This document shows positions 1-64,000 of a stretch of DNA of 64,000 nt, one piece after another. Source of the stretch: Mayamaea pseudoterrestris (taxonomy: Eukaryota). The stretch lies in contig BROI01000016.1 of assembly GCA_027923505.1 (NCBI GenBank), positions 496,001 to 560,000 on the forward strand, written 5' to 3'. Under the pieces are notes generated by a model. That model was given only the letters and a program-made list of their open reading frames with translations, was not told the DNA's origin and searched no databases. The translations under genes were made by a program, and so were the position numbers. Numbering within the stretch: position 1 is the first letter of the stretch; the number at the start of each line of letters is the position of its first letter.

Positions 1-309
1 AATGATTCAGCCATATATCATGGAGCAACGAAAACGAAGCAGGAGTATTGCATCCCTCTTAGATTGCTTCAAAGATCCGACACAGTTGATGCCGTGGAGG
101 GACCGAGCAATGAGGCCTCTTGAATTTTCGTTCAACAATTATGTGGGAAAATGCTTTACGAGAAGAAGGAACGTGTCGGCTTTCGGCATCATCTGTAGTG
201 TTACCAAAGGATAGTCCATTCGTCGACCATTTTCACTCACTTTTTATTGCTTTCTTCCATCTCTTTTGTTACTCTTGCATCCAATCATGATAATTATTTA
301 CTATGACAG

Positions 310-3300
310 ACTCGTCGATGACGTTTTGGGCCAAGACACGAGCGACGCCGTGGCCATGGAGAAGGTGGTCATGCTCATTTGGTCCTTTCGGGATGATCCG
401 GCGGTGGTCACATTCATGGCGCGGTTCATTGCCAAGGTTCGTCAAGAGAAGAATGTGAATATGATTATGAATGAAAAATGAGCGAGAAACAAGAAAGAAT
501 CAAGCTGTAGCGATTGCTTTCATGCATTTGTATCCCAAGAAAAATTTCGTTTGCTGTTCACTGTTTCTCATTTATTTTCGCTCACTGCACACAGTTCTCC
601 GGCTCACGTCACGTCTTTGACGGCATTGAATTCTACTTGCCGCAACTGGCGCACATGATTATACACTTGGAGGCAGACTGGGACGACGAAATATTGGAGC
701 GATTCGCCTTGGTGATTGCGCAGCAGTCGGTGCACTTTTCGCTGCAACTCAACTGGATGCTCAAGGGGGCGCTCGAGGACTACCAACCCGAGTCGCCGAG
801 CGCGCCGGGCATGTCCAACTGTAACTACAATCCGTTATACTACTCGCGCTGTCTAAAGCTGCTCAAGAACGTTGAGCGATGTGTTGTTTACGGCAAGCCG
901 CGCGCGCAGGAGCTGCAGCGGTTGTACGAGATTGGCAAGATTACCAAGCAGGAAATTATGCTGCTGGAGCAGGCGGATCGGCGGTTCAATGCCTTGCAAA
1001 TTACCAGTGAGGAGGATGACGCGCGGCATTTTGAACGTGTCGATGGGTGGCTCTACATGGTGTTGCATGAGCCTGTCAAGCGCGGCATGGTGGTGGAGGA
1101 TGTGGCAACAAAGGATAGCAAGGACAAGGAGACGGCGAAGCAAACTGCGTCGAATGCAAAGTCGGACTACGTCTACGCCACTCTCGACAAGCATGTTCTG
1201 GAGATTAAAAAGCCAACCAGCGTGTGCAACTGCAGGGAGGAACTCAAACTAGATCGAGCAGTGGCACTGGAGCGAGCCGTCATTCAGGACGTTAAGAATC
1301 TTGGAATTCGCATCACGACGGCAAAAGGAACCGACTTGACGCTTCGTTGTTCGACGCAGGAGGAATATACGCTGTGGCTGCGTCGATTACGGGAGGAGGC
1401 GCAGGCGAGCAAACTTTTTGGTGCCAGTGGAAATCCGGCGAGTGAAAAGATTATGGACGAAGGCGCGTCACATCCGCTGTCAACGTCGTTGAAGGGAGAC
1501 TTGTCACCTGCCGAGTTGAACCGCTTCGAGTTTTTCCAGAATGAACGCAACTTTGTTGACGATTTGACGCGAATTGCGGAAGACTTGCGCTTTTGCGATC
1601 GAGCGCAACGAAAGATTGTGGCACCGTCGTTCATGGAAAAGTTAGTCATTCCGCCAAATGTTTATGTTCCGCTTTGTAATTCGTCAGACTATTGGCGACG
1701 AGCCGTGATGACTTTGCCACACGAGACTCGAGTCTTCAACACGAAGGAGCGTTGCCCTACCGTCATGCAATTTGTTGCCAAGCGGGGCGAAACGTTGGAA
1801 AATGGAGGGCGAATTGAACCGACAATTGATGTGGCAACGTACATGCACACTCATTTTGATGTCATTGCTGAAATGGACACGATAAAGGAAGTTGATAGTG
1901 GCGAAGAAAAGCAAACGGCGCCAGCGGCAGAAGAAACGACTGGAAGCGAGAAGAATGGCGGTGATCGCGAGTCGATGCACAGCCGATCAAACATTTGGCA
2001 CGAGGACGAGGAAGGTAGCACTAGAGATATTGAAGTCGAGGTCGAGGATGACCGTGGCGATGGTGCCCCCATTTCACCCTCCAACAAACGAGCTCGGCCA
2101 AAACCAGGCGGAAATAAGCGAATGCAGCGCTTACTTCGCGAGTCGGTTGTAATTGTTCCAAATCGAATCCAGCGACGTCTCAAGGCACAAACATCAAAGA
2201 AACGCATGACAAATAGTGTTGTGGATCGGCAAACTGAAGTTGCACCCGCGGTGCCAATCCTGGAAGGTGACCACGCGCTTCATGTTGGCGACGGAAGCGC
2301 TGTTGTGTCTACTGGGAGCAGTGTTTTGGTCAAGGGTAAAATTATCATGGCGCATGTGGATGGCGGCAATATAGATGATGAAAGTATCGCAAGAGCCAAT
2401 CAAATAATATCAGGTGGAGAGAGTTGGGCCGTCAGGACAGCAAAAATGCTCGAGGAGGCGCGCGCTAAATCGAACGACTCTGATGAGCATTGTCAGACTG
2501 AAATAGTTAGTTGTCTGGCCAAGTCCAACGACGACCTGCGACAGGAAGTGTTTGTCATGCAAATGATTCACTTTTACAAGTCAGTTTTTGCGCAAGCCAA
2601 GCTACCTTTATGGCTCAAGACCTATCGCATCTTGAGTACGAGTAGCAGCACTGGTCTTTTGGAGTTACTGACTGACGCCACTTCGCTTGACGCCCTTAAG
2701 AAAACCGATGGCTATCCAAAGGAAGGCGGATTGCGCGCTTACTTTGAAAACGTATACGGCGGACCCGACTCTGAGTCGTTCAAAGCCGCTCAAGCGAACT
2801 TCGCTCAAAGCCTCGCTGCCTATGGAATCGTAGCTTACCTCTTGGGTCTAAAGGATCGACACAACGGCAACATTATGATTGACACACGTGGTCATTTAAT
2901 TAACATTGATTTCGGTTTTGCCATGGGGATGAGACCAGGTAATGGATTCAGCTTTGAGCGAGCTCCCTTTAAGCTAACCAAGGAGTATGTTCAGGTCATG
3001 GGTGGCATTAAGTCGGGATGCTACAAAGAGTTTGAACGCTTGTTTGTCGCTGGTTTCGAGGAAGCACGTAAGAATTCACAGATCGCTCTTGGTTTGGTAG
3101 AGATTATGATGTACAAAAGTAATTATCCATGCTTCTCGGGGAAGCGTCACGGGCATGGAAAGGCCTTGACACAGTTCGAGGACCGCCTTATGCTCAAGGT
3201 GCCCGAGCACAAGGTCAAGGCGAGGATTCTCGGTTTGATTCGCAAAGCGAGACAACATGCAGGTACCTATATGTACGATGCATTTCAAAAGGCATCGAAT

Positions 3301-3315
3301 GGATACGCTATATAG
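310..3315 (+). CDS. Phosphatidylinositol 4-kinase (type III-like) with N-terminal helical PIK region, PH-like domain and C-terminal kinase domain; 5' end uncertain
   Basis: Motifs FYLPQL, KSNDDLRQE, LGLKDRHNGNIMID, IDFGF and FERAPFKLT. Exon 310-436, intron 437-594 (GTTCGT...CAG) and exon 595-3315 are in frame. A further upstream exon (ORF 2-214?) could not be joined confidently. Confidence 0.9.
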
Positions 3316-3743
3316 TTAAAAGTTGTTTTGTAACGATGGTTGCTATCCATAGTTATCACTCTTGTTTCCACCCTTGGCTACTGCTATCTTTCGCGCGACC
3401 GTACTACGGCAGCTCGTACTACACCATGATAACAATTATCAAAGCTCTGAAATTGATTAAAAGAGACGAAAGCGGAAGGCCACGGTGGAGAAAACGCAAC
3501 CAACCACGATCCTGCATTCCTTTAACACTTTAAAGAATCCGATAGTGTCAAAACCCAGTGAAATCATGTTCTTTGCAATCAGACGGTATGCAAAAAATAT
3601 GAACTGGATTTCAGCCATCGCTTTGTGTTGCCGTAACAAATTTGGTTTGATATTAACGTTTAATTTGAAAAATTATCTACAAAATGCGAGTAAGAGACGG
3701 CATTCACCTTACTCTACGCGATGGATGCACGAAGGTTCAGTAT

Positions 3744-6177
3744 TTATCGCAAAGACACGGCGGCTCCGCAAGTGCAGTTACACGCGCATTCCACGTCTTC
3801 GCAATCCACATGGAACTCCATTCCGTCAACAAAAGGTGACAATGCTTGACAAACTTCCGATGGCACTGATCCAGACAAATCGTTTTGTTGCAAAAACACA
3901 CCAATGGGCGCATTTCTGCCCAATCCTTGTAACTCGGAAGGTATTGTGCCGGTGAGCATATTGCCGCTCGTATCCAATACTGGGCAAGCGAAGAGAAGTT
4001 AAGTGTTAGTGTCCTGGTTTTGCGCCCACCTGTGGGCATGCAAGTTTTCGCAATGGATTTCACGTACTGTAGCAGTCACGCAAGTTCCCCAACTCCGTCG
4101 GGATTGTGCCAGTCAATTGATTGTCGCTCCTATTGCCGAAAAAAAGGTGAGCCTATTTTCTGATGATACATTGTGCAGCCTCACTCGCGTGAACTTACGT
4201 GTAGAACGAGCCACAAGCAGTCAATGCCCCCAACTCGGTCGGAAGTGTTCCCGTCAAAAGGTTTTCTCCAAACGAGAAAGCTATCATGCTTTGATTCCAC
4301 ATGGCTAAACTTGTTGGAAGCGTTCCGGTCAGTTTGTTAATGCCGACGTAAAAGTCTGTGGCCAGAGTCAACAAGCCAATCTCGGTTGGAATGGTCCCGT
4401 ATAGACGCGCCAGCTCCTCCATTTCAAAATACGTCACCTTTGTCAGCTGACCAAACTCGGATGGGATGGTCGAAACGATCTTGTTTCTGCCCATCAACAT
4501 GGTTTCAACATTGGTCAGCAATCCCAGCTCTGTCGGCAGCGAGCCACTAAATGCGTTATCGGAAAGCGCAAACGATAGCATCGAGCTCAACATTCCGACC
4601 TCTGTCGGTATCGTCCCAGTCATCAAGTAGTTTTCCTCCACACGAAGAGCCTGCAAGGAAGTCATGAGACCGAGGTAGGTCGGCAGTGTGCCCGACATGG
4701 AGTTTCGGACCGTGTACAGGAATTTCAAACGCTCCCAGCCGGCCCATACTTCATCCGGAATGCTTCCCGTCAGCAAATTCTCATGAAGACGCACGTCCGT
4801 CAGCTTGGTGAGGTTGCGCGTCGCCACTGGAATGCTGCCGGAAAGACTGTTGACGTACAACCGGAGCTTTGTTAAATTGGGCACGCTGCCGCTCAAACCT
4901 TGTAAAATGGTTGTCAAATTACCAGTCAAACCACATTCCCCACACTCGAGCGTTCGCAGTTGCGTCAACTGCGCCACGGTGCTTGGCAAGGTGCCCGTCA
5001 ACGAGTTAATGTTGAGTGACAAGGTGGTGAGCGTCGTCAGTAGCCCAATCTCCATGGGAATGCCATTAGAGCCCACCAAGCCGTTGGCCGCCAATCGCAA
5101 TTCGCGGAACCCATCTTGACGACACGCTTTTAAATAATCCTCCTTGTTGCGAATGCGCTCGTTGGGGTAGCCCATGTGCGTGGGTTCGGAGCTGCTGAAC
5201 CAGGTGCAAACGTCGTTGGTGCTGTTGCCGTTTGAAATGCCCAGCCAGTTGGTGTAGTCGTTCCAGCTCAATCCGTCCGTCGCAAAGAACAAAACAGCGA
5301 GTGCAAAGCGCGTCGTGAGTTGCTCCTCTGAATAAGAAGCAGATGATGATGATGCTGCTGTCGTATTGGAGGAGCTGATTGCCAGTGGATCCGAAAGGAG
5401 CCACTTCCACGCTTGTCCCTGCGGCGACGTTGGTTGAAAGTCGGTGTCCGTCCAGCGCATCGTTTCGTACCACGCACCAGATTCTGCAGAAACGTCGGCT
5501 CGCAGCGCCTGCACCGTGTAGCTTGGCAAGCGGCTGGTGGCCACTCTATAGAGGTTTGTTTCCTTGTCGCTCCACCAAAGATTGTTGCCGCTAGTCGATA
5601 GACTCTTGGTAGTATCTTCATTCTTTTTCTTCACCATGACGACGCTGACAGTGACAACAATCACAATGACTGCCGCAAGAATGGCACACACAACAAAGGC
5701 CCGCTTTTTGCTCACCAAGCAGTCCTCATCCGGCACGGGCTTGGCGTTGTAAACGACTGATTGTTGCGCATTATTGTCGGCATGCTGCTCCGGCGACGAC
5801 GCATTCGCCGCATTGACCGTCTTTGGAATGGTGGCTATGGGAAGAAAGTGTTGCGTCGGCACGGCGCGCAGCGTCGTTGGATGCGCCGCTGCTGCTGTTG
5901 TTGATGATGATGGCGCCGTCGAATCGTCCGTGGCCGTCGTGGCGCCGCCAGCGGCAGTGGAGGAACCGGACGACTGCAATATCGTGGGAGGCACTTGTCC
6001 GTCCTGGAGAATCTTGGATTCCAGCAAGTCTTGGAGCAAGACGGAGGAGTTGGCGCCTGCCGAAGAGGAGAGGCCGCTGGTGCTGGGCGTCGCGGTTGTT
6101 CCTTCCTCGATATCCGGCAGAGTATTGGCGTTGCCATCATTCGAAGCCGAAGGAGGATCCGTCGACGCGGATGACAT
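3744..6177 (-). CDS. Type II membrane leucine-rich-repeat protein (plant-type LRRs), 3 exons
   Basis: Low-complexity N-terminus, TM segment (AFVVCAILAAVIVIVVTVSVVMV), many LxGxIPxExGxL repeats and a C-terminal DC...CxCxCxC cap. Exons 6177-4199, 4129-4068 and 3979-3744 are joined by GT-AG introns in matching phase. Confidence 0.9.
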
Positions 6178-6836
6178 GATGATGCTTTCTGTTTGTTGTA
6201 TAGTACAATGGAAGGATATCCTTGAATGGATCTGCTGAGATTCCACAAGTGAAAGGTGCCGGAGCGTTTGGTGGCAGCAGATGTCACTTTTTCAGTCGTT
6301 CCAAATGTTGTTAGTCACGTTTTGGATTATGCCCCATCTTGAATCGTGAAAAGACAGTTTTCACGTTAATGTGAGACGTCGCAACGCGTCTCAAATGGGC
6401 ATTGGGGCGATGGCTAACCACGGCAAGGTCTAAAACATTAACAACGTCCAAGCCAACGAGGAGCATTGTTTGACTCGTACCTTCGCTTTTTGTACTGCCG
6501 ACAGACACAGCATCAGTTTGTGTTGCTCATGGACAATGACAACATGGAGCTTTCCCAACATGTCCTGGATGATTTGCTTACTGTCAACGAGGTCATTTTG
6601 AACACGCGCACTGCATCGTTGGCATCGCTCCTACAACTATGATACCGGCGCAACTCGCAGGAGAAACGGAGAAACTGCTACGGGCGAGATTGCTTGTGTT
6701 ACGAGTAAGCGCTGCTAAGCTGCTAAGCATGGCAGCTTCTCTTCGTCAGCACAAAATGTAAGCTACTCTACAATGTAATCTGGCTTGTAGCAGGCAATTG
6801 TGTGTTAATCATAGTTGTATGGCGAGTATGTCTTTT

Positions 6837-7196
6837 TTAAAACCATCTGGTCCATTGCCGGTCGCATTCCGCGCTCGAATGGTGCATCTCACTCTGTTTC
6901 TGTTGTGACGGCCCACGCAGCTTTGCCGCTGAAGCTTCCATATTTGACGCAAGGAGTTGCTCAGAATTCGATTCGCTCTTGTGAGATCGCTGGCTGATGA
7001 TCATGGGAGGCTTGGTGTCTGCTGCAAAGGAAATGCTCTTGTGATCAACGGCGAGCAAACAGTGCGAGTCCGACGACGATGATGCGTCGTCCAAGGAGGA
7101 GAATTCAATGGAGATGCTGCAATCCGAGCTTGAAGAGTCATCCGTAGGAGACAGTCGACTGTTTGACTTTTTGAGAATGGAGACTGGAGCGATCAT
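6837..7196 (-). CDS. Small Ser-rich hypothetical protein (119 aa) with SILK and KSISF motifs
   Basis: ATG at 7196 (MIAPVSILKKS). Motif layout is shared with ORF 8670-8957. Confidence 0.55.
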   Translation of the reverse strand: MIAPVSILKKSNSRLSPTDDSSSSDCSISIEFSSLDDASSSSDSHCLLAVDHKSISFAADTKPPMIISQRSHKSESNSEQLLASNMEASAAKLRGPSQQKQSEMHHSSAECDRQWTRWF

Positions 7197-7228
7197 TATG
7201 TTGTTGCCTTGACAAAAAATAATGAGCA

Positions 7229-7294
7229 AGCCATGGTTCAAATTTGTCGCCCACGTATTCCAGCCATGGTTCAAATTTGTCGCCCACGTATTCC
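7229..7294. repeat. Perfect 33-bp tandem repeat x2
   Basis: agccatggttcaaatttgtcgcccacgtattcc at 7229-7261 and 7262-7294. Confidence 0.95.
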
Positions 7295-7629
7295 GGCAAA
7301 CGTGTGGCATCAAAAAAGTCCCGAGGAACGATTCGTCCGTGTCTGTGACGCCTATGACCATCTATCGAGGCAAGGTTCGCGTTTTAACATATATGCCTAA
7401 TGTTTTCCCGCATGCTCGAAAAGCTGTTCAGGCTGGCAGGCAATAATAGTTGATACCACCTGCACATTCGTAGCGGCCAATCATTCGTGTCAATCGGTCA
7501 TTCCTGTTTTGTCACGAATTCTTCCGCATTAGGAGTTGGGCAGCATTTTTCCGACAGGACAACAATTACATCGCATAATTCAACAAACGAGCCAAGACGA
7601 ACAGCCACTACTTTATTGTAACATATACA

Positions 7630-7989
7630 ATGGACGAAGACGGTCTACAGACTCCTCTTTCCTCATATCTGGAAGACCTCCTCGCCGGATGTCGCCGCGT
7701 CAAAATTGTTCACGACCAGTGCAAGACCAGTCAAGCTCTCAAGCACACTTTTGCACCAAAACATAAACGCCGCTCCATGGACATGATTTGTCGTTCCAAA
7801 GACACCAACCCATGCCGTCCAAATCGTCGCACGTCCATGGAAATGACCTGCAAGGTTTCCATCCAGCCTCCGCGCATGCCAACGCGTCGAGGATCTTGTG
7901 GAGTCTATACGCCAGCAACTGTTGCGCGTCCTGGCATTCCGCACAAGGAAAAGGCCATGATGCAGCTTGTGGTGTCGCCAATGGCGTGA
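7630..7989 (+). CDS. Small hypothetical protein (119 aa) with three RRxS-type motifs
   Basis: ATG in an A-rich context. Internal repeats KRRSMDM / RRTSMEM / PPRMPTRRGS, followed by an AT-rich 3' region. Confidence 0.6.
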   Translation: MDEDGLQTPLSSYLEDLLAGCRRVKIVHDQCKTSQALKHTFAPKHKRRSMDMICRSKDTNPCRPNRRTSMEMTCKVSIQPPRMPTRRGSCGVYTPATVARPGIPHKEKAMMQLVVSPMA

Positions 7990-8152
7990 GTGTGAAAAGA
8001 GCGTAAAGCTCACAGCGTTAAACCTTTGAACCTATGAACGAAGTAGGAAGCACCAAAAAAGGGAAACCACACGGCACCGATTTGACGGGAATATAGTATA
8101 CATTATATAACACTAGATAACTCTGTTGCCGATTCCATTGTATAAATTGTCC

Positions 8153-8180
8153 TCTAGCGGACTTGTTCTAGCGGACTTGT
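8153..8180. repeat. 14-bp tandem repeat x2
   Basis: tctagcggacttgt repeated directly. Confidence 0.85.
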
Positions 8181-8669
8181 GTTTGCCATCAATGCTGGCC
8201 GTGTCCAGGCACCCAGTGCACATTTCAAAGGGTGCCAATCTACAGCCAAGACGCAGGCTTGCCAAAATATCATAAATTGTTGTCTTTGTCACTGCTACTG
8301 GTATCGGTATATACAGTGTAGTACAAAAGCTCCCGGATTTGATATATATTAGCTAGGAGTATGTAGCTTCGAGTCGCACAGTGTTTATCATACATTTAGC
8401 TCTTGGCATTGGGCCGAATCTTTTTACTCTGTGCAGTATTTGCTGCATTCAAGAAGGCACGAAGTGTATTGACGACTAGGACTTGAAGTATGAGTTATCA
8501 TCGGCATTATGTGAGTCCTACTGTCCACGGAAGATGTCACAAACAGCCTTCACCTTCTTCCAGATTGTCTTGACTCCCATAATTTCAAGCGAAGATTCAT
8601 GGCAGGCCATTTCAGGTCCAGGTTCAAGTCTACATCTACCACTAACCTTTCCATTTCTTTCGAACAACC

Positions 8670-8957
8670 ATGGTGACATCCACCATGACCAGACCTCAAA
8701 CCAAGCCCCGCTCCATCCTCAGAAACAAGCTGCATAGCGCTATCAATGACGACGAAACTGAATCGTCCGAGTCGTCGTCGCGAGGCACCAAGATTTCTTT
8801 TCAAGCAGGCACCAAACCTGGCCGTGGCGTGCAGGCGACGCGAGGAAACGTTTGCCGGTCAACCGACGATCTACTTGATGAATTTGACTTTCTAATGACC
8901 ACATTTGAAGATCCTTACCGACGGAGGAGTGGTCGAGTCGCTACGCCGTGCAAATAA
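8670..8957 (+). CDS. Small hypothetical protein (95 aa) with SILR and KISF motifs
   Basis: KPRSILRNK, an acidic/Ser linker, then KISFQAGTKP. Resembles ORF 6837-7196. Confidence 0.55.
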   Translation: MVTSTMTRPQTKPRSILRNKLHSAINDDETESSESSSRGTKISFQAGTKPGRGVQATRGNVCRSTDDLLDEFDFLMTTFEDPYRRRSGRVATPCK

Positions 8958-9900
8958 TCGATCAACGCATGCAGTCATCTACGCCACCATCAAGCGCATA
9001 CACTTACATCTCCAAGCAACAATTTTGAATGGCTAGTATTGATATCACTTACAATTAGAGCTCAAATTTTCATACTCAGCGCTAGGCCTTTCGTTGATCT
9101 CGTACGAGTACTGATGACTGATGAAGTTACAACCTCCGGAAGCGACACAAGGTGCAAGCGGTGCAAGAGCTAGTGAATGTGACTAATCACTAAAGCCAGC
9201 GGATTCCTAACATTGGAATCCTTCGACGGCATGATATCATGCTGGATTGTTTCATAACAATGTAAGCAGTAGAGTCTGTCGGAAAGGTTGGCTGCATGGT
9301 CATGCGTGGTGAATGCCGGCACATTCCGCCATGGTGCGACTCGTTTCTTTTCGCCAGCTGTTTCGGCTTGGGCCTTTCCAAGCAGTCTTTCTCTTGTTGA
9401 ATTTCATTCACAGTTCCACTTCCTTTCAAGATCGATGTTGGGCCTTACTGTTAGCTATGCACCTACCATCGGGCGCGAACAGTTTAGTATGCGTAAAGCT
9501 CTATAGTACCTTGAACATGTTGGGGAAGGAAAGGAGTGATTAGGATTAAAAGTACAGCAAGTTTGAGCCTGACAGTACCGATGTTTCTACAAACGTTGGC
9601 TTTTGGCTCAAGCCTCGCGACACACAGCTGCACACGGAAGTAGCCGTCGTCTGCTGTCCTACTCCATGCGCAACAGGCCTTTCATGCCGCATTATTAGCT
9701 TAGCTCATATTGCTGCGAGATGAAGGAGGGAGGCGGAGAGAATCGCGATAGCTTTGTAGCTTCGGGAACGAGTGCGAATGAATTCCTACAGCGCCGCTTT
9801 AACTCCATGACCGTTGATAGCTTGGCTCCGATGCTTGAAGTTACTCCTATACCGTATTGTATAGTATTGATCGCGCTTTAACAATCTACTTTGGTGTAAT

Positions 9901-10726
9901 TTAAAGCTCCGCTGTAGTAGATTCGCCTTCACCCTTTGCTTTCGAAACCATTTGCTCCAGCAAGTTCTTTCGCCGCTTCAACCACTCGACCAAGTCTTGC
10001 TTGACCGTCTTGCTGCTTTCGCCCAAGACCTTACGCACTCGCTCCAGCTCCTGCTGCACTTTAGTTGGTTCCCAAGCGGCAGTCTTATCAATGTAGGCTT
10101 GCTCCTTTTCGTTGCAATTCTCCTTGTCGAGCGAGCAGGTAATGGCAAGGACCTTGTCGCCGTCGAGAATCTATAATGGCAAATGGAAAGCGAATCGATG
10201 AGATCCTGAAATTTATTTCAAAGACATTGACCAAGTAATGTAGCAGTCATTGCACTTATGTCATTCATGCAAGCACCACGCTTACCTTGACAATTTCCAT
10301 CTGAAAAATGAGCATACTTTCGCCTGGAATTTTCGGCGGACTACCTCGATCACCATAGGCCAATTCACTTGGAATATACATTTCCCATTTATCGCCTTCC
10401 ACCATTAGCTGCATAGCTTCCGTCCATCCCTTGATGACTTGGTTGGGAGCAAAGGTGGTTGGTTCGCCGCGCTCGTAGCTCGAATCAAAGACTGTTCCAT
10501 CCATGAGCTGGCCACTGTAGTGGCAGCTGCACGGAGTACCAACGGCTGGATGGTACAAGCCGCTGCCCTTGTTCAATACCTTGTACTGAAGGCCGCTGGC
10601 CAAGGTAACGACGCCGGGTTTCTTGGCGTTTTCCGCCAAAAAGTCAAGACCTTCCTTGTTCGTGGCGCATGACAGGGAAAATAGAAGCGAGAGGCACAAG
10701 GCAAAGGTTTTGGCGTTAAGAATCAT
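9901..10726 (-). CDS. FKBP-type peptidyl-prolyl isomerase (Mip/FkpA-like), secretory, with C-terminal helical extension ending in -AEL
   Basis: Signal peptide, then FLAENAKKPGVVTLASGLQYKVL, HYSG, FDSSYERG, VIKGWTEAMQLM and IPSELAYG. Intron 10171-10285 (GTAAGC...TAG). Exon 2 ends STTAEL*. Confidence 0.92.
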
Positions 10727-10964
10727 TTTAACGACTATAGTGATATGCAGTCAGCGTCTATTGTACGTCTCGATTGCTGCAAGTGCGATACGGATTGGAA
10801 TCGTTTGGCCAAGGCCGCGTCGTCGCGGTCGCAGTAGAAATGTCTTTTTAGACGCGCTTCCAACTTGCCTCGTCGCAACAGTGAACGGATATCTCATTTT
10901 AAATTTAGCTTTTCAAGATCGCTGCATGGTATCTTTGCGGAGCACCAAAACCGACGAATCGATC

Positions 10965-13361
10965 ATGATCGCTTCATCAGTCGCTAATTCCACCATGAGC
11001 ACGTCCGACATGGCTGTCACAGTAGCCTTTGAACCACCTCCAACGAAAAGTCTAACCGCTGGCAGTAGTATGCGACGCAAGGCCATTCTACTAGCGATTG
11101 TGAGTGCAGCGACACTCTGGTTTCAGTTGCCTCTACCTCAACTGATGACTCGAGAACTGTTTGTTATAAAGCTACCCGACGTTCGGTTGGATGTATCTGT
11201 TTATTCTAAACAAGAAAAAGATGCATCAACGCCTTCTGGATTTGTCGCCATTGACAAGAACGTATCGCGGAGTGTCTTTTACAACGTGTTCATTCCAGAC
11301 ACGGACGACGGCAAAAACAATACACTACGCATTGTTGAGGAACAGCTGCAACAAGTGGCTCAATCGTATGCGGTCACATCCATGGAGCAGCCCATGCCTG
11401 TCTTTTATCATACCGTTGGAGCTGCAAATGTGCTAACGAAGGAAAGTATGGCGTCCCTTTGCCCTGCTCCATTGGAATGCCATCATGTGCAACATCATTC
11501 CCAAGGATTCGAAGCCGTAACGTTAAATTCTCTTCGGGATTACTGCATTGAAAGACCAAATGTTACGGTCTCTTACATTCATTCCAAAGGATCCTACCAC
11601 AACATACCCTTGAATGAGCGATGGCGACGCATCCTCACAGATGCCGCCCTGAGCGAGCAATGCTATTCACACATGGGTACAGACTGCAACGTTTGCGGCG
11701 CCCAATTTTATGCAATTTGGTCTTACTTTTTTCCTGGAAACATGTGGACAGCTAATTGCGACTATGTAATGCAGCTGACAACTCCTGATTTTTTTGGAGC
11801 AACCATGTTGCAAGTTCGCAAGAGGTTTCTGTTACTGCGGCTCCGCAAACATATGACTACCGAGCAGATGACGTTTGAACAAATTACCGCTTTTGCGTTG
11901 GAGCGGTATGCCGATGAAATCTGGGTAGGCTCGCATCCAGACATTCGGCCGTGCGACTGCTTGCGCACGCGACAGCTTGCCGCACTCGTACAACCCGACC
12001 TGACACGATCCGACCTGGAGTTTTTCAAGGGGCTTCGCGACTATCAACCTGCCGTACGACCAGCGGTTGAAGAAACCATGAATGAAACGGAGGCGCGCAT
12101 GCGAGACTTTTTTGTGTTCTCCGGAATGCTTATGAAATGGTACACCCTACATGGTCGGGCGCCAGACCCATCGTCGTGGGTGTGGACGCATAATCCGGAT
12201 GGCGCCTTTTGGCTTGACAAGGTAGAGCAATTTGGTGAAAAGGCAATTGAGGAAGTAATGGGGCTGCCATTGGCCGCGCCAATACTGTTTGCGCCAACAA
12301 ATTCATCAAGTGTGTTTGCAGATGTGGGCAAACGACGCGAGACAACATTTGTCTTTTTTGATGCCCACATACCATCTACCATTTCAAGTAGAAATTTTGT
12401 TCGTGAAATGGAGTCAATCAATCAACTGGTCGTACACGTAAAAGGTTTGGCAGAATCATTGGATCGAAAAGTAATAATGCTTTACAATACAATCGATGAC
12501 GAAGTTTTGACGCAAGATTTGTCTCATTGTGCGGCAACTAATTCTGATTTTCAGTGTCTCCCGCTATCTCAAAACACTAGTCAGTACGAAGGAGAAACGC
12601 TGCGCCAGTTATTCATGTTTTGCCAAGAAAATCCATCACAGAGTGTCTCCTACATTCACAATCGCGTCCCGAAAGACCTTGCCAAGTCAAGCATTGACGT
12701 GAAACGCCGCTTTTCGCGTCACATGGCAATGGCGGTCATGTCGTCGCAATGCGCTGAATCCTTGACGGAGCAATGCAACGTGTGCGGCCTCAAGTTGGAG
12801 ACAATGCCTCATCCTGAATTATACGAAAACATGTTTTCAGCCAAATGTGATTACGTTAACAAACTACTGCCACCGAATATATATGTGGAAAGGATGGAGT
12901 CGCACATTGCTGATGTGCTTCATCAAATGCTGGCAAAAAGGTTCAACGCAGGGATTCAAAAGGCCTCACCAAAGAATCTTGGTTTGGGAGAGCACTCGTT
13001 GAGCTATTGGATTGGCAGTCACCCCGACTTGATGCCTTGCGACTTGACAGATCAATCGCTAAAGTATTGGACAATGGAGAATCGCACGAGCAATGACTTT
13101 TCCGCGGCATCGATGCGCCGTCAAATACCACATTCCTGGAAGTACGATGCATTGGCCGTTGCAAACGTGACGGCAGATCCCAGTCTTTCTCTACGCGAAA
13201 TTCAGTATCTACCCGGCCAGGTGTTCCGGTGGCACAATCTTTATCACAAAATGCCAGACAGCTCGTCGCCCATTTATCAGTTGTACCCCAGTGGCCAAGT
13301 GTGGTCCGAATGTATGGAACGAAACAGCGGCGGACTGGACTGCTTTAATGAGATACTGTAA
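10965..13361 (+). CDS. Uncharacterised type II membrane protein with two tandem ~400-aa homologous Cys-containing domains (possibly glycan-modifying)
   Basis: Long ORF with a signal-anchor (AILLAIVSAATLWFQL). Duplicated motifs VSYIH, CNVCG, NMxxAxCDYV and WxGSHPDxxPCD. Start codon uncertain. Confidence 0.8.
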   Translation: MIASSVANSTMSTSDMAVTVAFEPPPTKSLTAGSSMRRKAILLAIVSAATLWFQLPLPQLMTRELFVIKLPDVRLDVSVYSKQEKDASTPSGFVAIDKNVSRSVFYNVFIPDTDDGKNNTLRIVEEQLQQVAQSYAVTSMEQPMPVFYHTVGAANVLTKESMASLCPAPLECHHVQHHSQGFEAVTLNSLRDYCIERPNVTVSYIHSKGSYHNIPLNERWRRILTDAALSEQCYSHMGTDCNVCGAQFYAIWSYFFPGNMWTANCDYVMQLTTPDFFGATMLQVRKRFLLLRLRKHMTTEQMTFEQITAFALERYADEIWVGSHPDIRPCDCLRTRQLAALVQPDLTRSDLEFFKGLRDYQPAVRPAVEETMNETEARMRDFFVFSGMLMKWYTLHGRAPDPSSWVWTHNPDGAFWLDKVEQFGEKAIEEVMGLPLAAPILFAPTNSSSVFADVGKRRETTFVFFDAHIPSTISSRNFVREMESINQLVVHVKGLAESLDRKVIMLYNTIDDEVLTQDLSHCAATNSDFQCLPLSQNTSQYEGETLRQLFMFCQENPSQSVSYIHNRVPKDLAKSSIDVKRRFSRHMAMAVMSSQCAESLTEQCNVCGLKLETMPHPELYENMFSAKCDYVNKLLPPNIYVERMESHIADVLHQMLAKRFNAGIQKASPKNLGLGEHSLSYWIGSHPDLMPCDLTDQSLKYWTMENRTSNDFSAASMRRQIPHSWKYDALAVANVTADPSLSLREIQYLPGQVFRWHNLYHKMPDSSSPIYQLYPSGQVWSECMERNSGGLDCFNEIL

Positions 13362-13772
13362 ACTATTGTCATGTAAAGGTTATGATAAACCTTCTTGCAT
13401 TATTTTTCTTGTCCTACGTAGTACTGAGTACAGTACTATACGAATGATGGCGCCAAGATAGCATACGTCGTTGCGGTACTACATTTGTAGGCTAAATATT
13501 TCGACGACACGACTTGAAAACGCGCATGCGGCTTTGCGACCATGAGGATTCCGACAAAATTGACCCGGCCAAATCCTAATTGACCCTTTCGCCGATCGAG
13601 ACCTTCTTGAATACTCGTCGGCAGCTTCTCTTGAATACTGAATGCCAAAGTCTCTGCGTCGTTTCAGCGTCTCAAGCAAAACTACCAACGAGTTTGAGCA
13701 GCAGCTTGAACGAAGGAAGATACAACAACTAACTGCAAGCAATTAGCAATTTAAAACAACTAAATTTCCATC

Positions 13773-16640
13773 ATGCAGCAGCGCCGCTCTCCAACGACCA
13801 TGGACAACTTGCGGTCCTCGTCGAATGAGTCGCCCTCGATGAATCCTGCCGACGACATAACGGACGACGATTCATCGCATCCAGTGTCGCTGTCCAGTCT
13901 CCAAAATCACGAGCTGCTGCAACTCGACGCTGATGACAGTCATGACGACAATGACGACCAGCGACAGAAGCAAGCTGCTACATTAGCGAATGAGCAGACG
14001 ACGCTGACGCCTCCGCGATATAATGATCAGCAAGAAAAGAAACGGAACATTATCATGAGCAGCGATCCAAACGGCGAACATGGTGCTGCACCAAATAAAA
14101 AGGATTCAAAGCTGCAGCCATATTCCATTTGTCAGCATGCGAATGAAGCCAAAGCGACTGGAAACAATATGAAGAATGTCATTGGTTTGGAGCATGTCAA
14201 TGGAACTGAATCAAAGGCGACGCTTCCGCAAAATCTTGATACTAGCGCAAGTACAACGACTACAACCACCATGGATGCATCAACTGCCACCGCTTCCACC
14301 TCTTCTTTTTCGTCATTATCAAACTCTAGCATGGCTGCTCCACCACCGCCCGTGGCGTCGTTGCATCGCATGTCGAGCACGCCGGGAGCCTTTGCGGCGG
14401 GTGGAAGTCTCGCCACGTCCACGCGCGAGCAGCGGCAGCGGTTGACGAATCCCGATGACGACGAAAATATGCATGATAGTACGAATGCAACAGTATTGTC
14501 TCGCAGTTCGAGTCATTCGCCGAGCAATATAGAGCAATCTCCACTCGACACGACCAGCGAAGTGTTGATTCAAGCCACATTGGTGACGGATCGCGACTTG
14601 GAATCCAGCGGCAAACCAGGGCCACTGTTAATGGCGGAGCCGCTCGAGGAGAAGCCAAAACTTTGGTTTCAACACTTTTGGGGCCGCGTGTGCGTTTTGG
14701 TTAGTTGCTTAATGGCGCTGGCGCTCATTGTAGGCTTGACGGCAAGTTTGGTGCAGCAACAAAACAATAATATCAAAAACAATTCCAATTCGACGCAAGA
14801 CTACTGGGACGTGATTGGCCGCTTTCGAACGACGAAAAAGCAAGCCTACTACGTGGTGGTGTTTGGGTCGGCGACGGATTGTTTCGACTATGACGCCCCA
14901 AAATTGACGCTGCAGTGTGGAGACTCCAACGAAGAGAGTTTGATCTTGCTGCTGGACGATGACACTAATGCAAACAATGACGATGACGAGAATAGTGACG
15001 CTGCGCAGAATGATGCATCGTCTCGGTCAACCAATAGCAGTGCTGGCAATGCCACTAATGCTGGTGGCCGGCGACGAATGCTGCGACTCCTTAGCTCTGG
15101 CAACGTTACGAATCTGGATGTTTCACAGCAATCAACATTGAATACTTCGTGCGATCGAACTAGCTACACTGATTTGCAGTGTTCCTTTTCGCTCGATGTT
15201 GGAAATGATAGCAAGTCGACCGAAGGTGGTCGGTTACCATCGAGTGACAGCGGATTTGGCGACGGAATCCCTGAGAATACTGCAAGCAGTAACGCGACAA
15301 CTGACGATCAGTTGATTAATGGAACTGGCATGATGCCAACCGTCTCTCTCAAGCCAGTGTTTCCCGGATCGGAACGTCGCTTGCTGCTCGCTTGTGCCGG
15401 CAAGTCGGAAGCAGATGTAATTCTTCACGCTTCCTTGGATCGGTCGGATGCCTCGCGATGCAGCACGCCATTCTACGCCGACACGAAAGCGCAATACTTT
15501 GGCGGCGCTGTTTCCACTTACTTGACGGTTGGTCAAATTTGTCGCGACGGCGATGCGTGGAGGCTCGATGGATCGTCGTCCAAGTGCCAGGCGGGTGACT
15601 CCTTTGACGCGGATCCGCTCAGGTACTGCCACTCATCCAAAGCTTGCGTCGCCTCGCAAGTATGTGCACTTGGCGACCTTGACTGTCCAGCGTTTACATG
15701 TGACATGAACATTGGAAACATGAAGGAAACCACTGGCAGCTCCCAGTGTGTATTGCCGGTTCCTGGTAATTTTGGTGATCCGACGAGTCAACTTCGCGAC
15801 ACTGTCACGGCAGAGGTTCCCTTTCGCGAAGATGTTTTGGATGAAACGTACGCGAGTTTGTTAGACCCAACATCCACTGAGTTGGACATGCCGGATCCGG
15901 ACGAAATTTTGTTGTCAAAGAAAAGGCTGCAGGCCAACTTTGCCATTGGATGGGGTTCAACATCTACTTGTGACGATCGTATGGGACCCAGCGCGTGGAT
16001 TGACTGTGGAGCGGATAATGTTGTGGCGGTTTTAGACAGCAACGGGACCGACTGTTTGCGCGTCAATGCCAGTCATGTTTACTGTGCGAGCCAAGATTTG
16101 CAAATAGAAGTGAAAGTGCTCGTTGCATGCGGTGCAAATGACGTGGAAGGTTTGCACGCGTCTGCATTTTTGGAGGAACAACTGGACTCATCGAGCTGCT
16201 CGAATTTCTTCTACGCTGATTCTGAATCGTCCATTTTTGGTGGCGGTAGCGCCAACTACTTATCAATGGGTCGCTTTTGCAAAAAATCAAGCGGCAGTGG
16301 CTGGAAACTAGAGACTGCTGTATCCACATGCAGATCGGGCCAACAATTTACATCATCTAGCAGCGATCAATCGTTTTGCTATTCGACAGGCGTCTGCTCT
16401 ACAGCACATACATGTGGAAATTTCGACGAAAACTGTACGGACGTAGACCACTGCCAAGCGCTCGCTGGTGATATTGACATGAAACTTGATTTGAATGACT
16501 CAACTTGTTCAAGTAATGTCGGAGAGAACGCTGCCGTGAGCACTGTCATGTGGCCGCTGGTGAACTTGCAGTTGAGGAGCGGCCTCAGCTTTATAGAAGG
16601 TGCCTTGTCAGTTTCGATCAGTGCAGTATTGCAGCCGTAA
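13773..16640 (+). CDS. Uncharacterised type II membrane protein with two Cys-rich extracellular repeats
   Basis: 955-aa ORF with a disordered N-terminus containing PGAF and a TM segment (VCVLVSCLMALALIVGLTASLV). Repeated FYADxxxxxFGGxxxxYLxxGxxC...WxL. Confidence 0.8.
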   Translation: MQQRRSPTTMDNLRSSSNESPSMNPADDITDDDSSHPVSLSSLQNHELLQLDADDSHDDNDDQRQKQAATLANEQTTLTPPRYNDQQEKKRNIIMSSDPNGEHGAAPNKKDSKLQPYSICQHANEAKATGNNMKNVIGLEHVNGTESKATLPQNLDTSASTTTTTTMDASTATASTSSFSSLSNSSMAAPPPPVASLHRMSSTPGAFAAGGSLATSTREQRQRLTNPDDDENMHDSTNATVLSRSSSHSPSNIEQSPLDTTSEVLIQATLVTDRDLESSGKPGPLLMAEPLEEKPKLWFQHFWGRVCVLVSCLMALALIVGLTASLVQQQNNNIKNNSNSTQDYWDVIGRFRTTKKQAYYVVVFGSATDCFDYDAPKLTLQCGDSNEESLILLLDDDTNANNDDDENSDAAQNDASSRSTNSSAGNATNAGGRRRMLRLLSSGNVTNLDVSQQSTLNTSCDRTSYTDLQCSFSLDVGNDSKSTEGGRLPSSDSGFGDGIPENTASSNATTDDQLINGTGMMPTVSLKPVFPGSERRLLLACAGKSEADVILHASLDRSDASRCSTPFYADTKAQYFGGAVSTYLTVGQICRDGDAWRLDGSSSKCQAGDSFDADPLRYCHSSKACVASQVCALGDLDCPAFTCDMNIGNMKETTGSSQCVLPVPGNFGDPTSQLRDTVTAEVPFREDVLDETYASLLDPTSTELDMPDPDEILLSKKRLQANFAIGWGSTSTCDDRMGPSAWIDCGADNVVAVLDSNGTDCLRVNASHVYCASQDLQIEVKVLVACGANDVEGLHASAFLEEQLDSSSCSNFFYADSESSIFGGGSANYLSMGRFCKKSSGSGWKLETAVSTCRSGQQFTSSSSDQSFCYSTGVCSTAHTCGNFDENCTDVDHCQALAGDIDMKLDLNDSTCSSNVGENAAVSTVMWPLVNLQLRSGLSFIEGALSVSISAVLQP

Positions 16641-16857
16641 TCATGTACATATTGACTGCATCTGAAGGTTGTCGACGTTTCATATGCTTTGAGCTAGGTG
16701 AATCGTCAGTTACTTTTTCAAATCTAAATGATGCTGATCATTGCTAATACGACCGGTGGGTTTAACGACTTACGCGATTGGCTTGCTTTTAGCGTATGTC
16801 AAACTACGACGAAAGATCATTTATTTTCAACTGTTACAAAGATCACAATTTTAAAAA

Positions 16858-19800
16858 TTATTTACGGGTACGCTTGACACACTTTCCCAGTTTGCACCAG
16901 AAATTATTCGCGCATTGCGAGTTGCGTAAGCACTTGCCTCCGCGCGAGATAGCAGCCTTGCAGGTTCGCTGGGAAAGTGCTGGCCCGTCGCAGGTGTTAC
17001 TCGATCCGCAGCAGTCGAGTGCCTTGCGACAAGGCTGGCGGAATGTCTTACAACCCGATTTGTCCTGACTGCATGTGATGCTCAAGCCCGAATAACTCTC
17101 GCTAGCGTAGACGGTGGCATAGACAGTTGTGTCCATTGAAATGACTTGGGTCTCGCACACCTCGTTAGACATGCTAGGAGTACTGGCTTCGCAGTCGTTT
17201 CGACCTGACAATGGGTGCGCCATACCTCCCTGTCGCACGTACAAGTCCGCGTCACCATTAGTGCCTTCAATGTGACATTCCATTTTTGCACCCCGGAGTA
17301 CGTTTGCCAGTTGATAGACGCGAATGATCGAGTCTGTGCTATCGACCCCATCCTGATTTGGCAATGCGACTCCATCCGATAAACTGACTGTCGGACGCTT
17401 TTTGCCACAAACGACTTCCATGTTTTCTGGTTCGGGATCATTAGTGAGATCTCGCACAGCATACACCCTCGCATATACCTCTGTGCTGACCTCAGCCGCA
17501 TCGGATAAACATTCTGCAAAGTTGGTGTCGTAAGGAACACTTGAGGCACAAGCTAGCCTGGAATCGGTCGCGTCTGCCGGTCGTCCAAAGTAGATGCTGA
17601 GCCCTGTGTGAAGGTGCTTGCTCCCCTTCACAAAACATGACACTTGTTCGCTCGCCTCAAGAGGGACGTCCAGTGTGTAATAGTATATATACTCCACGCC
17701 AATGTCTTGGGTGAAGATGTTAGCTTCAGGTTGCACCACCCAGTTCGAGATGGCGGTCACTCGTTGTGGCTCGACCGTGCAAGTCAGAGTCACCCCTTCA
17801 AAGCCCGCGCTATAGGCAAAAAATGAGAGCCTCATGTTCGAATAATCTATCCCGCTTAAGGTCTGCATAGTGAATTCAGCAACTCCTTGATTATATCGAC
17901 CTTCGTCAATGATATCGTAGTTGTAGTCAAAAGCGGACTTGTCGTCAACAAAGCTGACCTCCACAACAGAAGGAATAACATCCGGTGCTTCAATGGAACA
18001 TTTCACGGAAGCCAGGGCTGGAATGTTGGTATACAAACAGGATAGACTGGCATCAATTTTTGCTCGTAATTCTGTCGCAGGTACTCCGTTTTGAATGATA
18101 TTCCAGGCCGAGTCAACCGATGCGCAAGAAAGCTTCAAGTTGTTGAAAGACGAGTAAGCCGAAATAATGATTGACGCAGTTGTCATGTGATCAGAAGGAC
18201 CAACTGCACATGCTTCCACCGAGCCGAAATCTTCCGTCAGGCAGGAGGGAATAGAATCGGTCGCAAAGTATGGACCATTAATTTCCATATAAAGGTCCGC
18301 ATCCCCGTTGTCGCCTTCAAGCGTGCAAGAAAGCAATTTGCCAGCAAGAAGACCCACGTAAAGAAAACTCAGTGTGTCTCCCTTTTCAGCGGACAATCCA
18401 ACTATCGGTATACCATCACTGACCACTGCAGGCCTGCATCCAACTGCGTCCCACGCCGCCTCAACGTTGGTCGCGAATGCGCCAGCATGAAGCAAGGTGC
18501 ATTCTCGAATTTCGTAGAACCCTGATGCGGGAGTCAAGCAAGCGGTATTAGCCATGTAAAAAATATTGGCAGCAGCTAGCAGAGAAGTGTCAAAGTTGGG
18601 ATGAATCGCTGGAACAACAATATCCGTCATCCCGCGCGGATGCGTGCCGCCTTGCACCATGAGAACGAATGCCAAGCTGACAATGCCAGAGTTCCAGTGC
18701 ACGCCGCCATTATCATCATCACCTTGATACCTATCCGGATAGTAATCGGTCTCGCCCTCACCAGTCCTTGTCGGGTCATTCAAATAGCGCAAAGCGTCAC
18801 CTTTCATGCCAGGTGTCCATACCTCTTCCCCAAGCAGCCACGTATTTTTGACCGATGCACCTTCTTGACGATCCATGCAGGCGCCCATAATGTCGGATAT
18901 AGCCTCATTCAAAGCTCCGCTGTCACCATAACCTATAAGTCCCGAGGTGTAATCCGTGACGCCGTGGCTGTTCAATGAAACGAATGAAGTGGTAAGGAGC
19001 GTTGTCGATATAGCTTTCAACTGACGTAAGCTTACTCACGTATACTCATGCCCCACGACATCAAGCGCACGGGAGAGTGGATTGAGCAGTTCACCGTCAC
19101 CATCTCCATACTGTAAGGCGTATCCATCCCATGCCGCATTGTTATAGTTCCTTCCAACGTGCACCTGCGAAACAATTTCAATACCTTGGTCGTCAAGAGA
19201 GTCGCGCCCAAAGTTGCGACGATAGAATTTATATGCAATTCGTGCATTGTTGTGAGCGTCATTGATAACCTTGTCGCGCGTCTTGATCACTCTGTTGCTC
19301 GTGCTGACAACCTTGCATCTGTATGTATTGAAAGAATTATTGCAATTTTCCGTGCGGAGCGCCATGGCGCCCATGACCTGCGGGCGAGTGGCGACAATGT
19401 CGCCCGTGACGACGGATGCGTAGAGTAGCGTTTTTTGGTAGAGTCCCTGCGCTGGCTGATATCCAATCATGCGCACCCACGCCTTGTGAGCGTCTCCGTG
19501 CCTGCCGTCAATGACAATCTTGGTGTCGCAATCGGTGAGCCACGTCGCAGCAGTTTGATACTTTGGATTCTCCAGAATGCCATTGAATGCCTGCTCACAG
19601 GTCACTTTTTCGTTCATATCGACGCTTCCATCCGTTACAAATTCTCCATGAATGGCGTACACTTGGTTGTCCTCATTCAAGTGCATGACAATCGCCGCGT
19701 CCACAACCTCCAAACCTTGGTAGGTTTGCTCGTACCGCAGATGTTTGTGATTTTGCTGGTCCGCCACCATTCGATTCTTGTGCTTGCCGGGACGAATGCT

Positions 19801-20174
19801 TTCGCGCCCCGTCGCTCCAGATCGTTCCTGCAAGACGGTTGTCAACGTTTCTAATGCAGCAGAAAGTAGTTGATTGGCATTCACGGATTCGCCCGAGATG
19901 GAGGGATTACTCTCATTTTCTGGTGCTTGAACAGTTCCAAGACTTCCCTGGAAAAATATGGAGCCGCTCTTTTTGGAAAGCGTCTGGGCCACGGCAACAT
20001 GGGGCGTGACAAAGGCCAACCAAGCCAGAATGCGGGGAATATTGGAGGTGCGAAACGTCCCCGCTGTCCTAGTATTTCCAAATATGACGAGCACGATGCT
20101 GGTGAGTGTTATCCATTTTGCTTGTCAGACACTTTATATCGTTCCACGGCTTGCGTTACTTACCTGGTCCTCAT
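16858..20174 (-). CDS. Secreted thermolysin-family (peptidase M4) zinc metalloprotease A, copy 1: propeptide, catalytic domain, 4 PPC-like domains, 10-Cys tail
   Basis: FTP-type propeptide (HLRYEQTYQG), NNAAWDG, YGDGDG, HEYTH (formed after splicing intron 18968-19039), GALNEAISD, GGVHWNSGI and GDADLY. Likely 11-nt first exon 20174-20164 (ATGAGGACCAG|GTAAGT), with exon 2 starting at 20098 or 20068. Confidence 0.92.
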
Positions 20175-20606
20175 GTTGTTTATGTTGTTGATGAACAAGA
20201 AAAAGTGTCGGATGGCAGCTCGATTCAATCGTGTCAAATCTGTGATTTTTTGTGTGGCCGGCTGTTTTCATGATGTAAATAGGAAAGGTTTTGCCAATTC
20301 ATGATCGGAAATGACTTTTCCGACCCATCATGCGCGCACCAAGGAAACGTCATCATGTCGTAGCAGTTTTACAAGTTGGTTGCCGTGCTCTCGAAGCCTT
20401 GGAAACGCATCATGGCCGCTCCTTTTTCGTCTTCCATCCATCGTCACGAAACGTTGAAGCTTGCCGCACACAATTCTTTTGGAAGCAACCTTGACCAATA
20501 TTGCTATCTTTTGCTCGAGACGCTCCAGTAGAGACGAGAACTCAATCAACGAGAACCAGGAGGAATCGCTGTCTGTTTTTGAATTAAAATAAAACGCAAC
20601 GCCACC

Positions 20607-22679
20607 ATGCTTCAGTACGACAATTCAGCCTTTTACTTTTTCCTGCTGAGCATGCTCAGCTTTTATTTGATTCCATGTACGTTTTCGTATTGTATTTTTG
20701 AAAGAGATGGATGGTGAAAGATGCTGCATGAGAAATATGCGCAGGCGAGATGTTCCATGCAGCGCCAAGGCAATATTGCGACGCGATGGATTGTCATCGT
20801 TTACAATCATTTGCCGCTTTTGTCTTCTCACTCGCTCATTACATGATACAATTTGATTGCAGCATGGTACGGCATTCTATCCAGAGTCTACAGAATTCTT
20901 TCGGCGAGCGACAAGGAGATTGGAGCCGTGACTCGAACGACTGCCGAACAAAAAAAGGCCGAGCAGCTCAAGAAGGAAACCAAGGGTTTGACGCAACTTT
21001 TGACGCGCAGCTTTTTAACCAATCTTGCCGTGACAGTCATTTTGACTCTAGTATTCTTGTGGCTACTATACAAGGTGACTTCGGATGAAGGTCAAGTCAA
21101 CTCGTTTGATCCATTCACCATTTTGGAGATTGACTCCGGCGCCGACTCTAAAATTATCAAAAAGGCCTACCGCCGCCTATCGCTCGTCTACCATCCCGAC
21201 AAGAATCCCGGCGATCGGGCGGCTGCCGCAAAATTCATCATGGTCAAGAAAGCGTACGAGTCACTGACGGATGAAACTGCCAAGGAGAATTGGGAAAAGT
21301 ATGGAAACCCAGACGGCAAGCAGAGTTTGGAGGTGAGCATTGGATTGCCAGCGTTTTTGCTCGATACCAACTACCGCAACTTGGTGTTAGTCGCGTATTT
21401 GATCATCATGGTGGTGGTCATTCCATTGGCAGTATGGACATACTACTCCGACTCGAGTCAGTATGGCGAAAAGGATGTCATGTACGATACCTACTCGTGG
21501 TTTCATCACGCACTTTCGGACAGTTCGCCGGTGAGGTCGCTGCCCGAGTCACTGGCCGGCGCCGCCGAGTTTCGCACGCGCAACAAGCCAACGGATGCGG
21601 GTGAGCGCAAGGAGATTGCCGATTTGATGCAAAAGGATATCAAGGCGAGCATGACCAAGCCGAAATTTAATCATCCTGTGGTTGTCAAGGGAAATTTGTT
21701 ATTGCATGCGCACTTGCTGCGCAAATCAAATTTACTCAGTCCCAAGCTACAAGACGATTTAAAGTACATGCTGCGATGCTCGAATTCATTAATTGAAGCC
21801 ATGATTTCCGTCTGCAAGCATCAAGAGTGGCTCAACACTGCAATTCAATGCATTGAGTTTGGCCAGTGCGTCGCCCAAGCCATGTGGTCCAAGGACAGTC
21901 CACTGCTGCAGCTTCCGCACTTTACACAAGAGGAAGTCAAGCACTGCGAAAATGGCAAGGTCAAGATAACATCCATCAAGCAATACAAGGAGCTGCCGGA
22001 CGACCAAAAGAAGGGAATGAATGACTTTACCGACGCGCAAAAGAGAGATGTTGCGCAGTATCTCAACATTTTCCCCGACATTACTGTTGAAACGAGAGTT
22101 TACACGGACGACGACGAAGATCCAGCCGTGTACGAGGGCGATTTGGTCACGGTGGAGGTGACTCTGACACGCAACAATCTTGCACCCGGCGAAAAGGCGG
22201 GTCTCGTGCACGCTCCATTCTTTCCGTTTCCCAAGAAGGAGTCTTGGTGGGTCATGCTTGGTCAGCTGCATGCTGGCAAGATTGTTTCGATTGAACAATT
22301 GTCCAACCCGAACCAGAAAGTCGTGCACAAGATCAAGTTCCAGGCCCCACCCAAGGGTACATATGTTTTTGATCTGGTTATCAAATCGAACGCCTACGTT
22401 GGATGCGACGCGCAGGTCAAGGTTGACATGGAGACGAAGGACGCATCTACATTACCTGAATACAAGGTGCACGCCGAAGATGCGGAGCTTGATGACGAGC
22501 CCACATTGTTTGAGGAGATGCTGAATGCGAATATCGAGCGCGACAGTGACGACGAGGATTCCGACGATGAGGACGAAGACGCAGACAATGGCCAGGCCAT
22601 GAGTGCAGCAGACAAGAAGAAGGAGCAGTTACGAAAAGCACGACAGGACGATGACGACGATGATTCGGATAGTGACTAA
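20607..22679 (+). CDS. SEC63: ER translocon subunit Sec63 (J-domain + Sec63/Brl domain), copy 1
   Basis: Exon 1 (20607-20676) reads MLQYDNSAFYFFLL; intron 20677-20862. FDPFTILEI, HPDKN, YGNPDG, IGLPAFL, HAPFFPFPKKESWW and an acidic tail. Confidence 0.95.
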
Positions 22680-23083
22680 TTAGTATGTATGTTTGCGTTT
22701 GCTTCATTCCATTCTTTCGCGCATAGTACTATAGCTTGAAACATTTGATAGAACTATGCAGCATTTACTAAAGCATAGGGTGTATGATGCGTACAAAAAC
22801 GTTCCAGCAGACTATGATCGAGACCATTCTGACTGGAGCAAAGATAATCTCACCAGCACCTATCCATTAGTGATGATTGATGCACTACAGGACGTAGGGC
22901 AGTCGATGCTTGCGCAACTTCTTCAGAATCTATGCAGTGTTGTGCTCGCCGCCGAAAGTCAACAGGCGCATCGCGCAGCTAAGGCGCACAACGCTTCATG
23001 ACGCAAGATTGCCGACAAAATTTGCCAGCAATTACTTTAATCTATTACGAAACGCATTGTCACTACAATGTTTCTCTAATAAT

Positions 23084-26000
23084 TTACAAATCTACAATGC
23101 GTCTTCTCCGCCTCCTTCGCCTTGTACGCATGACGCAAACGTTTCTCCTGCAAGTGTATCCCTGTAAGCACTGCGTCTTGCGCACGCAGCGCCCGCCGGG
23201 AGAAACAGCCTTGACGCAAACTTTGTTCGTATCCGTCGTTCCGTCGCAATTGGTGTTCGAGCCACAGCATTGTTTTATTCTCATGCACGCCGCACCAAGT
23301 GGCTTACATGAGGGAGTGCTGATTCGCGAGCACACGAGACTCAGATTTGTAAAACTTGCGTAAGTATGGATCGAAACAAAAACAGACGAGTCGGATACAA
23401 GCGCTTCCGTCGTACATGCTTCCGTAGACGACGGGCCTCCAGATACGCACGAGTATTTGTCTGCGAGTGGATGCGGAGTCGATCCAATTTGAACATACAG
23501 ATCAGCATCACCATCAGCACCGCCACTAATTGAACACGCGACTTTCTCTCCTGTGATGACCCCATCCAATCGGAATACTTGAAGGGCGGTGTCACCGCCA
23601 GCAATGCCAGAAATTCCTGTTTGGATGATTTTGTTTGTAATGGCAATAGGAGTTGGCTCTTGGCCGCAGATAATGTCCGTGCTGATGGCAGTGGACAGAG
23701 TCGAAAAAGGTTGTGTCGTCACTTGCGCGTACACTCCTGCCGATCCATCGGCCAATGAAGAAGTACACTCCTTGACTCCAGTACAGGCGAGTTCAGGCGC
23801 CATTCCCGCGTTCGGTACACTTCCGTAGTATACCTGGAGCTCGGCAACAATATTTTCGCTGGCTTTCATGACACATGTCGCTTGTTTGCCTTGGTCAATA
23901 ACTGTATCTAAGCTGTACAAATTAATGCGGTCATTTTTTCCGACTGTATCCACCTGGAAAGCAGTGTCGGTGTAATACACCCAGTTGGAAAGTGGATTTA
24001 CTTTGATTGGCTGCAACGAACATGTCAAACTCAAGCCACTAAATGCCTGACCGACAGCGTACACTCCGAAATACAAGTTTGTCGTCGCTTTCTGCGGAGA
24101 ATTGAAGATGCACAGCGCAGAACCACGAACAAACTCGCTCCCTGCAACAGAGCACGGATCATACTCGTTGATGTCGCCGTCGTCTGTCATCAACGAACCA
24201 TATAGAGTTGGTACACCGGTCTGGGTAGTGACTTTGCAGCTCACTGCGGTGAGCGGAGGAATACTGGGTAGAATGAACAAATTCGCATAGCCAGGGCTCG
24301 CCGCCAGCCCAGTCTGCGCCACACCATTCGCCAGTGGCGTCCAAGTCGACGTTTTCGTACAAGTCAACGACAGATTGGTAAAGGCGGTATACGCGTAAAC
24401 AGTGATCCAAACCTTGGTCACATCGCCTTGAAAGGAACCAACCGTGCACGCTTCGGTAGAGTATTGTCCAAGTGACGAGCAGCTGGCGCTGCGATCGTAG
24501 TTTCTAATGCTCTGCATGGTCAAATACAAATCAGCATCTCCATTGTCACCGTTAAGGCTGCACGAGACTGTCGTTCCGTATGGAACGCCGGCAATTCCAT
24601 ACTGGAGCAGCTGTCCCTTGACGGCATTAATGCCGGTGATGGGTGTGTTGGTATACAAGGTCACCAAGCCAACGGCTTGCCAGGCCGCCTCAACGGACTT
24701 TACATGATTTCCAGCATGAAGCATGGTGCACTCCCGAATTTCATAAAACCCAGACAGCGGCGTCAAACAAGCAGTGTTGGCCATGTAAAAGATTTTAGCC
24801 GCTATTATCAAGGACGTGTCAAAGTCTTGATCAATGGGAGGGACCACCACATTCGACTTGCCGCGCGGATGCTTGCCGCCTTGCACCATGAGCGTAAAGG
24901 CAAGGTTCATGATACCCGAGTTCCAATGAACACCACCGGCATCACTTGTACCCTGGTACCTGTCTGGGTACCAGTCAACGCCGGAATCCCCTTGCGTTGG
25001 GTTTGTCATGTAGCGAAAGGCATCTCCTGGAACGCTTGGCGTATATACTTTCTCGCCAATCATCCAAGTGTTGGCAATGTTTGCACCATTCTCGCGGTCC
25101 ACGCAGGCACCCATAATGTCCGAAAAGGCTTCATTCAATGCGCCCGATTCTGCTTGATACACCAAGCCACTTGTCCACTGCGTGACACCATGACTTTGTT
25201 GATGATAGATGATAGTGTGAGCGAGAAAGTATCTCCATGTGCACGTCGTGCGTATCAAAAGACCCCCGCAAGACTCACCTCAACTCGTGGCCCACAACGT
25301 CAATGCCCCGACTCAGTGGCCCCAAAACGTTGCCGTCGCCATCACCATAGGTCATACTCGTCGTATCCCAAAACGCATTATTGTAATTTGTAGAGTAGTG
25401 CACATGCGAAATCAACGTCATGCCATTGTCATCAATCGAGTCGCGACCAAAGTGTTTCTTGTAAAACTCCCACGTGCTAATCGCAAAGTTGTGCGCGTCA
25501 TTCACCACAGGGTCACTGGTGGCAAGTCTCCTGCTGCTGGTGCTCACGACGCGGCAATTGTCGGTGCGGTCCGCGTTGAGGCAATTCTCCGTCCGCAGGC
25601 TCAGCGCGCCGTGCACCTGCGGACGTACGGCGACAATATCTCCCGTCACCACGGAGGCATACAGAAACGTCTTTTGATAGGGACCTTCAATCGGCATGTA
25701 ACCAATCATGCGCTGCCATGCTTTATGGGCATCGCCGTACTGATCAAACACAATCTTGACGTCACACTCCGTCAACCAAACGGCGTCGCTGCCGTAGTTT
25801 GGATCCGTCAGCGTGTCGGCAAACGCATCCTCGCAACTCACTCGCACCTTGGTATCCACGGATCCTTCCATGACAAACTCGCCGTTGACCGCATACACCT
25901 TTCCCCGCTTATCCAAATGCATCACCATGGCAGCATCCACCACGGAAACGTTTTGATACGTTTGCTGAAACCGCACATGCTGGTGTCCCTTGACATCCTT

Positions 26001-26234
26001 GACGAGCTTGTTTTTGCGTTTCGAAACACGAAAATCTTCCCGGCCCGTGGCGCCGAGGCTGGTGCGCAGAATGCTGGCCAAGGTGGAAGTTGCCGCCGGA
26101 AGGGCGCCGTTGGCTGCAACGTTCGTGTCGGACACTTGTCCCAGCGAACCTCGCGTAAAGGTGAAGCCTCCCGTCTTGTCGGATGCGACAATGGTTGCCA
26201 ACAGTAGAATGATGCAAGGAATACGCATCGTCAT
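23084..26234 (-). CDS. Secreted thermolysin-family (M4) metalloprotease B, copy 1
   Basis: Signal peptide, HVRFQQTYQ propeptide, NNAFWD, HELSH after splicing intron 25194-25278, GALNEAFSD, GGVHWNSGI, GDADLY x2, 10-Cys tail and a poly-Arg end. Confidence 0.92.
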
Positions 26235-26266
26235 GATTGTCTTTAGTTACTCTGTTTTGTTCAACT

Positions 26267-29200
26267 TTAGTAGCTCGAGGCTCGTGACCGAGTCGCAATA
26301 TGTGAGCTATCGGATGGCAATAGAGATGCAGCAATGTGCCAATCGAATGTCGAGAACCTGGTGCGATGTCCGCAGCAGTCGAGTGCCTTGCGACAAGGCT
26401 GGCGGAATGTCTTACAACCCGATTTGTCCTGACTGCATGTGATGCTCAAGCCCGAATAACTCTCGCTAGCGTAGACGGTGGCATAGACAGTTGTGTCCAT
26501 TGAAATGACTTGGGTCTCGCACACCTCGTTAGACATGCTAGGAGTACTGGCTTCGCAGTCGTTTCGACCTGACAATGGGTGCGCCATACCTCCCTGTCGC
26601 ACGTACAAGTCCGCGTCACCATTAGTGCCTTCAATGTGACATTCCATTTTTGCACCCCGGAGTACGTTTGCCAGTTGATAGACGCGAATGATCGAGTCTG
26701 TGCTATCGACCCCATCCTGATTTGGCAATGCGACTCCATCCGATAAACTGACTGTCGGACGCTTTTTGCCACAAACGACTTCCATGTTTTCTGGTTCGGG
26801 ATCATTAGTGAGATCTCGCACAGCATACACCCTCGCATATACCTCTGTGCTGACCTCAGCCGCATCGGATAAACATTCTGCAAAGTTGGTGTCGTAAGGA
26901 ACACTTGAGGCACAAGCTAGCCTGGAATCGGTCGCGTCTGCCGGTCGTCCAAAGTAGATGCTGAGCCCTGTGTGAAGGTGCTTGCTCCCCTTCACAAAAC
27001 ATGACACTTGTTCGCTCGCCTCAAGAGGGACGTCCAGTGTGTAATAGTATATATACTCCACGCCAATGTCTTGGGTGAAGATGTTAGCTTCAGGTTGCAC
27101 CACCCAGTTCGAGATGGCGGTCACTCGTTGTGGCTCGACCGTGCAAGTCAGAGTCACCCCTTCAAAGCCCGCGCTATAGGCAAAAAATGAGAGCCTCATG
27201 TTCGAATAATCTATCCCGCTTAAGGTCTGCATAGTGAATTCAGCAACTCCTTGATTATATCGACCTTCGTCAATGATATCGTAGTTGTAGTCAAAAGCGG
27301 ACTTGTCGTCAACAAAGCTGACCTCCACAACAGAAGGAATAACATCCGGTGCTTCAATGGAACATTTCACGGAAGCCAGGGCTGGAATGTTGGTATACAA
27401 ACAGGATAGACTGGCATCAATTTTTGCTCGTAATTCTGTCGCAGGTACTCCGTTTTGAATGATATTCCAGGCCGAGTCAACCGATGCGCAAGAAAGCTTC
27501 AAGTTGTTGAAAGACGAGTAAGCCGAAATAATGATTGACGCAGTTGTCATGTGATCAGAAGGACCAACTGCACATGCTTCCACCGAGCCGAAATCTTCCG
27601 TCAGGCAGGAGGGAATAGAATCGGTCGCAAAGTATGGACCATTAATTTCCATATAAAGGTCCGCATCCCCGTTGTCGCCTTCAAGCGTGCAAGAAAGCAA
27701 TTTGCCAGCAAGAAGACCCACGTAAAGAAAACTCAGTGTGTCTCCCTTTTCAGCGGACAATCCAACTATCGGTATACCATCACTGACCACTGCAGGCCTG
27801 CATCCAACTGCGTCCCACGCCGCCTCAACGTTGGTCGCGAATGCGCCAGCATGAAGCAAGGTGCATTCTCGAATTTCGTAGAACCCTGATGCGGGAGTCA
27901 AGCAAGCGGTATTAGCCATGTAAAAAATATTGGCAGCAGCTAGCAGAGAAGTGTCAAAGTTGGGATGAATCGCTGGAACAACAATATCCGTCATCCCGCG
28001 CGGATGCGTGCCGCCTTGCACCATGAGAACGAATGCCAAGCTGACAATGCCAGAGTTCCAGTGCACGCCGCCATTATCATCATCACCTTGATACCTATCC
28101 GGATAGTAATCGGTCTCGCCCTCACCAGTCCTTGTCGGGTCATTCAAATAGCGCAAAGCGTCACCTTTCATGCCAGGTGTCCATACCTCTTCCCCAAGCA
28201 GCCACGTATTTTTGACCGATGCACCTTCTTGACGATCCATGCAGGCGCCCATAATGTCGGATATAGCCTCATTCAAAGCTCCGCTGTCACCATAACCTAT
28301 AAGTCCCGAGGTGTAATCCGTGACGCCGTGGCTGTTCAATGAAACGAATGAAGTGGTAAGGAGCGTTGTCGATATAGCTTTCAACTGACGTAAGCTTACT
28401 CACGTATACTCATGCCCCACGACATCAAGCGCACGGGAGAGTGGATTGAGCAGTTCACCGTCACCATCTCCATACTGTAAGGCGTATCCATCCCATGCCG
28501 CATTGTTATAGTTCCTTCCAACGTGCACCTGCGAAACAATTTCAATACCTTGGTCGTCAAGAGAGTCGCGCCCAAAGTTGCGACGATAGAATTTATATGC
28601 AATTCGTGCATTGTTGTGAGCGTCATTGATAACCTTGTCGCGCGTCTTGATCACTCTGTTGCTCGTGCTGACAACCTTGCATCTGTATGTATTGAAAGAA
28701 TTATTGCAATTTTCCGTGCGGAGCGCCATGGCGCCCATGACCTGCGGGCGAGTGGCGACAATGTCGCCCGTGACGACGGATGCGTAGAGTAGCGTTTTTT
28801 GGTAGAGTCCCTGCGCTGGCTGATATCCAATCATGCGCACCCACGCCTTGTGAGCGTCTCCGTGCCTGCCGTCAATGACAATCTTGGTGTCGCAATCGGT
28901 GAGCCACGTCGCAGCAGTTTGATACTTTGGATTCTCCAGAATGCCATTGAATGCCTGCTCACAGGTCACTTTTTCGTTCATATCGACGCTTCCATCCGTT
29001 ACAAATTCTCCATGAATGGCGTACACTTGGTTGTCCTCATTCAAGTGCATGACAATCGCCGCATCCACAACCTCCAAAGCTTGGTAGGTTTGCTCATACC
29101 GCAGATGTTTGTGATTTTGCTGGTCCGCCACCATTCGATTCTTGTGCTTGCCGGGACGAATGCTTTCGCGCCCCGTCGCTCCAGATCGTTCCTGCAAGAC

Positions 29201-29538
29201 GGTTGTCAACGTTTCTAATGCAGCAGAAAGTAGTTGATTGGCATTCACGGATTCGCCCGAGATGGAGGGATTACTCTCATTTTCTGGTGCTTGAACAGTT
29301 CCAAGACTTCCCTGGAAAAATATGGAGCCGCTCTTTTTGGAAAGCGTCTGGGCCACGGCAACATGGGGCGTGACAAAGGCCAACCAAGCCAGAATGCGGG
29401 GAATATTGGAGGTGCGAAACGTCCCCGCTGTCCTAGTATTTCCAAATATGACGAGCACGATGCTGGTGAGTGTTATCCATTTTGCTTGTCAGACACTTTA
29501 TATCGTTCCACGGCTTGCGTTACTTACCTGGTCCTCAT
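26267..29538 (-). CDS. M4 metalloprotease A, copy 2, C-terminally truncated/chimeric at the duplication junction
   Basis: Protein matches copy 1 except for one G>A change in the propeptide and a 33-aa novel tail after ...ALDCCG. Intron 28332-28403. Confidence 0.85.
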
Positions 29539-29970
29539 GTTGTTTATGTTGTTGATGAACAAGAAAAAGTGTCGGATGGCAGCTCGATTCAATCGTGTCA
29601 AATCTGTGATTTTTTGTGTGGCCGGCTGTTTTCATGATGTAAATAGGAAAGGTTTTGCCAATTCATGATCGGAAATGACTTTTCCGACCCATCATGCGCG
29701 CACCAAGGAAACGTCATCATGTCGTAGCAGTTTTACAAGTTGGTTGCCGTGCTCTCGAAGCCTTGGAAACGCATCATGGCCGCTCCTTTTTCGTCTTCCA
29801 TCCATCGTCACGAAACGTTGAAGCTTGCCGCACACAATTCTTTTGGAAGCAACCTTGACCAATATTGCTATCTTTTGCTCGAGACGCTCCAGTAGAGACG
29901 AGAACTCAATCAACGAGAACCAGGAGGAATCGCTGTCTGTTTTTGAATTAAAATAAAACGCAACGCCACC

Positions 29971-32043
29971 ATGCTTCAGTACGACAATTCAGCCTTTTAC
30001 TTTTTCCTGCTGAGCATGCTCAGCTTTTATTTGATTCCATGTACGTTTTCGTATTGTATTTTTGAAAGAGATGGATGGTGAAAGATGCTGCATGAGAAAT
30101 ATGCGCAGGCGAGATGTTCCATGCAGCGCCAAGGCAATATTGCGACGCGATGGATTGTCATCGTTTACAATCATTTGCCGCTTTTGTCTTCTCACTCGCT
30201 CATTACATGATACAATTTGATTGCAGCATGGTACGGCATTCTATCCAGAGTCTACAGAATTCTTTCGGCGAGCGACAAGGAGATTGGAGCCGTGACTCGA
30301 ACGACTGCCGAACAAAAAAAGGCCGAGCAGCTCAAGAAGGAAACCAAGGGTTTGACGCAACTTTTGACGCGCAGCTTTTTAACCAATCTTGCCGTGACAG
30401 TCATTTTGACTCTAGTATTCTTGTGGCTACTATACAAGGTGACTTCGGATGAAGGTCAAGTCAACTCGTTTGATCCATTCACCATTTTGGAGATTGACTC
30501 CGGCGCCGACTCTAAAATTATCAAAAAGGCCTACCGCCGCCTATCGCTCGTCTACCATCCCGACAAGAATCCCGGCGATCGGGCGGCTGCCGCAAAATTC
30601 ATCATGGTCAAGAAAGCGTACGAGTCACTGACGGATGAAACTGCCAAGGAGAATTGGGAAAAGTATGGAAACCCAGACGGCAAGCAGAGTTTGGAGGTGA
30701 GCATTGGATTGCCAGCGTTTTTGCTCGATACCAACTACCGCAACTTGGTGTTAGTCGCGTATTTGATCATCATGGTGGTGGTCATTCCATTGGCAGTATG
30801 GACATACTACTCCGACTCGAGTCAGTATGGCGAAAAGGATGTCATGTACGATACCTACTCGTGGTTTCATCACGCACTTTCGGACAGTTCGCCGGTGAGG
30901 TCGCTGCCCGAGTCACTGGCCGGCGCCGCCGAGTTTCGCACGCGCAACAAGCCAACGGATGCGGGTGAGCGCAAGGAGATTGCCGATTTGATGCAAAAGG
31001 ATATCAAGGCGAGCATGACCAAGCCGAAATTTAATCATCCTGTGGTTGTCAAGGGAAATTTGTTATTGCATGCGCACTTGCTGCGCAAATCAAATTTACT
31101 CAGTCCCAAGCTACAAGACGATTTAAAGTACATGCTGCGATGCTCGAATTCATTAATTGAAGCCATGATTTCCGTCTGCAAGCATCAAGAGTGGCTCAAC
31201 ACTGCAATTCAATGCATTGAGTTTGGCCAGTGCGTCGCCCAAGCCATGTGGTCCAAGGACAGTCCACTGCTGCAGCTTCCGCACTTTACACAAGAGGAAG
31301 TCAAGCACTGCGAAAATGGCAAGGTCAAGATAACATCCATCAAGCAATACAAGGAGCTGCCGGACGACCAAAAGAAGGGAATGAATGACTTTACCGACGC
31401 GCAAAAGAGAGATGTTGCGCAGTATCTCAACATTTTCCCCGACATTACTGTTGAAACGAGAGTTTACACGGACGACGACGAAGATCCAGCCGTGTACGAG
31501 GGCGATTTGGTCACGGTGGAGGTGACTCTGACACGCAACAATCTTGCACCCGGCGAAAAGGCGGGTCTCGTGCACGCTCCATTCTTTCCGTTTCCCAAGA
31601 AGGAGTCTTGGTGGGTCATGCTTGGTCAGCTGCATGCTGGCAAGATTGTTTCGATTGAACAATTGTCCAACCCGAACCAGAAAGTCGTGCACAAGATCAA
31701 GTTCCAGGCCCCACCCAAGGGTACATATGTTTTTGATCTGGTTATCAAATCGAACGCCTACGTTGGATGCGACGCGCAGGTCAAGGTTGACATGGAGACG
31801 AAGGACGCATCTACATTACCTGAATACAAGGTGCACGCCGAAGATGCGGAGCTTGATGACGAGCCCACATTGTTTGAGGAGATGCTGAATGCGAATATCG
31901 AGCGCGACAGTGACGACGAGGATTCCGACGATGAGGACGAAGACGCAGACAATGGCCAGGCCATGAGTGCAGCAGACAAGAAGAAGGAGCAGTTACGAAA
32001 AGCACGACAGGACGATGACGACGATGATTCGGATAGTGACTAA
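29971..32043 (+). CDS. SEC63: Sec63, copy 2
   Basis: Translation is identical to copy 1. Intron 30041-30226. Confidence 0.93.
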
Positions 32044-32447
32044 TTAGTATGTATGTTTGCGTTTGCTTCATTCCATTCTTTCGCGCATAGTACTATAGCT
32101 TGAAACATTTGATAGAACTATGCAGCATTTACTAAAGCATAGGGTGTATGATGCGTACAAAAACGTTCCAGCAGACTATGATCGAGACCATTCTGACTGG
32201 AGCAAAGATAATCTCACCAGCACCTATCCATTAGTGATGATTGATGCACTACAGGACGTAGGGCAGTCGATGCTTGCGCAACTTCTTCAGAATCTATGCA
32301 GTGTTGTGCTCGCCGCCGAAAGTCAACAGGCGCATCGCGCAGCTAAGGCGCACAACGCTTCATGACGCAAGATTGCCGACAAAATTTGCCAGCAATTACT
32401 TTAATCTATTACGAAACGCATTGTCACTACAATGTTTCTCTAATAAT

Positions 32448-35400
32448 TTACAAATCTACAATGCGTCTTCTCCGCCTCCTTCGCCTTGTACGCATGACGC
32501 AAACGTTTCTCCTGCAAGTGTATCCCTGTAAGCACTGCGTCTTGCGCACGCAGCGCCCGCCGGGAGAAACAGCCTTGACGCAAACTTTGTTCGTATCCGT
32601 CGTTCCGTCGCAATTGGTGTTCGAGCCACAGCATTGTTTTATTCTCATGCACGCCGCACCAAGTGGCTTACATGAGGGAGTGCTGATTCGCGAGCACACG
32701 AGACTCAGATTTGTAAAACTTGCGTAAGTATGGATCGAAACAAAAACAGACGAGTCGGATACAAGCGCTTCCGTCGTACATGCTTCCGTAGACGACGGGC
32801 CTCCAGATACGCACGAGTATTTGTCTGCGAGTGGATGCGGAGTCGATCCAATTTGAACATACAGATCAGCATCACCATCAGCACCGCCACTAATTGAACA
32901 CGCGACTTTCTCTCCTGTGATGACCCCATCCAATCGGAATACTTGAAGGGCGGTGTCACCGCCAGCAATGCCAGAAATTCCTGTTTGGATGATTTTGTTT
33001 GTAATGGCAATAGGAGTTGGCTCTTGGCCGCAGATAATGTCCGTGCTGATGGCAGTGGACAGAGTCGAAAAAGGTTGTGTCGTCACTTGCGCGTACACTC
33101 CTGCCGATCCATCGGCCAATGAAGAAGTACACTCCTTGACTCCAGTACAGGCGAGTTCAGGCGCCATTCCCGCGTTCGGTACACTTCCGTAGTATACCTG
33201 GAGCTCGGCAACAATATTTTCGCTGGCTTTCATGACACATGTCGCTTGTTTGCCTTGGTCAATAACTGTATCTAAGCTGTACAAATTAATGCGGTCATTT
33301 TTTCCGACTGTATCCACCTGGAAAGCAGTGTCGGTGTAATACACCCAGTTGGAAAGTGGATTTACTTTGATTGGCTGCAACGAACATGTCAAACTCAAGC
33401 CACTAAATGCCTGACCGACAGCGTACACTCCGAAATACAAGTTTGTCGTCGCTTTCTGCGGAGAATTGAAGATGCACAGCGCAGAACCACGAACAAACTC
33501 GCTCCCTGCAACAGAGCACGGATCATACTCGTTGATGTCGCCGTCGTCTGTCATCAACGAACCATATAGAGTTGGTACACCGGTCTGGGTAGTGACTTTG
33601 CAGCTCACTGCGGTGAGCGGAGGAATACTGGGTAGAATGAACAAATTCGCATAGCCAGGGCTCGCCGCCAGCCCAGTCTGCGCCACACCATTCGCCAGTG
33701 GCGTCCAAGTCGACGTTTTCGTACAAGTCAACGACAGATTGGTAAAGGCGGTATACGCGTAAACAGTGATCCAAACCTTGGTCACATCGCCTTGAAAGGA
33801 ACCAACCGTGCACGCTTCGGTAGAGTATTGTCCAAGTGACGAGCAGCTGGCGCTGCGATCGTAGTTTCTAATGCTCTGCATGGTCAAATACAAATCAGCA
33901 TCTCCATTGTCACCGTTAAGGCTGCACGAGACTGTCGTTCCGTATGGAACGCCGGCAATTCCATACTGGAGCAGCTGTCCCTTGACGGCATTAATGCCGG
34001 TGATGGGTGTGTTGGTATACAAGGTCACCAAGCCAACGGCTTGCCAGGCCGCCTCAACGGACTTTACATGATTTCCAGCATGAAGCATGGTGCACTCCCG
34101 AATTTCATAAAACCCAGACAGCGGCGTCAAACAAGCAGTGTTGGCCATGTAAAAGATTTTAGCCGCTATTATCAAGGACGTGTCAAAGTCTTGATCAATG
34201 GGAGGGACCACCACATTCGACTTGCCGCGCGGATGCTTGCCGCCTTGCACCATGAGCGTAAAGGCAAGGTTCATGATACCCGAGTTCCAATGAACACCAC
34301 CGGCATCACTTGTACCCTGGTACCTGTCTGGGTACCAGTCAACGCCGGAATCCCCTTGCGTTGGGTTTGTCATGTAGCGAAAGGCATCTCCTGGAACGCT
34401 TGGCGTATATACTTTCTCGCCAATCATCCAAGTGTTGGCAATGTTTGCACCATTCTCGCGGTCCACGCAGGCACCCATAATGTCCGAAAAGGCTTCATTC
34501 AATGCGCCCGATTCTGCTTGATACACCAAGCCACTTGTCCACTGCGTGACACCATGACTTTGTTGATGATAGATGATAGTGTGAGCGAGAAAGTATCTCC
34601 ATGTGCACGTCGTGCGTATCAAAAGACCCCCGCAAGACTCACCTCAACTCGTGGCCCACAACGTCAATGCCCCGACTCAGTGGCCCCAAAACGTTGCCGT
34701 CGCCATCACCATAGGTCATACTCGTCGTATCCCAAAACGCATTATTGTAATTTGTAGAGTAGTGCACATGCGAAATCAACGTCATGCCATTGTCATCAAT
34801 CGAGTCGCGACCAAAGTGTTTCTTGTAAAACTCCCACGTGCTAATCGCAAAGTTGTGCGCGTCATTCACCACAGGGTCACTGGTGGCAAGTCTCCTGCTG
34901 CTGGTGCTCACGACGCGGCAATTGTCGGTGCGGTCCGCGTTGAGGCAATTCTCCGTCCGCAGGCTCAGCGCGCCGTGCACCTGCGGACGTACGGCGACAA
35001 TATCTCCCGTCACCACGGAGGCATACAGAAACGTCTTTTGATAGGGACCTTCAATCGGCATGTAACCAATCATGCGCTGCCATGCTTTATGGGCATCGCC
35101 GTACTGATCAAACACAATCTTGACGTCACACTCCGTCAACCAAACGGCGTCGCTGCCGTAGTTTGGATCCGTCAGCGTGTCGGCAAACGCATCCTCGCAA
35201 CTCACTCGCACCTTGGTATCCACGGATCCTTCCATGACAAACTCGCCGTTGACCGCATACACCTTTCCCCGCTTATCCAAATGCATCACCATGGCAGCAT
35301 CCACCACGGAAACGTTTTGATACGTTTGCTGAAACCGCACATGCTGGTGTCCCTTGACATCCTTGACGAGCTTGTTTTTGCGTTTCGAAACACGAAAATC

Positions 35401-35598
35401 TTCCCGGCCCGTGGCGCCGAGGCTGGTGCGCAGAATGCTGGCCAAGGTGGAAGTTGCCGCCGGAAGGGCGCCGTTGGCTGCAACGTTCGTGTCGGACACT
35501 TGTCCCAGCGAACCTCGCGTAAAGGTGAAGCCTCCCGTCTTGTCGGATGCGACAATGGTTGCCAACAGTAGAATGATGCAAGGAATACGCATCGTCAT
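32448..35598 (-). CDS. M4 metalloprotease B, copy 2 (retains native upstream region)
   Basis: Translation is identical to copy 1. Intron 34558-34642. Confidence 0.92.
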
Positions 35599-36167
35599 GA
35601 TTGTCTTTAGTTACTCTGTTTTGTTCAACTTTAGTAGCTCGAGGCTCGTGACCGAGTCGCAATATGTGAGCTATCGGATGGCAATAGAGATGCAGCAATG
35701 TGCCAATCGAATGTCGAGAACCTGGTGCGATGCAAGCAAAAGCGTTCCAAGCTGTCAAGCAAATCTTGCTGTCAAATATGGAGTCAATCGTTGAAAAGTC
35801 GAAACGTTCCAACGTGCTACCGTCCAAGAATCGGACTGCCAGAAGTGATTTTTCGAAACCATCCAACGCCATACGCCAAGGGCGCTCTGCCAATTCCGTT
35901 CGGTTCAACGACTCGTGTCAAAACTGTGAAGGTCATGTAAGAGGTCATTAATGACTCTGCTTAATTTTTCAGAGTCATTTGATGTACTGTTTGACATATA
36001 CCTGACGAAGGCAATGTTCCATGGAATATCAATGTTCCGGACGCCGAACGACTGTTCTTCGATGTTCGAATCGTTGGCGAGTGAGCACATGCAGTTCTCA
36101 AAACAATGATGATCACCTTGGCGCCACTGCTAGCAAAGCCTTGCATGGCTGGACATGAATCTGAACA

Positions 36168-38054
36168 ATGCGCATCTGTACTCATCTCTTACTGGCATTG
36201 TTAGTTGTTTCAAGCCAATTTTGTGAAACTTGCGATGCATTCAGTGTCAGCGCCTTTGGGCGTGCACATGGTAATCGCAACGTTTTGGACTTATTCGACA
36301 AGCATTACCATCGGAAGAGTAGATTTAAACATGGGCGCTTGCGTCGTTGTTTAAGTCTCGCATGTGGCAACAATAATGATGATGATTATGATGGTGGCGA
36401 AGACGAATCGATGCGGACCAATGCGAACGCTTCTACCTCGACGCAACATGACAACCACGATGGATTGCTTAGCGCTATCAAACACAGAGTATCGTCTTTG
36501 CTCGACTCGAAGAAGCATATGCGACATTCGCGGCAGCATTCAGACGACGATGGTGCGCAGACTGGCCTTGACAAGCTCGGACGAGCTTTACAAAACATTC
36601 TGCACAATGGCCGAGACGAGGAGAGCGAGTATAGCCACTCCGCAGTTACTTCGCCACTGGATGACGGCATGGAAAGCATTGTCGCGACCTTTCGGGAAAG
36701 TACGGAGCAAGGTCAGCTGGAAGACACGGCGACGTTTGCTGAAATTTTCGCCATTTTCGACGAGTACGGAGAGCTACTCCAGTCAACATGGGCCCGCTTT
36801 GTGGGTAGCATTGGGCATGACACGAAGGTATCACCGGCTGCGCTATGGTACTATTTGGAACACGAGGATGAGCGCAAAAACCCAAGCTGGAAGCGCCGCG
36901 TTCATCGCTACCAACCAACGGTGATTGGTGAAAACTTGAGCGAGCTCAACGAAATACTTGGCTTGGCCCAGTTGACGTATTTGGATACTGCCGATGAAGT
37001 CCAACAAGGTTTACAAAAGGCTGGTTATGACCTCGTCTACATCGATCTCGTTAGTGAACCAGGGCGACCAGCTCACTTTATTGGTGTCCAAACCAGTTTG
37101 TCAGAATCTTCCAGGATCAACGACGATGAACTTGCCGTTTTGATGGGCATTCGAGGAACAAAGACTGTTGCCGACACAGTCACGGATCTTCTATGCGAGG
37201 CCACCGACTACAAAGGAGGCAAAGCGCATGGCTATTTGTTGAATAGTGCCAAGTACTTGGTTGACAAGCATCTCCCGCTAATGACGGATCTGATGCAGCA
37301 AGCTGGAAAGTCGCGAATCGTCCTCATTTTGACGGGACACTCACTCGGAGCCGGCATTGCTGCGATTGCCAGCATTGAATTCAACAACCACAAGGATGTT
37401 TATGCGTACGCATACGGCTTTGGGACACCGCCGACACTGACACTCGACCTTGCACAGGAGGCAAAGGCTTTCATCACGACTGTCATTAGTGACGCAGACA
37501 TTATCCCTCGGCTGAGCACAAGTTCAATGGCCAATCTGATTTTGAGTGTCAGCAGATTCAACTGGAAGGAATATGCCGCCCGGGACATCAATCATGCACT
37601 GGGAGTTCTACATCTGCGACATCCGTTGCTTTTCAACGATCAGGTCGTCGTTGCTATTTCAACGGCAGCCCAAAAGCTACTCAGGATTGGCGCCATTACA
37701 AATCAGACAGAGACTGAGGATTCGCAGCTGTTGGAAATTGAACTCTACCCGCCTGGACGATGCGTCCATTTCTATCGCGACGGCAAAGGACTTTCGTCCT
37801 CGGTTGTCCCGAACGAGTTCTTCAGCGAGATTGACGTGAGTCGAAGCATGATCACAGGTGCGTTTAAGCTCTGCAGCTTTGAACTGCAAGCTTGCCGCAA
37901 TCTTGCTGTCTAACATTTAATTTATCTACTACCCCGCTGCATGCATACAGACCATTTATTTGACACTGGCTATCAATGGTGCATGCTCGAGCTGGTTCGT
38001 GAGCGACTCGGCGATCGCCATTTTAGATTCGAAAAGGGTGACTACGTCGAGTAG
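36168..38054 (+). CDS. Class 3 lipase (DAG-lipase-like), with signal peptide / possible plastid presequence
   Basis: IRGT, GKAHG, TGHSLGAG and DIIPRLS. Intron 37858-37950 yields MITDHL (catalytic His). N-terminal signal peptide ends ...CDAF. Confidence 0.9.
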
Positions 38055-38103
38055 GCATTGGAAACGACAAACAGGTTTACGATTGCTATTTCTCGTGTAA
38101 TTA

Positions 38104-39057
38104 CTATTGCCGAGCGTTCGTCCATCCCCAAACAACAGTCTCTGGCGAGTAAACAGTCGTTTGGAACGATTCACGAGCAAACAACAAATCCATGTATGCC
38201 TGCAGGCGAGGGTATTGCTTCGGAATATCAACGCTTGTTGAACCAGACTTGAACGCATCTAATCCAACCGTCATGTGGTAAAGCTTTGGCGCCAAGTTCA
38301 AATCCACAACCGTGACTTGGTCGCCCACCAAGTATGGGTTGTGTTCCGTCAAATGATCCTCCAGCTTTGTCAGTTGCTCCACAAGAATTGTTTCAAGTTC
38401 CTTGTCGGCAGTGTCGCCATCGGGTGTATGCTTGAAATACTTCGCCAGCGCCGGGAAGAAGCCTTCCACAACTGCTTCAGCTTGTTCCTGCAAGGCCGTT
38501 TGCGACGACTTTAGTGGCGGCTCTGGAAAAAAGAAGTCGACATAGTCGCACATGACTGCCGACTCCACGTAGGCATCCTTGCGATGCCGCAGTGCCGGCA
38601 GCTTGCCCGAATAATGATCCACGAGCCACTGCGGTTTGGATTCAGCTGTCGCTGGCTGCACTTGGTAGTCGAGCTTTTTTTCCTCCAACACTAGTCGGAC
38701 GGAATGTGCAAATGGGCAGTCGCCAATGCTGGAGGGACCGTCGGGACCGGCTTTGACGTATAAAATCATTCCTCCTTCTGTAAATGTTGTGAAAATGTGT
38801 GAGTACGTGATTGGGCATGTCAATGAACATGAAAAGGGGACCAGTTACGACATACCTAGTGGAGTAGCACTCTCAGATCTAGTTTCTAGTCCTCTGTTTC
38901 TTCCCATCATGAGAGCAGTCGATTGATTGGATATATGTCGCAGTGATGTTTGCCTTGCTTGCAAATCGTTTGTTCTGTGGTGGATTGGAGATTGAAAAGC
39001 TAGCGAACTGAATGATAATATGAGTAGCAATATGAAGCTAATCCAATAGGATGCCAT
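38104..39057 (-). CDS. DHAR: Dehydroascorbate reductase (GST/CLIC family), plastid-targeted
   Basis: LYVKAG...GDCPF, KPQWL, GKLP, LAPKLYH and VVWGW. Exon 1 (39057-38856) has a signal peptide ending SLA-FQSP; intron 38778-38855. Confidence 0.9.
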
Positions 39058-39348
39058 GTCAATTGTCGGTGTAGAAGATCGCAGCGGAATAGATAGGATT
39101 GCTCTTCAAATGCGAGCGTCGGCTTTACTTCTGCGAAAGAAAAATCTCATGGTCGTCGTGATGGCTCGACAAGTTTCGCTGCGACATCAAGCAGTCACTA
39201 TGCGACGCATGCTAATTTATGTTCACATTGCATCATTACCTTGGGGATCGAACGATACATCGCCCTTTATTGTATATGTTGTTGAGCACGACAACAGAAT
39301 ATATAAAACAAGTCTGATTTATGTATGTTACACTTAACGCATCTGCTT

Positions 39349-40390
39349 TTAACTGCAATTCTTGGCCCAAAGGGAGTCAACTTCTGCGGCATATGCATTT
39401 TTATCACCACTCGTCTTTAGAAACTTCTTTTTGCAGGCCCCCGTCATGAGTTTCTTGACACATTTTGCCTGTTCACCGCAGCTGCAGCGAAACTTTTTGA
39501 ATCGCCTGTCCAAACAACCTTGCACGTCATATTTTGGCTGGCAAAAGCCGCCAACCTTGCTTGGATCGCCGGCCAATGGACAGCTCGTTCCTTCCAACAT
39601 GGCAATCGTCGTTGGTGTTCTACCTTCGCAGTTTTTGGCTTGCAACTGTTGGTCCAGAAAATTCAGATTCTGTTTGTACGATACTGCGTCCATGAACATG
39701 AAATCGATCTGACAGACATTCGAAAAGTCCCAACTCGACAAGTCACCGTTGAAGCTTGCCGCTGCATTAAAGGTTCCGGAGAAGCTTTTCGCGCTAGACG
39801 TGTTCCACTTGGAAAGGCTTTGCGCAAAAGCTGTGGCGCCAATGAACATGGTATCAAAGTTTTGGACTTGGCTCGTATCCCAGTCACCGATGGACGGCTG
39901 ATTGAAGCTTGCAGCGTGTCCAAACATTGCGTTGAATGATTGAGCTTTTGAAGTATCCCAAAGGAGCGGTTCATTAAAAGTCTGTGCGTCGATTGAAAGA
40001 ATGAATGGAGGATGAGCATAATGCAAACTTTTAACAAGGCAAAAAACGACGACCCTCCAAAACCGACGACCGACGACGTACCTCCAATCCGTAAAAGGTT
40101 GCATAAAAGTCAGTCACTTCTCCAGTGCACCAGGTTGAAATGCTGCTTCCATAGTACTTTTTCACTTGCTTGTAGCCTCGCGCCGCCTTTGGGAGGCTGC
40201 GACTGCTGCAAAACGTCGGGTCTTGCGAAACGTAGCAACGCACGGCCGCGTAAAGTTCACCTTCGTAGCCCTGCGGCAAACCATGCGTGTTGAAGACTGC
40301 CTGATCGACGCCACACTCTGCATTCGCCGTCGCTAACAACGACGCGACAATAAAGGTTGCGGCAAGCGAGCGATGAAGGAGACTCGGCAT
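39349..40390 (-). CDS. Secreted DUF285 / BspA-like repeat protein
   Basis: Signal peptide and YGSSISTWCT cap. ~25-aa repeats FNxxxxxWDTSxxxxFxxMFxxA. Intron 39982-40081. Cys/Lys-rich tail. Confidence 0.85.
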
Positions 40391-41789
40391 GATTTGAATT
40401 TTGTGTGCGAGACAAAACGGTGCAAAAGTTGGCAAAGGTTTGGAACTTGACAGTTCTCTTTCGTGCTCATACGGGTCATGGGCTGTTGCTAGACGGGCCA
40501 AACACGCCGAGTTGGGTCATATTCAAACTTCAGGCAATAATAAATATGTCGAGATATCATCTCAAATGACCCATACTGATACGGCCTCTTTCACTGGACT
40601 GGCATAATGTCTGTCGACACTATAGCCTATGCAGGATCGACACATGGTGAATCGTGACTGACGCGACAAGAAAAAATTGAGCTCGCCTTTTGCTCGTATT
40701 ATACAACTCCGGCTACCTCTTCAACTACTGTTCAATTTGGAGCGCATGATGCGGCCTCGTCGCATGCCTCATCATGCAGCAAGAATATAAATGGGCCAAA
40801 TTAATCTTCTCCATGGCTCAGCGTGTACCTGAAAAGAAGCCATGGACAATTAAACCACCACCATTGGAATGGATGGACCTATACTGATGTGGTGCTTTGC
40901 TTGGAGTCAGTCTTGGACATAACTACCGGTACATATTATAGTCAAGTTCGATGACTGTCGCGACAAGTGACAGTGAGTGTAGCTGACCAAACGTTTCCTT
41001 TGGCACTCTGCTTGGCATTTCACTGGGCGTGACACACAAAAAGCAAACGCACTCTGACACGCGTGTGTCACCATGGTCGCTGACGTCGTTGGTTGTGATG
41101 TCACGTTGCGATTTTTCGACCACCGACCAAGCTGCTTCAACGTTTTTCTCTCCCTCTGGAAGAATGCGATTTTGATGGCAACATTCAAGTCGTACTACTC
41201 GATACTCTACTTGTTAAGCAGTTGTAAACATACATAGACAATCAGACTATAATCGGGGAGCTATAGCTGCACGACAAGGTGACAACAATACACGAGGCGA
41301 GCGACGACGACGAAAACCTACACGTGTTGCCTCCTTCCAATCTTCTCCACGAATAAAAAAAGTGACGGAGTCGAAGACGTACCAGCAGGTCGAGACTATA
41401 AATCATTTAAAAAGCTAAAAAGAGTCGCATTCACCTGCTTCCTTGCTGCCTTCGTTAAAAAGTCACACCTTTTCGCTTGGTGGGAAGAGTCTTTGTCGGC
41501 AGCAGGATCAAGGACGAACAATCTACTGCCGCGCATTGATACATAGCCAAATATAGGGTACAGCCTCTTGCGAGCGACTATATCGTCCGGCGTACTTGAG
41601 TCGTCTGGGAGCAATTTGCAGCGATCCATCTGCTCGATTTTGATTTGCGCGAGACGAAAGGCATTTTTAGCTATACTCTGCTCTGCTGCTAGCTGCCATA
41701 CACTTGCATATTATTTCCTAGGCTACATACACTTGACAGACTCATATCAATCAGCAATCATCTACTAAAATTCAAACAATAATATCAAC

Positions 41790-44683
41790 ATGGGATCACG
41801 ATCGTCTCGCTTCTTTGTCGTTCTGCTGCACTTGGTGGGAGTGTCACGCTTTCGACCCTACCGACCCTCCCATCGCGGCTTGGTCTTTGGAACTAGTATA
41901 ATACAAACGACGCAGCAAAAGACATCATCATCATCATTAGCCATAACATCAGTACAAGACGACGACGATCACAATGATTCCGTTTGGATACAAGATTTGC
42001 AGTCGCGCGACTGCTTGGGACCATTCGGATGGTCCGACTGCGGCGACGCCACGCAGTGGACCATGCGGCACGTGGTTCCGGCGCCGCCGCATCGACTGCG
42101 CATGGGTTTGTTTGGCGTCAAGCTGGCCGAGCAGCGGAAGCGAAGTCTTCAGGCGGGGTGGAGAATATGCTTGTTGGAACGTCATGATGATGAAAGAGAA
42201 ACTAGTAGTACTAATTCGCAAGCATCGCGGCGGCGGCAAAGGAAAACAAGGTCACCACAACAACAATCCTGTTTGGCAGTTTATTCCAAGAGCAGCAGCC
42301 AAGTAGTACTGGAGGAGAAGCAATGGAAGCGAAACCAAATGGAGGCGCTTTGGAGAATGGATCCGAATCACAATAGCTTGCAGTCTCTGGGAGCGGCTCC
42401 GGAAACTGCAGCTCAGCAGTGCTTGTATCGACCAATGCAAAAGTCACAAGGATCATCATCGCTGGGTTTGACCATAGGTTCGTGTGATGAACCGAACGAT
42501 CAGAACCAAAGAAAGGTCAACGTATCGCTGATACGATACAGAGCTGTCGCAATACTTTCAGAGGAACTAAGTGATGCCTCTACTACAATGCAACCGATAC
42601 TACCCGAGGTTGCTACTGCATCACCACAAACTATTGAGCGACAACCCAGGACGCAACATTTTGCGTCACATCATGCACATTCATTTCCAACGAGGGCTCC
42701 CTCATTGGCGCCGCGACCAGTTTTGTCGTCGTCGTCTTCTCCACCTGCCCTGAGGAACCATCGCAACCAGGCTCATGCTGCTGCTGCAAGTGCCATTGAG
42801 CCGCACAATGTACTTCCATATTTGAACAAGAATACACATGGTCAAGTTCACCAGGCGTTACTGAAAGGCTCCAATCCAATTCTACTGACGAATCGTATCA
42901 ATCGGCAAATGATGGACATTGGAAGCAAGAAACGACAATCATCCTTGCCGCAGCGAAGCTCCTCATCGTCGCCATCCGCCGGCATTAAATCGCGAAGCAA
43001 AATTGAGATTCATCCGTATTTTCAAGCTGCCAAGCATGAAATATGGAAGGATCCATCGACTGGACTTGAGTTTGCGACAGATTTGACGACGCAGTTAAAC
43101 AGAAGTCGGCAGGAGCATGGGCGACACTCGCTCATGGGTGTCGGCCAGTACGTCAAGGGCTTTGTCATCAAGGTGTATGGAATTGCCTTCTATGTGAGCA
43201 AGCGCGACGCCTTGGCAGACGCTGCGTTGGAACCCTTTGCCGGTCTCAGTGCCGATGAACTTCGACAGCGGCCCGACTTTTACCAAGTGTTACGAACCAT
43301 GGGAGCAACTAGTAACAACTTTGAACGGACGCTGGTGCTAAAAACTAACATGCAGCTGTCGGCAGATACAATGAGAAGCTCACTTCATGCCGACTGGAGC
43401 CAGTTGACGGATGAAATGAAGGACATGCTGCTCAATTCGAGTATGGAACCTCGGCCTGCTGACAAGAAAATGCTCGAGTGGGTTCAGAGCTCGGAAAACC
43501 CGAGTCGATGCTCGTGCTCGTCCGTAGCACCGCCGGAATACAATGCCGACCCAAACTGCTGCGCCAGAGGTACCGAGCTGGCATTTACATGGCTCAAGTC
43601 TGGAGATTTGGAGGTTCGTTACCGTTTTTTATGTTGAATCGGCAGTTCACGACAATACCTCACACGCTTTTCCTTCCACCATCGTAGGTCCGCATGAATG
43701 GTCACATTATGGATACATTTCCGAACAAAGACATGGCTGAGGGTATATTTTACGAATACTTGCGAATGGACGATCCAATTTCTACCGACTTCCTTAATCG
43801 AGTTGTCGACGGCTTTCCATTTCTTCTCGCTCCACTGGCCCAAGTACGAGGCGTACACCTGGGCTATGGTCAAGGAGCTAGCAAGAGCCAGGGTAACGCA
43901 ATCACCAAATTGCTGTTTGGAATGCTTGATACGATGCAATCCGGCGCGTCGACTGCTGCAGGCATGATACATTCCACCGTTGCCCCCGTCGTGGCCCATG
44001 CCAATCACGCCACTAAAACGTTACAAGACGCAGCTAAGGCATCGTACAAGGAACTTGGAGTGCATAAAGATATTCTCGTTGATTCGTTTATCTCCTTTCC
44101 GAAATTTGTCATGGGCATCGTTTCGGGCGAAAACGGTGCCCCAATTCTGGACTCGGTGACTGAATGGGTAACGGCAAACATCACACCAACGCATGAGGAA
44201 CTTCAAGTCGTAAGGCGCGATTCGCTTGGTCGCGCGTTTGGCTACCCATTATCACGGTGGTTTAGTGATGTATACCAAGCACCGGATGAAATTGGGCCGA
44301 TGAAGGTAGACCCGACCATGAACACGACGCGAAGGATATTCCTCGCCTTTGTCCACATTTACCTGCTACTGCTATTCATCGTTAGCTTTCCAGGATCTTA
44401 TAGTAATCGAACGCGGTTAATTGTTCGAAACAACTTGGTTCAACTGGATCGAGCAGACAATGGCTCGCTAAGTAGTACCGATGAATCAGAAACGGCCGAG
44501 AAGGAGTTTGGAGATGTATCGGACTTGCATTTTGATTGTAACGACGACGAGCAGTCGATCCAAATGCGAGGTTCTAAACGGCAGCTGCCTCGCTCGAGAC
44601 GAACACTGCGACCAACCAATGCACAAGAGCATTGCGAAGAGGGAAGCCGACTAAAAAAGAAGAGCCTCAGCTACTTTCTGTAG
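41790..44683 (+). CDS. Multidomain protein with chalcone-isomerase-like fold domain and C-terminal TM segment
   Basis: LMGVGQYVKGFVIKVYGIAFYV resembles the CHI-fold/FAP family. Intron 43614-43687 (GTTCGT...TAG) is in frame. TM segment IFLAFVHIYLLLLFIVSF. Confidence 0.7.
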
Positions 44684-44969
44684 CAGTAGGCGGCACCTCA
44701 TTACTTTTACATGTTTCCATGCACATCACGATAGAGCTACGCACGCAAAATACATTACATGAGAATCTAGATATCCAGCAAGTGCACAGAACGGATCACA
44801 TTTTATACCACGCTACTGTATTGATAAAGTAAAACGATTTATCTCTTACTATTTGCAATGTTGTCTCCGTCAATGTACTACTTATCATCCCATGGCAGTC
44901 ATAGCCTCTTCGCATTAAAGCTTACGATGTAGAAACATACTTTGCAATCGTCTAGCGATTTTTGACATT

Positions 44970-47171
44970 TTACTCAATCTTTTCAAGCGCCCAAGCACAT
45001 GCTGCTCGACAATCCGTATCCTCCTCTTCCGCCATTCGCTTCTCCAGCGCCGGTCGCACCTGCGCTTGGATCATGTCCGCGTCTCCATCCGCCATGACAA
45101 CCTTTCCAAGCCCCTTGGCCGACACCATACGAACATTTGGCACCTTGTCATTCAAGGCGCGCGTAATTTGTAACACTGCCTCTTGCCACAGCTCACCTGA
45201 TTTGCACTGACAAGCCACTTCCACGTGCGCCATGATAATCGTGTTGCGAATCAAATACGAGTTTGTTTGCTGATACAAGGAAATGTGTTGCGGTAGCATG
45301 CTACTCAAGACCCATTCATCGCCAGATACCTTGACAAGTAGTTGCATTCCATGTACCACGGCCGCGCGGACACTAGCCACTGGATCGAGCAGCAGCGGCA
45401 TCCATACCGACTCGAGTAACATGGATTGGAACCACTCCGTGCCTCGCGCCTCGGCCAAATGGGGCAGCAACCTGGCAATCGATTCGCGGACCCGCCAATT
45501 ACTCGCCTTGGTCATGCGCAGCAGACTCGACACGACATTCGTCAAGCCAGGAAGCAAGTGCGACACCTTGTGCAAGTTTGTCAGCACTTGCAGTTGCACT
45601 TCATGAAACTCATCCTGCAAAAACGCATCCAATAGTGGCTCAAACGCTTGTAGAACAACTGCATCCTCCAGCGTCCCCGATTCCGCCGCCTCCATGAGTC
45701 CCAACGCACACTTGCTTCGCACTTCCATGACTGGATCATCCGCCAAGGCTGGCAGCAGTGGTTGCAAGTGCGTCTGAAACTGCGCTGGTCCACCCCAAAA
45801 CAGCATGCGCGCCAAGTGTGCGACCGCCGCCGCGCGCACATCCGCCTCGGCGTCGGTGAGTAGCGTGGCGAAGCATGCCATGACGAGCGACTGCTCATTG
45901 ACGTAGCGCGCGTCGTGTTGAATGCCCAGGTTGGTGGCCACGACGGAAAATGTCTTGGCCAAATCGTTGCGGACGCGCCTGGAGAAAAGAGGCGAGTGAA
46001 GGTGCAAATATGTGAGATGAGCAGCGAGTAAAATAGAAGCACTGGCTAATATTCACCCCACGCAAGCATCCATGTACAACAGCAATAATTGCACATACCA
46101 ACTCATATCCGTACTTCCATCCTTGACCAACGGCAACCAATGCTGCACCGTCCACTCCGGTTGCTTGGCTCCAAACTCGTCTCCAACATGCGCCAAGCAC
46201 GAGACTGCCAGCTTGCGCACCGAGTCTTGCTCATCCTGCACCAGCGCCGGTAGCGCCGGCCGTATCAGCTCCACGTAGCGAATACCAGCAGCGCATATGA
46301 CCTTGCCCAAGTCCTTGGCCGCGCCTCGTCGCACCATGGGCGCGTCGTCCATACACAAGTCTTTGAAGACGTGCAAGAGTTCCTCCATAATGGCGTCCGT
46401 CTTTGTAGTGGTGGTGTTTGTAGATGGCGCTTTATCATTGTCGTCGTCATGAGCCGCACTATTCACCAAACGAAGCAAGGCGCTCGCCATGCCGCAGGCG
46501 CTCACCTTGGAGGTGAACCATTCGGCGTTGACCAGTCGCTTCCACGTGGCGACAAAGGGACTGACAATGGTCGACTGCCAGGCGGAAACGGAATCGTCGT
46601 CGTCTGCAGTGGCATGTTTCATTTGATGCTGCAGCTCCACGTCGCTCACCAATCCGTCGCACAGTTGCACAAAAACCACCACCGCTTGGTCCCGCACCAC
46701 CGTCTCCTCGACGCTCGCCAGTTTCTCCATCAAGTCGAGTAATTTCGGATAATACTGGCGCGGCACCAGCTTGGGAAACGTCAAAATGCGCGACAGCTCC
46801 TGTCCCAACAATAGCAGCAGTTCGTCCGCCGGCATGGGCTTGTCCGGCTGATCGGAATGCGGCGGCGTGACAAACTGCGTCAAGTATGGAATCAATTGAT
46901 TCACGACTTGGTTATTGTCTGGATCATCCGATGCAGTAGTAGTTTCAGTATTCCACATGAGCGACTGCGCCACAATCACCAAGCGATGCATGGCGTCAAC
47001 GCTCGCCTCCAAGCTGTTGGATTCGAGCTGCAGGCAAAAGAGCTGCAGCGGCGTTTGCAGTGCCACATCTTGCACGGACAGTTTCATGAGGCTGCGCGCC
47101 AACGGAAGGCTCGCGGCTGGAAGTGTGCTAATCATGTTGGGCGGCAAGGTGGGCGTTACTGGTAGTGACAT
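44970..47171 (-). CDS. PP2AA: Protein phosphatase 2A scaffold (A/65-kDa) subunit, HEAT repeats
   Basis: VEETVVRDQAV, WFTSKVSACG, DDAPMVRR, DEQDSVR, SWRVR (restored by intron 45979-46098), NWRVR and DKVPNVR. Confidence 0.92.
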
Positions 47172-47675
47172 GGTTGCGGCGGCGGCTGCTGCTTGGTGAA
47201 ATTTATAATAATTCGGCTCAATTTTGACTTGCTTACTGTCAGCAGTAGTATATATATTCGCTTTGTATAAAGTTCTCTTAGTAGCAAGAAGGCAAAAAGG
47301 GGAGCGGACAATTTGTAGTTTCAAGGCAGCAAAACGGTCCTTCGGCTGCAATCTTCCTTGTGTGTGTGTGGCTGCGTTGCGGAGCGAGCTCATTCGCAAG
47401 TTTGGATATGGCGTCTGTGCTTTGCGCGCGTAAATATCGTAGCGGTACTTCAACAGAGTCGGAACGGTACTCACACGGCATTGTACAGCTGCCGCCGGCT
47501 CGGCTGGCTCGCTCGCGTCCATCCTCTAACGAGCGTGCCGGCCACTCCACATTTTCTTGCACCATTTTTTGCTTCCAACGCCAGCTTGAGACTCGGGATT
47601 AAACGGGCCGTCTGGTCATGAACATATGTAGCTATCAGCAGTGACAGAATTGCTCTTTTTGTATTCGAAAGTCAA

Positions 47676-49002
47676 ATGAAGAACCAGCGTCAAGAGTCGT
47701 CTGCTTCAAACAGCTACTTGTCACGCCTCCTTTGGCTGGCACTGTCAGCGACAGCACTTGGATCCGTTTGCTTCTTGCAGCGTTACAACGAAGCGCAGTC
47801 CTTCATCCATCAGAGCGCAAATCTCCTGAGTCTGCAGGGAGGTGCTGTTCGTCGGGCAGCGTCAGTCTCACTAAGTTACGCAGCGTCTAATTCAGCTGTC
47901 GACACTTTCATGCCGTTTCCCTACGCCGACTCCATTTCCTGCGAGACGATTGACACTCGCGTTCTCGACGGCACTTACTCGGATCCAAACAATGGAAAGT
48001 ACAATATACGACAAGTCATTGATCGGCCTATCTTCAAAATGAGCATGCACAACCGCGAATACGATCACATGCGATACGATACCATATTTACGAATGGACG
48101 ATACTATGAGTACAAGGTGAAGAAACGGTTCGACCTTATTCTTTCGAAAGCGCGGTCGTCAGCTACTCGATCCATTGTCCTTGACGTTGGAGCAAACATT
48201 GGCTACTATACAATGTTGGCGGCAGCCCATGGTCATGACGTAGTTTCGTTTGAAATTAATCCAGGTAAGTGACGCAAGGTGCATTGTCGACCAGTCATCA
48301 ACAAATACACAGATCACCGACTCACGCTCATGCTGCATCGTTGCTCCAACCCACCCAATGCCATATCCAGCCAATTTGATTCGACTTTGCGAATCGCTAT
48401 CCATCAATCGATTCGACCACAGGGTGGCCATCTACCAGCGAGGCGTCAGCTCCGTGACCGACCAGCCGCTCCGCGTCGTCATTCCTGCCCGCAACCCTGG
48501 CCAAGCTCGCATGGAACAACATAACGCGACGACTACAAACGGCCGCAAAATGTACACGACGGAAACGACAACCATTACGCTCGATCGCTTCGCGCACGAC
48601 CACGGCTGGTTTGACCATTTGCAACAACAATCTCCTCCAAAAGTGACTATTCCACTGCTGAAACTTGACGTGGAAGGCCACGAGCCTCACATTATATCTG
48701 GCTCCAAGCAACTCCTATGCTCCGGCTTGGTCGAAAACGTCTTGCTCGAGTTCAATCGCATGCAGGAACCAAACTCGCAAACCGCCATTAGCATTTTGCT
48801 AGAGTGCGGATATGTTGTTGTTCATCACGAACATAATGTTGTGACAAGAAAAACTAGAGCCGAAACGAACGCATACTTGATGGAGATTCACGAGTGGCGG
48901 CAACGGACGAAACAAAACATTGACCTATGGTTCCAGCTCGCGGAGGCAGGCAAAAGTGATGAGCGACATCAAGCAGTTGACTCTGCCGTGATTGCTGCAT
49001 AG
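47676..49002 (+). CDS. FkbM-family SAM-dependent methyltransferase, type II membrane
   Basis: LDVGANIGYY, SFEINP and LKLDVEGHE. Intron 48265-48370. N-terminal signal anchor. Confidence 0.9.
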
Positions 49003-49223
49003 TTTCAGAGTTTAATTAGTTACAATCAGTTTATTTCTAATTTGCTTGGGTTGGACGAAGCTAAATTCTGGTTCTACCGGTAGTCAAGGTGGACCGCGGT
49101 AGAGTGCAATAGCAAGATGTCGATAGTGAGAAGTCGCACCGGCATACAATCGAGTCGTCGCGATTCATCCGATTTCACCACCACCAAAACGATTCGTTTT
49201 GTCATGATGAACACTTTGTGAAC

Positions 49224-50375
49224 ATGTCGCTCGACAACGGAGACCATCAGCAGCACCAAACTCCTTTACGTACATTAACGGAGGATGTCAACTCTTGGAA
49301 CAAGGCAAGCTTGCTGAGTGTTTCGCAAATCACCGCCGGTGGTTTGCAGCTACTCTTCCAACGTTCGCGCGAGATGCGTCGACTCGTGCGCGAAAACGGC
49401 GGCGGAAACCATCTGCTGCAGCACAAGCTATTGGCCAGTGTCTTTTACGAGGCATCCACGCGCACGGCATGCAGCTTCCAGTCCGCCATGATGCGACTGG
49501 GTGGCAACTATTTGCATGTGGAAGGTCACTACGGCGGAAACTCGTCGGCGGCCAAAAAGGGGGAGTCGCTGGAAGATACCATCAAATGTTTGGAATGCTA
49601 CGTGGACGTGACGGTGCTGCGGCATCCAGTCCAAGGAAGCGTGGAAGCAGTCATTCACATGGCGAATAAGCCGGTGATTAACGCTGGTGATGGTGTGGGA
49701 GAGCATCCGACGCAGGTATTTTTGTGCTTTTGTTTGCATTATATACTGGAGTATAAACTTTTGTGATTGTCACTCATCTCAACAATTTGGTTCTCATTTT
49801 GTTCTCACTGTTACTCATTTCATATGTAGGCACTTTTGGACGTGTTTACCATTTACGACGAGCTAAAAATGCACGAGGCCGAGCAGAAACGATCCCATTT
49901 GGTCGTTGTTATCTTGGGCGATTTGAAACACGGGCGCACCGTTCATTCCCTGGCCAAGCTCCTCTGCACGTCCAACATTTGGCAGGAGTCGCTGACGCTT
50001 CGTTACTGCTCACCCGATGGCTTGGAAATGCCGCCGTACGTGCAGCACGACTGCGCGCAACACGAACACGTGCAGCAGGAAACCATCCATCACCTTCGCA
50101 CCGCCATTGAAGGTGCGGATGTTTTGTATGTCACGCGCATACAGCGGGAGCGGTTCGACAACTTGGACGACTACGAAAAAGCGAATGGTTCCTACGTGGT
50201 GGACGCGTCACTCATGGAGAATGCGCCAGCGGAAATGGTCGTTTTGCATCCATTGCCCCGGGTGAACGAAATTACGACCGAGGTGGATGCGGATCCGCGA
50301 GCAGCCTACTTTCGGCAAATGGAAAACGGAATGTTTGTGCGTATGGCTCTGCTGTCTCTCATATTAGGAGTGTAA
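49224..50375 (+). CDS. pyrB: Aspartate carbamoyltransferase (stand-alone)
   Basis: FYEASTRT, KKGESLEDT, NAGDGVGEHPTQ|ALLD (intron 49716-49829), GDLKHGRTVHSL, RIQRERF and HPLPRVNEI. Confidence 0.96.
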
Positions 50376-50694
50376 TGCGACTGGATCTGCAGCTAGCAAC
50401 GCGTTCAACTACAAACCAGCGTATACTCGTAGTCGCTTTATAAAATGTTTTAATCATCAATCTTGCGCAATACAAATGCTTGCTGCTCCAATCGCTTAGA
50501 ATATGTACAATTTGAATATTTTCCCTCTCTTGCGCAACACTGCTCCCTGCTTCTTGCTCCCTACTTCCTGCTCCAGTTGGCAATTGGGTAGCTAAATGAA
50601 GCGATTCGGATAACCCGGACATGCAACAAGCGAACGCCAGAGATCAAATCAGCAGCATCATCCGCACGCAGCGTCACACAAACACTCGCTTTCC

Positions 50695-51658
50695 ATGGCA
50701 CCGACGGCAGGAAGCCCTTCTGCAGCTGCTAATCCACCTGCTGCTGCCAAGGCGCAGCGGCGGGGAGCCTACAAGCAACAGTCGCGCGCCTATCCTCGCG
50801 GCGTCTGTTTGGATTTTCGCAAGCTTGGTGGCTTGAGCTTGCTTTCGTACATTGATCATCATGGTATGTTTAAAGTGCGTGTGTTCGGACGTGGAGTCGC
50901 ATTGAACGTATGAAACTAGTCATAATTGCATTCAATATATGTAGAAATTAATTGGATCTAATCATTCTCTTTCTTATTCAGGAGTCCCAGTTCGTTCCGA
51001 CGCTCCCCTCCACGAACTCGCCGTCGCTGTCGCGCGCCACTTTGAAGCTTCCGATGTGGACGAGGAGGAATGCATCAGCGGCTTTTTGGAGCGCCTCGAG
51101 AAAGGGCCAACGGCTCCCACCGACTACACCTTTCGGACCGCCTACTTTGATGGCCGCGGACCACCCGTTTCCGTCCGCAAGCGCCGCCGCACCAAGTGGG
51201 CGGCCCGGCCGGGTGAACAAGTGGCGGCCAAGGTGACGCGGACGGATGAAAACGGGTCCTGGATTCTCGCCGTCGTGCAGCGCTACTACGCCGACACGGA
51301 TACCTATGACGTTCAGGATGAGGATGATACCAGCAAGCTGATTCGCTTGCCGTGGAGTCATGTAATGCGACTATCCACTGGAACGGAAGGACGCTTTCAT
51401 CGCAGCACGGACTGCATGGCCATTTTTCCGGAAACAACCTCCTTCTATCGCGCCAAGGTGAGCAAGAATCCCATTTGGAAGTTGGACAAGAGTGGACCAG
51501 TTGTGAAGGAGATTATTGTCAAGTTTGAGGATGATGAGGATGCCCAAGGAAGGACCCCTCACCGCCGCGTGCCGAGTCGCTATGTTATTCCGTTGCCGGC
51601 TGATTACTTTTACGATGAAGCGGATGATGTTGATTTGGTGCCGCCAACGGCAAAATAA
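50695..51658 (+). CDS. Chromatin protein: SAP30-like Sin3-binding domain fused to SGF29-like tandem Tudor domain
   Basis: Exon 50695-50863 and exon 50982-51658 join in phase 1. LDFRKL...LAVAVARHFE..VDEEECISGF, then GEQVAAK..WILA..YDVQDED..AIFPETTSFYRA..FEDDED..VPSRYV. Confidence 0.8.
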
Positions 51659-52036
51659 GAATTTTTAATGTTGCAGTGATGGCATGTGGAGGAGACTGGA
51701 GATGTGCATGTAGATGATAGGACTAAGATCAATCATAGTAGCAAAAGTTTTTGCAGGCTTTGTGAAACCATTGATCCTTCCACCTCCCCGCCCCGCGAAT
51801 GTGCGACGTTGTATCTATTCTTCTATTACTGGTTCTTTCGGTGGGGGATGGTTTTGGTGGGGGATGGCCGTCAAAAACAACACGGGCTCTATCGCTCGTG
51901 AGGATGCATCGCCATCAAGACCTCGTACAACGTCGCACCGAGTCTAAACGCGACACTCGGAAATGCTCGAGCATCGCACGCACCCATTATTCTTCGTTGT
52001 CCCTCTCATCGACCCAGACTTGCTGCTGCGCTTGCC

Positions 52037-53248
52037 ATGTCTAGGACGGCGTCAATACTACAGCTCTTGATACTGTGTAGTAGTCTAGCGAAATCATCGT
52101 TTGCTTGGATAGCGCCATCAGTGCCGCTCATTGCCACCACCAGGAACACAATACAGCCATTACGAGCAGCACGACGACGAGCACTCTTCATGTCATTATC
52201 CTCTACTCCTTCGCCATCATCCACCATGACGACATCTACTACTCCTGCTACTACAGAAGAACGAAAAATTGTCGCCAAGTCTAGTCTGCTACTGCTGGAG
52301 CATGTGAACATAAACATTCCCTCGCACGAGCATATTGACTTTTACTTAAATTTACTGAATCTTGGACTGGACCCTCGCAAGGCTGGCAACGTCATGAACA
52401 ATAACGAAACTAGCAGCAAGACACTCTGGGCCAATGCTGGCGTGTCGCAGTTTCATTTGCCGTACGGAGAAACGGCGCAGGTGATTCCAGGTCACGTGGG
52501 CTTGACGTTTCGCAACTTACAACAATTGCGAAACCGCATGCAACAATTTCCAAGCTCGTTCCAGTCGGCGGTGGAAACCATTGACGCACGCACCAACGTT
52601 ACTGTCATGACACTGACGGATCACTACGGCAATGTCTTCAAGTGTCGGCAGCAGCAAAGTCTCATCATGACGGATTCCGACTACCAGCTGCAGCCGCAAC
52701 CAATCGTTGGAACGAGCGAAAGTGACGTTGCCACTCGGGGCGCTGATTTGTTCGCACGCTACGGCAAGACGATCAGCGACTGCACCGGGATTTCCTACTT
52801 GGAATTTAATTGTCCGGTCGAAACGGCGGCAGTCATTGCCAACTTTTACGAGCATGTTTTGGGGGCGGCCACGACAGTGATGAGTGACGCCAACACGACC
52901 GTCGCCATTATTGCCATTGGCCAGATTGATGAACACGGACGTTCCGATCAGTCGCTCGTGTTTCGAGAAACCAGTGAACCACTGCCGCCCTACGACGGCC
53001 ACCACGTTGCTTTATACGTAGGCGAATCGCCAAGCGCCTTTGACCAAGCCTATATGAATTGCGAGCAGGCCAATGTGATTTGGGTCAATCCGCGGTTCAG
53101 CGACGCGGCAAATACAATCGAGGCGGCGCGCCACTGCAAGCAGTTTCGGTTCAAGGATATCGTGAATCTCAACACGGGCCAAGTGGTGTACGAGCTCGAG
53201 CATGAAGTGCGATCCATGGAGCATGAGTGCTGGACGGGTAGGAGATGA
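52037..53248 (+). CDS. Glyoxalase/VOC-superfamily protein, probably plastid-targeted
   Basis: Signal peptide ending SFA-W and a Ser/Thr/Arg-rich transit region. LEHVNINIP, QFHLP, GHVGL, GHHVALYV and ELEHEVRS. Confidence 0.75.
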   Translation: MSRTASILQLLILCSSLAKSSFAWIAPSVPLIATTRNTIQPLRAARRRALFMSLSSTPSPSSTMTTSTTPATTEERKIVAKSSLLLLEHVNINIPSHEHIDFYLNLLNLGLDPRKAGNVMNNNETSSKTLWANAGVSQFHLPYGETAQVIPGHVGLTFRNLQQLRNRMQQFPSSFQSAVETIDARTNVTVMTLTDHYGNVFKCRQQQSLIMTDSDYQLQPQPIVGTSESDVATRGADLFARYGKTISDCTGISYLEFNCPVETAAVIANFYEHVLGAATTVMSDANTTVAIIAIGQIDEHGRSDQSLVFRETSEPLPPYDGHHVALYVGESPSAFDQAYMNCEQANVIWVNPRFSDAANTIEAARHCKQFRFKDIVNLNTGQVVYELEHEVRSMEHECWTGRR

Positions 53249-53545
53249 GTATACTGTATAATAATAATACAAGAGAAGAGTTATAGTAATGTTGTCACAA
53301 AATGTTTATCATAGTGAGGCGAATGATGTTGCATTGACTGCTTGGCAGCTTTCGCGTGGGTAGCTAGATGTCCGAAACCGCTGTGACACGATTGATCGTG
53401 GCCGACTCGTCGACTCGTCCTTCGCCTTTTGCCACAGCCACCGTGGAAAATACTTGCATCAATTGACTACTTTTATCATATCATTCATTCATTGGAAAAG
53501 GAACAAGACTACATCCACTAGTAGTAGTAGCGTACTGCTTATATC

Positions 53546-55243
53546 ATGACGAAAGAGAGAGACGCTGTAGCCGATACCAACGGCAGCAGCAGCAAACAAG
53601 ACACGCTACACCAAACCATTTGCTCGATTCGCTCCAGCATGGAAGAAACTCACGATTCCGGCATCAATCACTCGCTCCAGTGGCGACTCGACGCGCTCGC
53701 CTGCATGCAGCGCATGGTTTCCGAAAATCATCAAGCCTTTGCCACTGCCTTAAAGCAAGACTTGGGCAAGCTGGAGGCGGAAGCGTACGCAACGGAGATT
53801 TTGCTCGTGCAATCCGAGATTGCACTCTTTCAAAAGCATCTGGCAACGTGGCTGACACCAACGCAAGTGCCGTCGCCCATGGCGTGTCTGCCGGCGCGTT
53901 CGCACGTGGAATACAAGCCACTATCAAGTCCAGGCGTCTTGGTGCTGGGTCCGTTCAACTATCCGTTATTGCTGTGTTTGCAGCCAGTGATTGGATCACT
54001 GGCGGCGGGCAATCCGACGCTGCTGAAACCGTCGGAACTGTGTCCGGCGACGAGCCAATTGCTGCAATCGCTGATTAGTCAGTATTTTGACAAGGGCGTC
54101 TTACAGTGTTTGACAGGCGGCGTGGTTACGGCGCAGGCGCTGCTGCAGCACTCGTGGGGAAAAATATTCTTTACGGGCAGCACGCGCGTGGGACGCATCG
54201 TCGCGAAGGCGGCGGCCGCAACACTGACGCCCGTCGTCTTGGAGCTGGGCGGCAAGTGTCCCGCTGTTGTGGACGAAACCTGTCACAAGCGTCACTTGAA
54301 TCAAGTGGCGCATCGCATTGTCTGGGCCAAGACGATGAACGCTGGTCAAACGTGCGCGTCGGTCGACTACTTGCTCGTGCACGAGTCGCATCTACAGCAA
54401 TTGTGCGAGTATCTAGTGCAAGCCTTACAAACACAGTTTGGACCAAGTGCGACGGAGCTGGGGCGAATTGTTTCGGTGGAGCATGCCGCGCGACTACACT
54501 CCATGATACTCGAGGTGGAAGAAATGATTGCCAACGAAAAGAGGTCGAGTACGGCCAGCAGCTGCAAGATTTTGACGGGCGGCTCGCACAAGAACCGGGT
54601 GAATGATCGCTTAATATTTCCAACGCTCATTGTGAATCCGCCCAAGTCGTGTCGCTTGATGGAGGATGAAGTCTTTGGACCAGTCTTGCCCATTTTCTCC
54701 TTTTCAAGTCGATCCGATGCAATCCACTTTGTCAAGCAAATTCCACTCACGCCGCTCTGCAAGTACATTTTTACAAGCCGCAGTAGCGTTTACGACGACT
54801 ATAATGTCAAGATTCCTTCGGGCAGCGCCATGCGCAACGATTGTTTAATTTCCCTACTGTCGCATGCATTGCCCTTTGGCGGTCTCGGCACGTCGGGGCA
54901 TGGCAACTACCACGGCAAGTACTCGCTGGAAACCTTTTCACACAAATTTGCCAGCATGCATCGCCCGCTCGGCGTTGGCTTGGATTGGGGCAATGTGCGG
55001 TGTCATCCCTTTGTGGGGCAGCCCGTCAAGGAGTTGTTGCTGCGGCGCATGATTACAGACATGCCGTACGTGCCAGTGCTGCTGACGAAGCGCAACGTGG
55101 TGCTGGGCGCAATGGTGGTGGTGGCAGCGTCCTGTTGCATGGCGCCGCAATATAGTGGCCTTGCGCGGAGCAATGACTTGCTGCGAACGTCTGCGGATCT
55201 ACTGGAGCATGCCGCCAAGTGGGTGCGCGGTCAGATTGAGTAA
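53546..55243 (+). CDS. Aldehyde dehydrogenase (ALDH3 / fatty-aldehyde type), C-terminal membrane anchor
   Basis: PFNYP, LKPSE, FFTGS, LELGGKCP, NAGQTC, EVFGP and PFGGLGTSG. Confidence 0.95.
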   Translation: MTKERDAVADTNGSSSKQDTLHQTICSIRSSMEETHDSGINHSLQWRLDALACMQRMVSENHQAFATALKQDLGKLEAEAYATEILLVQSEIALFQKHLATWLTPTQVPSPMACLPARSHVEYKPLSSPGVLVLGPFNYPLLLCLQPVIGSLAAGNPTLLKPSELCPATSQLLQSLISQYFDKGVLQCLTGGVVTAQALLQHSWGKIFFTGSTRVGRIVAKAAAATLTPVVLELGGKCPAVVDETCHKRHLNQVAHRIVWAKTMNAGQTCASVDYLLVHESHLQQLCEYLVQALQTQFGPSATELGRIVSVEHAARLHSMILEVEEMIANEKRSSTASSCKILTGGSHKNRVNDRLIFPTLIVNPPKSCRLMEDEVFGPVLPIFSFSSRSDAIHFVKQIPLTPLCKYIFTSRSSVYDDYNVKIPSGSAMRNDCLISLLSHALPFGGLGTSGHGNYHGKYSLETFSHKFASMHRPLGVGLDWGNVRCHPFVGQPVKELLLRRMITDMPYVPVLLTKRNVVLGAMVVVAASCCMAPQYSGLARSNDLLRTSADLLEHAAKWVRGQIE

Positions 55244-55536
55244 GTCTATGGTTGAGTATAACTGTATATATAACAAAAGTTTACCAAACTGATCATGGGG
55301 TCTTGCAGAATACGATGTTGCAAGAGCTAGGTAGGCGCATACTAAGGGATGGGGCGGGTCGCCGAAACCTATCCCTACACGACATCAACGAGTACCGCGG
55401 TTCTTAAATATCCAACACCACAGCGCACTTCCACGATGCGAAGCGTTACCTCAAAGCGCGGCGGTAAAACCGCTCATAAATTTGCATCCCATTCTATCTA
55501 CCTTACGGAACATTATACTCCTTGCAAAGACTAACA

Positions 55537-57312
55537 ATGAACACGGTAGGAGAAGAGATGAAGAAGATCTACCGCAAGTTGTCGGGTGTCATTTCAAGTC
55601 TTCAAAACAGAGGCAACGCGGATACAGAGGTCGCCTCCCTTGAACAAGTGCGGAATGACTTGTTTCGTCTCGAGGAAAACATATGGAACGTAAAGCAGCA
55701 GGATGAGATAGACAAATGTCTTTACTGTCTTAAATGCGGCATCAAAACCCCTTTTGAGTTTGGTGAGTTTGCGCCACTATTAGCTGAGGAATATGATGTG
55801 GACTTGGAGCTACATTCGCAGCAGATGGTTTTTTTCTCGCGCGATTCTTCCGCTCTAGATAAATTCATCGAAACATTGATGTTACCGGCATATTCATGCA
55901 ACATCAAATCTCTCCGGTTCGATATTCAGGACGCTGCTTCCATGGGTGGTACACCCAGTTCGCTGGCAAAGGTCGACACAATTTGTTACACACGCTTGCT
56001 TGCAGTTGCGGCACAAGTCGGGCAACATCTTGTATCTCTTTCGAAACTGGAAACACTGAGTCTCTTTATTGACGATTCATTGATTCCGCATGCGGCGATG
56101 GTTTTTGCTCCCATGATTATTGCGTGTCGTAAAGTGAAGCGTCTGTTTATTAAAATACACCAGATCAACCAGGAATTTCTACCGGTACTTAAATCATACG
56201 TGCAGACGCTTCAAGGTCTCGAGGAATTTTATATAGATTGCGGGACAGCAGACGCAAAGGCGGCAATCCTTGCACTGCTTCATCCCCTTGGGACTTCACT
56301 GTCCCTCCGGATCTTTCATGTCACTGCAATGGAGGTGACACCGTGTGTCGCCTTGGCGCTTGAAAACGTGCTGCTCCACCCCACAATGGAATTTGCAGAG
56401 CTCGACTTTTTAGATATTGCTTCTAATGAAGCGTTCGACATAATTATTCGCGCTTTAGGCCAAGCAACGCTGAAGCAACTGTATGCATTTGGTTGGTCGT
56501 ATCCGGAACAGAAAGGGGTGCAGGTGGCACAAGCACTGGTCGCTTCAAAGATTGTAAAATTGTGTTTTGACCACCATTGCAACACTGTCGCGTACTATGA
56601 CGCTCTTGGTCGGAGTTTTGCTGCCGAGTCGGAGAGTGGCTGCGTGAAACTTGGCTTCGATACAGACACTAATAATATGGCGACGTTTTTTCAATATGCA
56701 GATGGCTTTACCTTTCATACCCTTTGTCTTGAGTTCCGAAGCATTGAAACGTGGAACGAGGCGTTTACCACCTCTTTTGCGCATTACATCGCCAATAATG
56801 AGCATTTGCGACAACTAATATTGGACTGTTATAACGGGTTTCGGTACGGTCACATGCTGGTTTCGGCGCCGCTGCTAGGGGCATTTGGGAAGGGCCAGGG
56901 AAGCCTGGACTCCATTCACATTGTATCGCATGACGAGGAGCCGACTGGGATGGATTGGGCTCTAACTCTACAAAAGCATGTCGCCTCAAACCTGAATGGC
57001 AATCGCCGACGCTCGCGCGCATTGTTTGAGTTTGCTTTTCAACACCAGACTGAAAGCATTGGGCAAGCGGCTTTTTCAAAAGCATTGTCAAGAGTGAACG
57101 CGAGTGCTCGATTTGCGTTTCTGTCCGACAATGAATTTTGCTGCCGCAACGTACTTCTTCGAGATCCTCAAGAGGCCCAAGAGGCGACAACTTGCGTTTC
57201 TGTCGGGCAACGAGTTTTGCTGCCGCAAGGTGCTTCTTCGGGATCCTCAAGAGGCCGAAGACGAGGCAACTTTAGACACTGGTTTGCAAAACAGAAAGTG
57301 CCAATGGACTGA
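55537..57312 (+). CDS. Hypothetical protein with degenerate RNI-like leucine-rich repeats
   Basis: ~590-aa ORF with periodic LxxLxL segments (LETLSL, LEEFYI, LKQLYA, LRQLIL). The 3' end is affected by a 79-bp duplication. Confidence 0.7.
   Translation: MNTVGEEMKKIYRKLSGVISSLQNRGNADTEVASLEQVRNDLFRLEENIWNVKQQDEIDKCLYCLKCGIKTPFEFGEFAPLLAEEYDVDLELHSQQMVFFSRDSSALDKFIETLMLPAYSCNIKSLRFDIQDAASMGGTPSSLAKVDTICYTRLLAVAAQVGQHLVSLSKLETLSLFIDDSLIPHAAMVFAPMIIACRKVKRLFIKIHQINQEFLPVLKSYVQTLQGLEEFYIDCGTADAKAAILALLHPLGTSLSLRIFHVTAMEVTPCVALALENVLLHPTMEFAELDFLDIASNEAFDIIIRALGQATLKQLYAFGWSYPEQKGVQVAQALVASKIVKLCFDHHCNTVAYYDALGRSFAAESESGCVKLGFDTDTNNMATFFQYADGFTFHTLCLEFRSIETWNEAFTTSFAHYIANNEHLRQLILDCYNGFRYGHMLVSAPLLGAFGKGQGSLDSIHIVSHDEEPTGMDWALTLQKHVASNLNGNRRRSRALFEFAFQHQTESIGQAAFSKALSRVNASARFAFLSDNEFCCRNVLLRDPQEAQEATTCVSVGQRVLLPQGASSGSSRGRRRGNFRHWFAKQKVPMD
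57113..57270 (+). repeat. Imperfect 79-bp tandem repeat x2 within the 3' end of a CDS
   Basis: ttgcgtttctgtc...gatcctcaagaggcc starts at 57113 and again at 57192. Confidence 0.9.
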
Positions 57313-57591
57313 TGATGCGGAAATGGAAGATGGTCATGATGGTGTTTAATTGCGTAAGCGTATGCCGCCCAATGGATGCGCGGTCGAATTCTACCGGATT
57401 GAGACAGTGGTATATGTGATGACTGTTTCTATAATGTGAACGGAGCTGATTAAAAAATAAATATATATATTTGCCGACCTGTGACTAGAATGTAACATCA
57501 GCCGGCTATTGGCGATCCACAATCATGAGCGAGAATCGATGCGCGCACTACAAGTGGCCGACATAGGACATTGACCTTTCCTCATTACATG

Positions 57592-58380
57592 TTACTTGGT
57601 CCGAAACACTTGACACATGTACAATCGCCCATCCTTCCCACGCGCCTTGCCAATCCCCACTTGCTCAAACTGCCCCAGTATGTTGTTGTAGCTCGAACTA
57701 CCCACCTGCGTCATGATGGCGTGGTGCATTTCCTCCATGCTCACGCCGCTCTGCACGTTTTCGGCCACGCTCGTTTGCGCCTGCAGTTTCACGTGCAGTT
57801 CGGCGGCGCATGACACCGAGTGCACCACGACGAGCTCGCGCGCCAAGTTGGTGGCGTGCGTCTGCGCAATCTTGTCTAAAAAGGTGGTGCGCGTCAATGG
57901 AGGTAGGTTGTGGAGGGCACGTTCCTTGTTGAGCAGGTCGTGAGAGCGAGGCTTGTGGCTGCTGTCGCGTCGTTTGCTGTCGCGTCGCTGGCTGCTGCGA
58001 AATCGAGGACTGGTATTCGTCAGCGAAGGAATACTTCCTTCGAACGAAAGTGAGCTGCTATTGTTCAATGATAGAAAACTGGCATCATTTTTGATAGGTG
58101 ATTGACTGGTAGATACTCTTCGATGCTGCGGCGGAGCTAATGAAGCACTCTGGCGTCTCCTCGACTTTTCTCCGAGTCTTGAGCTTGAGGATTCATGTAG
58201 CTTGTCACTGCGACGATGACGATGTTGGCCCGAGCTTGTGCCTCGCAGTGAGCGAGTTTTTGTGCCTTTACTTGGCGATCTGTCACGTCCTCGCCGGGAA
58301 GAGTTTTCCTTGCCACCACTGCTGCTTCTGCCTCGCAGTGGAGACGAATGGCGGGGATCCTGATCAACGTGAGTTCCCAT
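57592..58380 (-). CDS. CAP/SCP-domain protein with Arg/Ser-rich N-terminus
   Basis: LLNKERALHNLPPL, IAQTHA, AENVQ, NILGQFEQVGIG and LYMCQVFR. Confidence 0.85.
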   Translation of the reverse strand: MGTHVDQDPRHSSPLRGRSSSGGKENSSRRGRDRSPSKGTKTRSLRGTSSGQHRHRRSDKLHESSSSRLGEKSRRRQSASLAPPQHRRVSTSQSPIKNDASFLSLNNSSSLSFEGSIPSLTNTSPRFRSSQRRDSKRRDSSHKPRSHDLLNKERALHNLPPLTRTTFLDKIAQTHATNLARELVVVHSVSCAAELHVKLQAQTSVAENVQSGVSMEEMHHAIMTQVGSSSYNNILGQFEQVGIGKARGKDGRLYMCQVFRTK

Positions 58381-58758
58381 GGTCTATTGTTTAATATGAG
58401 ACGGCTATGATACTGTAAAAGTTAACGCTTGGTATAGAATGGCCGGTGCATTGGACGGGCCAAACGTCCTTGGCCAGTGAGATGCTCGGTCTTGGTCGCG
58501 ATGATGCTTGCGGTCATTTTCGCAAGTTTCGTGGGACTGATAAATGACTATGACAAAATCGGAGTCTACTCGGAGTACAGCTGGAAATACAACATGTCGC
58601 ACCGATTCATGAACGCGTCAGCTCGTGACAGCAACGATCTTCTTTCGAATTCAGTTCGCATTCGCACCAAGTCTCGGAACATTGTCCTTCACAAACCTTG
58701 CCCAAAGGCCACGAAGCAATAGAACTAATACAATACATTCAATCAACGCCTTTATACT

Positions 58759-59637
58759 ATGTTTACTCACAAGATTCCATCATGCGGCTCGCTGCCGCAG
58801 CAACAGATTGGCTGCGACACGCTCGAGCCAGCGCAAGCCGACAATTCCACCATGCGCATCACCTACCACCTCTTGGCCCTAAACGCCATGAGCGCGTTGC
58901 AGCAATCACACAAGGACCGCATTTGGATCGCCGTCTGCGGCGGCCCCGGCGCCGGCAAGACGACACTGGCCGTGGCCGTGGCAAACCAAATCAACCAGCT
59001 ATCCCACAACGCGACCAAAGCCGTGAGCATTTCCATGGACGGCTACCACTACACGCGCGCGCAAATGCGTGCACTTGGCTACGACATGAAGCGGCGCGGC
59101 GCGCCGTGGACCTTTGACGCGGAGCGCTTGGCCAAGGATTTGGCGCTGGCGCGCGACAATCGCCACTTGTGTCTATCTCTGCCCGGTTACTCGCGCGAAG
59201 TTTCCGATCCAGTCGAGCGCATGGTGCAGCTGCAGGAGAGTCATCAAATTGTACTCGTGGAAGGCAACTACGTGTTGCTCGGCAAGCTGTGGGAGGAGTG
59301 TCACGGCATGAATGGCGTGGTTGACGATTGCTTACTGAAAATGCCATACGAATACGACGGTCCTCGCTTCATTCAACAAGAAGTGACGCGGTGGAAACCA
59401 GTCACCGATGGCTTCGACTACAGTTGGTTCGTTCATCCGTGCGACGGCTACAACGAGCAGCGCCGTCGACTCATTCAACGTGCGTTGCGAACGTGGAACG
59501 ATGAAAAAACTGCCTATTGGGGCGGCGAAACAAGTTTGGAGGCTGCCACGACGCGAGTCGATTACAACGATTACAAGAATGCAGCCTTGGTGGACTGCTG
59601 TCGCAAGCATGCCGATATTGTCATACCTAGCGTGTAG
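58759..59637 (+). CDS. P-loop kinase, uridine/pantothenate kinase-like (YFH7-like); 5' end uncertain
   Basis: GGPGAGKTT, MDGYH, RRGAPWTFD, DPV and VEGNY. A possible upstream hydrophobic exon starts near 58501. Confidence 0.85.
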   Translation: MFTHKIPSCGSLPQQQIGCDTLEPAQADNSTMRITYHLLALNAMSALQQSHKDRIWIAVCGGPGAGKTTLAVAVANQINQLSHNATKAVSISMDGYHYTRAQMRALGYDMKRRGAPWTFDAERLAKDLALARDNRHLCLSLPGYSREVSDPVERMVQLQESHQIVLVEGNYVLLGKLWEECHGMNGVVDDCLLKMPYEYDGPRFIQQEVTRWKPVTDGFDYSWFVHPCDGYNEQRRRLIQRALRTWNDEKTAYWGGETSLEAATTRVDYNDYKNAALVDCCRKHADIVIPSV

Positions 59638-59762
59638 CTGCTAACGTTTATAGCGATAGGTTGTATAATATGATTACGTTGTAATTTGTTGTGGTAGCGT
59701 TGTTGACTCGAACAGTTGTTGTTCGCATTATATCATCATATCCATTGCCCTTGATAACAATT

Positions 59763-60965
59763 CTACTCATTCGGCGCCGGCGGCCTCCCCGACGCCATGA
59801 GCCAAAACGGCAGCTTCCAGTCTGGAATCAGCCACGTCGGAACCCTTTGTCGCATCTTATCGTCAAACGCATAGGCGGGCAGCAAAAACTGGAGCGACCT
59901 TATGCTGACTGGTTCCTTGCCATTAATGTCAACAAATTTGTACTCTCGCGCCAGTTCGGCCACCACTTGGACGGTTCCCGCCTTGGCCATGTTGTTGGCG
60001 TCTGTTGCCACGGCAATTATGGCGCGACCCGTCAGTCGCGGCGACTCGGCGTTTTCAAGGGGAATACCGACGAGCTGGTCCCACTCGCCCGAAATCACAC
60101 TCTGTTGGGTGCGCTCCGTGTTTACAACGCCCGGCCAAAAACTCACGACGCAAACGTTGGTTTCGTCCATGCCGAGTTCCACAGCCATGTCCTTGGCCAT
60201 GCGGTCGACGGCCGCCTTGCCGACGCCATAGGGTACGTTGAAGGTGTACGACAAGCCGCCGAAGCTGGAAACCATGGCCACCAACGGACGCGCCAAGTGC
60301 TTGTGACGACGACGACGACTAGCCTTGAGCAGCAGCGGCATGGCTAGACTCGTCGCAACAAAATGTGACCGCAGTCCCACCGTATGCAGCGTGTCCCAGG
60401 CTTGTATGGCACCGTCTTGGTAAAATTTGGATTGCAGCACACTGACGCCACCCGACGGAAGCCGAAAGGCGTTGTTCACTAATATATCCAAACGGCCGTA
60501 CTCTATTTGGATACGTTGCATAAGCGCCTTCACTTGGGCATCGTCGGCGTGGTTGCAGTAGACGGCAACGCCAAAACCTCCAGCAGCCGTCACTTGGTCG
60601 GCCGTTTCGTCAATGGTGCCTGGACCTCCCGTTTCGTTCGTGGAAACATAAATGTCGAATGATGATGATGTATTGCGAGTAGTAGTATTGCAAGTAGTAG
60701 CATTGCGTGATGACGTTCCAGTCACGTAGACGATTGCTCCGTGGCTTCCAAGCTCTACTGCAATGCCTTTTCCGATCCCTCGACTGGCGCCAGTGACGAG
60801 ACACACGCAGTCCTGCAGTAGACGGCGGTCATTGATGTTATTGTATGTTTCAATGTTCAATAATGATGCATGATGATGTTTTGTTCTGGTGTTTGCCAGT
60901 GAAGCGACAAAGGCAGCCGCTGGAAGCAAGCATGCAGCCAAAATAATGACAATGAGTATTCCCAT
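59763..60965 (-). CDS. Short-chain dehydrogenase/reductase (DHRS1-like), probable bipartite plastid presequence
   Basis: TGASRGIGKG, LDILVNNA, SSFGG, YGVGK and WPGVVNTE. ATG 60965 begins MGILIVIILAACLLPAAA-F. Confidence 0.92.
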   Translation of the reverse strand: MGILIVIILAACLLPAAAFVASLANTRTKHHHASLLNIETYNNINDRRLLQDCVCLVTGASRGIGKGIAVELGSHGAIVYVTGTSSRNATTCNTTTRNTSSSFDIYVSTNETGGPGTIDETADQVTAAGGFGVAVYCNHADDAQVKALMQRIQIEYGRLDILVNNAFRLPSGGVSVLQSKFYQDGAIQAWDTLHTVGLRSHFVATSLAMPLLLKASRRRRHKHLARPLVAMVSSFGGLSYTFNVPYGVGKAAVDRMAKDMAVELGMDETNVCVVSFWPGVVNTERTQQSVISGEWDQLVGIPLENAESPRLTGRAIIAVATDANNMAKAGTVQVVAELAREYKFVDINGKEPVSIRSLQFLLPAYAFDDKMRQRVPTWLIPDWKLPFWLMASGRPPAPNE

Positions 60966-61373
60966 GGTGACAAAAGTGGCCGTCGAAGTCGGAATGTTGT
61001 GTTGTCGCAGTGAATCACGGAACGACGAGTTTAATGCCGCGTCTTTGCGATCTTGGGGCAAGCTGGAGTACAAAACTCCGTCGTCCGTCAGTTTGGTTGT
61101 GCACTTACTTATGCCTATTGGTGCACTGATGAGTCATTATGAGAAATTGAGCACAAGATTACTCAGCAAGTAATACGTCAGATCGGCGCATGAATCTGCA
61201 AGGTTCAGACCAGGCACTCGGATGCGCGAACTTGTGACGTACGATGAGATGTCGTACTGCTATTGCGAGTCGCGGCGCGGTGGCTCGCCGCGCACACAAG
61301 TTCTTTCAAAATACGGGAAGAAGCAAGCAAGCACTCCAACAGCTCCATTGTCAAGCACCAGTACGTATTCACA

Positions 61374-62621
61374 ATGAAAAACTCTTTTCCTATCACCATG
61401 TTGTTCGCCGTTGCGTCGTCGCAGATTCATGCGACTAGCGTCGGCGTGCTGCTGCAAGGTGCGCCTTGGTGCGAGCATTCGTTGGCGATTTCAACGCACC
61501 GTTGCCAACGAACTCGCATGTTCGACGAGTCGTCCGTTTCGAAGCAGTCGCCGACACAAACCAATGTGTTACAATGCGAGCTCTCGTCGCAACATGTCAA
61601 GCTTGCCAAGAGCTTGTCGGAGGATCGTCCAAACGTTTGTGCGACGAACTTCCTTTTCGCCGAATCAGCGAGCGACATTATTCATCACCACCACCTTGAC
61701 ACCGTTATTCCATTACATGACGTCGTGACATTCTTCGTCGACCATGACTTTGCAAACGAGGCGGCGGTTGTGACCATTCAAGTCCAACAGGTTAGTCATA
61801 GACATGATGAAGAACATGTTCAGGAGGCGATTGATGATGACGGAATTTGCCAGGCGCTCTTTGACTACTGCAACGCCGTCGTGCACGATCAAGCCAGCGC
61901 CCAGACTCGAGAGCGTTCCATCAAGAGTCGCGCTCATGACGCTTTTTCGACAATGGCGGCTAATGACGATGCTGCTGCCATGAGTCCAAGTTATGGTTAT
62001 TTCGAGGCCATGAACGCCAATGAGCTCGGCGAAACTGCCGACACTACGGACAAGGCGGGTATTGCGGAAACTGCTGCTGCTGGTATTGCTGGTATTGCTG
62101 CTGCTGCAGAGGCCAAACCTGCATCTGTTAATGAGTTTACCAACATTGGCGAACGTTTCATGGTAGAGCCAATGAACCTGGCTGCTCCGGCAACTGCCAC
62201 TGCTGCTGCTGCACCACCTGCTGCAAGTCAAGCAGATACCGAATTTGTCACGGAGCTAAGAGGCGCAAATGTTTTTCCAAGTCAAGCCACGGGAAGCGGC
62301 TCGGAGATTGACATTCCGTCGAGTGGATTCCGGCTAGGAAAAGTGTTGCAAATCTCAAATGTCGATCCGAAAACCAAAATGCTTATTGTTGCCATGAAAC
62401 GTATCTTTCGCGGCCAAGTCACTATTAAACGAGAGCATGATTGGAGCGACTGGAGCGTTTCCATTCAGTTTTGGAGCTTTTTGACTCCTCAACTGACTGC
62501 CAATGTGAAGAGAGAGCCTGATGGTGGCATTGGAGGTCATTTCAAGCTGGGCCGATTTGGTAGCAAGAAGAAATTGCCGTCTGGCCAGGACGAGAGAAAG
62601 TCATTGACGTTGGAAGCATGA
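61374..62621 (+). CDS. Hypothetical protein with possible signal peptide and Ala-rich linker
   Basis: 415-aa ORF from ATG 61374, with GCT/GGTATTGCT micro-repeats. No recognisable domain. Confidence 0.55.
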   Translation: MKNSFPITMLFAVASSQIHATSVGVLLQGAPWCEHSLAISTHRCQRTRMFDESSVSKQSPTQTNVLQCELSSQHVKLAKSLSEDRPNVCATNFLFAESASDIIHHHHLDTVIPLHDVVTFFVDHDFANEAAVVTIQVQQVSHRHDEEHVQEAIDDDGICQALFDYCNAVVHDQASAQTRERSIKSRAHDAFSTMAANDDAAAMSPSYGYFEAMNANELGETADTTDKAGIAETAAAGIAGIAAAAEAKPASVNEFTNIGERFMVEPMNLAAPATATAAAAPPAASQADTEFVTELRGANVFPSQATGSGSEIDIPSSGFRLGKVLQISNVDPKTKMLIVAMKRIFRGQVTIKREHDWSDWSVSIQFWSFLTPQLTANVKREPDGGIGGHFKLGRFGSKKKLPSGQDERKSLTLEA

Positions 62622-64000
62622 GACGATTTGCATGTACATACAAGAATTATCGCGGCTGCTAGTGGACAAGCCATTCGCTTTGTCATGACGGGACATGAGA
62701 GACATGAGAGCCGTAAAGGCATCGATGGACACGGAAACTCAACAAAAACTTCATTTTTGGGCTGTGCAAATATGAGACATAAACATTATATACTTACATA
62801 CTATACGTTTCATTCTTGACTACAAAGGTACTTCTTGTATGGGCAATCGCCATTAATGTACTGCTTCGTAATTGCGGAAGACGTTGTCGTTAACAATCTG
62901 CAACGCTTCTTCAATCATCTAATCAAATGACGGTTCAGCCAACTGGAATCTCACTTTGATAAGTAGCATATCAAGTATACTGGAGCACGACCAACCAATG
63001 CTCCGTCAGAGAGTGCGGCGTATAAGCTTCTAAACTCCGCCTCGTTTCCGGACTGCTTGCATTCGGCACGTCGGTAAAGCTTGTGACGTGGCTCGCCGCT
63101 GATACATTAACTTCTGTGCGGCACTGTAAATTTGTTTTCCCCGTCAAATGAGCACTTTCCTAAATGAGTCGCTCGACTCTGGTCCTGCACCATCTCTAGT
63201 AGAAGTCTGACAGTGCAAAACGCAGTTCCTCGTCATTAATGAAACGTCGATCCAGACTGCAGATTACTAGTCCTTCACTTTGCATTCTGCATCGTGCGAT
63301 ACTCGCGCATTCGCTCCAAAAAGACTGAATGCGTAGTTACAACCTCTCAATGATCGGAACTTGATTGTGTAGCCACCATGCTCCGACATTTTGTCAACCA
63401 ACTCGTCCAACGTCGCCATATCATCTTTTTCCATCCATTAAAAGCCTCATCGATTGCATTTACACTCGCAGCGGTCTAGTGCCGGTTCTTTGCTGCATTC
63501 TTCAGCTTCGATTGAACAAAACTCTGTCGCGTACTTCAAATATGCTCGCTACAGCGCTTGCTCTCCATGTCTCACCTGGCAACCCAAAATGAGTCTCCAT
63601 TACCTTGTTCCTTTTGCTAAGATATTACCTCTACCCATCTTTGTACTAGCACGGCCCGGTATTGTTATCATGACGCATGAATTTTGTTGCACGCCACGAT
63701 CGCAATCGCTGCTATTATACCTTTTCAGTGTAGCCTTCATGCCAGAGTTACCGTTACTGCAAATGCTATCTGACTTCAGATTGCATGCCTAGTTCTGTCC
63801 ATGTAATTGTAACTACAGGCGATGATATAAAGACTACCGCTATAGAGAAAGACTTGCAAAATGGACGATCTTCGCCATGGTGTGGTCGGCTTGGCGCGGC
63901 GCTGCGACACCAATGTCCTACAAGTCACTGTGCGACTAGTGTACAGTACAGTTCAACGGGTCGTGCGAAAAAGCTTTTCGCCGCGTCTCGGAAGGCAATT

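What the first reader, a model, noticed from the sequence alone, without database searches (positions are those of the whole stretch)
16858..26234. Bacterial-type thermolysin (M4) proteases in a diatom-like alga, with a 4xPPC + 10-Cys basic-tail architecture
Seen: two divergent paralogs (~1050 and ~1020 aa), each with a signal peptide, FTP-type propeptide, full M4 catalytic signature (HExxH, NExxSD, GGVHxNSG), four PPC-like beta domains and a tail with 10 similarly spaced Cys. Known: M4 proteases with PPC domains are typical secreted enzymes of bacteria such as Vibrio and Pseudoalteromonas, where the PPC domains bind insoluble protein substrates. Inference: a horizontally acquired, domesticated and expanded extracellular proteolysis system for organic-N scavenging, adhesive/EPS remodelling or antagonism. 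The Cys-rich tail looks like an added anchoring module.
Basis: partly seen in the sequence, partly recalled or inferred. Interest (0 to 1): 0.8.

Follow-up and report, generated by a model that had tools for sequence, protein, structure and literature searches.

The report
Bacterial-origin secreted M4 proteases in diatom
A freshwater diatom carries intron-bearing genes for secreted thermolysin-type zinc proteases that it got, binding domain and cysteine-knot tail included, from bacteria, and then enlarged; an interesting but not revolutionary case of gene transfer.

Summary
Window 16858-26234 carries two paralogous genes on the minus strand, A of 1049 aa and B of 1021 aa. Both belong to the diatom Mayamaea pseudoterrestris. 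Each has a signal-peptide-like start, an FTP propeptide, a complete M4 catalytic set, four PPC-type beta-sandwich domains and a tail with 10 conserved Cys.

- A GT..AG intron splits the HExxH codons at the same place in both genes.
- The stretch is unit 1 of a near-exact 9364-bp tandem repeat (17005-26368 and 26369-35732, 3 mismatches). The assembly therefore holds four M4 genes. One of them (A2) has its tail cut at the junction. I could not settle whether the repeat is real.
- A third paralog lies on another contig.
- The tail is not purely an added module.

In a careful tree the diatom-type proteins nest inside a bacterial M4 subfamily. That subfamily already has one four-Cys PPC domain and a 6-Cys knot tail. 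The cassette most likely came in one piece. The diatom line then went from one to four PPC domains and from 6 to 10 Cys, giving a colipase/Dickkopf-like predicted fold.

Function is inferred: a secreted, surface-tethered zinc protease. This is a new variant of a known kind, of moderate interest.

The parts
16858..20174 (-). Gene A1, an M4 protease precursor of 1049 aa. Exons are 20174..20164 (ATG plus 8 nt), 20068..19040 and 18967..16858. Introns are 20163..20069 (95 nt) and 19039..18968 (72 nt, GT..AG, inside the HExxH codons).
   Evidence: The same splice pattern in copy A2 reproduces the public protein P0006 exactly. Pfam finds FTP, Peptidase_M4 and M4_C.
23084..26234 (-). Gene B1, an M4 protease precursor of 1021 aa. 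Exons are 26234..25279 and 25193..23084. The intron is 25278..25194 (85 nt, GT..AG), at the same codon position inside HExxH as in gene A.
   Evidence: The spliced product equals P0001 exactly. Pfam.
25875..26003 (-). FTP propeptide motif of B1 (residues 78-120).
   Evidence: PF07504, E 1.2e-13, 51.1 bits.
24668..25538 (-). Catalytic M4 domains of B1, with the intron inside. Zinc ligands are H316, H320 and E340. Catalytic residues are E317 and H408.
   Evidence: Sequence match to thermolysin 5a3y, E 6.4e-59.
24380..24661 (-). B1 PPC-type domain 1, canonical, with the GDADLY motif and four Cys.
   Evidence: hhalign 99.6%, E 6.9e-25 against the bacterial PPC profile. Pfam PPC reaches only 14.3 bits. 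Fold matches.
24050..24379 (-). B1 PPC-type domain 2, degenerate, with no GDADLY motif.
   Evidence: hhalign 96.7%, E 3.6e-10. No Pfam hit. Most fold matches span model residues 74-219.
23705..24049 (-). B1 PPC-type domain 3, the most divergent.
   Evidence: hhalign 95.1%, E 3.3e-8 over 81 columns. No Pfam PPC hit. Its fold match is not clear on its own.
23315..23704 (-). B1 PPC-type domain 4, canonical, with GDADLY.
   Evidence: hhalign 99.8%, E 6.8e-29. VIA match to the C-terminal 100 residues (PPC domain) of the Vibrio vulnificus M4 protease vEP, 2luw: Z 9.8, 26% identity, model residues 337-446.
23087..23314 (-). B1 tail of 10 Cys in two lobes, ending RTRRRRRRRRIVDL.
   Evidence: Ten invariant Cys. 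Pfam EB 28.6 bits, cut-off 24.3; Dickkopf_N 20.9 bits, below cut-off. AlphaFold pLDDT 87.8. Best fold matches are Dkk4, Dkk1 and colipase at Z 4.7-5.0.
16861..17070 (-). A1 tail with the same 10-Cys pattern, ending KRTRK.
17005..26368 (.). Tandem repeat unit 1 (9364 bp). It holds most of A1, the Sec63/DnaJ gene and B1.
   Evidence: It is identical to 26369-35732 except at 19699, 19715 and 19732.
26369..35732 (.). Tandem repeat unit 2. The junction 26368|26369 lies inside the tail-coding part of gene A.
26267..29538 (-). Gene A2, a copy of A whose tail is cut at the repeat junction. It is 1034 aa long and keeps 4 of the 10 tail Cys. It then reads 33 unrelated residues to a stop at 26267.
   Evidence: It equals the public protein P0006 (MPSEU_000762900) exactly.
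32448..35598 (-). Gene B2, whose product is identical to that of B1.
20558..22679 (+). Sec63/DnaJ gene carried inside the repeat unit as a bystander. A second copy has its main ORF at 30217-32043. An intron at 20677-20862 is shown by a spliced contig.
   Evidence: Pfam Sec63 and DnaJ. A contig of run X4 skips 186 nt with GT..AG ends.

Best explanation
These are nuclear diatom genes for secreted zinc metalloendopeptidase precursors of the thermolysin family (M4). They descend from one bacterial gene.

**Origin.** The donor belonged to a bacterial M4 subfamily. Its members carry, behind the catalytic domain, one PPC beta-sandwich domain with four Cys and a C-terminal 6-Cys knot. The whole cassette was most likely transferred in one piece to an ancestor of diatoms.

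**Changes in the diatom line.**
- The gene gained introns. The Mayamaea paralogs A and B share one inside HExxH.
- The PPC domain multiplied from one to four. The two inner copies lost the GDADLY motif.
- The knot grew into a two-lobed 10-Cys module with a colipase/Dickkopf-like predicted shape.
- In Mayamaea a strongly basic end was added.

**Likely working (inferred).**
- The signal peptide takes the precursor into the secretory path.
- The FTP propeptide keeps the enzyme folded and inactive until it is cut off.
- The mature enzyme cleaves extracellular proteins with the usual His-Glu-His/Glu zinc site.
- The PPC array and the basic Cys-rich tail hold it on an insoluble or charged surface rather than letting it diffuse away. 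That surface could be protein substrate, extracellular polymer or the silica wall.

**Shown.** Gene structure, family membership, intact catalytic residues, domain homologies, and nesting among bacterial sequences.

**Inferred.** Secretion, activation, retention of the C-terminal modules, what they bind, and the biological use.
For: **Family and active site.**
- Pfam M4, M4_C and FTP pass far above their cut-offs in both genes.
- The zinc and catalytic residues are invariant in a 14-sequence alignment.
- The sequence matches thermolysin at E 6.4e-59.

**Eukaryotic gene, not contamination.**
- Both genes have GT..AG introns that must be removed to restore HExxH.
- The products are identical to public gene models on a 733-kb contig.
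- Neighbours are Sec63/DnaJ, PI4-kinase and LRR genes.
- GC3 is 0.537 and 0.574, within the neighbours' range of 0.536-0.664.

**Bacterial origin.**
- The N-terminal exon is 40-43% identical over 92-99% of its length to bacterial proteins of 600-680 aa. One of them is from Shewanella psychropiezotolerans.
- A FastTree run of 275 rows gives a 74-row clade (support 100) of diatom-type rows plus this bacterial subfamily.
- The careful IQ-TREE run gives a 40-row clade at 100/100. The 10 diatom-type rows plus P0030 form a group at 92/96. That group lies inside nodes of 28 rows (95/96) and 32 rows (94/94).
- Named bacterial rows stand at the base of the 40-row clade (L001 Acidobacteriota MAG, L006) and within it (P0140 Shewanella, P0020 Caldilineaceae MAG, P0148 gammaproteobacterial MAG).
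- A single diatom-type clade is not rejected (AU p 0.417).

**Transfer in one piece.**
- The bacterial relatives share the four-Cys PPC pattern and a 6-Cys tail.
- hhalign of D1 to D4 against their PPC profile gives 99.6, 96.7, 95.1 and 99.8%. Tail against tail gives 86%.
- P0163 passes Pfam PPC (62.3 bits) and Toxin_12 (24.2 bits, cut-off 21).

**Folds.**
- The C-terminal model has pLDDT 89.1 and pTM 0.74.
- Best structural matches: ColG CBD Z 11.9, ColH CBD Z 11.4, a PPC domain Z 10.8, vEP C-ter100 Z 9.8.
- The tail model has pLDDT 87.8. Its nearest structures are Dkk4, Dkk1, colipase and MIT1.

**The architecture recurs.** Six unnamed proteins are collinear over the four domains and the tail. 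The library search of 1.84 billion representatives, run with B's 525 C-terminal residues, gave 94 proteins at E <= 1e-10.

**Weak sign of transcription.** Run X4, whose kind is not on record, holds a contig spliced across a GT..AG stretch of the neighbouring gene. It also holds contigs on exon 2 of both M4 genes.
Against: - No activity, secretion or localisation data exist here.
- Signal peptides were judged by eye.
- No contig bridged either M4 intron, so splicing rests on the reading frames and on the public gene models.
Some (P0030, P0130, P0152, P0157) have eukaryote-looking N-termini, so the depth of nesting among true bacteria is less sure than the support values suggest.
- The tree is rooted on other bacterial M4 rows by choice. 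No root was inferred.
- In many bacterial M4 enzymes the PPC domain is removed after secretion (recalled knowledge). A tethering role is therefore not a given.
- Fold matches of the tail are weak: Foldseek E 0.025 at best, Z about 5.
- The idea that lobe 2 is a repeat of lobe 1 has only weak support: hhalign 19%, and 57% against the bacterial tail.
- The basic end is not conserved in relatives.
Confidence: 0.7

Rival explanations
1. The 9364-bp tandem repeat is an assembly artefact. An example would be two alleles or reads laid head to tail and then polished alike. The genome then has only one A and one B gene here, and the tail-less A2 does not exist.
For: - The two units differ at only 3 of 9364 positions.
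- Contigs of public runs differ from the window by about 1%, for example 15 of 1349 letters.
- The three letters by which unit 2 differs (A, G, A at 19699, 19715, 19732) are exactly the other-allele letters seen in runs X1 and X2.
- None of the listed contig pieces bridges 26368|26369.
- In X3 a contig reaching 26368 goes on with CAAGCAAA, the sequence that follows unit 2.
Against: - The junction is a clean break inside a coding region.
- 143 contig pieces were not shown, so a bridging piece cannot be excluded.
- Contigs built from short words break at repeat borders anyway.
- Depth figures are per contig and gave no consistent flank-to-unit ratio across X1 to X3.
- The continuation seen in X3 is expected whether or not the repeat is real.
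Confidence: 0.45
2. The PPC array and the Cys-rich tail are not anchors of the working enzyme. They would be secretion, folding or latency aids that are cut off during maturation, as is described for PPC domains of many bacterial pre-peptidases. The active species would then be a free ~35-kDa protease.
For: The family name itself ('pre-peptidase C-terminal') reflects removal after secretion in bacteria (recalled knowledge; Pfam description). Relatives vary freely in what follows the catalytic domain: 1 to 4 PPC domains, PT-rich linkers and other Cys modules. That variation fits an accessory part.
Against: - Four domains and the ten Cys are kept collinear in 8 of 8 aligned proteins at only about 30-37% identity. 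This argues for selection on the mature structure.
- The nearest structures are binding modules: collagen-binding domains and vEP C-ter100.
- The same PPC type is joined to LRR, WSC and subtilase proteins.
Confidence: 0.3
3. The genes are an old eukaryotic or stramenopile inheritance rather than a transfer from bacteria. The bacterial look-alikes would have received the gene from eukaryotes.
For: Disulfide-rich knots are commoner in eukaryotic secreted proteins (recalled). Some unnamed rows next to the diatom group look eukaryotic. The root was not inferred.
Against: - With the 25 other bacterial M4 rows as outgroup, the named bacterial rows L006 and L001 branch first in the 40-row clade. The diatom-type rows are derived within it.
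- M4 relatives were found in 601 of 609 pattern-matched stretches of bacterial genomes.
- The only named eukaryotic hits in two searches were three diatom species.
- Intron positions differ between lineages. Mayamaea has one inside HExxH. P0016/P0017 show an intron-like insert about 15 codons upstream. L113-L115 show a frame break about 10 codons downstream. This fits intron gain after arrival.
Confidence: 0.05
4. The stretch is bacterial contamination or a mis-join in the assembly.
For: The best non-diatom matches are all bacterial.
Against: - Both genes need GT..AG introns removed to give an open frame and the HExxH motif.
- They sit between eukaryotic genes on a 733-kb contig.
- Base composition is flat across the region.
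- GC3 is like that of the neighbours.
Confidence: 0.01

Closest known systems
Bacterial M4 subfamily with one four-Cys PPC domain and a C-terminal 6-Cys knot. Examples are P0140 of Shewanella psychropiezotolerans, P0020 of a Caldilineaceae MAG, P0148 of a gammaproteobacterial MAG and P0163. L001 of an Acidobacteriota MAG has the knot but no PPC domain. The subfamily is uncharacterised as far as I could see.
   Same: - FTP propeptide, M4 catalytic domain, a PPC domain with the same four-Cys pattern, and a knot tail.
- 40-43% identity over the N-terminal exon.
- One 100/100 clade in the tree.
   Different: - One PPC domain instead of four.
- 6 Cys instead of 10.
- No introns.
- 600-680 aa against 1021-1049 aa.
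- No basic end.
Vibriolysin-type M4 proteases with a C-terminal PPC domain, such as Vibrio vulnificus vEP (C-ter100, PDB 2luw) and MCP-02 (PDB 3nqx).
   Same: The order is pre-pro-M4-PPC. Domain 4 aligns to vEP C-ter100 at Z 9.8, rmsd 2.7, 101 residues and 26% identity. MCP-02 matches by sequence at E 2.7e-29.
   Different: They fall in the other part of the tree, with the Pseudomonadota rows. Their PPC domain has two Cys, there is no knot tail, and they are bacterial.
Thermolysin (Bacillus, PDB 5a3y, 1kei).
   Same: The catalytic domain matches at E 6.4e-59. The HExxH, NExxSD and GGVHxNSG motifs align.
   Different: No PPC domains and no Cys-rich tail.
Collagen-binding domains of clostridial collagenases ColG and ColH (PDB 1nqd, 3jqw) and the PPC domain of a Bacillus anthracis collagenase (5sv5).
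   Same: They give the best fold matches to the PPC-type domains: Z 11.9, 11.4 and 10.8 at rmsd 2.0-2.7.
   Different: Sequence identity is 7-12%. They are attached to M9 collagenases, and no collagen-binding residues were tested here.
Colipase / Dickkopf / MIT1-Bv8 (AVIT) 10-Cys fold, and single inhibitor-cystine-knot peptides.
   Same: - Ten Cys in two lobes.
- Best whole-tail matches are Dkk4 (Foldseek E 0.025, VIA Z 5.0), Dkk1 (Z 4.9) and colipase (Z 4.7).
- The first lobe alone matches knot toxins at rmsd 1-2.6 over about 30 residues.
- Pfam EB passes for B's tail. Dickkopf_N falls just under its cut-off.
   Different: The scores are weak and no disulfide map exists. This tail is a C-terminal module of a protease rather than a free cofactor or ligand. 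Descent from a bacterial single knot would make the likeness convergent.
Diatom Trailins, adhesive-trail proteins whose Choice-of-Anchor-A domain came from bacteria by gene transfer (bioRxiv 10.1101/2023.03.06.531300; I saw the abstract and passages).
   Same: A bacterial extracellular domain was taken up by diatoms and built into secreted, modular, Cys- or PT-rich proteins.
   Different: Different domain and no enzyme. The terms protease, peptidase, metalloprotease and PPC have 0 occurrences in that paper's main text.

Membership tests
Peptidase family M4 (thermolysin family; Pfam PF01447 + PF02868) | Both Pfam catalytic-domain models pass their gathering scores. | tested here: met
   Peptidase_M4: 95.6 bits (A) and 100.2 bits (B), cut-off 22.4. 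M4_C: 113.1 and 126.6 bits, cut-off 24.4.
Peptidase family M4 (thermolysin family; Pfam PF01447 + PF02868) | The HExxH zinc motif, with a third ligand Glu in NExxSD about 20 residues on. | tested here: met
   HEYTH (A) and HELSH (B) appear after splicing. H316, E317, H320, E340 and D344 are invariant in 14 of 14 sequences.
Peptidase family M4 (thermolysin family; Pfam PF01447 + PF02868) | The catalytic His of the GGVHxNSG stretch (His231 of thermolysin; that numbering is recalled). | tested here: met
   H408 is invariant. It aligns to GGVHINSG of thermolysin.
Peptidase family M4 (thermolysin family; Pfam PF01447 + PF02868) | Zinc-dependent endopeptidase activity. | not testable with these tools
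   This needs an enzyme assay.
FTP propeptide (PF07504) | The Pfam model passes its gathering score upstream of the catalytic domain. | tested here: met
   42.3 bits (A) and 51.1 bits (B), cut-off 21.
PPC, bacterial pre-peptidase C-terminal domain (PF04151) | The Pfam model passes its gathering score. | tested here: not met
   Best scores are 21.6 bits (whole exon 2 of B), 14.3 bits (D1) and 16 bits (D4), cut-off 25.9. D2 and D3 have no hit.
PPC, bacterial pre-peptidase C-terminal domain (PF04151) | Profile-level homology to domains that do pass the Pfam model. | tested here: met
   hhalign of D1 to D4 against the PPC profile of 25 bacterial relatives gives 99.6, 96.7, 95.1 and 99.8%. One of those relatives, P0163, passes Pfam PPC at 62.3 bits; only that one was scanned. 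The diatom-type relative P0013 passes at 47 bits.
PPC, bacterial pre-peptidase C-terminal domain (PF04151) | A beta-sandwich fold like solved PPC and collagen-binding domains. | tested here: met
   1nqd Z 11.9, 3jqw Z 11.4, 5sv5 Z 10.8, 2luw Z 9.8. The matches cover D1, D2 and D4. D3 has no clear match of its own and is inconclusive.
EB module (PF01683) / Dickkopf_N (PF04706) / colipase-type 10-Cys fold | A Pfam model passes its gathering score. | tested here: inconclusive
   B's tail alone scores EB 28.6 bits (cut-off 24.3), but the whole of exon 2 scores 23.4. A's tail scores EB 17.7. Dickkopf_N scores 20.9 and 19.5, cut-off 25.
EB module (PF01683) / Dickkopf_N (PF04706) / colipase-type 10-Cys fold | A two-lobed fold with five disulfides. 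| tested here: inconclusive
   Ten invariant Cys. The model has pLDDT 87.8. The best matches are Dkk4, Dkk1 and colipase, but only at Z 4.7-5.0 and Foldseek E 0.025. Disulfide pairing was not determined.
Inhibitor cystine knot (Pfam Toxin_12, PF07740) | The Pfam model passes its gathering score. | tested here: not met
   B's tail scores 8.2 bits, cut-off 21. The bacterial relative P0163 does pass, at 24.2 bits.
Gene acquired from bacteria by horizontal transfer | The eukaryotic sequences nest within bacterial ones in a rooted tree, and the gene is integrated in the host genome. | tested here: met
   Nesting under outgroup rooting is shown. The caveats are unnamed rows and a chosen root. Integration is shown by the introns, the neighbours and the composition.

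The most novel reading that the evidence does not exclude
A bacterial protease cassette (M4 + PPC + single cystine knot) entered an early diatom and became a source of parts for the diatom cell surface. Its PPC domain multiplied in place. It was also shuffled onto other secreted proteins: a subtilase in Cyclostephanos, plus LRR and WSC proteins. Its 6-Cys knot doubled and lost one disulfide, giving a 10-Cys module that converges on the colipase/Dickkopf fold. In Mayamaea an eight-arginine end pins the enzyme to the negatively charged silica wall or to extracellular polymers. The diatom would then carry a wall-bound protease for trimming its own adhesive or wall proteins, or for attacking attached microbes.
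Probability: 0.15. Interest if true: 0.65.

Novelty: new variant of a known kind. Interest (0 to 1): 0.45.

Why it matters
Extracellular proteolysis by diatoms is poorly tied to genes. This family gives concrete candidates for protein-nitrogen use, for turnover of adhesive and wall proteins, and for interactions with bacteria in biofilms.

As evolution, it is a clean example of a multi-domain bacterial gene arriving in a eukaryote in one piece. It then gained introns, multiplied one domain and remodelled a small disulfide knot. The same PPC type has also spread to other diatom surface proteins.

It also flags two practical points for users of this genome. The public name 'subtilisin-like protein' for gene B is wrong, because no subtilase domain is present. 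The 9.4-kb tandem repeat, with its truncated gene copy, needs checking before these genes are counted.

Tried and rejected
**Genome and earlier findings.**
- No whole genome is held for this window.
- Earlier findings of the scan: nothing by place or by sequence.

**Sequencing runs.**
- No RNA holder is listed among the public runs.
- No contig of the four runs laid was listed as joining across either M4 intron.
- Parts of both genes have no cover in X4. That says nothing either way.
- No listed piece bridged 26368|26369, but 143 pieces were not shown.
- Depth ratios between flank and unit were inconsistent between runs, so the copy number is left open.

**Fold searches.** Foldseek on the whole 525-residue model gave only generic multi-domain beta-sandwich hits: cubilin, SIDT1, neuropilin, reelin, HA70. 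The alignment-based wide search was needed to see PPC and collagen-binding domains.

**Metagenome scans.**
It brought 37 loci, mostly bacterial-looking single-frame M4 genes and none of the four-PPC type.
- The organisms behind the unnamed relatives therefore stay unknown. Cluster look-up named only one of ten, P0255 of Cyclostephanos tholiformis.

**Internal repeat in the tail.** hhalign of lobe 1 against lobe 2 gave only 19%, E 0.0012. The idea is kept as a hypothesis, not a result.

**Literature.**
- 'diatom + thermolysin + horizontal gene transfer': 3 papers, none relevant by title or abstract.
- 'diatom + Peptidase_M4': 2 papers. The only match in one is Peptidase_M41.
- 'diatom + PPC domain': 3 papers, none relevant.
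- The Mayamaea genome paper has no occurrence of protease, peptidase, thermolysin or subtilisin in its main text. [quoted passage not shown]
- The Seminavis genome paper mentions only calpain and CAAX proteases in the passages found.
- The diatom HGT survey preprint has none of the six terms in its main text.

**Not run.** A second AU test, of whether the bacterial subfamily can be held as one clade, for reasons of time.

Full report
**What is in the sequence**

- Gene A1 has three exons: 20174..20164, 20068..19040 and 18967..16858. It encodes 1049 aa.
- Gene B1 has two exons: 26234..25279 and 25193..23084. It encodes 1021 aa.
- In both genes a short GT..AG intron (72 nt and 85 nt) interrupts the HExxH codons at the same position. 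The zinc motif exists only after splicing.
- Gene A has a further 95-nt intron after an 11-nt first exon.
- My spliced B equals the public protein P0001 of Mayamaea pseudoterrestris exactly. P0001 lies on a 733,383-bp contig.
- The same splice pattern applied to the second copy of A equals the public protein P0006 exactly.

**The domains**

*Pfam on the exons.*
- FTP: 42.3 and 51.1 bits, cut-off 21.
- Peptidase_M4: 95.6 and 100.2 bits, cut-off 22.4.
- Peptidase_M4_C: 113.1 and 126.6 bits, cut-off 24.4.

*Catalytic residues.* The zinc ligands and catalytic residues (H316, E317, H320, E340, D344 and H408 in B numbering) are invariant in a 14-sequence alignment. They line up with thermolysin at E 6.4e-59.

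*The four domains behind the catalytic part.*
- Pfam PPC does not pass them. Scores are 14.3 bits for domain 1, 16 bits for domain 4 and nothing for domains 2 and 3, against a cut-off of 25.9.
- Profile-profile comparison says otherwise. I built profiles from 8 collinear proteins and compared them with the PPC domain of 25 bacterial relatives. Probabilities were 99.6, 96.7, 95.1 and 99.8%.
- An AlphaFold model of the last 525 residues of B has mean pLDDT 89.1 and pTM 0.74.
- Its best structural matches are the collagen-binding domains of ColG (Z 11.9) and ColH (Z 11.4), a collagenase PPC domain (Z 10.8), and the PPC domain of the Vibrio vulnificus M4 protease vEP (Z 9.8, 26% identity, on domain 4).
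- 'Four PPC-like domains' is therefore right. The outer two are canonical with a GDADLY motif. The inner two are degenerate.

*The tail.* It has ten Cys, invariant in 11 of 11 aligned tails.

*Signal peptides.* They look ordinary by eye. No predictor was run.

- The stretch 17005-26368 is repeated head to tail at 26369-35732, with 3 mismatches in 9364 bases.
- The assembly therefore holds A1, B1, A2 and B2, plus two copies of a Sec63/DnaJ gene lying between them.
- The junction falls inside the tail-coding part of gene A. A2 keeps only 4 of the 10 tail Cys and then reads 33 unrelated residues.
- A third paralog (P0008, 802 aa, with two PPC-type domains and the tail) lies on another contig.

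**Is the repeat real?**

I could not settle it.

- Contigs of four public runs differ from the window by about 1%, so a second allele exists.
- The three letters by which unit 2 differs from unit 1 are exactly the other-allele letters at those places.
- None of the listed contig pieces bridges the junction, but 143 pieces were not shown.
- One contig reaching 26368 continues with the sequence that follows unit 2. That is expected either way.
- Depth ratios were inconsistent between runs.
- I put the repeat being an artefact at about 45%.

**Where the genes came from**

*Similarity searches.*
- The N-terminal exon of B is 40-43% identical over 92-99% of its length to bacterial-size proteins of 600-680 aa. 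One of them is from Shewanella psychropiezotolerans, on a 6.4-Mb contig.
- Named eukaryotic hits in two searches were only diatoms: Mayamaea, Cyclostephanos tholiformis and Seminavis robusta.
- A scan of bacterial and archaeal genomes found M4 relatives in 601 of 609 pattern-matched stretches. I kept the best 80.

*Trees.*
- A FastTree run of 275 rows gave a 74-row clade (support 100). It joins all diatom-type rows with one bacterial subfamily.
- A careful IQ-TREE run (LG+C20+F+G4, 65 rows, 405 columns) gave a 40-row clade at 100/100 against 25 other bacterial M4 rows.
- Inside that clade the 10 diatom-type rows and the unnamed P0030 form a group at 92/96. The group is nested within nodes at 95/96 and 94/94.
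- Named bacterial rows sit both at the base and among its neighbours.
- A single clade of the ten diatom-type rows is not rejected (AU p 0.417).
- A and B are sisters (97/81), and P0008 is next (100/99).

*Caveats.*
- Most rows of the 'bacterial' subfamily carry no name. A few look eukaryotic at their N-termini.
- The root is my choice of outgroup.

*Integration in the host genome.* Intron positions differ between lineages. GC3 equals that of neighbouring genes. Both fit an old, well-settled transfer.

**The tail is mostly inherited**

- The bacterial subfamily has a distinctive build: one PPC domain with four Cys, where ordinary PPC domains of other M4 enzymes have two, followed by a C-terminal 6-Cys pattern C-x6-8-C-x5-CC-x3-C-x8-9-C.
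- A tail of this kind occurs in 45 of the 231 proteins fetched at that point, of bacterial and of diatom type.
- In P0163 the tail passes Pfam Toxin_12, a cystine-knot family, at 24.2 bits against a cut-off of 21.
- The diatom tail's first six Cys have the same spacing and align to the bacterial tail (hhalign 86%, E 4.8e-6).
- The cassette M4 + PPC + knot thus most likely came in one piece.

*The second lobe.*
- Relative P0015 has two full 6-Cys units.
- Compared with it, the Mayamaea second lobe lacks just the first and fourth Cys of a knot. Those two would pair with each other in a standard knot (recalled pairing).
- This suggests a doubled knot that lost one disulfide.
- Direct profile support is weak: 19% for lobe 1 against lobe 2, and 57% for lobe 2 against the bacterial tail.

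*Fold of the whole tail.*
- The model (pLDDT 87.8) is nearest to Dickkopf, colipase and MIT1/Bv8, which are 10-Cys two-lobed proteins.
- The scores are low: Foldseek E 0.025, Z 4.7-5.0.
- Pfam EB passes for B's tail taken alone (28.6 bits, cut-off 24.3) but not for A's tail.

**How widespread it is**

- I searched 1.84 billion representative proteins with the 525 C-terminal residues of B.
- 339 proteins had E <= 0.001, 94 had E <= 1e-10 and 21 had E <= 1e-30.
- Six representatives are collinear over most or all of the four domains and the tail.
- Of 20 hits scanned with Pfam, nine have M4_C. Others join the PPC type to LRR repeats, a WSC domain or a subtilase. One protein of 1600 aa matches in 13 stretches.
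- The subtilase is from the diatom Cyclostephanos tholiformis.
- The architecture is therefore rare but not unique to Mayamaea. The PPC type has spread to other surface proteins.

**How it probably works**

*Shown.* An intact M4 active site behind a propeptide, in a gene with a secretory-looking start.

*Inferred from what is known of the family.*
- Secretion as an inactive precursor.
- Autocatalytic removal of the FTP propeptide.
- Zinc-dependent cleavage of extracellular proteins.

*Inferred from the nearest structures, which are binding modules, and from conservation of the array at about 30-37% identity.* The PPC domains and tail hold the enzyme on an insoluble or charged surface.

*The basic end.*
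- The last 76 residues have 16 K+R (A) and 19 K+R (B) against 3 D+E. B ends in eight Arg.
- Binding to silica or acidic polymers is a reasonable guess.
- This end is not conserved in relatives.

*Biological use.* Nitrogen scavenging, trimming of the cell's own adhesive or wall proteins, or action against attached microbes cannot be told apart here.

*Transcription.* The only hint is weak. Run X4, whose kind is not on record, has a contig spliced across a GT..AG stretch of the Sec63 gene. It also has contigs on exon 2 of both M4 genes.

**Is it known?**

- The proteins are in public databases under poor names. B is called 'subtilisin-like protein' although it has no subtilase domain.
- The Seminavis homolog is called 'Extracellular elastase'.
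- My searches found no paper describing M4 proteases or PPC domains in diatoms.
- The Mayamaea genome paper does not mention them.
- The main text of the diatom HGT survey preprint has none of the six terms searched. Its supplementary lists, which I could not open, may include them.
- The nearest described parallel in diatoms is the Trailin family, whose CAA domain came from bacteria.

**Verdict**

- The HGT reading is supported.
- The 'added tail' reading is corrected.
- Function is untested.
- This is a new variant of a known kind, of moderate interest (0.45).

Noticed in passing
window 13773-16640 (+): An ORF of 955 aa lies just downstream of gene A1 and has no Pfam family at E <= 0.01. It has a Ser/Thr/Asp-rich start, a hydrophobic stretch, and then two long Cys-rich regions that resemble each other.
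   Followed up: no
window 39349-40104 (-): A gene with two DUF285 stretches ('Mycoplasma protein of unknown function', E 6.9e-34) and a Cys-rich end. It is another family of bacterial flavour in this diatom.
   Followed up: no
window 20677-20862 and 20689-20842: Run X4 has a contig that skips 186 nt with GT..AG ends at the 5' end of the Sec63/DnaJ gene, which is an intron. Runs X1 to X3 instead show a 152-nt skip with TT..TA ends at 20689->20842. That is probably a length difference between alleles.
   Followed up: partly
window 16600-26430: Contigs of all four public runs differ from the window at about 1% of positions. One example is 15 letters in a 1349-nt piece at full depth. The assembly therefore shows one of two alleles, or a mosaic.
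   Followed up: partly
protein P0001 (gene B, window 23084-26234): The public name is 'subtilisin-like protein', but the protein carries only M4, M4_C and FTP Pfam domains. The name may have come from PPC-bearing subtilases such as P0255.
   Followed up: partly
protein P0232 (unnamed, 1600 aa, contig of 13,002 bp): This protein matches the PPC-type region in 13 separate stretches and has no other Pfam family. It appears to be a pure PPC array.
   Followed up: no
loci L113, L114, L115 (L115:6046-7108; contig of 70,691 bp): These metagenomic M4 genes are 38-42% identical to B. They have a frame change and a gap of about 95 nt after the residue aligned to B 329. That looks like an intron at a different place from the Mayamaea one.
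   Followed up: no
proteins P0011, P0012, P0014, P0069, P0176, P0013: These diatom-type relatives replace some or all PPC domains with long Pro/Thr/Lys/Arg-rich linkers (APTKRPTR-type) and other Cys-rich ends. The part behind the catalytic domain is highly modular in this family.
   Followed up: no
locus L001 (Acidobacteriota MAG): This bacterial member of the sister subfamily has the 6-Cys knot joined directly to the catalytic domain with no PPC domain between. The knot and the PPC domain are therefore separable modules in bacteria too.
   Followed up: no

Follow-up and report, generated by a model that had tools for sequence, protein, structure and literature searches.

A diatom gene joining a SAP30-like domain to an SGF29-type tandem Tudor: a candidate Sin3-deacetylase subunit that may read H3K4 methylation

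The enzymes that work at active promoters are determined by the readers of H3K4me3. SGF29 is the textbook reader of the acetyltransferase complexes, and the coiled coil at its N-terminus is its anchor in the SAGA/ADA acetyltransferase module. The opposing deacetylase complex has SAP30 among its core subunits. In animals and yeast, the deacetylase is brought to H3K4-methylated promoters through the PHD finger of ING1/2 or Pho23, which acts with SAP30 and Sin3. Diatom H3K4 methylation and histone acetylation have already been mapped; to our knowledge, the chromatin complexes of diatoms are almost unstudied. The SAP30 SID is described in an excerpt of one source as tripartite and as occupying the PAH3 domain of Sin3 constitutively, with 1:1 stoichiometry and an affinity of ~10 nM (PMC6295471). 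According to an excerpt of a second source, the SAP30-PAH3 contact of the mouse NMR structure is retained in the yeast Rpd3L complex (PMC10224958).

The window, which is the whole 64-kb stretch of Mayamaea pseudoterrestris DNA that was analysed, contains on its + strand a two-exon gene whose predicted product combines parts of both proteins. An in-frame stop is found upstream at 50611 and the next ATG, at 50695, was taken as the start codon. Exon 1 (50695..50863, 169 nt) encodes residues 1-56 and the first base of codon 57, and spans the N-terminus, of which residues 1-36 are predicted to be disordered in the AlphaFold2 model, and helix 1 of the SAP30-like domain. The intron (50864..50981, 118 nt, phase 1) reads GTATGT...ATTCAG and has a GC content of 34%, against 57% in the exons. 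The end of exon 1 and the start of the intron read ...CATCATG/GTATGT at 50863/50864, and the codon split by the intron, G/GA, specifies Gly57. Exon 2 (50982..51658) encodes the remaining SAP30-like domain, a basic linker and the tandem Tudor, and ends with the stop codon TAA at 51656-51658. The joined exons (50695-50863 + 50982-51658) give an 846-nt coding sequence without an internal stop and a protein of 281 aa, the length stated in the original prediction. The same prediction held that the ORF track misses the fusion because of the intron, and the unspliced frame does end at 72 aa. The sequence motifs that it quoted are all present, beginning at residues 40 (DFRKL), 74 (ARHF), 82 (VDEEE), 150 (WILA), 165 (YDVQDEDD), 205 (FPETTSFY) and 238 (FEDDED).

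The fusion gene was confirmed as a real two-exon gene with its exons joined, because three lines of evidence agree at the junction. First, the window protein and the NCBI protein MPSEU_000163800 of the same species (P0003, 280 aa) are identical at 274 of 281 alignment columns with one gap, and the splice junction ...SYIDHH/GVPVR... is identical in P0003. Second, the MMETSP proteins of other diatoms, which are transcript-derived and labelled 'type:complete', are collinear over the junction (...SYIDHHGV.VR...). Third, contigs from public runs were compared over 50400-51900, the material being four runs of one study, of unrecorded run type and with several related variants inside. In three of the four runs (X2, X3 and X4) one contig each omits precisely the 118 bases with GT..AG ends, and in the remaining run, X1, a contig reads through the intron.

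The SAP30 profile also crosses the junction. Pfam SAP30_Sin3_bdg (PF13867) matches exon 2 alone with 27.4 bits and residues 47-92 of the full-length P0003 with 35.6 bits, against a cut-off of 22.2, and thus joining the exons improves the match. In favour of a gene-prediction artefact, with two genes or a pseudogene whose exons are not joined in vivo, are the X1 contig that passes through the intron and the finding that exon 1 on its own matches no Pfam family. Against this stand the rise of the SAP30 score on joining, the exact GT..AG splice in contigs of 3/4 runs, the collinear transcript-derived proteins of other diatoms and the end of the unspliced frame after 72 aa. The artefact explanation is close to refuted.

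The same junction is where gene models of related proteins go astray. Seven of 25 aligned relatives deviate precisely at DHH/GV, five with unrelated N-termini and two with in-frame insertions (P0019, P0083, P0096, P0099, P0122, P0060 and P0086). The intron position therefore appears to be conserved among diatoms and to be often mis-modelled, which would hide the SAP30 domain in those database records.

The SAP30 Sin3-binding-like domain occupies approximately residues 37-97 (50803..51103, + strand, split by the intron) and consists of three predicted helices. The full-length Pfam scores were taken on P0003, whose SAP30 block differs from that of the window protein solely at S80A and S89G. In five other diatom proteins SAP30_Sin3_bdg scores 31.4-40.3 bits, all above the cut-off, and the block is nearly invariant throughout an alignment of 25 diatom sequences. 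Distant relatives outscore the diatoms; the Ectocarpus protein P0259 reaches up to 56.6 bits (E 3.1e-15). When language-model features (Atlas) of residues 30-105 were compared with Tudor-bearing clusters excluded, the nearest were SAP30_Sin3_bdg clusters, with a score of 0.90, and the SAP30 clusters matched were from fungi and green algae only. The AlphaFold2 model, with a mean pLDDT of 67 and a pTM of 0.50 overall, places helices at residues 48-55, 65-79 and 83-96 with a moderate pLDDT of 60-75. Solved SAP30 chains are matched weakly. A 25-sequence profile reaches E 0.11-0.13, and a brown-algal relative aligns with the mouse SAP30 SID (2LD7) at E 0.075. The 2LD7 alignment covers the conserved D-L...L..Y..H...R...L...V..HF...V.E pattern. 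Pfam and the language-model features, and weakly the solved-SID match, support the assignment of the N-terminal domain as SAP30-like.

Compared with SAP30 and yeast Sap30 of the Sin3L/Rpd3L complexes (2LD7, 8GA8), the diatom protein shares PF13867 above the cut-off and the conserved residue pattern, and three helices are predicted with moderate confidence at the aligned positions. It differs in that it resembles the solved chains weakly in direct sequence comparison (E about 0.1). Its SID lies at the N-terminus, not at the C-terminus as in SAP30, and a tandem Tudor comes after it. It also lacks the zf-SAP30 zinc finger of animal SAP30/SAP30L, which gave no Pfam match at E up to 1. That finger is not known from yeast Sap30 either, and so would not be universal in the SAP30 family.

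The C-terminal part of the protein, residues 134-262 (51212..51598, + strand), is an SGF29-type tandem Tudor according to Pfam, a PDB match and Foldseek. SGF29_Tudor (PF07039) aligns over profile positions 2-132 of 132 with residues 133-261 of P0003, with 96.3 bits against a cut-off of 23.8 (E 1.9e-27), and matches the window exon 2 alone with E 9.7e-28. Both profiles named in the original prediction were thus found, SAP30 at 35.6 bits against 22.2 and the SGF29 Tudor at the above E-value on P0003. The PDB sequence match is to human SGF29 (E 7.6e-13). In Foldseek the best matches are the complexes of human SGF29 with H3K4me2/3 (3MEV, 3ME9), with E 1.2e-10, a TM score of 0.62 (target) and 34% identity, and the Tudors of 53BP1 and UHRF1 rank behind them. 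The AlphaFold2 model of the Tudor is well defined, with pLDDT 72-90.

The residues with which human SGF29 reads the histone tail have counterparts in the diatom protein. D169 and D171 (51317..51325) align with human D194 and D196, which we take to be the pocket for Ala1 of H3. In the alignment with the human protein, the segment ALYPQTTCFYRA...LFED of human SGF29 pairs with the segment AIFPETTSFYRA...KFED of the window protein. The methyl-lysine cage of human SGF29 consists of Y238, Y245, F264 and D266, as described in an excerpt of the source (PMC4589357). The residue spacings of 7, 19 and 2 fix their places in the 3ME9 alignment, which maps them to F205, Y212, F238 and D240 (51425..51532, + strand) of the window protein. 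The sole cage substitution relative to human SGF29 is Y238 to F, at F205. According to the same excerpt, the thermodynamics of H3K4me3 and H3K4me2 binding by the human Y238F mutant cannot be told apart from those of wild type (PMC4589357). All six reader positions, the four of the cage together with D169 and D171, do not vary in any of the 25 diatom sequences aligned. With the SGF29 cage and acidic residues conserved, the identity proposed earlier for this Tudor, a predicted reader of H3K4 methylation, was borne out.

A linker connects the two domains. It carries the basic stretch RKRRR at residues 122-126 (51176..51190, + strand), and around this stretch the 25-sequence alignment has the consensus R/K-K-R-K/R-R. 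The stretch is probably a nuclear localisation signal.

The pairing of the two domains extends well beyond Mayamaea. A word-indexed search for close relatives, with exon 2 as the query and an E limit of 0.001, returned 519 proteins. Among the best 120 of these, precomputed Pfam assignments show both domains in 76 and the Tudor alone in 44, the latter being mostly short models. The named close relatives among the matches listed are diatoms: Mayamaea, Entomoneis, Epithemia, Seminavis, Nitzschia and Cylindrotheca. For distant relatives, P0003 was compared exhaustively by HMMER with 1.84 billion representatives; 567 match with E no higher than 0.001, 161 reach 1e-10 and 41 reach 1e-30. From the best 150 of the 567, 57 proteins hand-picked for length and low identity were scanned with Pfam. 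SAP30 and Tudor domains occur together in 37 of the 57, in 33 of them above the SAP30 cut-off, at identities down to 33%. Since so many relatives keep both domains to such low identity, the pairing would be old and under selection. The fusion is named from the brown algae Pylaiella, Scytosiphon and Ectocarpus, from Chrysoparadoxa and from the dictyochophyte Rhizochromulina, and is found also in a EukProt record that bears the name of the foraminifer Bolivina.

By its domain content, then, the SAP30-Tudor fusion is a family broad in ochrophytes and no diatom oddity. The distribution of the protein, which had been put forward as a check, thus covers diatoms, brown algae, Chrysoparadoxa and a dictyochophyte. 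The original prediction had spoken of a single adaptor; the domain fusion stood but the word "single" did not, since the protein is one member of a broad ochrophyte family whose other members often have a forkhead-like domain. A forkhead-like winged helix is found C-terminally in 10 of the 57 distant relatives, one of them (P0146) above the Pfam cut-off, and nine of the ten carry SAP30 as well. Outside the diatoms, this winged helix is often the last domain of SAP30-Tudor proteins (P0146, P0212, P0187, P0139, P0251 and others). The diatom fusion proteins end ~20 residues past the Tudor, without a winged helix.

In eight of the 57 distant relatives, an ING N-terminal domain (PF12998, E 2e-5 to 1e-14) precedes the Tudor and replaces SAP30. 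These ING-N-Tudor proteins are named from Tribonema, Vaucheria, Chrysoparadoxa and Triparma, and further searches add pelagophytes and Discosporangium; there were none among the named diatom matches in the relatives scanned. The examples P0232, P0242/P0275, P0252, P0271, P0282, P0286 and P0289 are 260-296 aa long, reach up to 55 bits with PF12998 and are without a PHD finger. Judged by their domains, the proteins look like ING with the H3K4me3 reader swapped. They share with the diatom fusion the Tudor type and the lineage, and in Chrysoparadoxa, which carries both forms (fusion P0187 and ING-N-Tudor P0232), the genome too. They differ in having the PF12998 domain instead of SAP30, and their Tudors form a separate clade. 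In a maximum-likelihood tree of the Tudor region (35 rows, 130 of 202 columns), 11 of 12 ING-N-Tudor proteins fall in one clade with support 99/99 and with no fusion protein inside. The fusion proteins form no single resolved clade; the diatom fusions cluster with three unnamed fusion proteins with support 91/90.

Another Tudor of this type is encoded elsewhere in the Mayamaea pseudoterrestris genome. The protein MPSEU_000327200 (P0235), of 1108 aa, consists of an AlkB-like 2OG-Fe(II) oxygenase, an SRA domain, which is a domain that binds methyl-DNA, and a C-terminal SGF29-type Tudor that is 44% identical to the Tudor of the fusion. In the tree it also groups with the diatom fusions, on a long branch.

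These data bear on whether the protein is simply the SGF29 of diatoms. As a subunit of SAGA/ADA, with a diverged anchor that merely resembles SAP30, it would bring acetylation to H3K4me3. Its Tudor is of the SGF29 type with every reader residue, and it shares with SGF29 of the SAGA/ATAC HAT module (3ME9, 3MP1) the tandem Tudor, the H3K4me2/3 cage and the acidic residues at the D194/D196 positions. A classical SGF29 was found from no named diatom among the 57 proteins scanned of the best 150 representatives, nor in word-index searches from Chrysoparadoxa P0232 (24 matches) and Triparma P0271 (8 matches), which leaves room for the protein as the diatom SAGA subunit; these searches are, however, limited to a word index and to the best 150. 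The N-terminal half argues the other way. The long N-terminal coiled coil of SGF29 is absent from the AlphaFold2 model and residues 37-97 form the SAP30-like domain in its place; Pfam finds no ING-like or other N-terminal family at E up to 1. Furthermore, the SAP30_Sin3_bdg cut-off is passed by six of the six diatom proteins tested, and the match is strong in brown algae. An SGF29 of SAGA/ADA is, on balance, improbable.

It is somewhat less unlikely, though still not what we expect, that the protein is a chromatin reader in some other complex, its SAP30-like helices having a partner other than Sin3 or its Tudor recognising a mark other than H3K4me2/3. The SGF29-type Tudor is found in this lineage joined to the SAP30 SID, to ING-N, to the forkhead-like winged helix and to the AlkB-like oxygenase with SRA (P0235), and such recombination with several modules points to a module reused in varied contexts. 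Yet both domains of the fusion keep the residues typical of their families and score accordingly in the profiles, and no feature suggests a different ligand.

The function that we favour, and consider moderately likely, is that of a subunit of a Sin3/Rpd3L-type histone deacetylase complex that reads H3K4me2/3 by a Tudor, replacing the PHD finger of ING. The gene product would be a nuclear chromatin adaptor. Its N-terminal three-helix SAP30-type SID would dock on PAH3 of Sin3 as SAP30 does, and its C-terminal tandem Tudor would bind the free N-terminus of H3 bearing K4me2/3. The predicted outcome is that deacetylase activity is tethered to H3K4-methylated promoter nucleosomes. Sin3 binding, H3K4me2/3 binding and the effect on acetylation are each inferred. 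The adaptor of the original prediction, one that could recruit a deacetylase to H3K4me3 promoters, is thus supported by its domains and plausible in its function.

ING1, ING2 and yeast Pho23 share this proposed job, a link between Sin3-HDAC and H3K4me3. In these proteins a PHD finger recognises the mark and an N-terminal domain of their own provides entry to the complex, whereas in the diatom protein the Tudor sits covalently on the SAP30 anchor. There is thus no homology between the readers. The logic of coupling a reader to Sin3 has a precedent, because, in an excerpt of one source, ING2 is said to connect mSin3A/HDAC with H3K4me3 and to interact with SAP30 (PMC6827349). The SAP30 anchor fused to another H3K4me3 reader would place the same wiring in one chain. 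More tentatively, and doubtful when all of its parts are taken jointly, one may picture ochrophytes as linking H3K4me3 to deacetylation in a single SAP30-Tudor chain, with the Tudor as a portable reader and with the classical SAGA-bound SGF29 of diatoms perhaps lost as its fold switched from acetylating to deacetylating machinery.

In the literature library searched in full text, no published description of the SAP30-SGF29 Tudor architecture was found. Database labels already pair the domains: a JGI label reads 'SGF29 tudor-like domain/Sin3 binding region of ... SAP30'. The UniRef label is 'SGF29 C-terminal domain-containing protein', and the Mayamaea protein is 'hypothetical'. Its two domains are each known, but their conserved combination, which may be functionally analogous to ING plus SAP30, would be undescribed. 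One conserved protein in ecologically dominant algae suggests that a reader fold may have been re-plugged into the opposite enzyme. With only 281 aa, it offers a small and testable entry to the wiring of chromatin complexes beyond animals, fungi and plants.

The gene order around the locus offers no functional hint, as is expected in a eukaryote. The upstream neighbour is a two-exon aspartate carbamoyltransferase gene (49113-50375). Pfam matched no family in the downstream neighbour, an ORF of 448 aa, or in the four antisense ORFs examined over the gene, and found no PAH/Sin3 domain in 26 large ORFs of the window. Rfam gave one chance-level match only over 50300-52100 (E 0.78).

Two further observations were made in the window. 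Just 3' of the gene, at 51726-51827, contig depth in run X1 is 3,000-4,000, compared with 20-100 elsewhere, and loose contig ends pile up at 51741 and 51803, which suggests an element of ~60 nt common to many X1 contigs. Within the window the element is present a single time, and Rfam does not match it. At 16990-35746, a unit of 9,364 bp stands in two tandem copies, which agree at 99.78% over 9,393 nt, with 21 mismatches. Each copy contains a Sec63/DnaJ gene along with thermolysin-like M4 peptidase ORFs, and the pair reflects either duplication in very recent times or an artefact of assembly.
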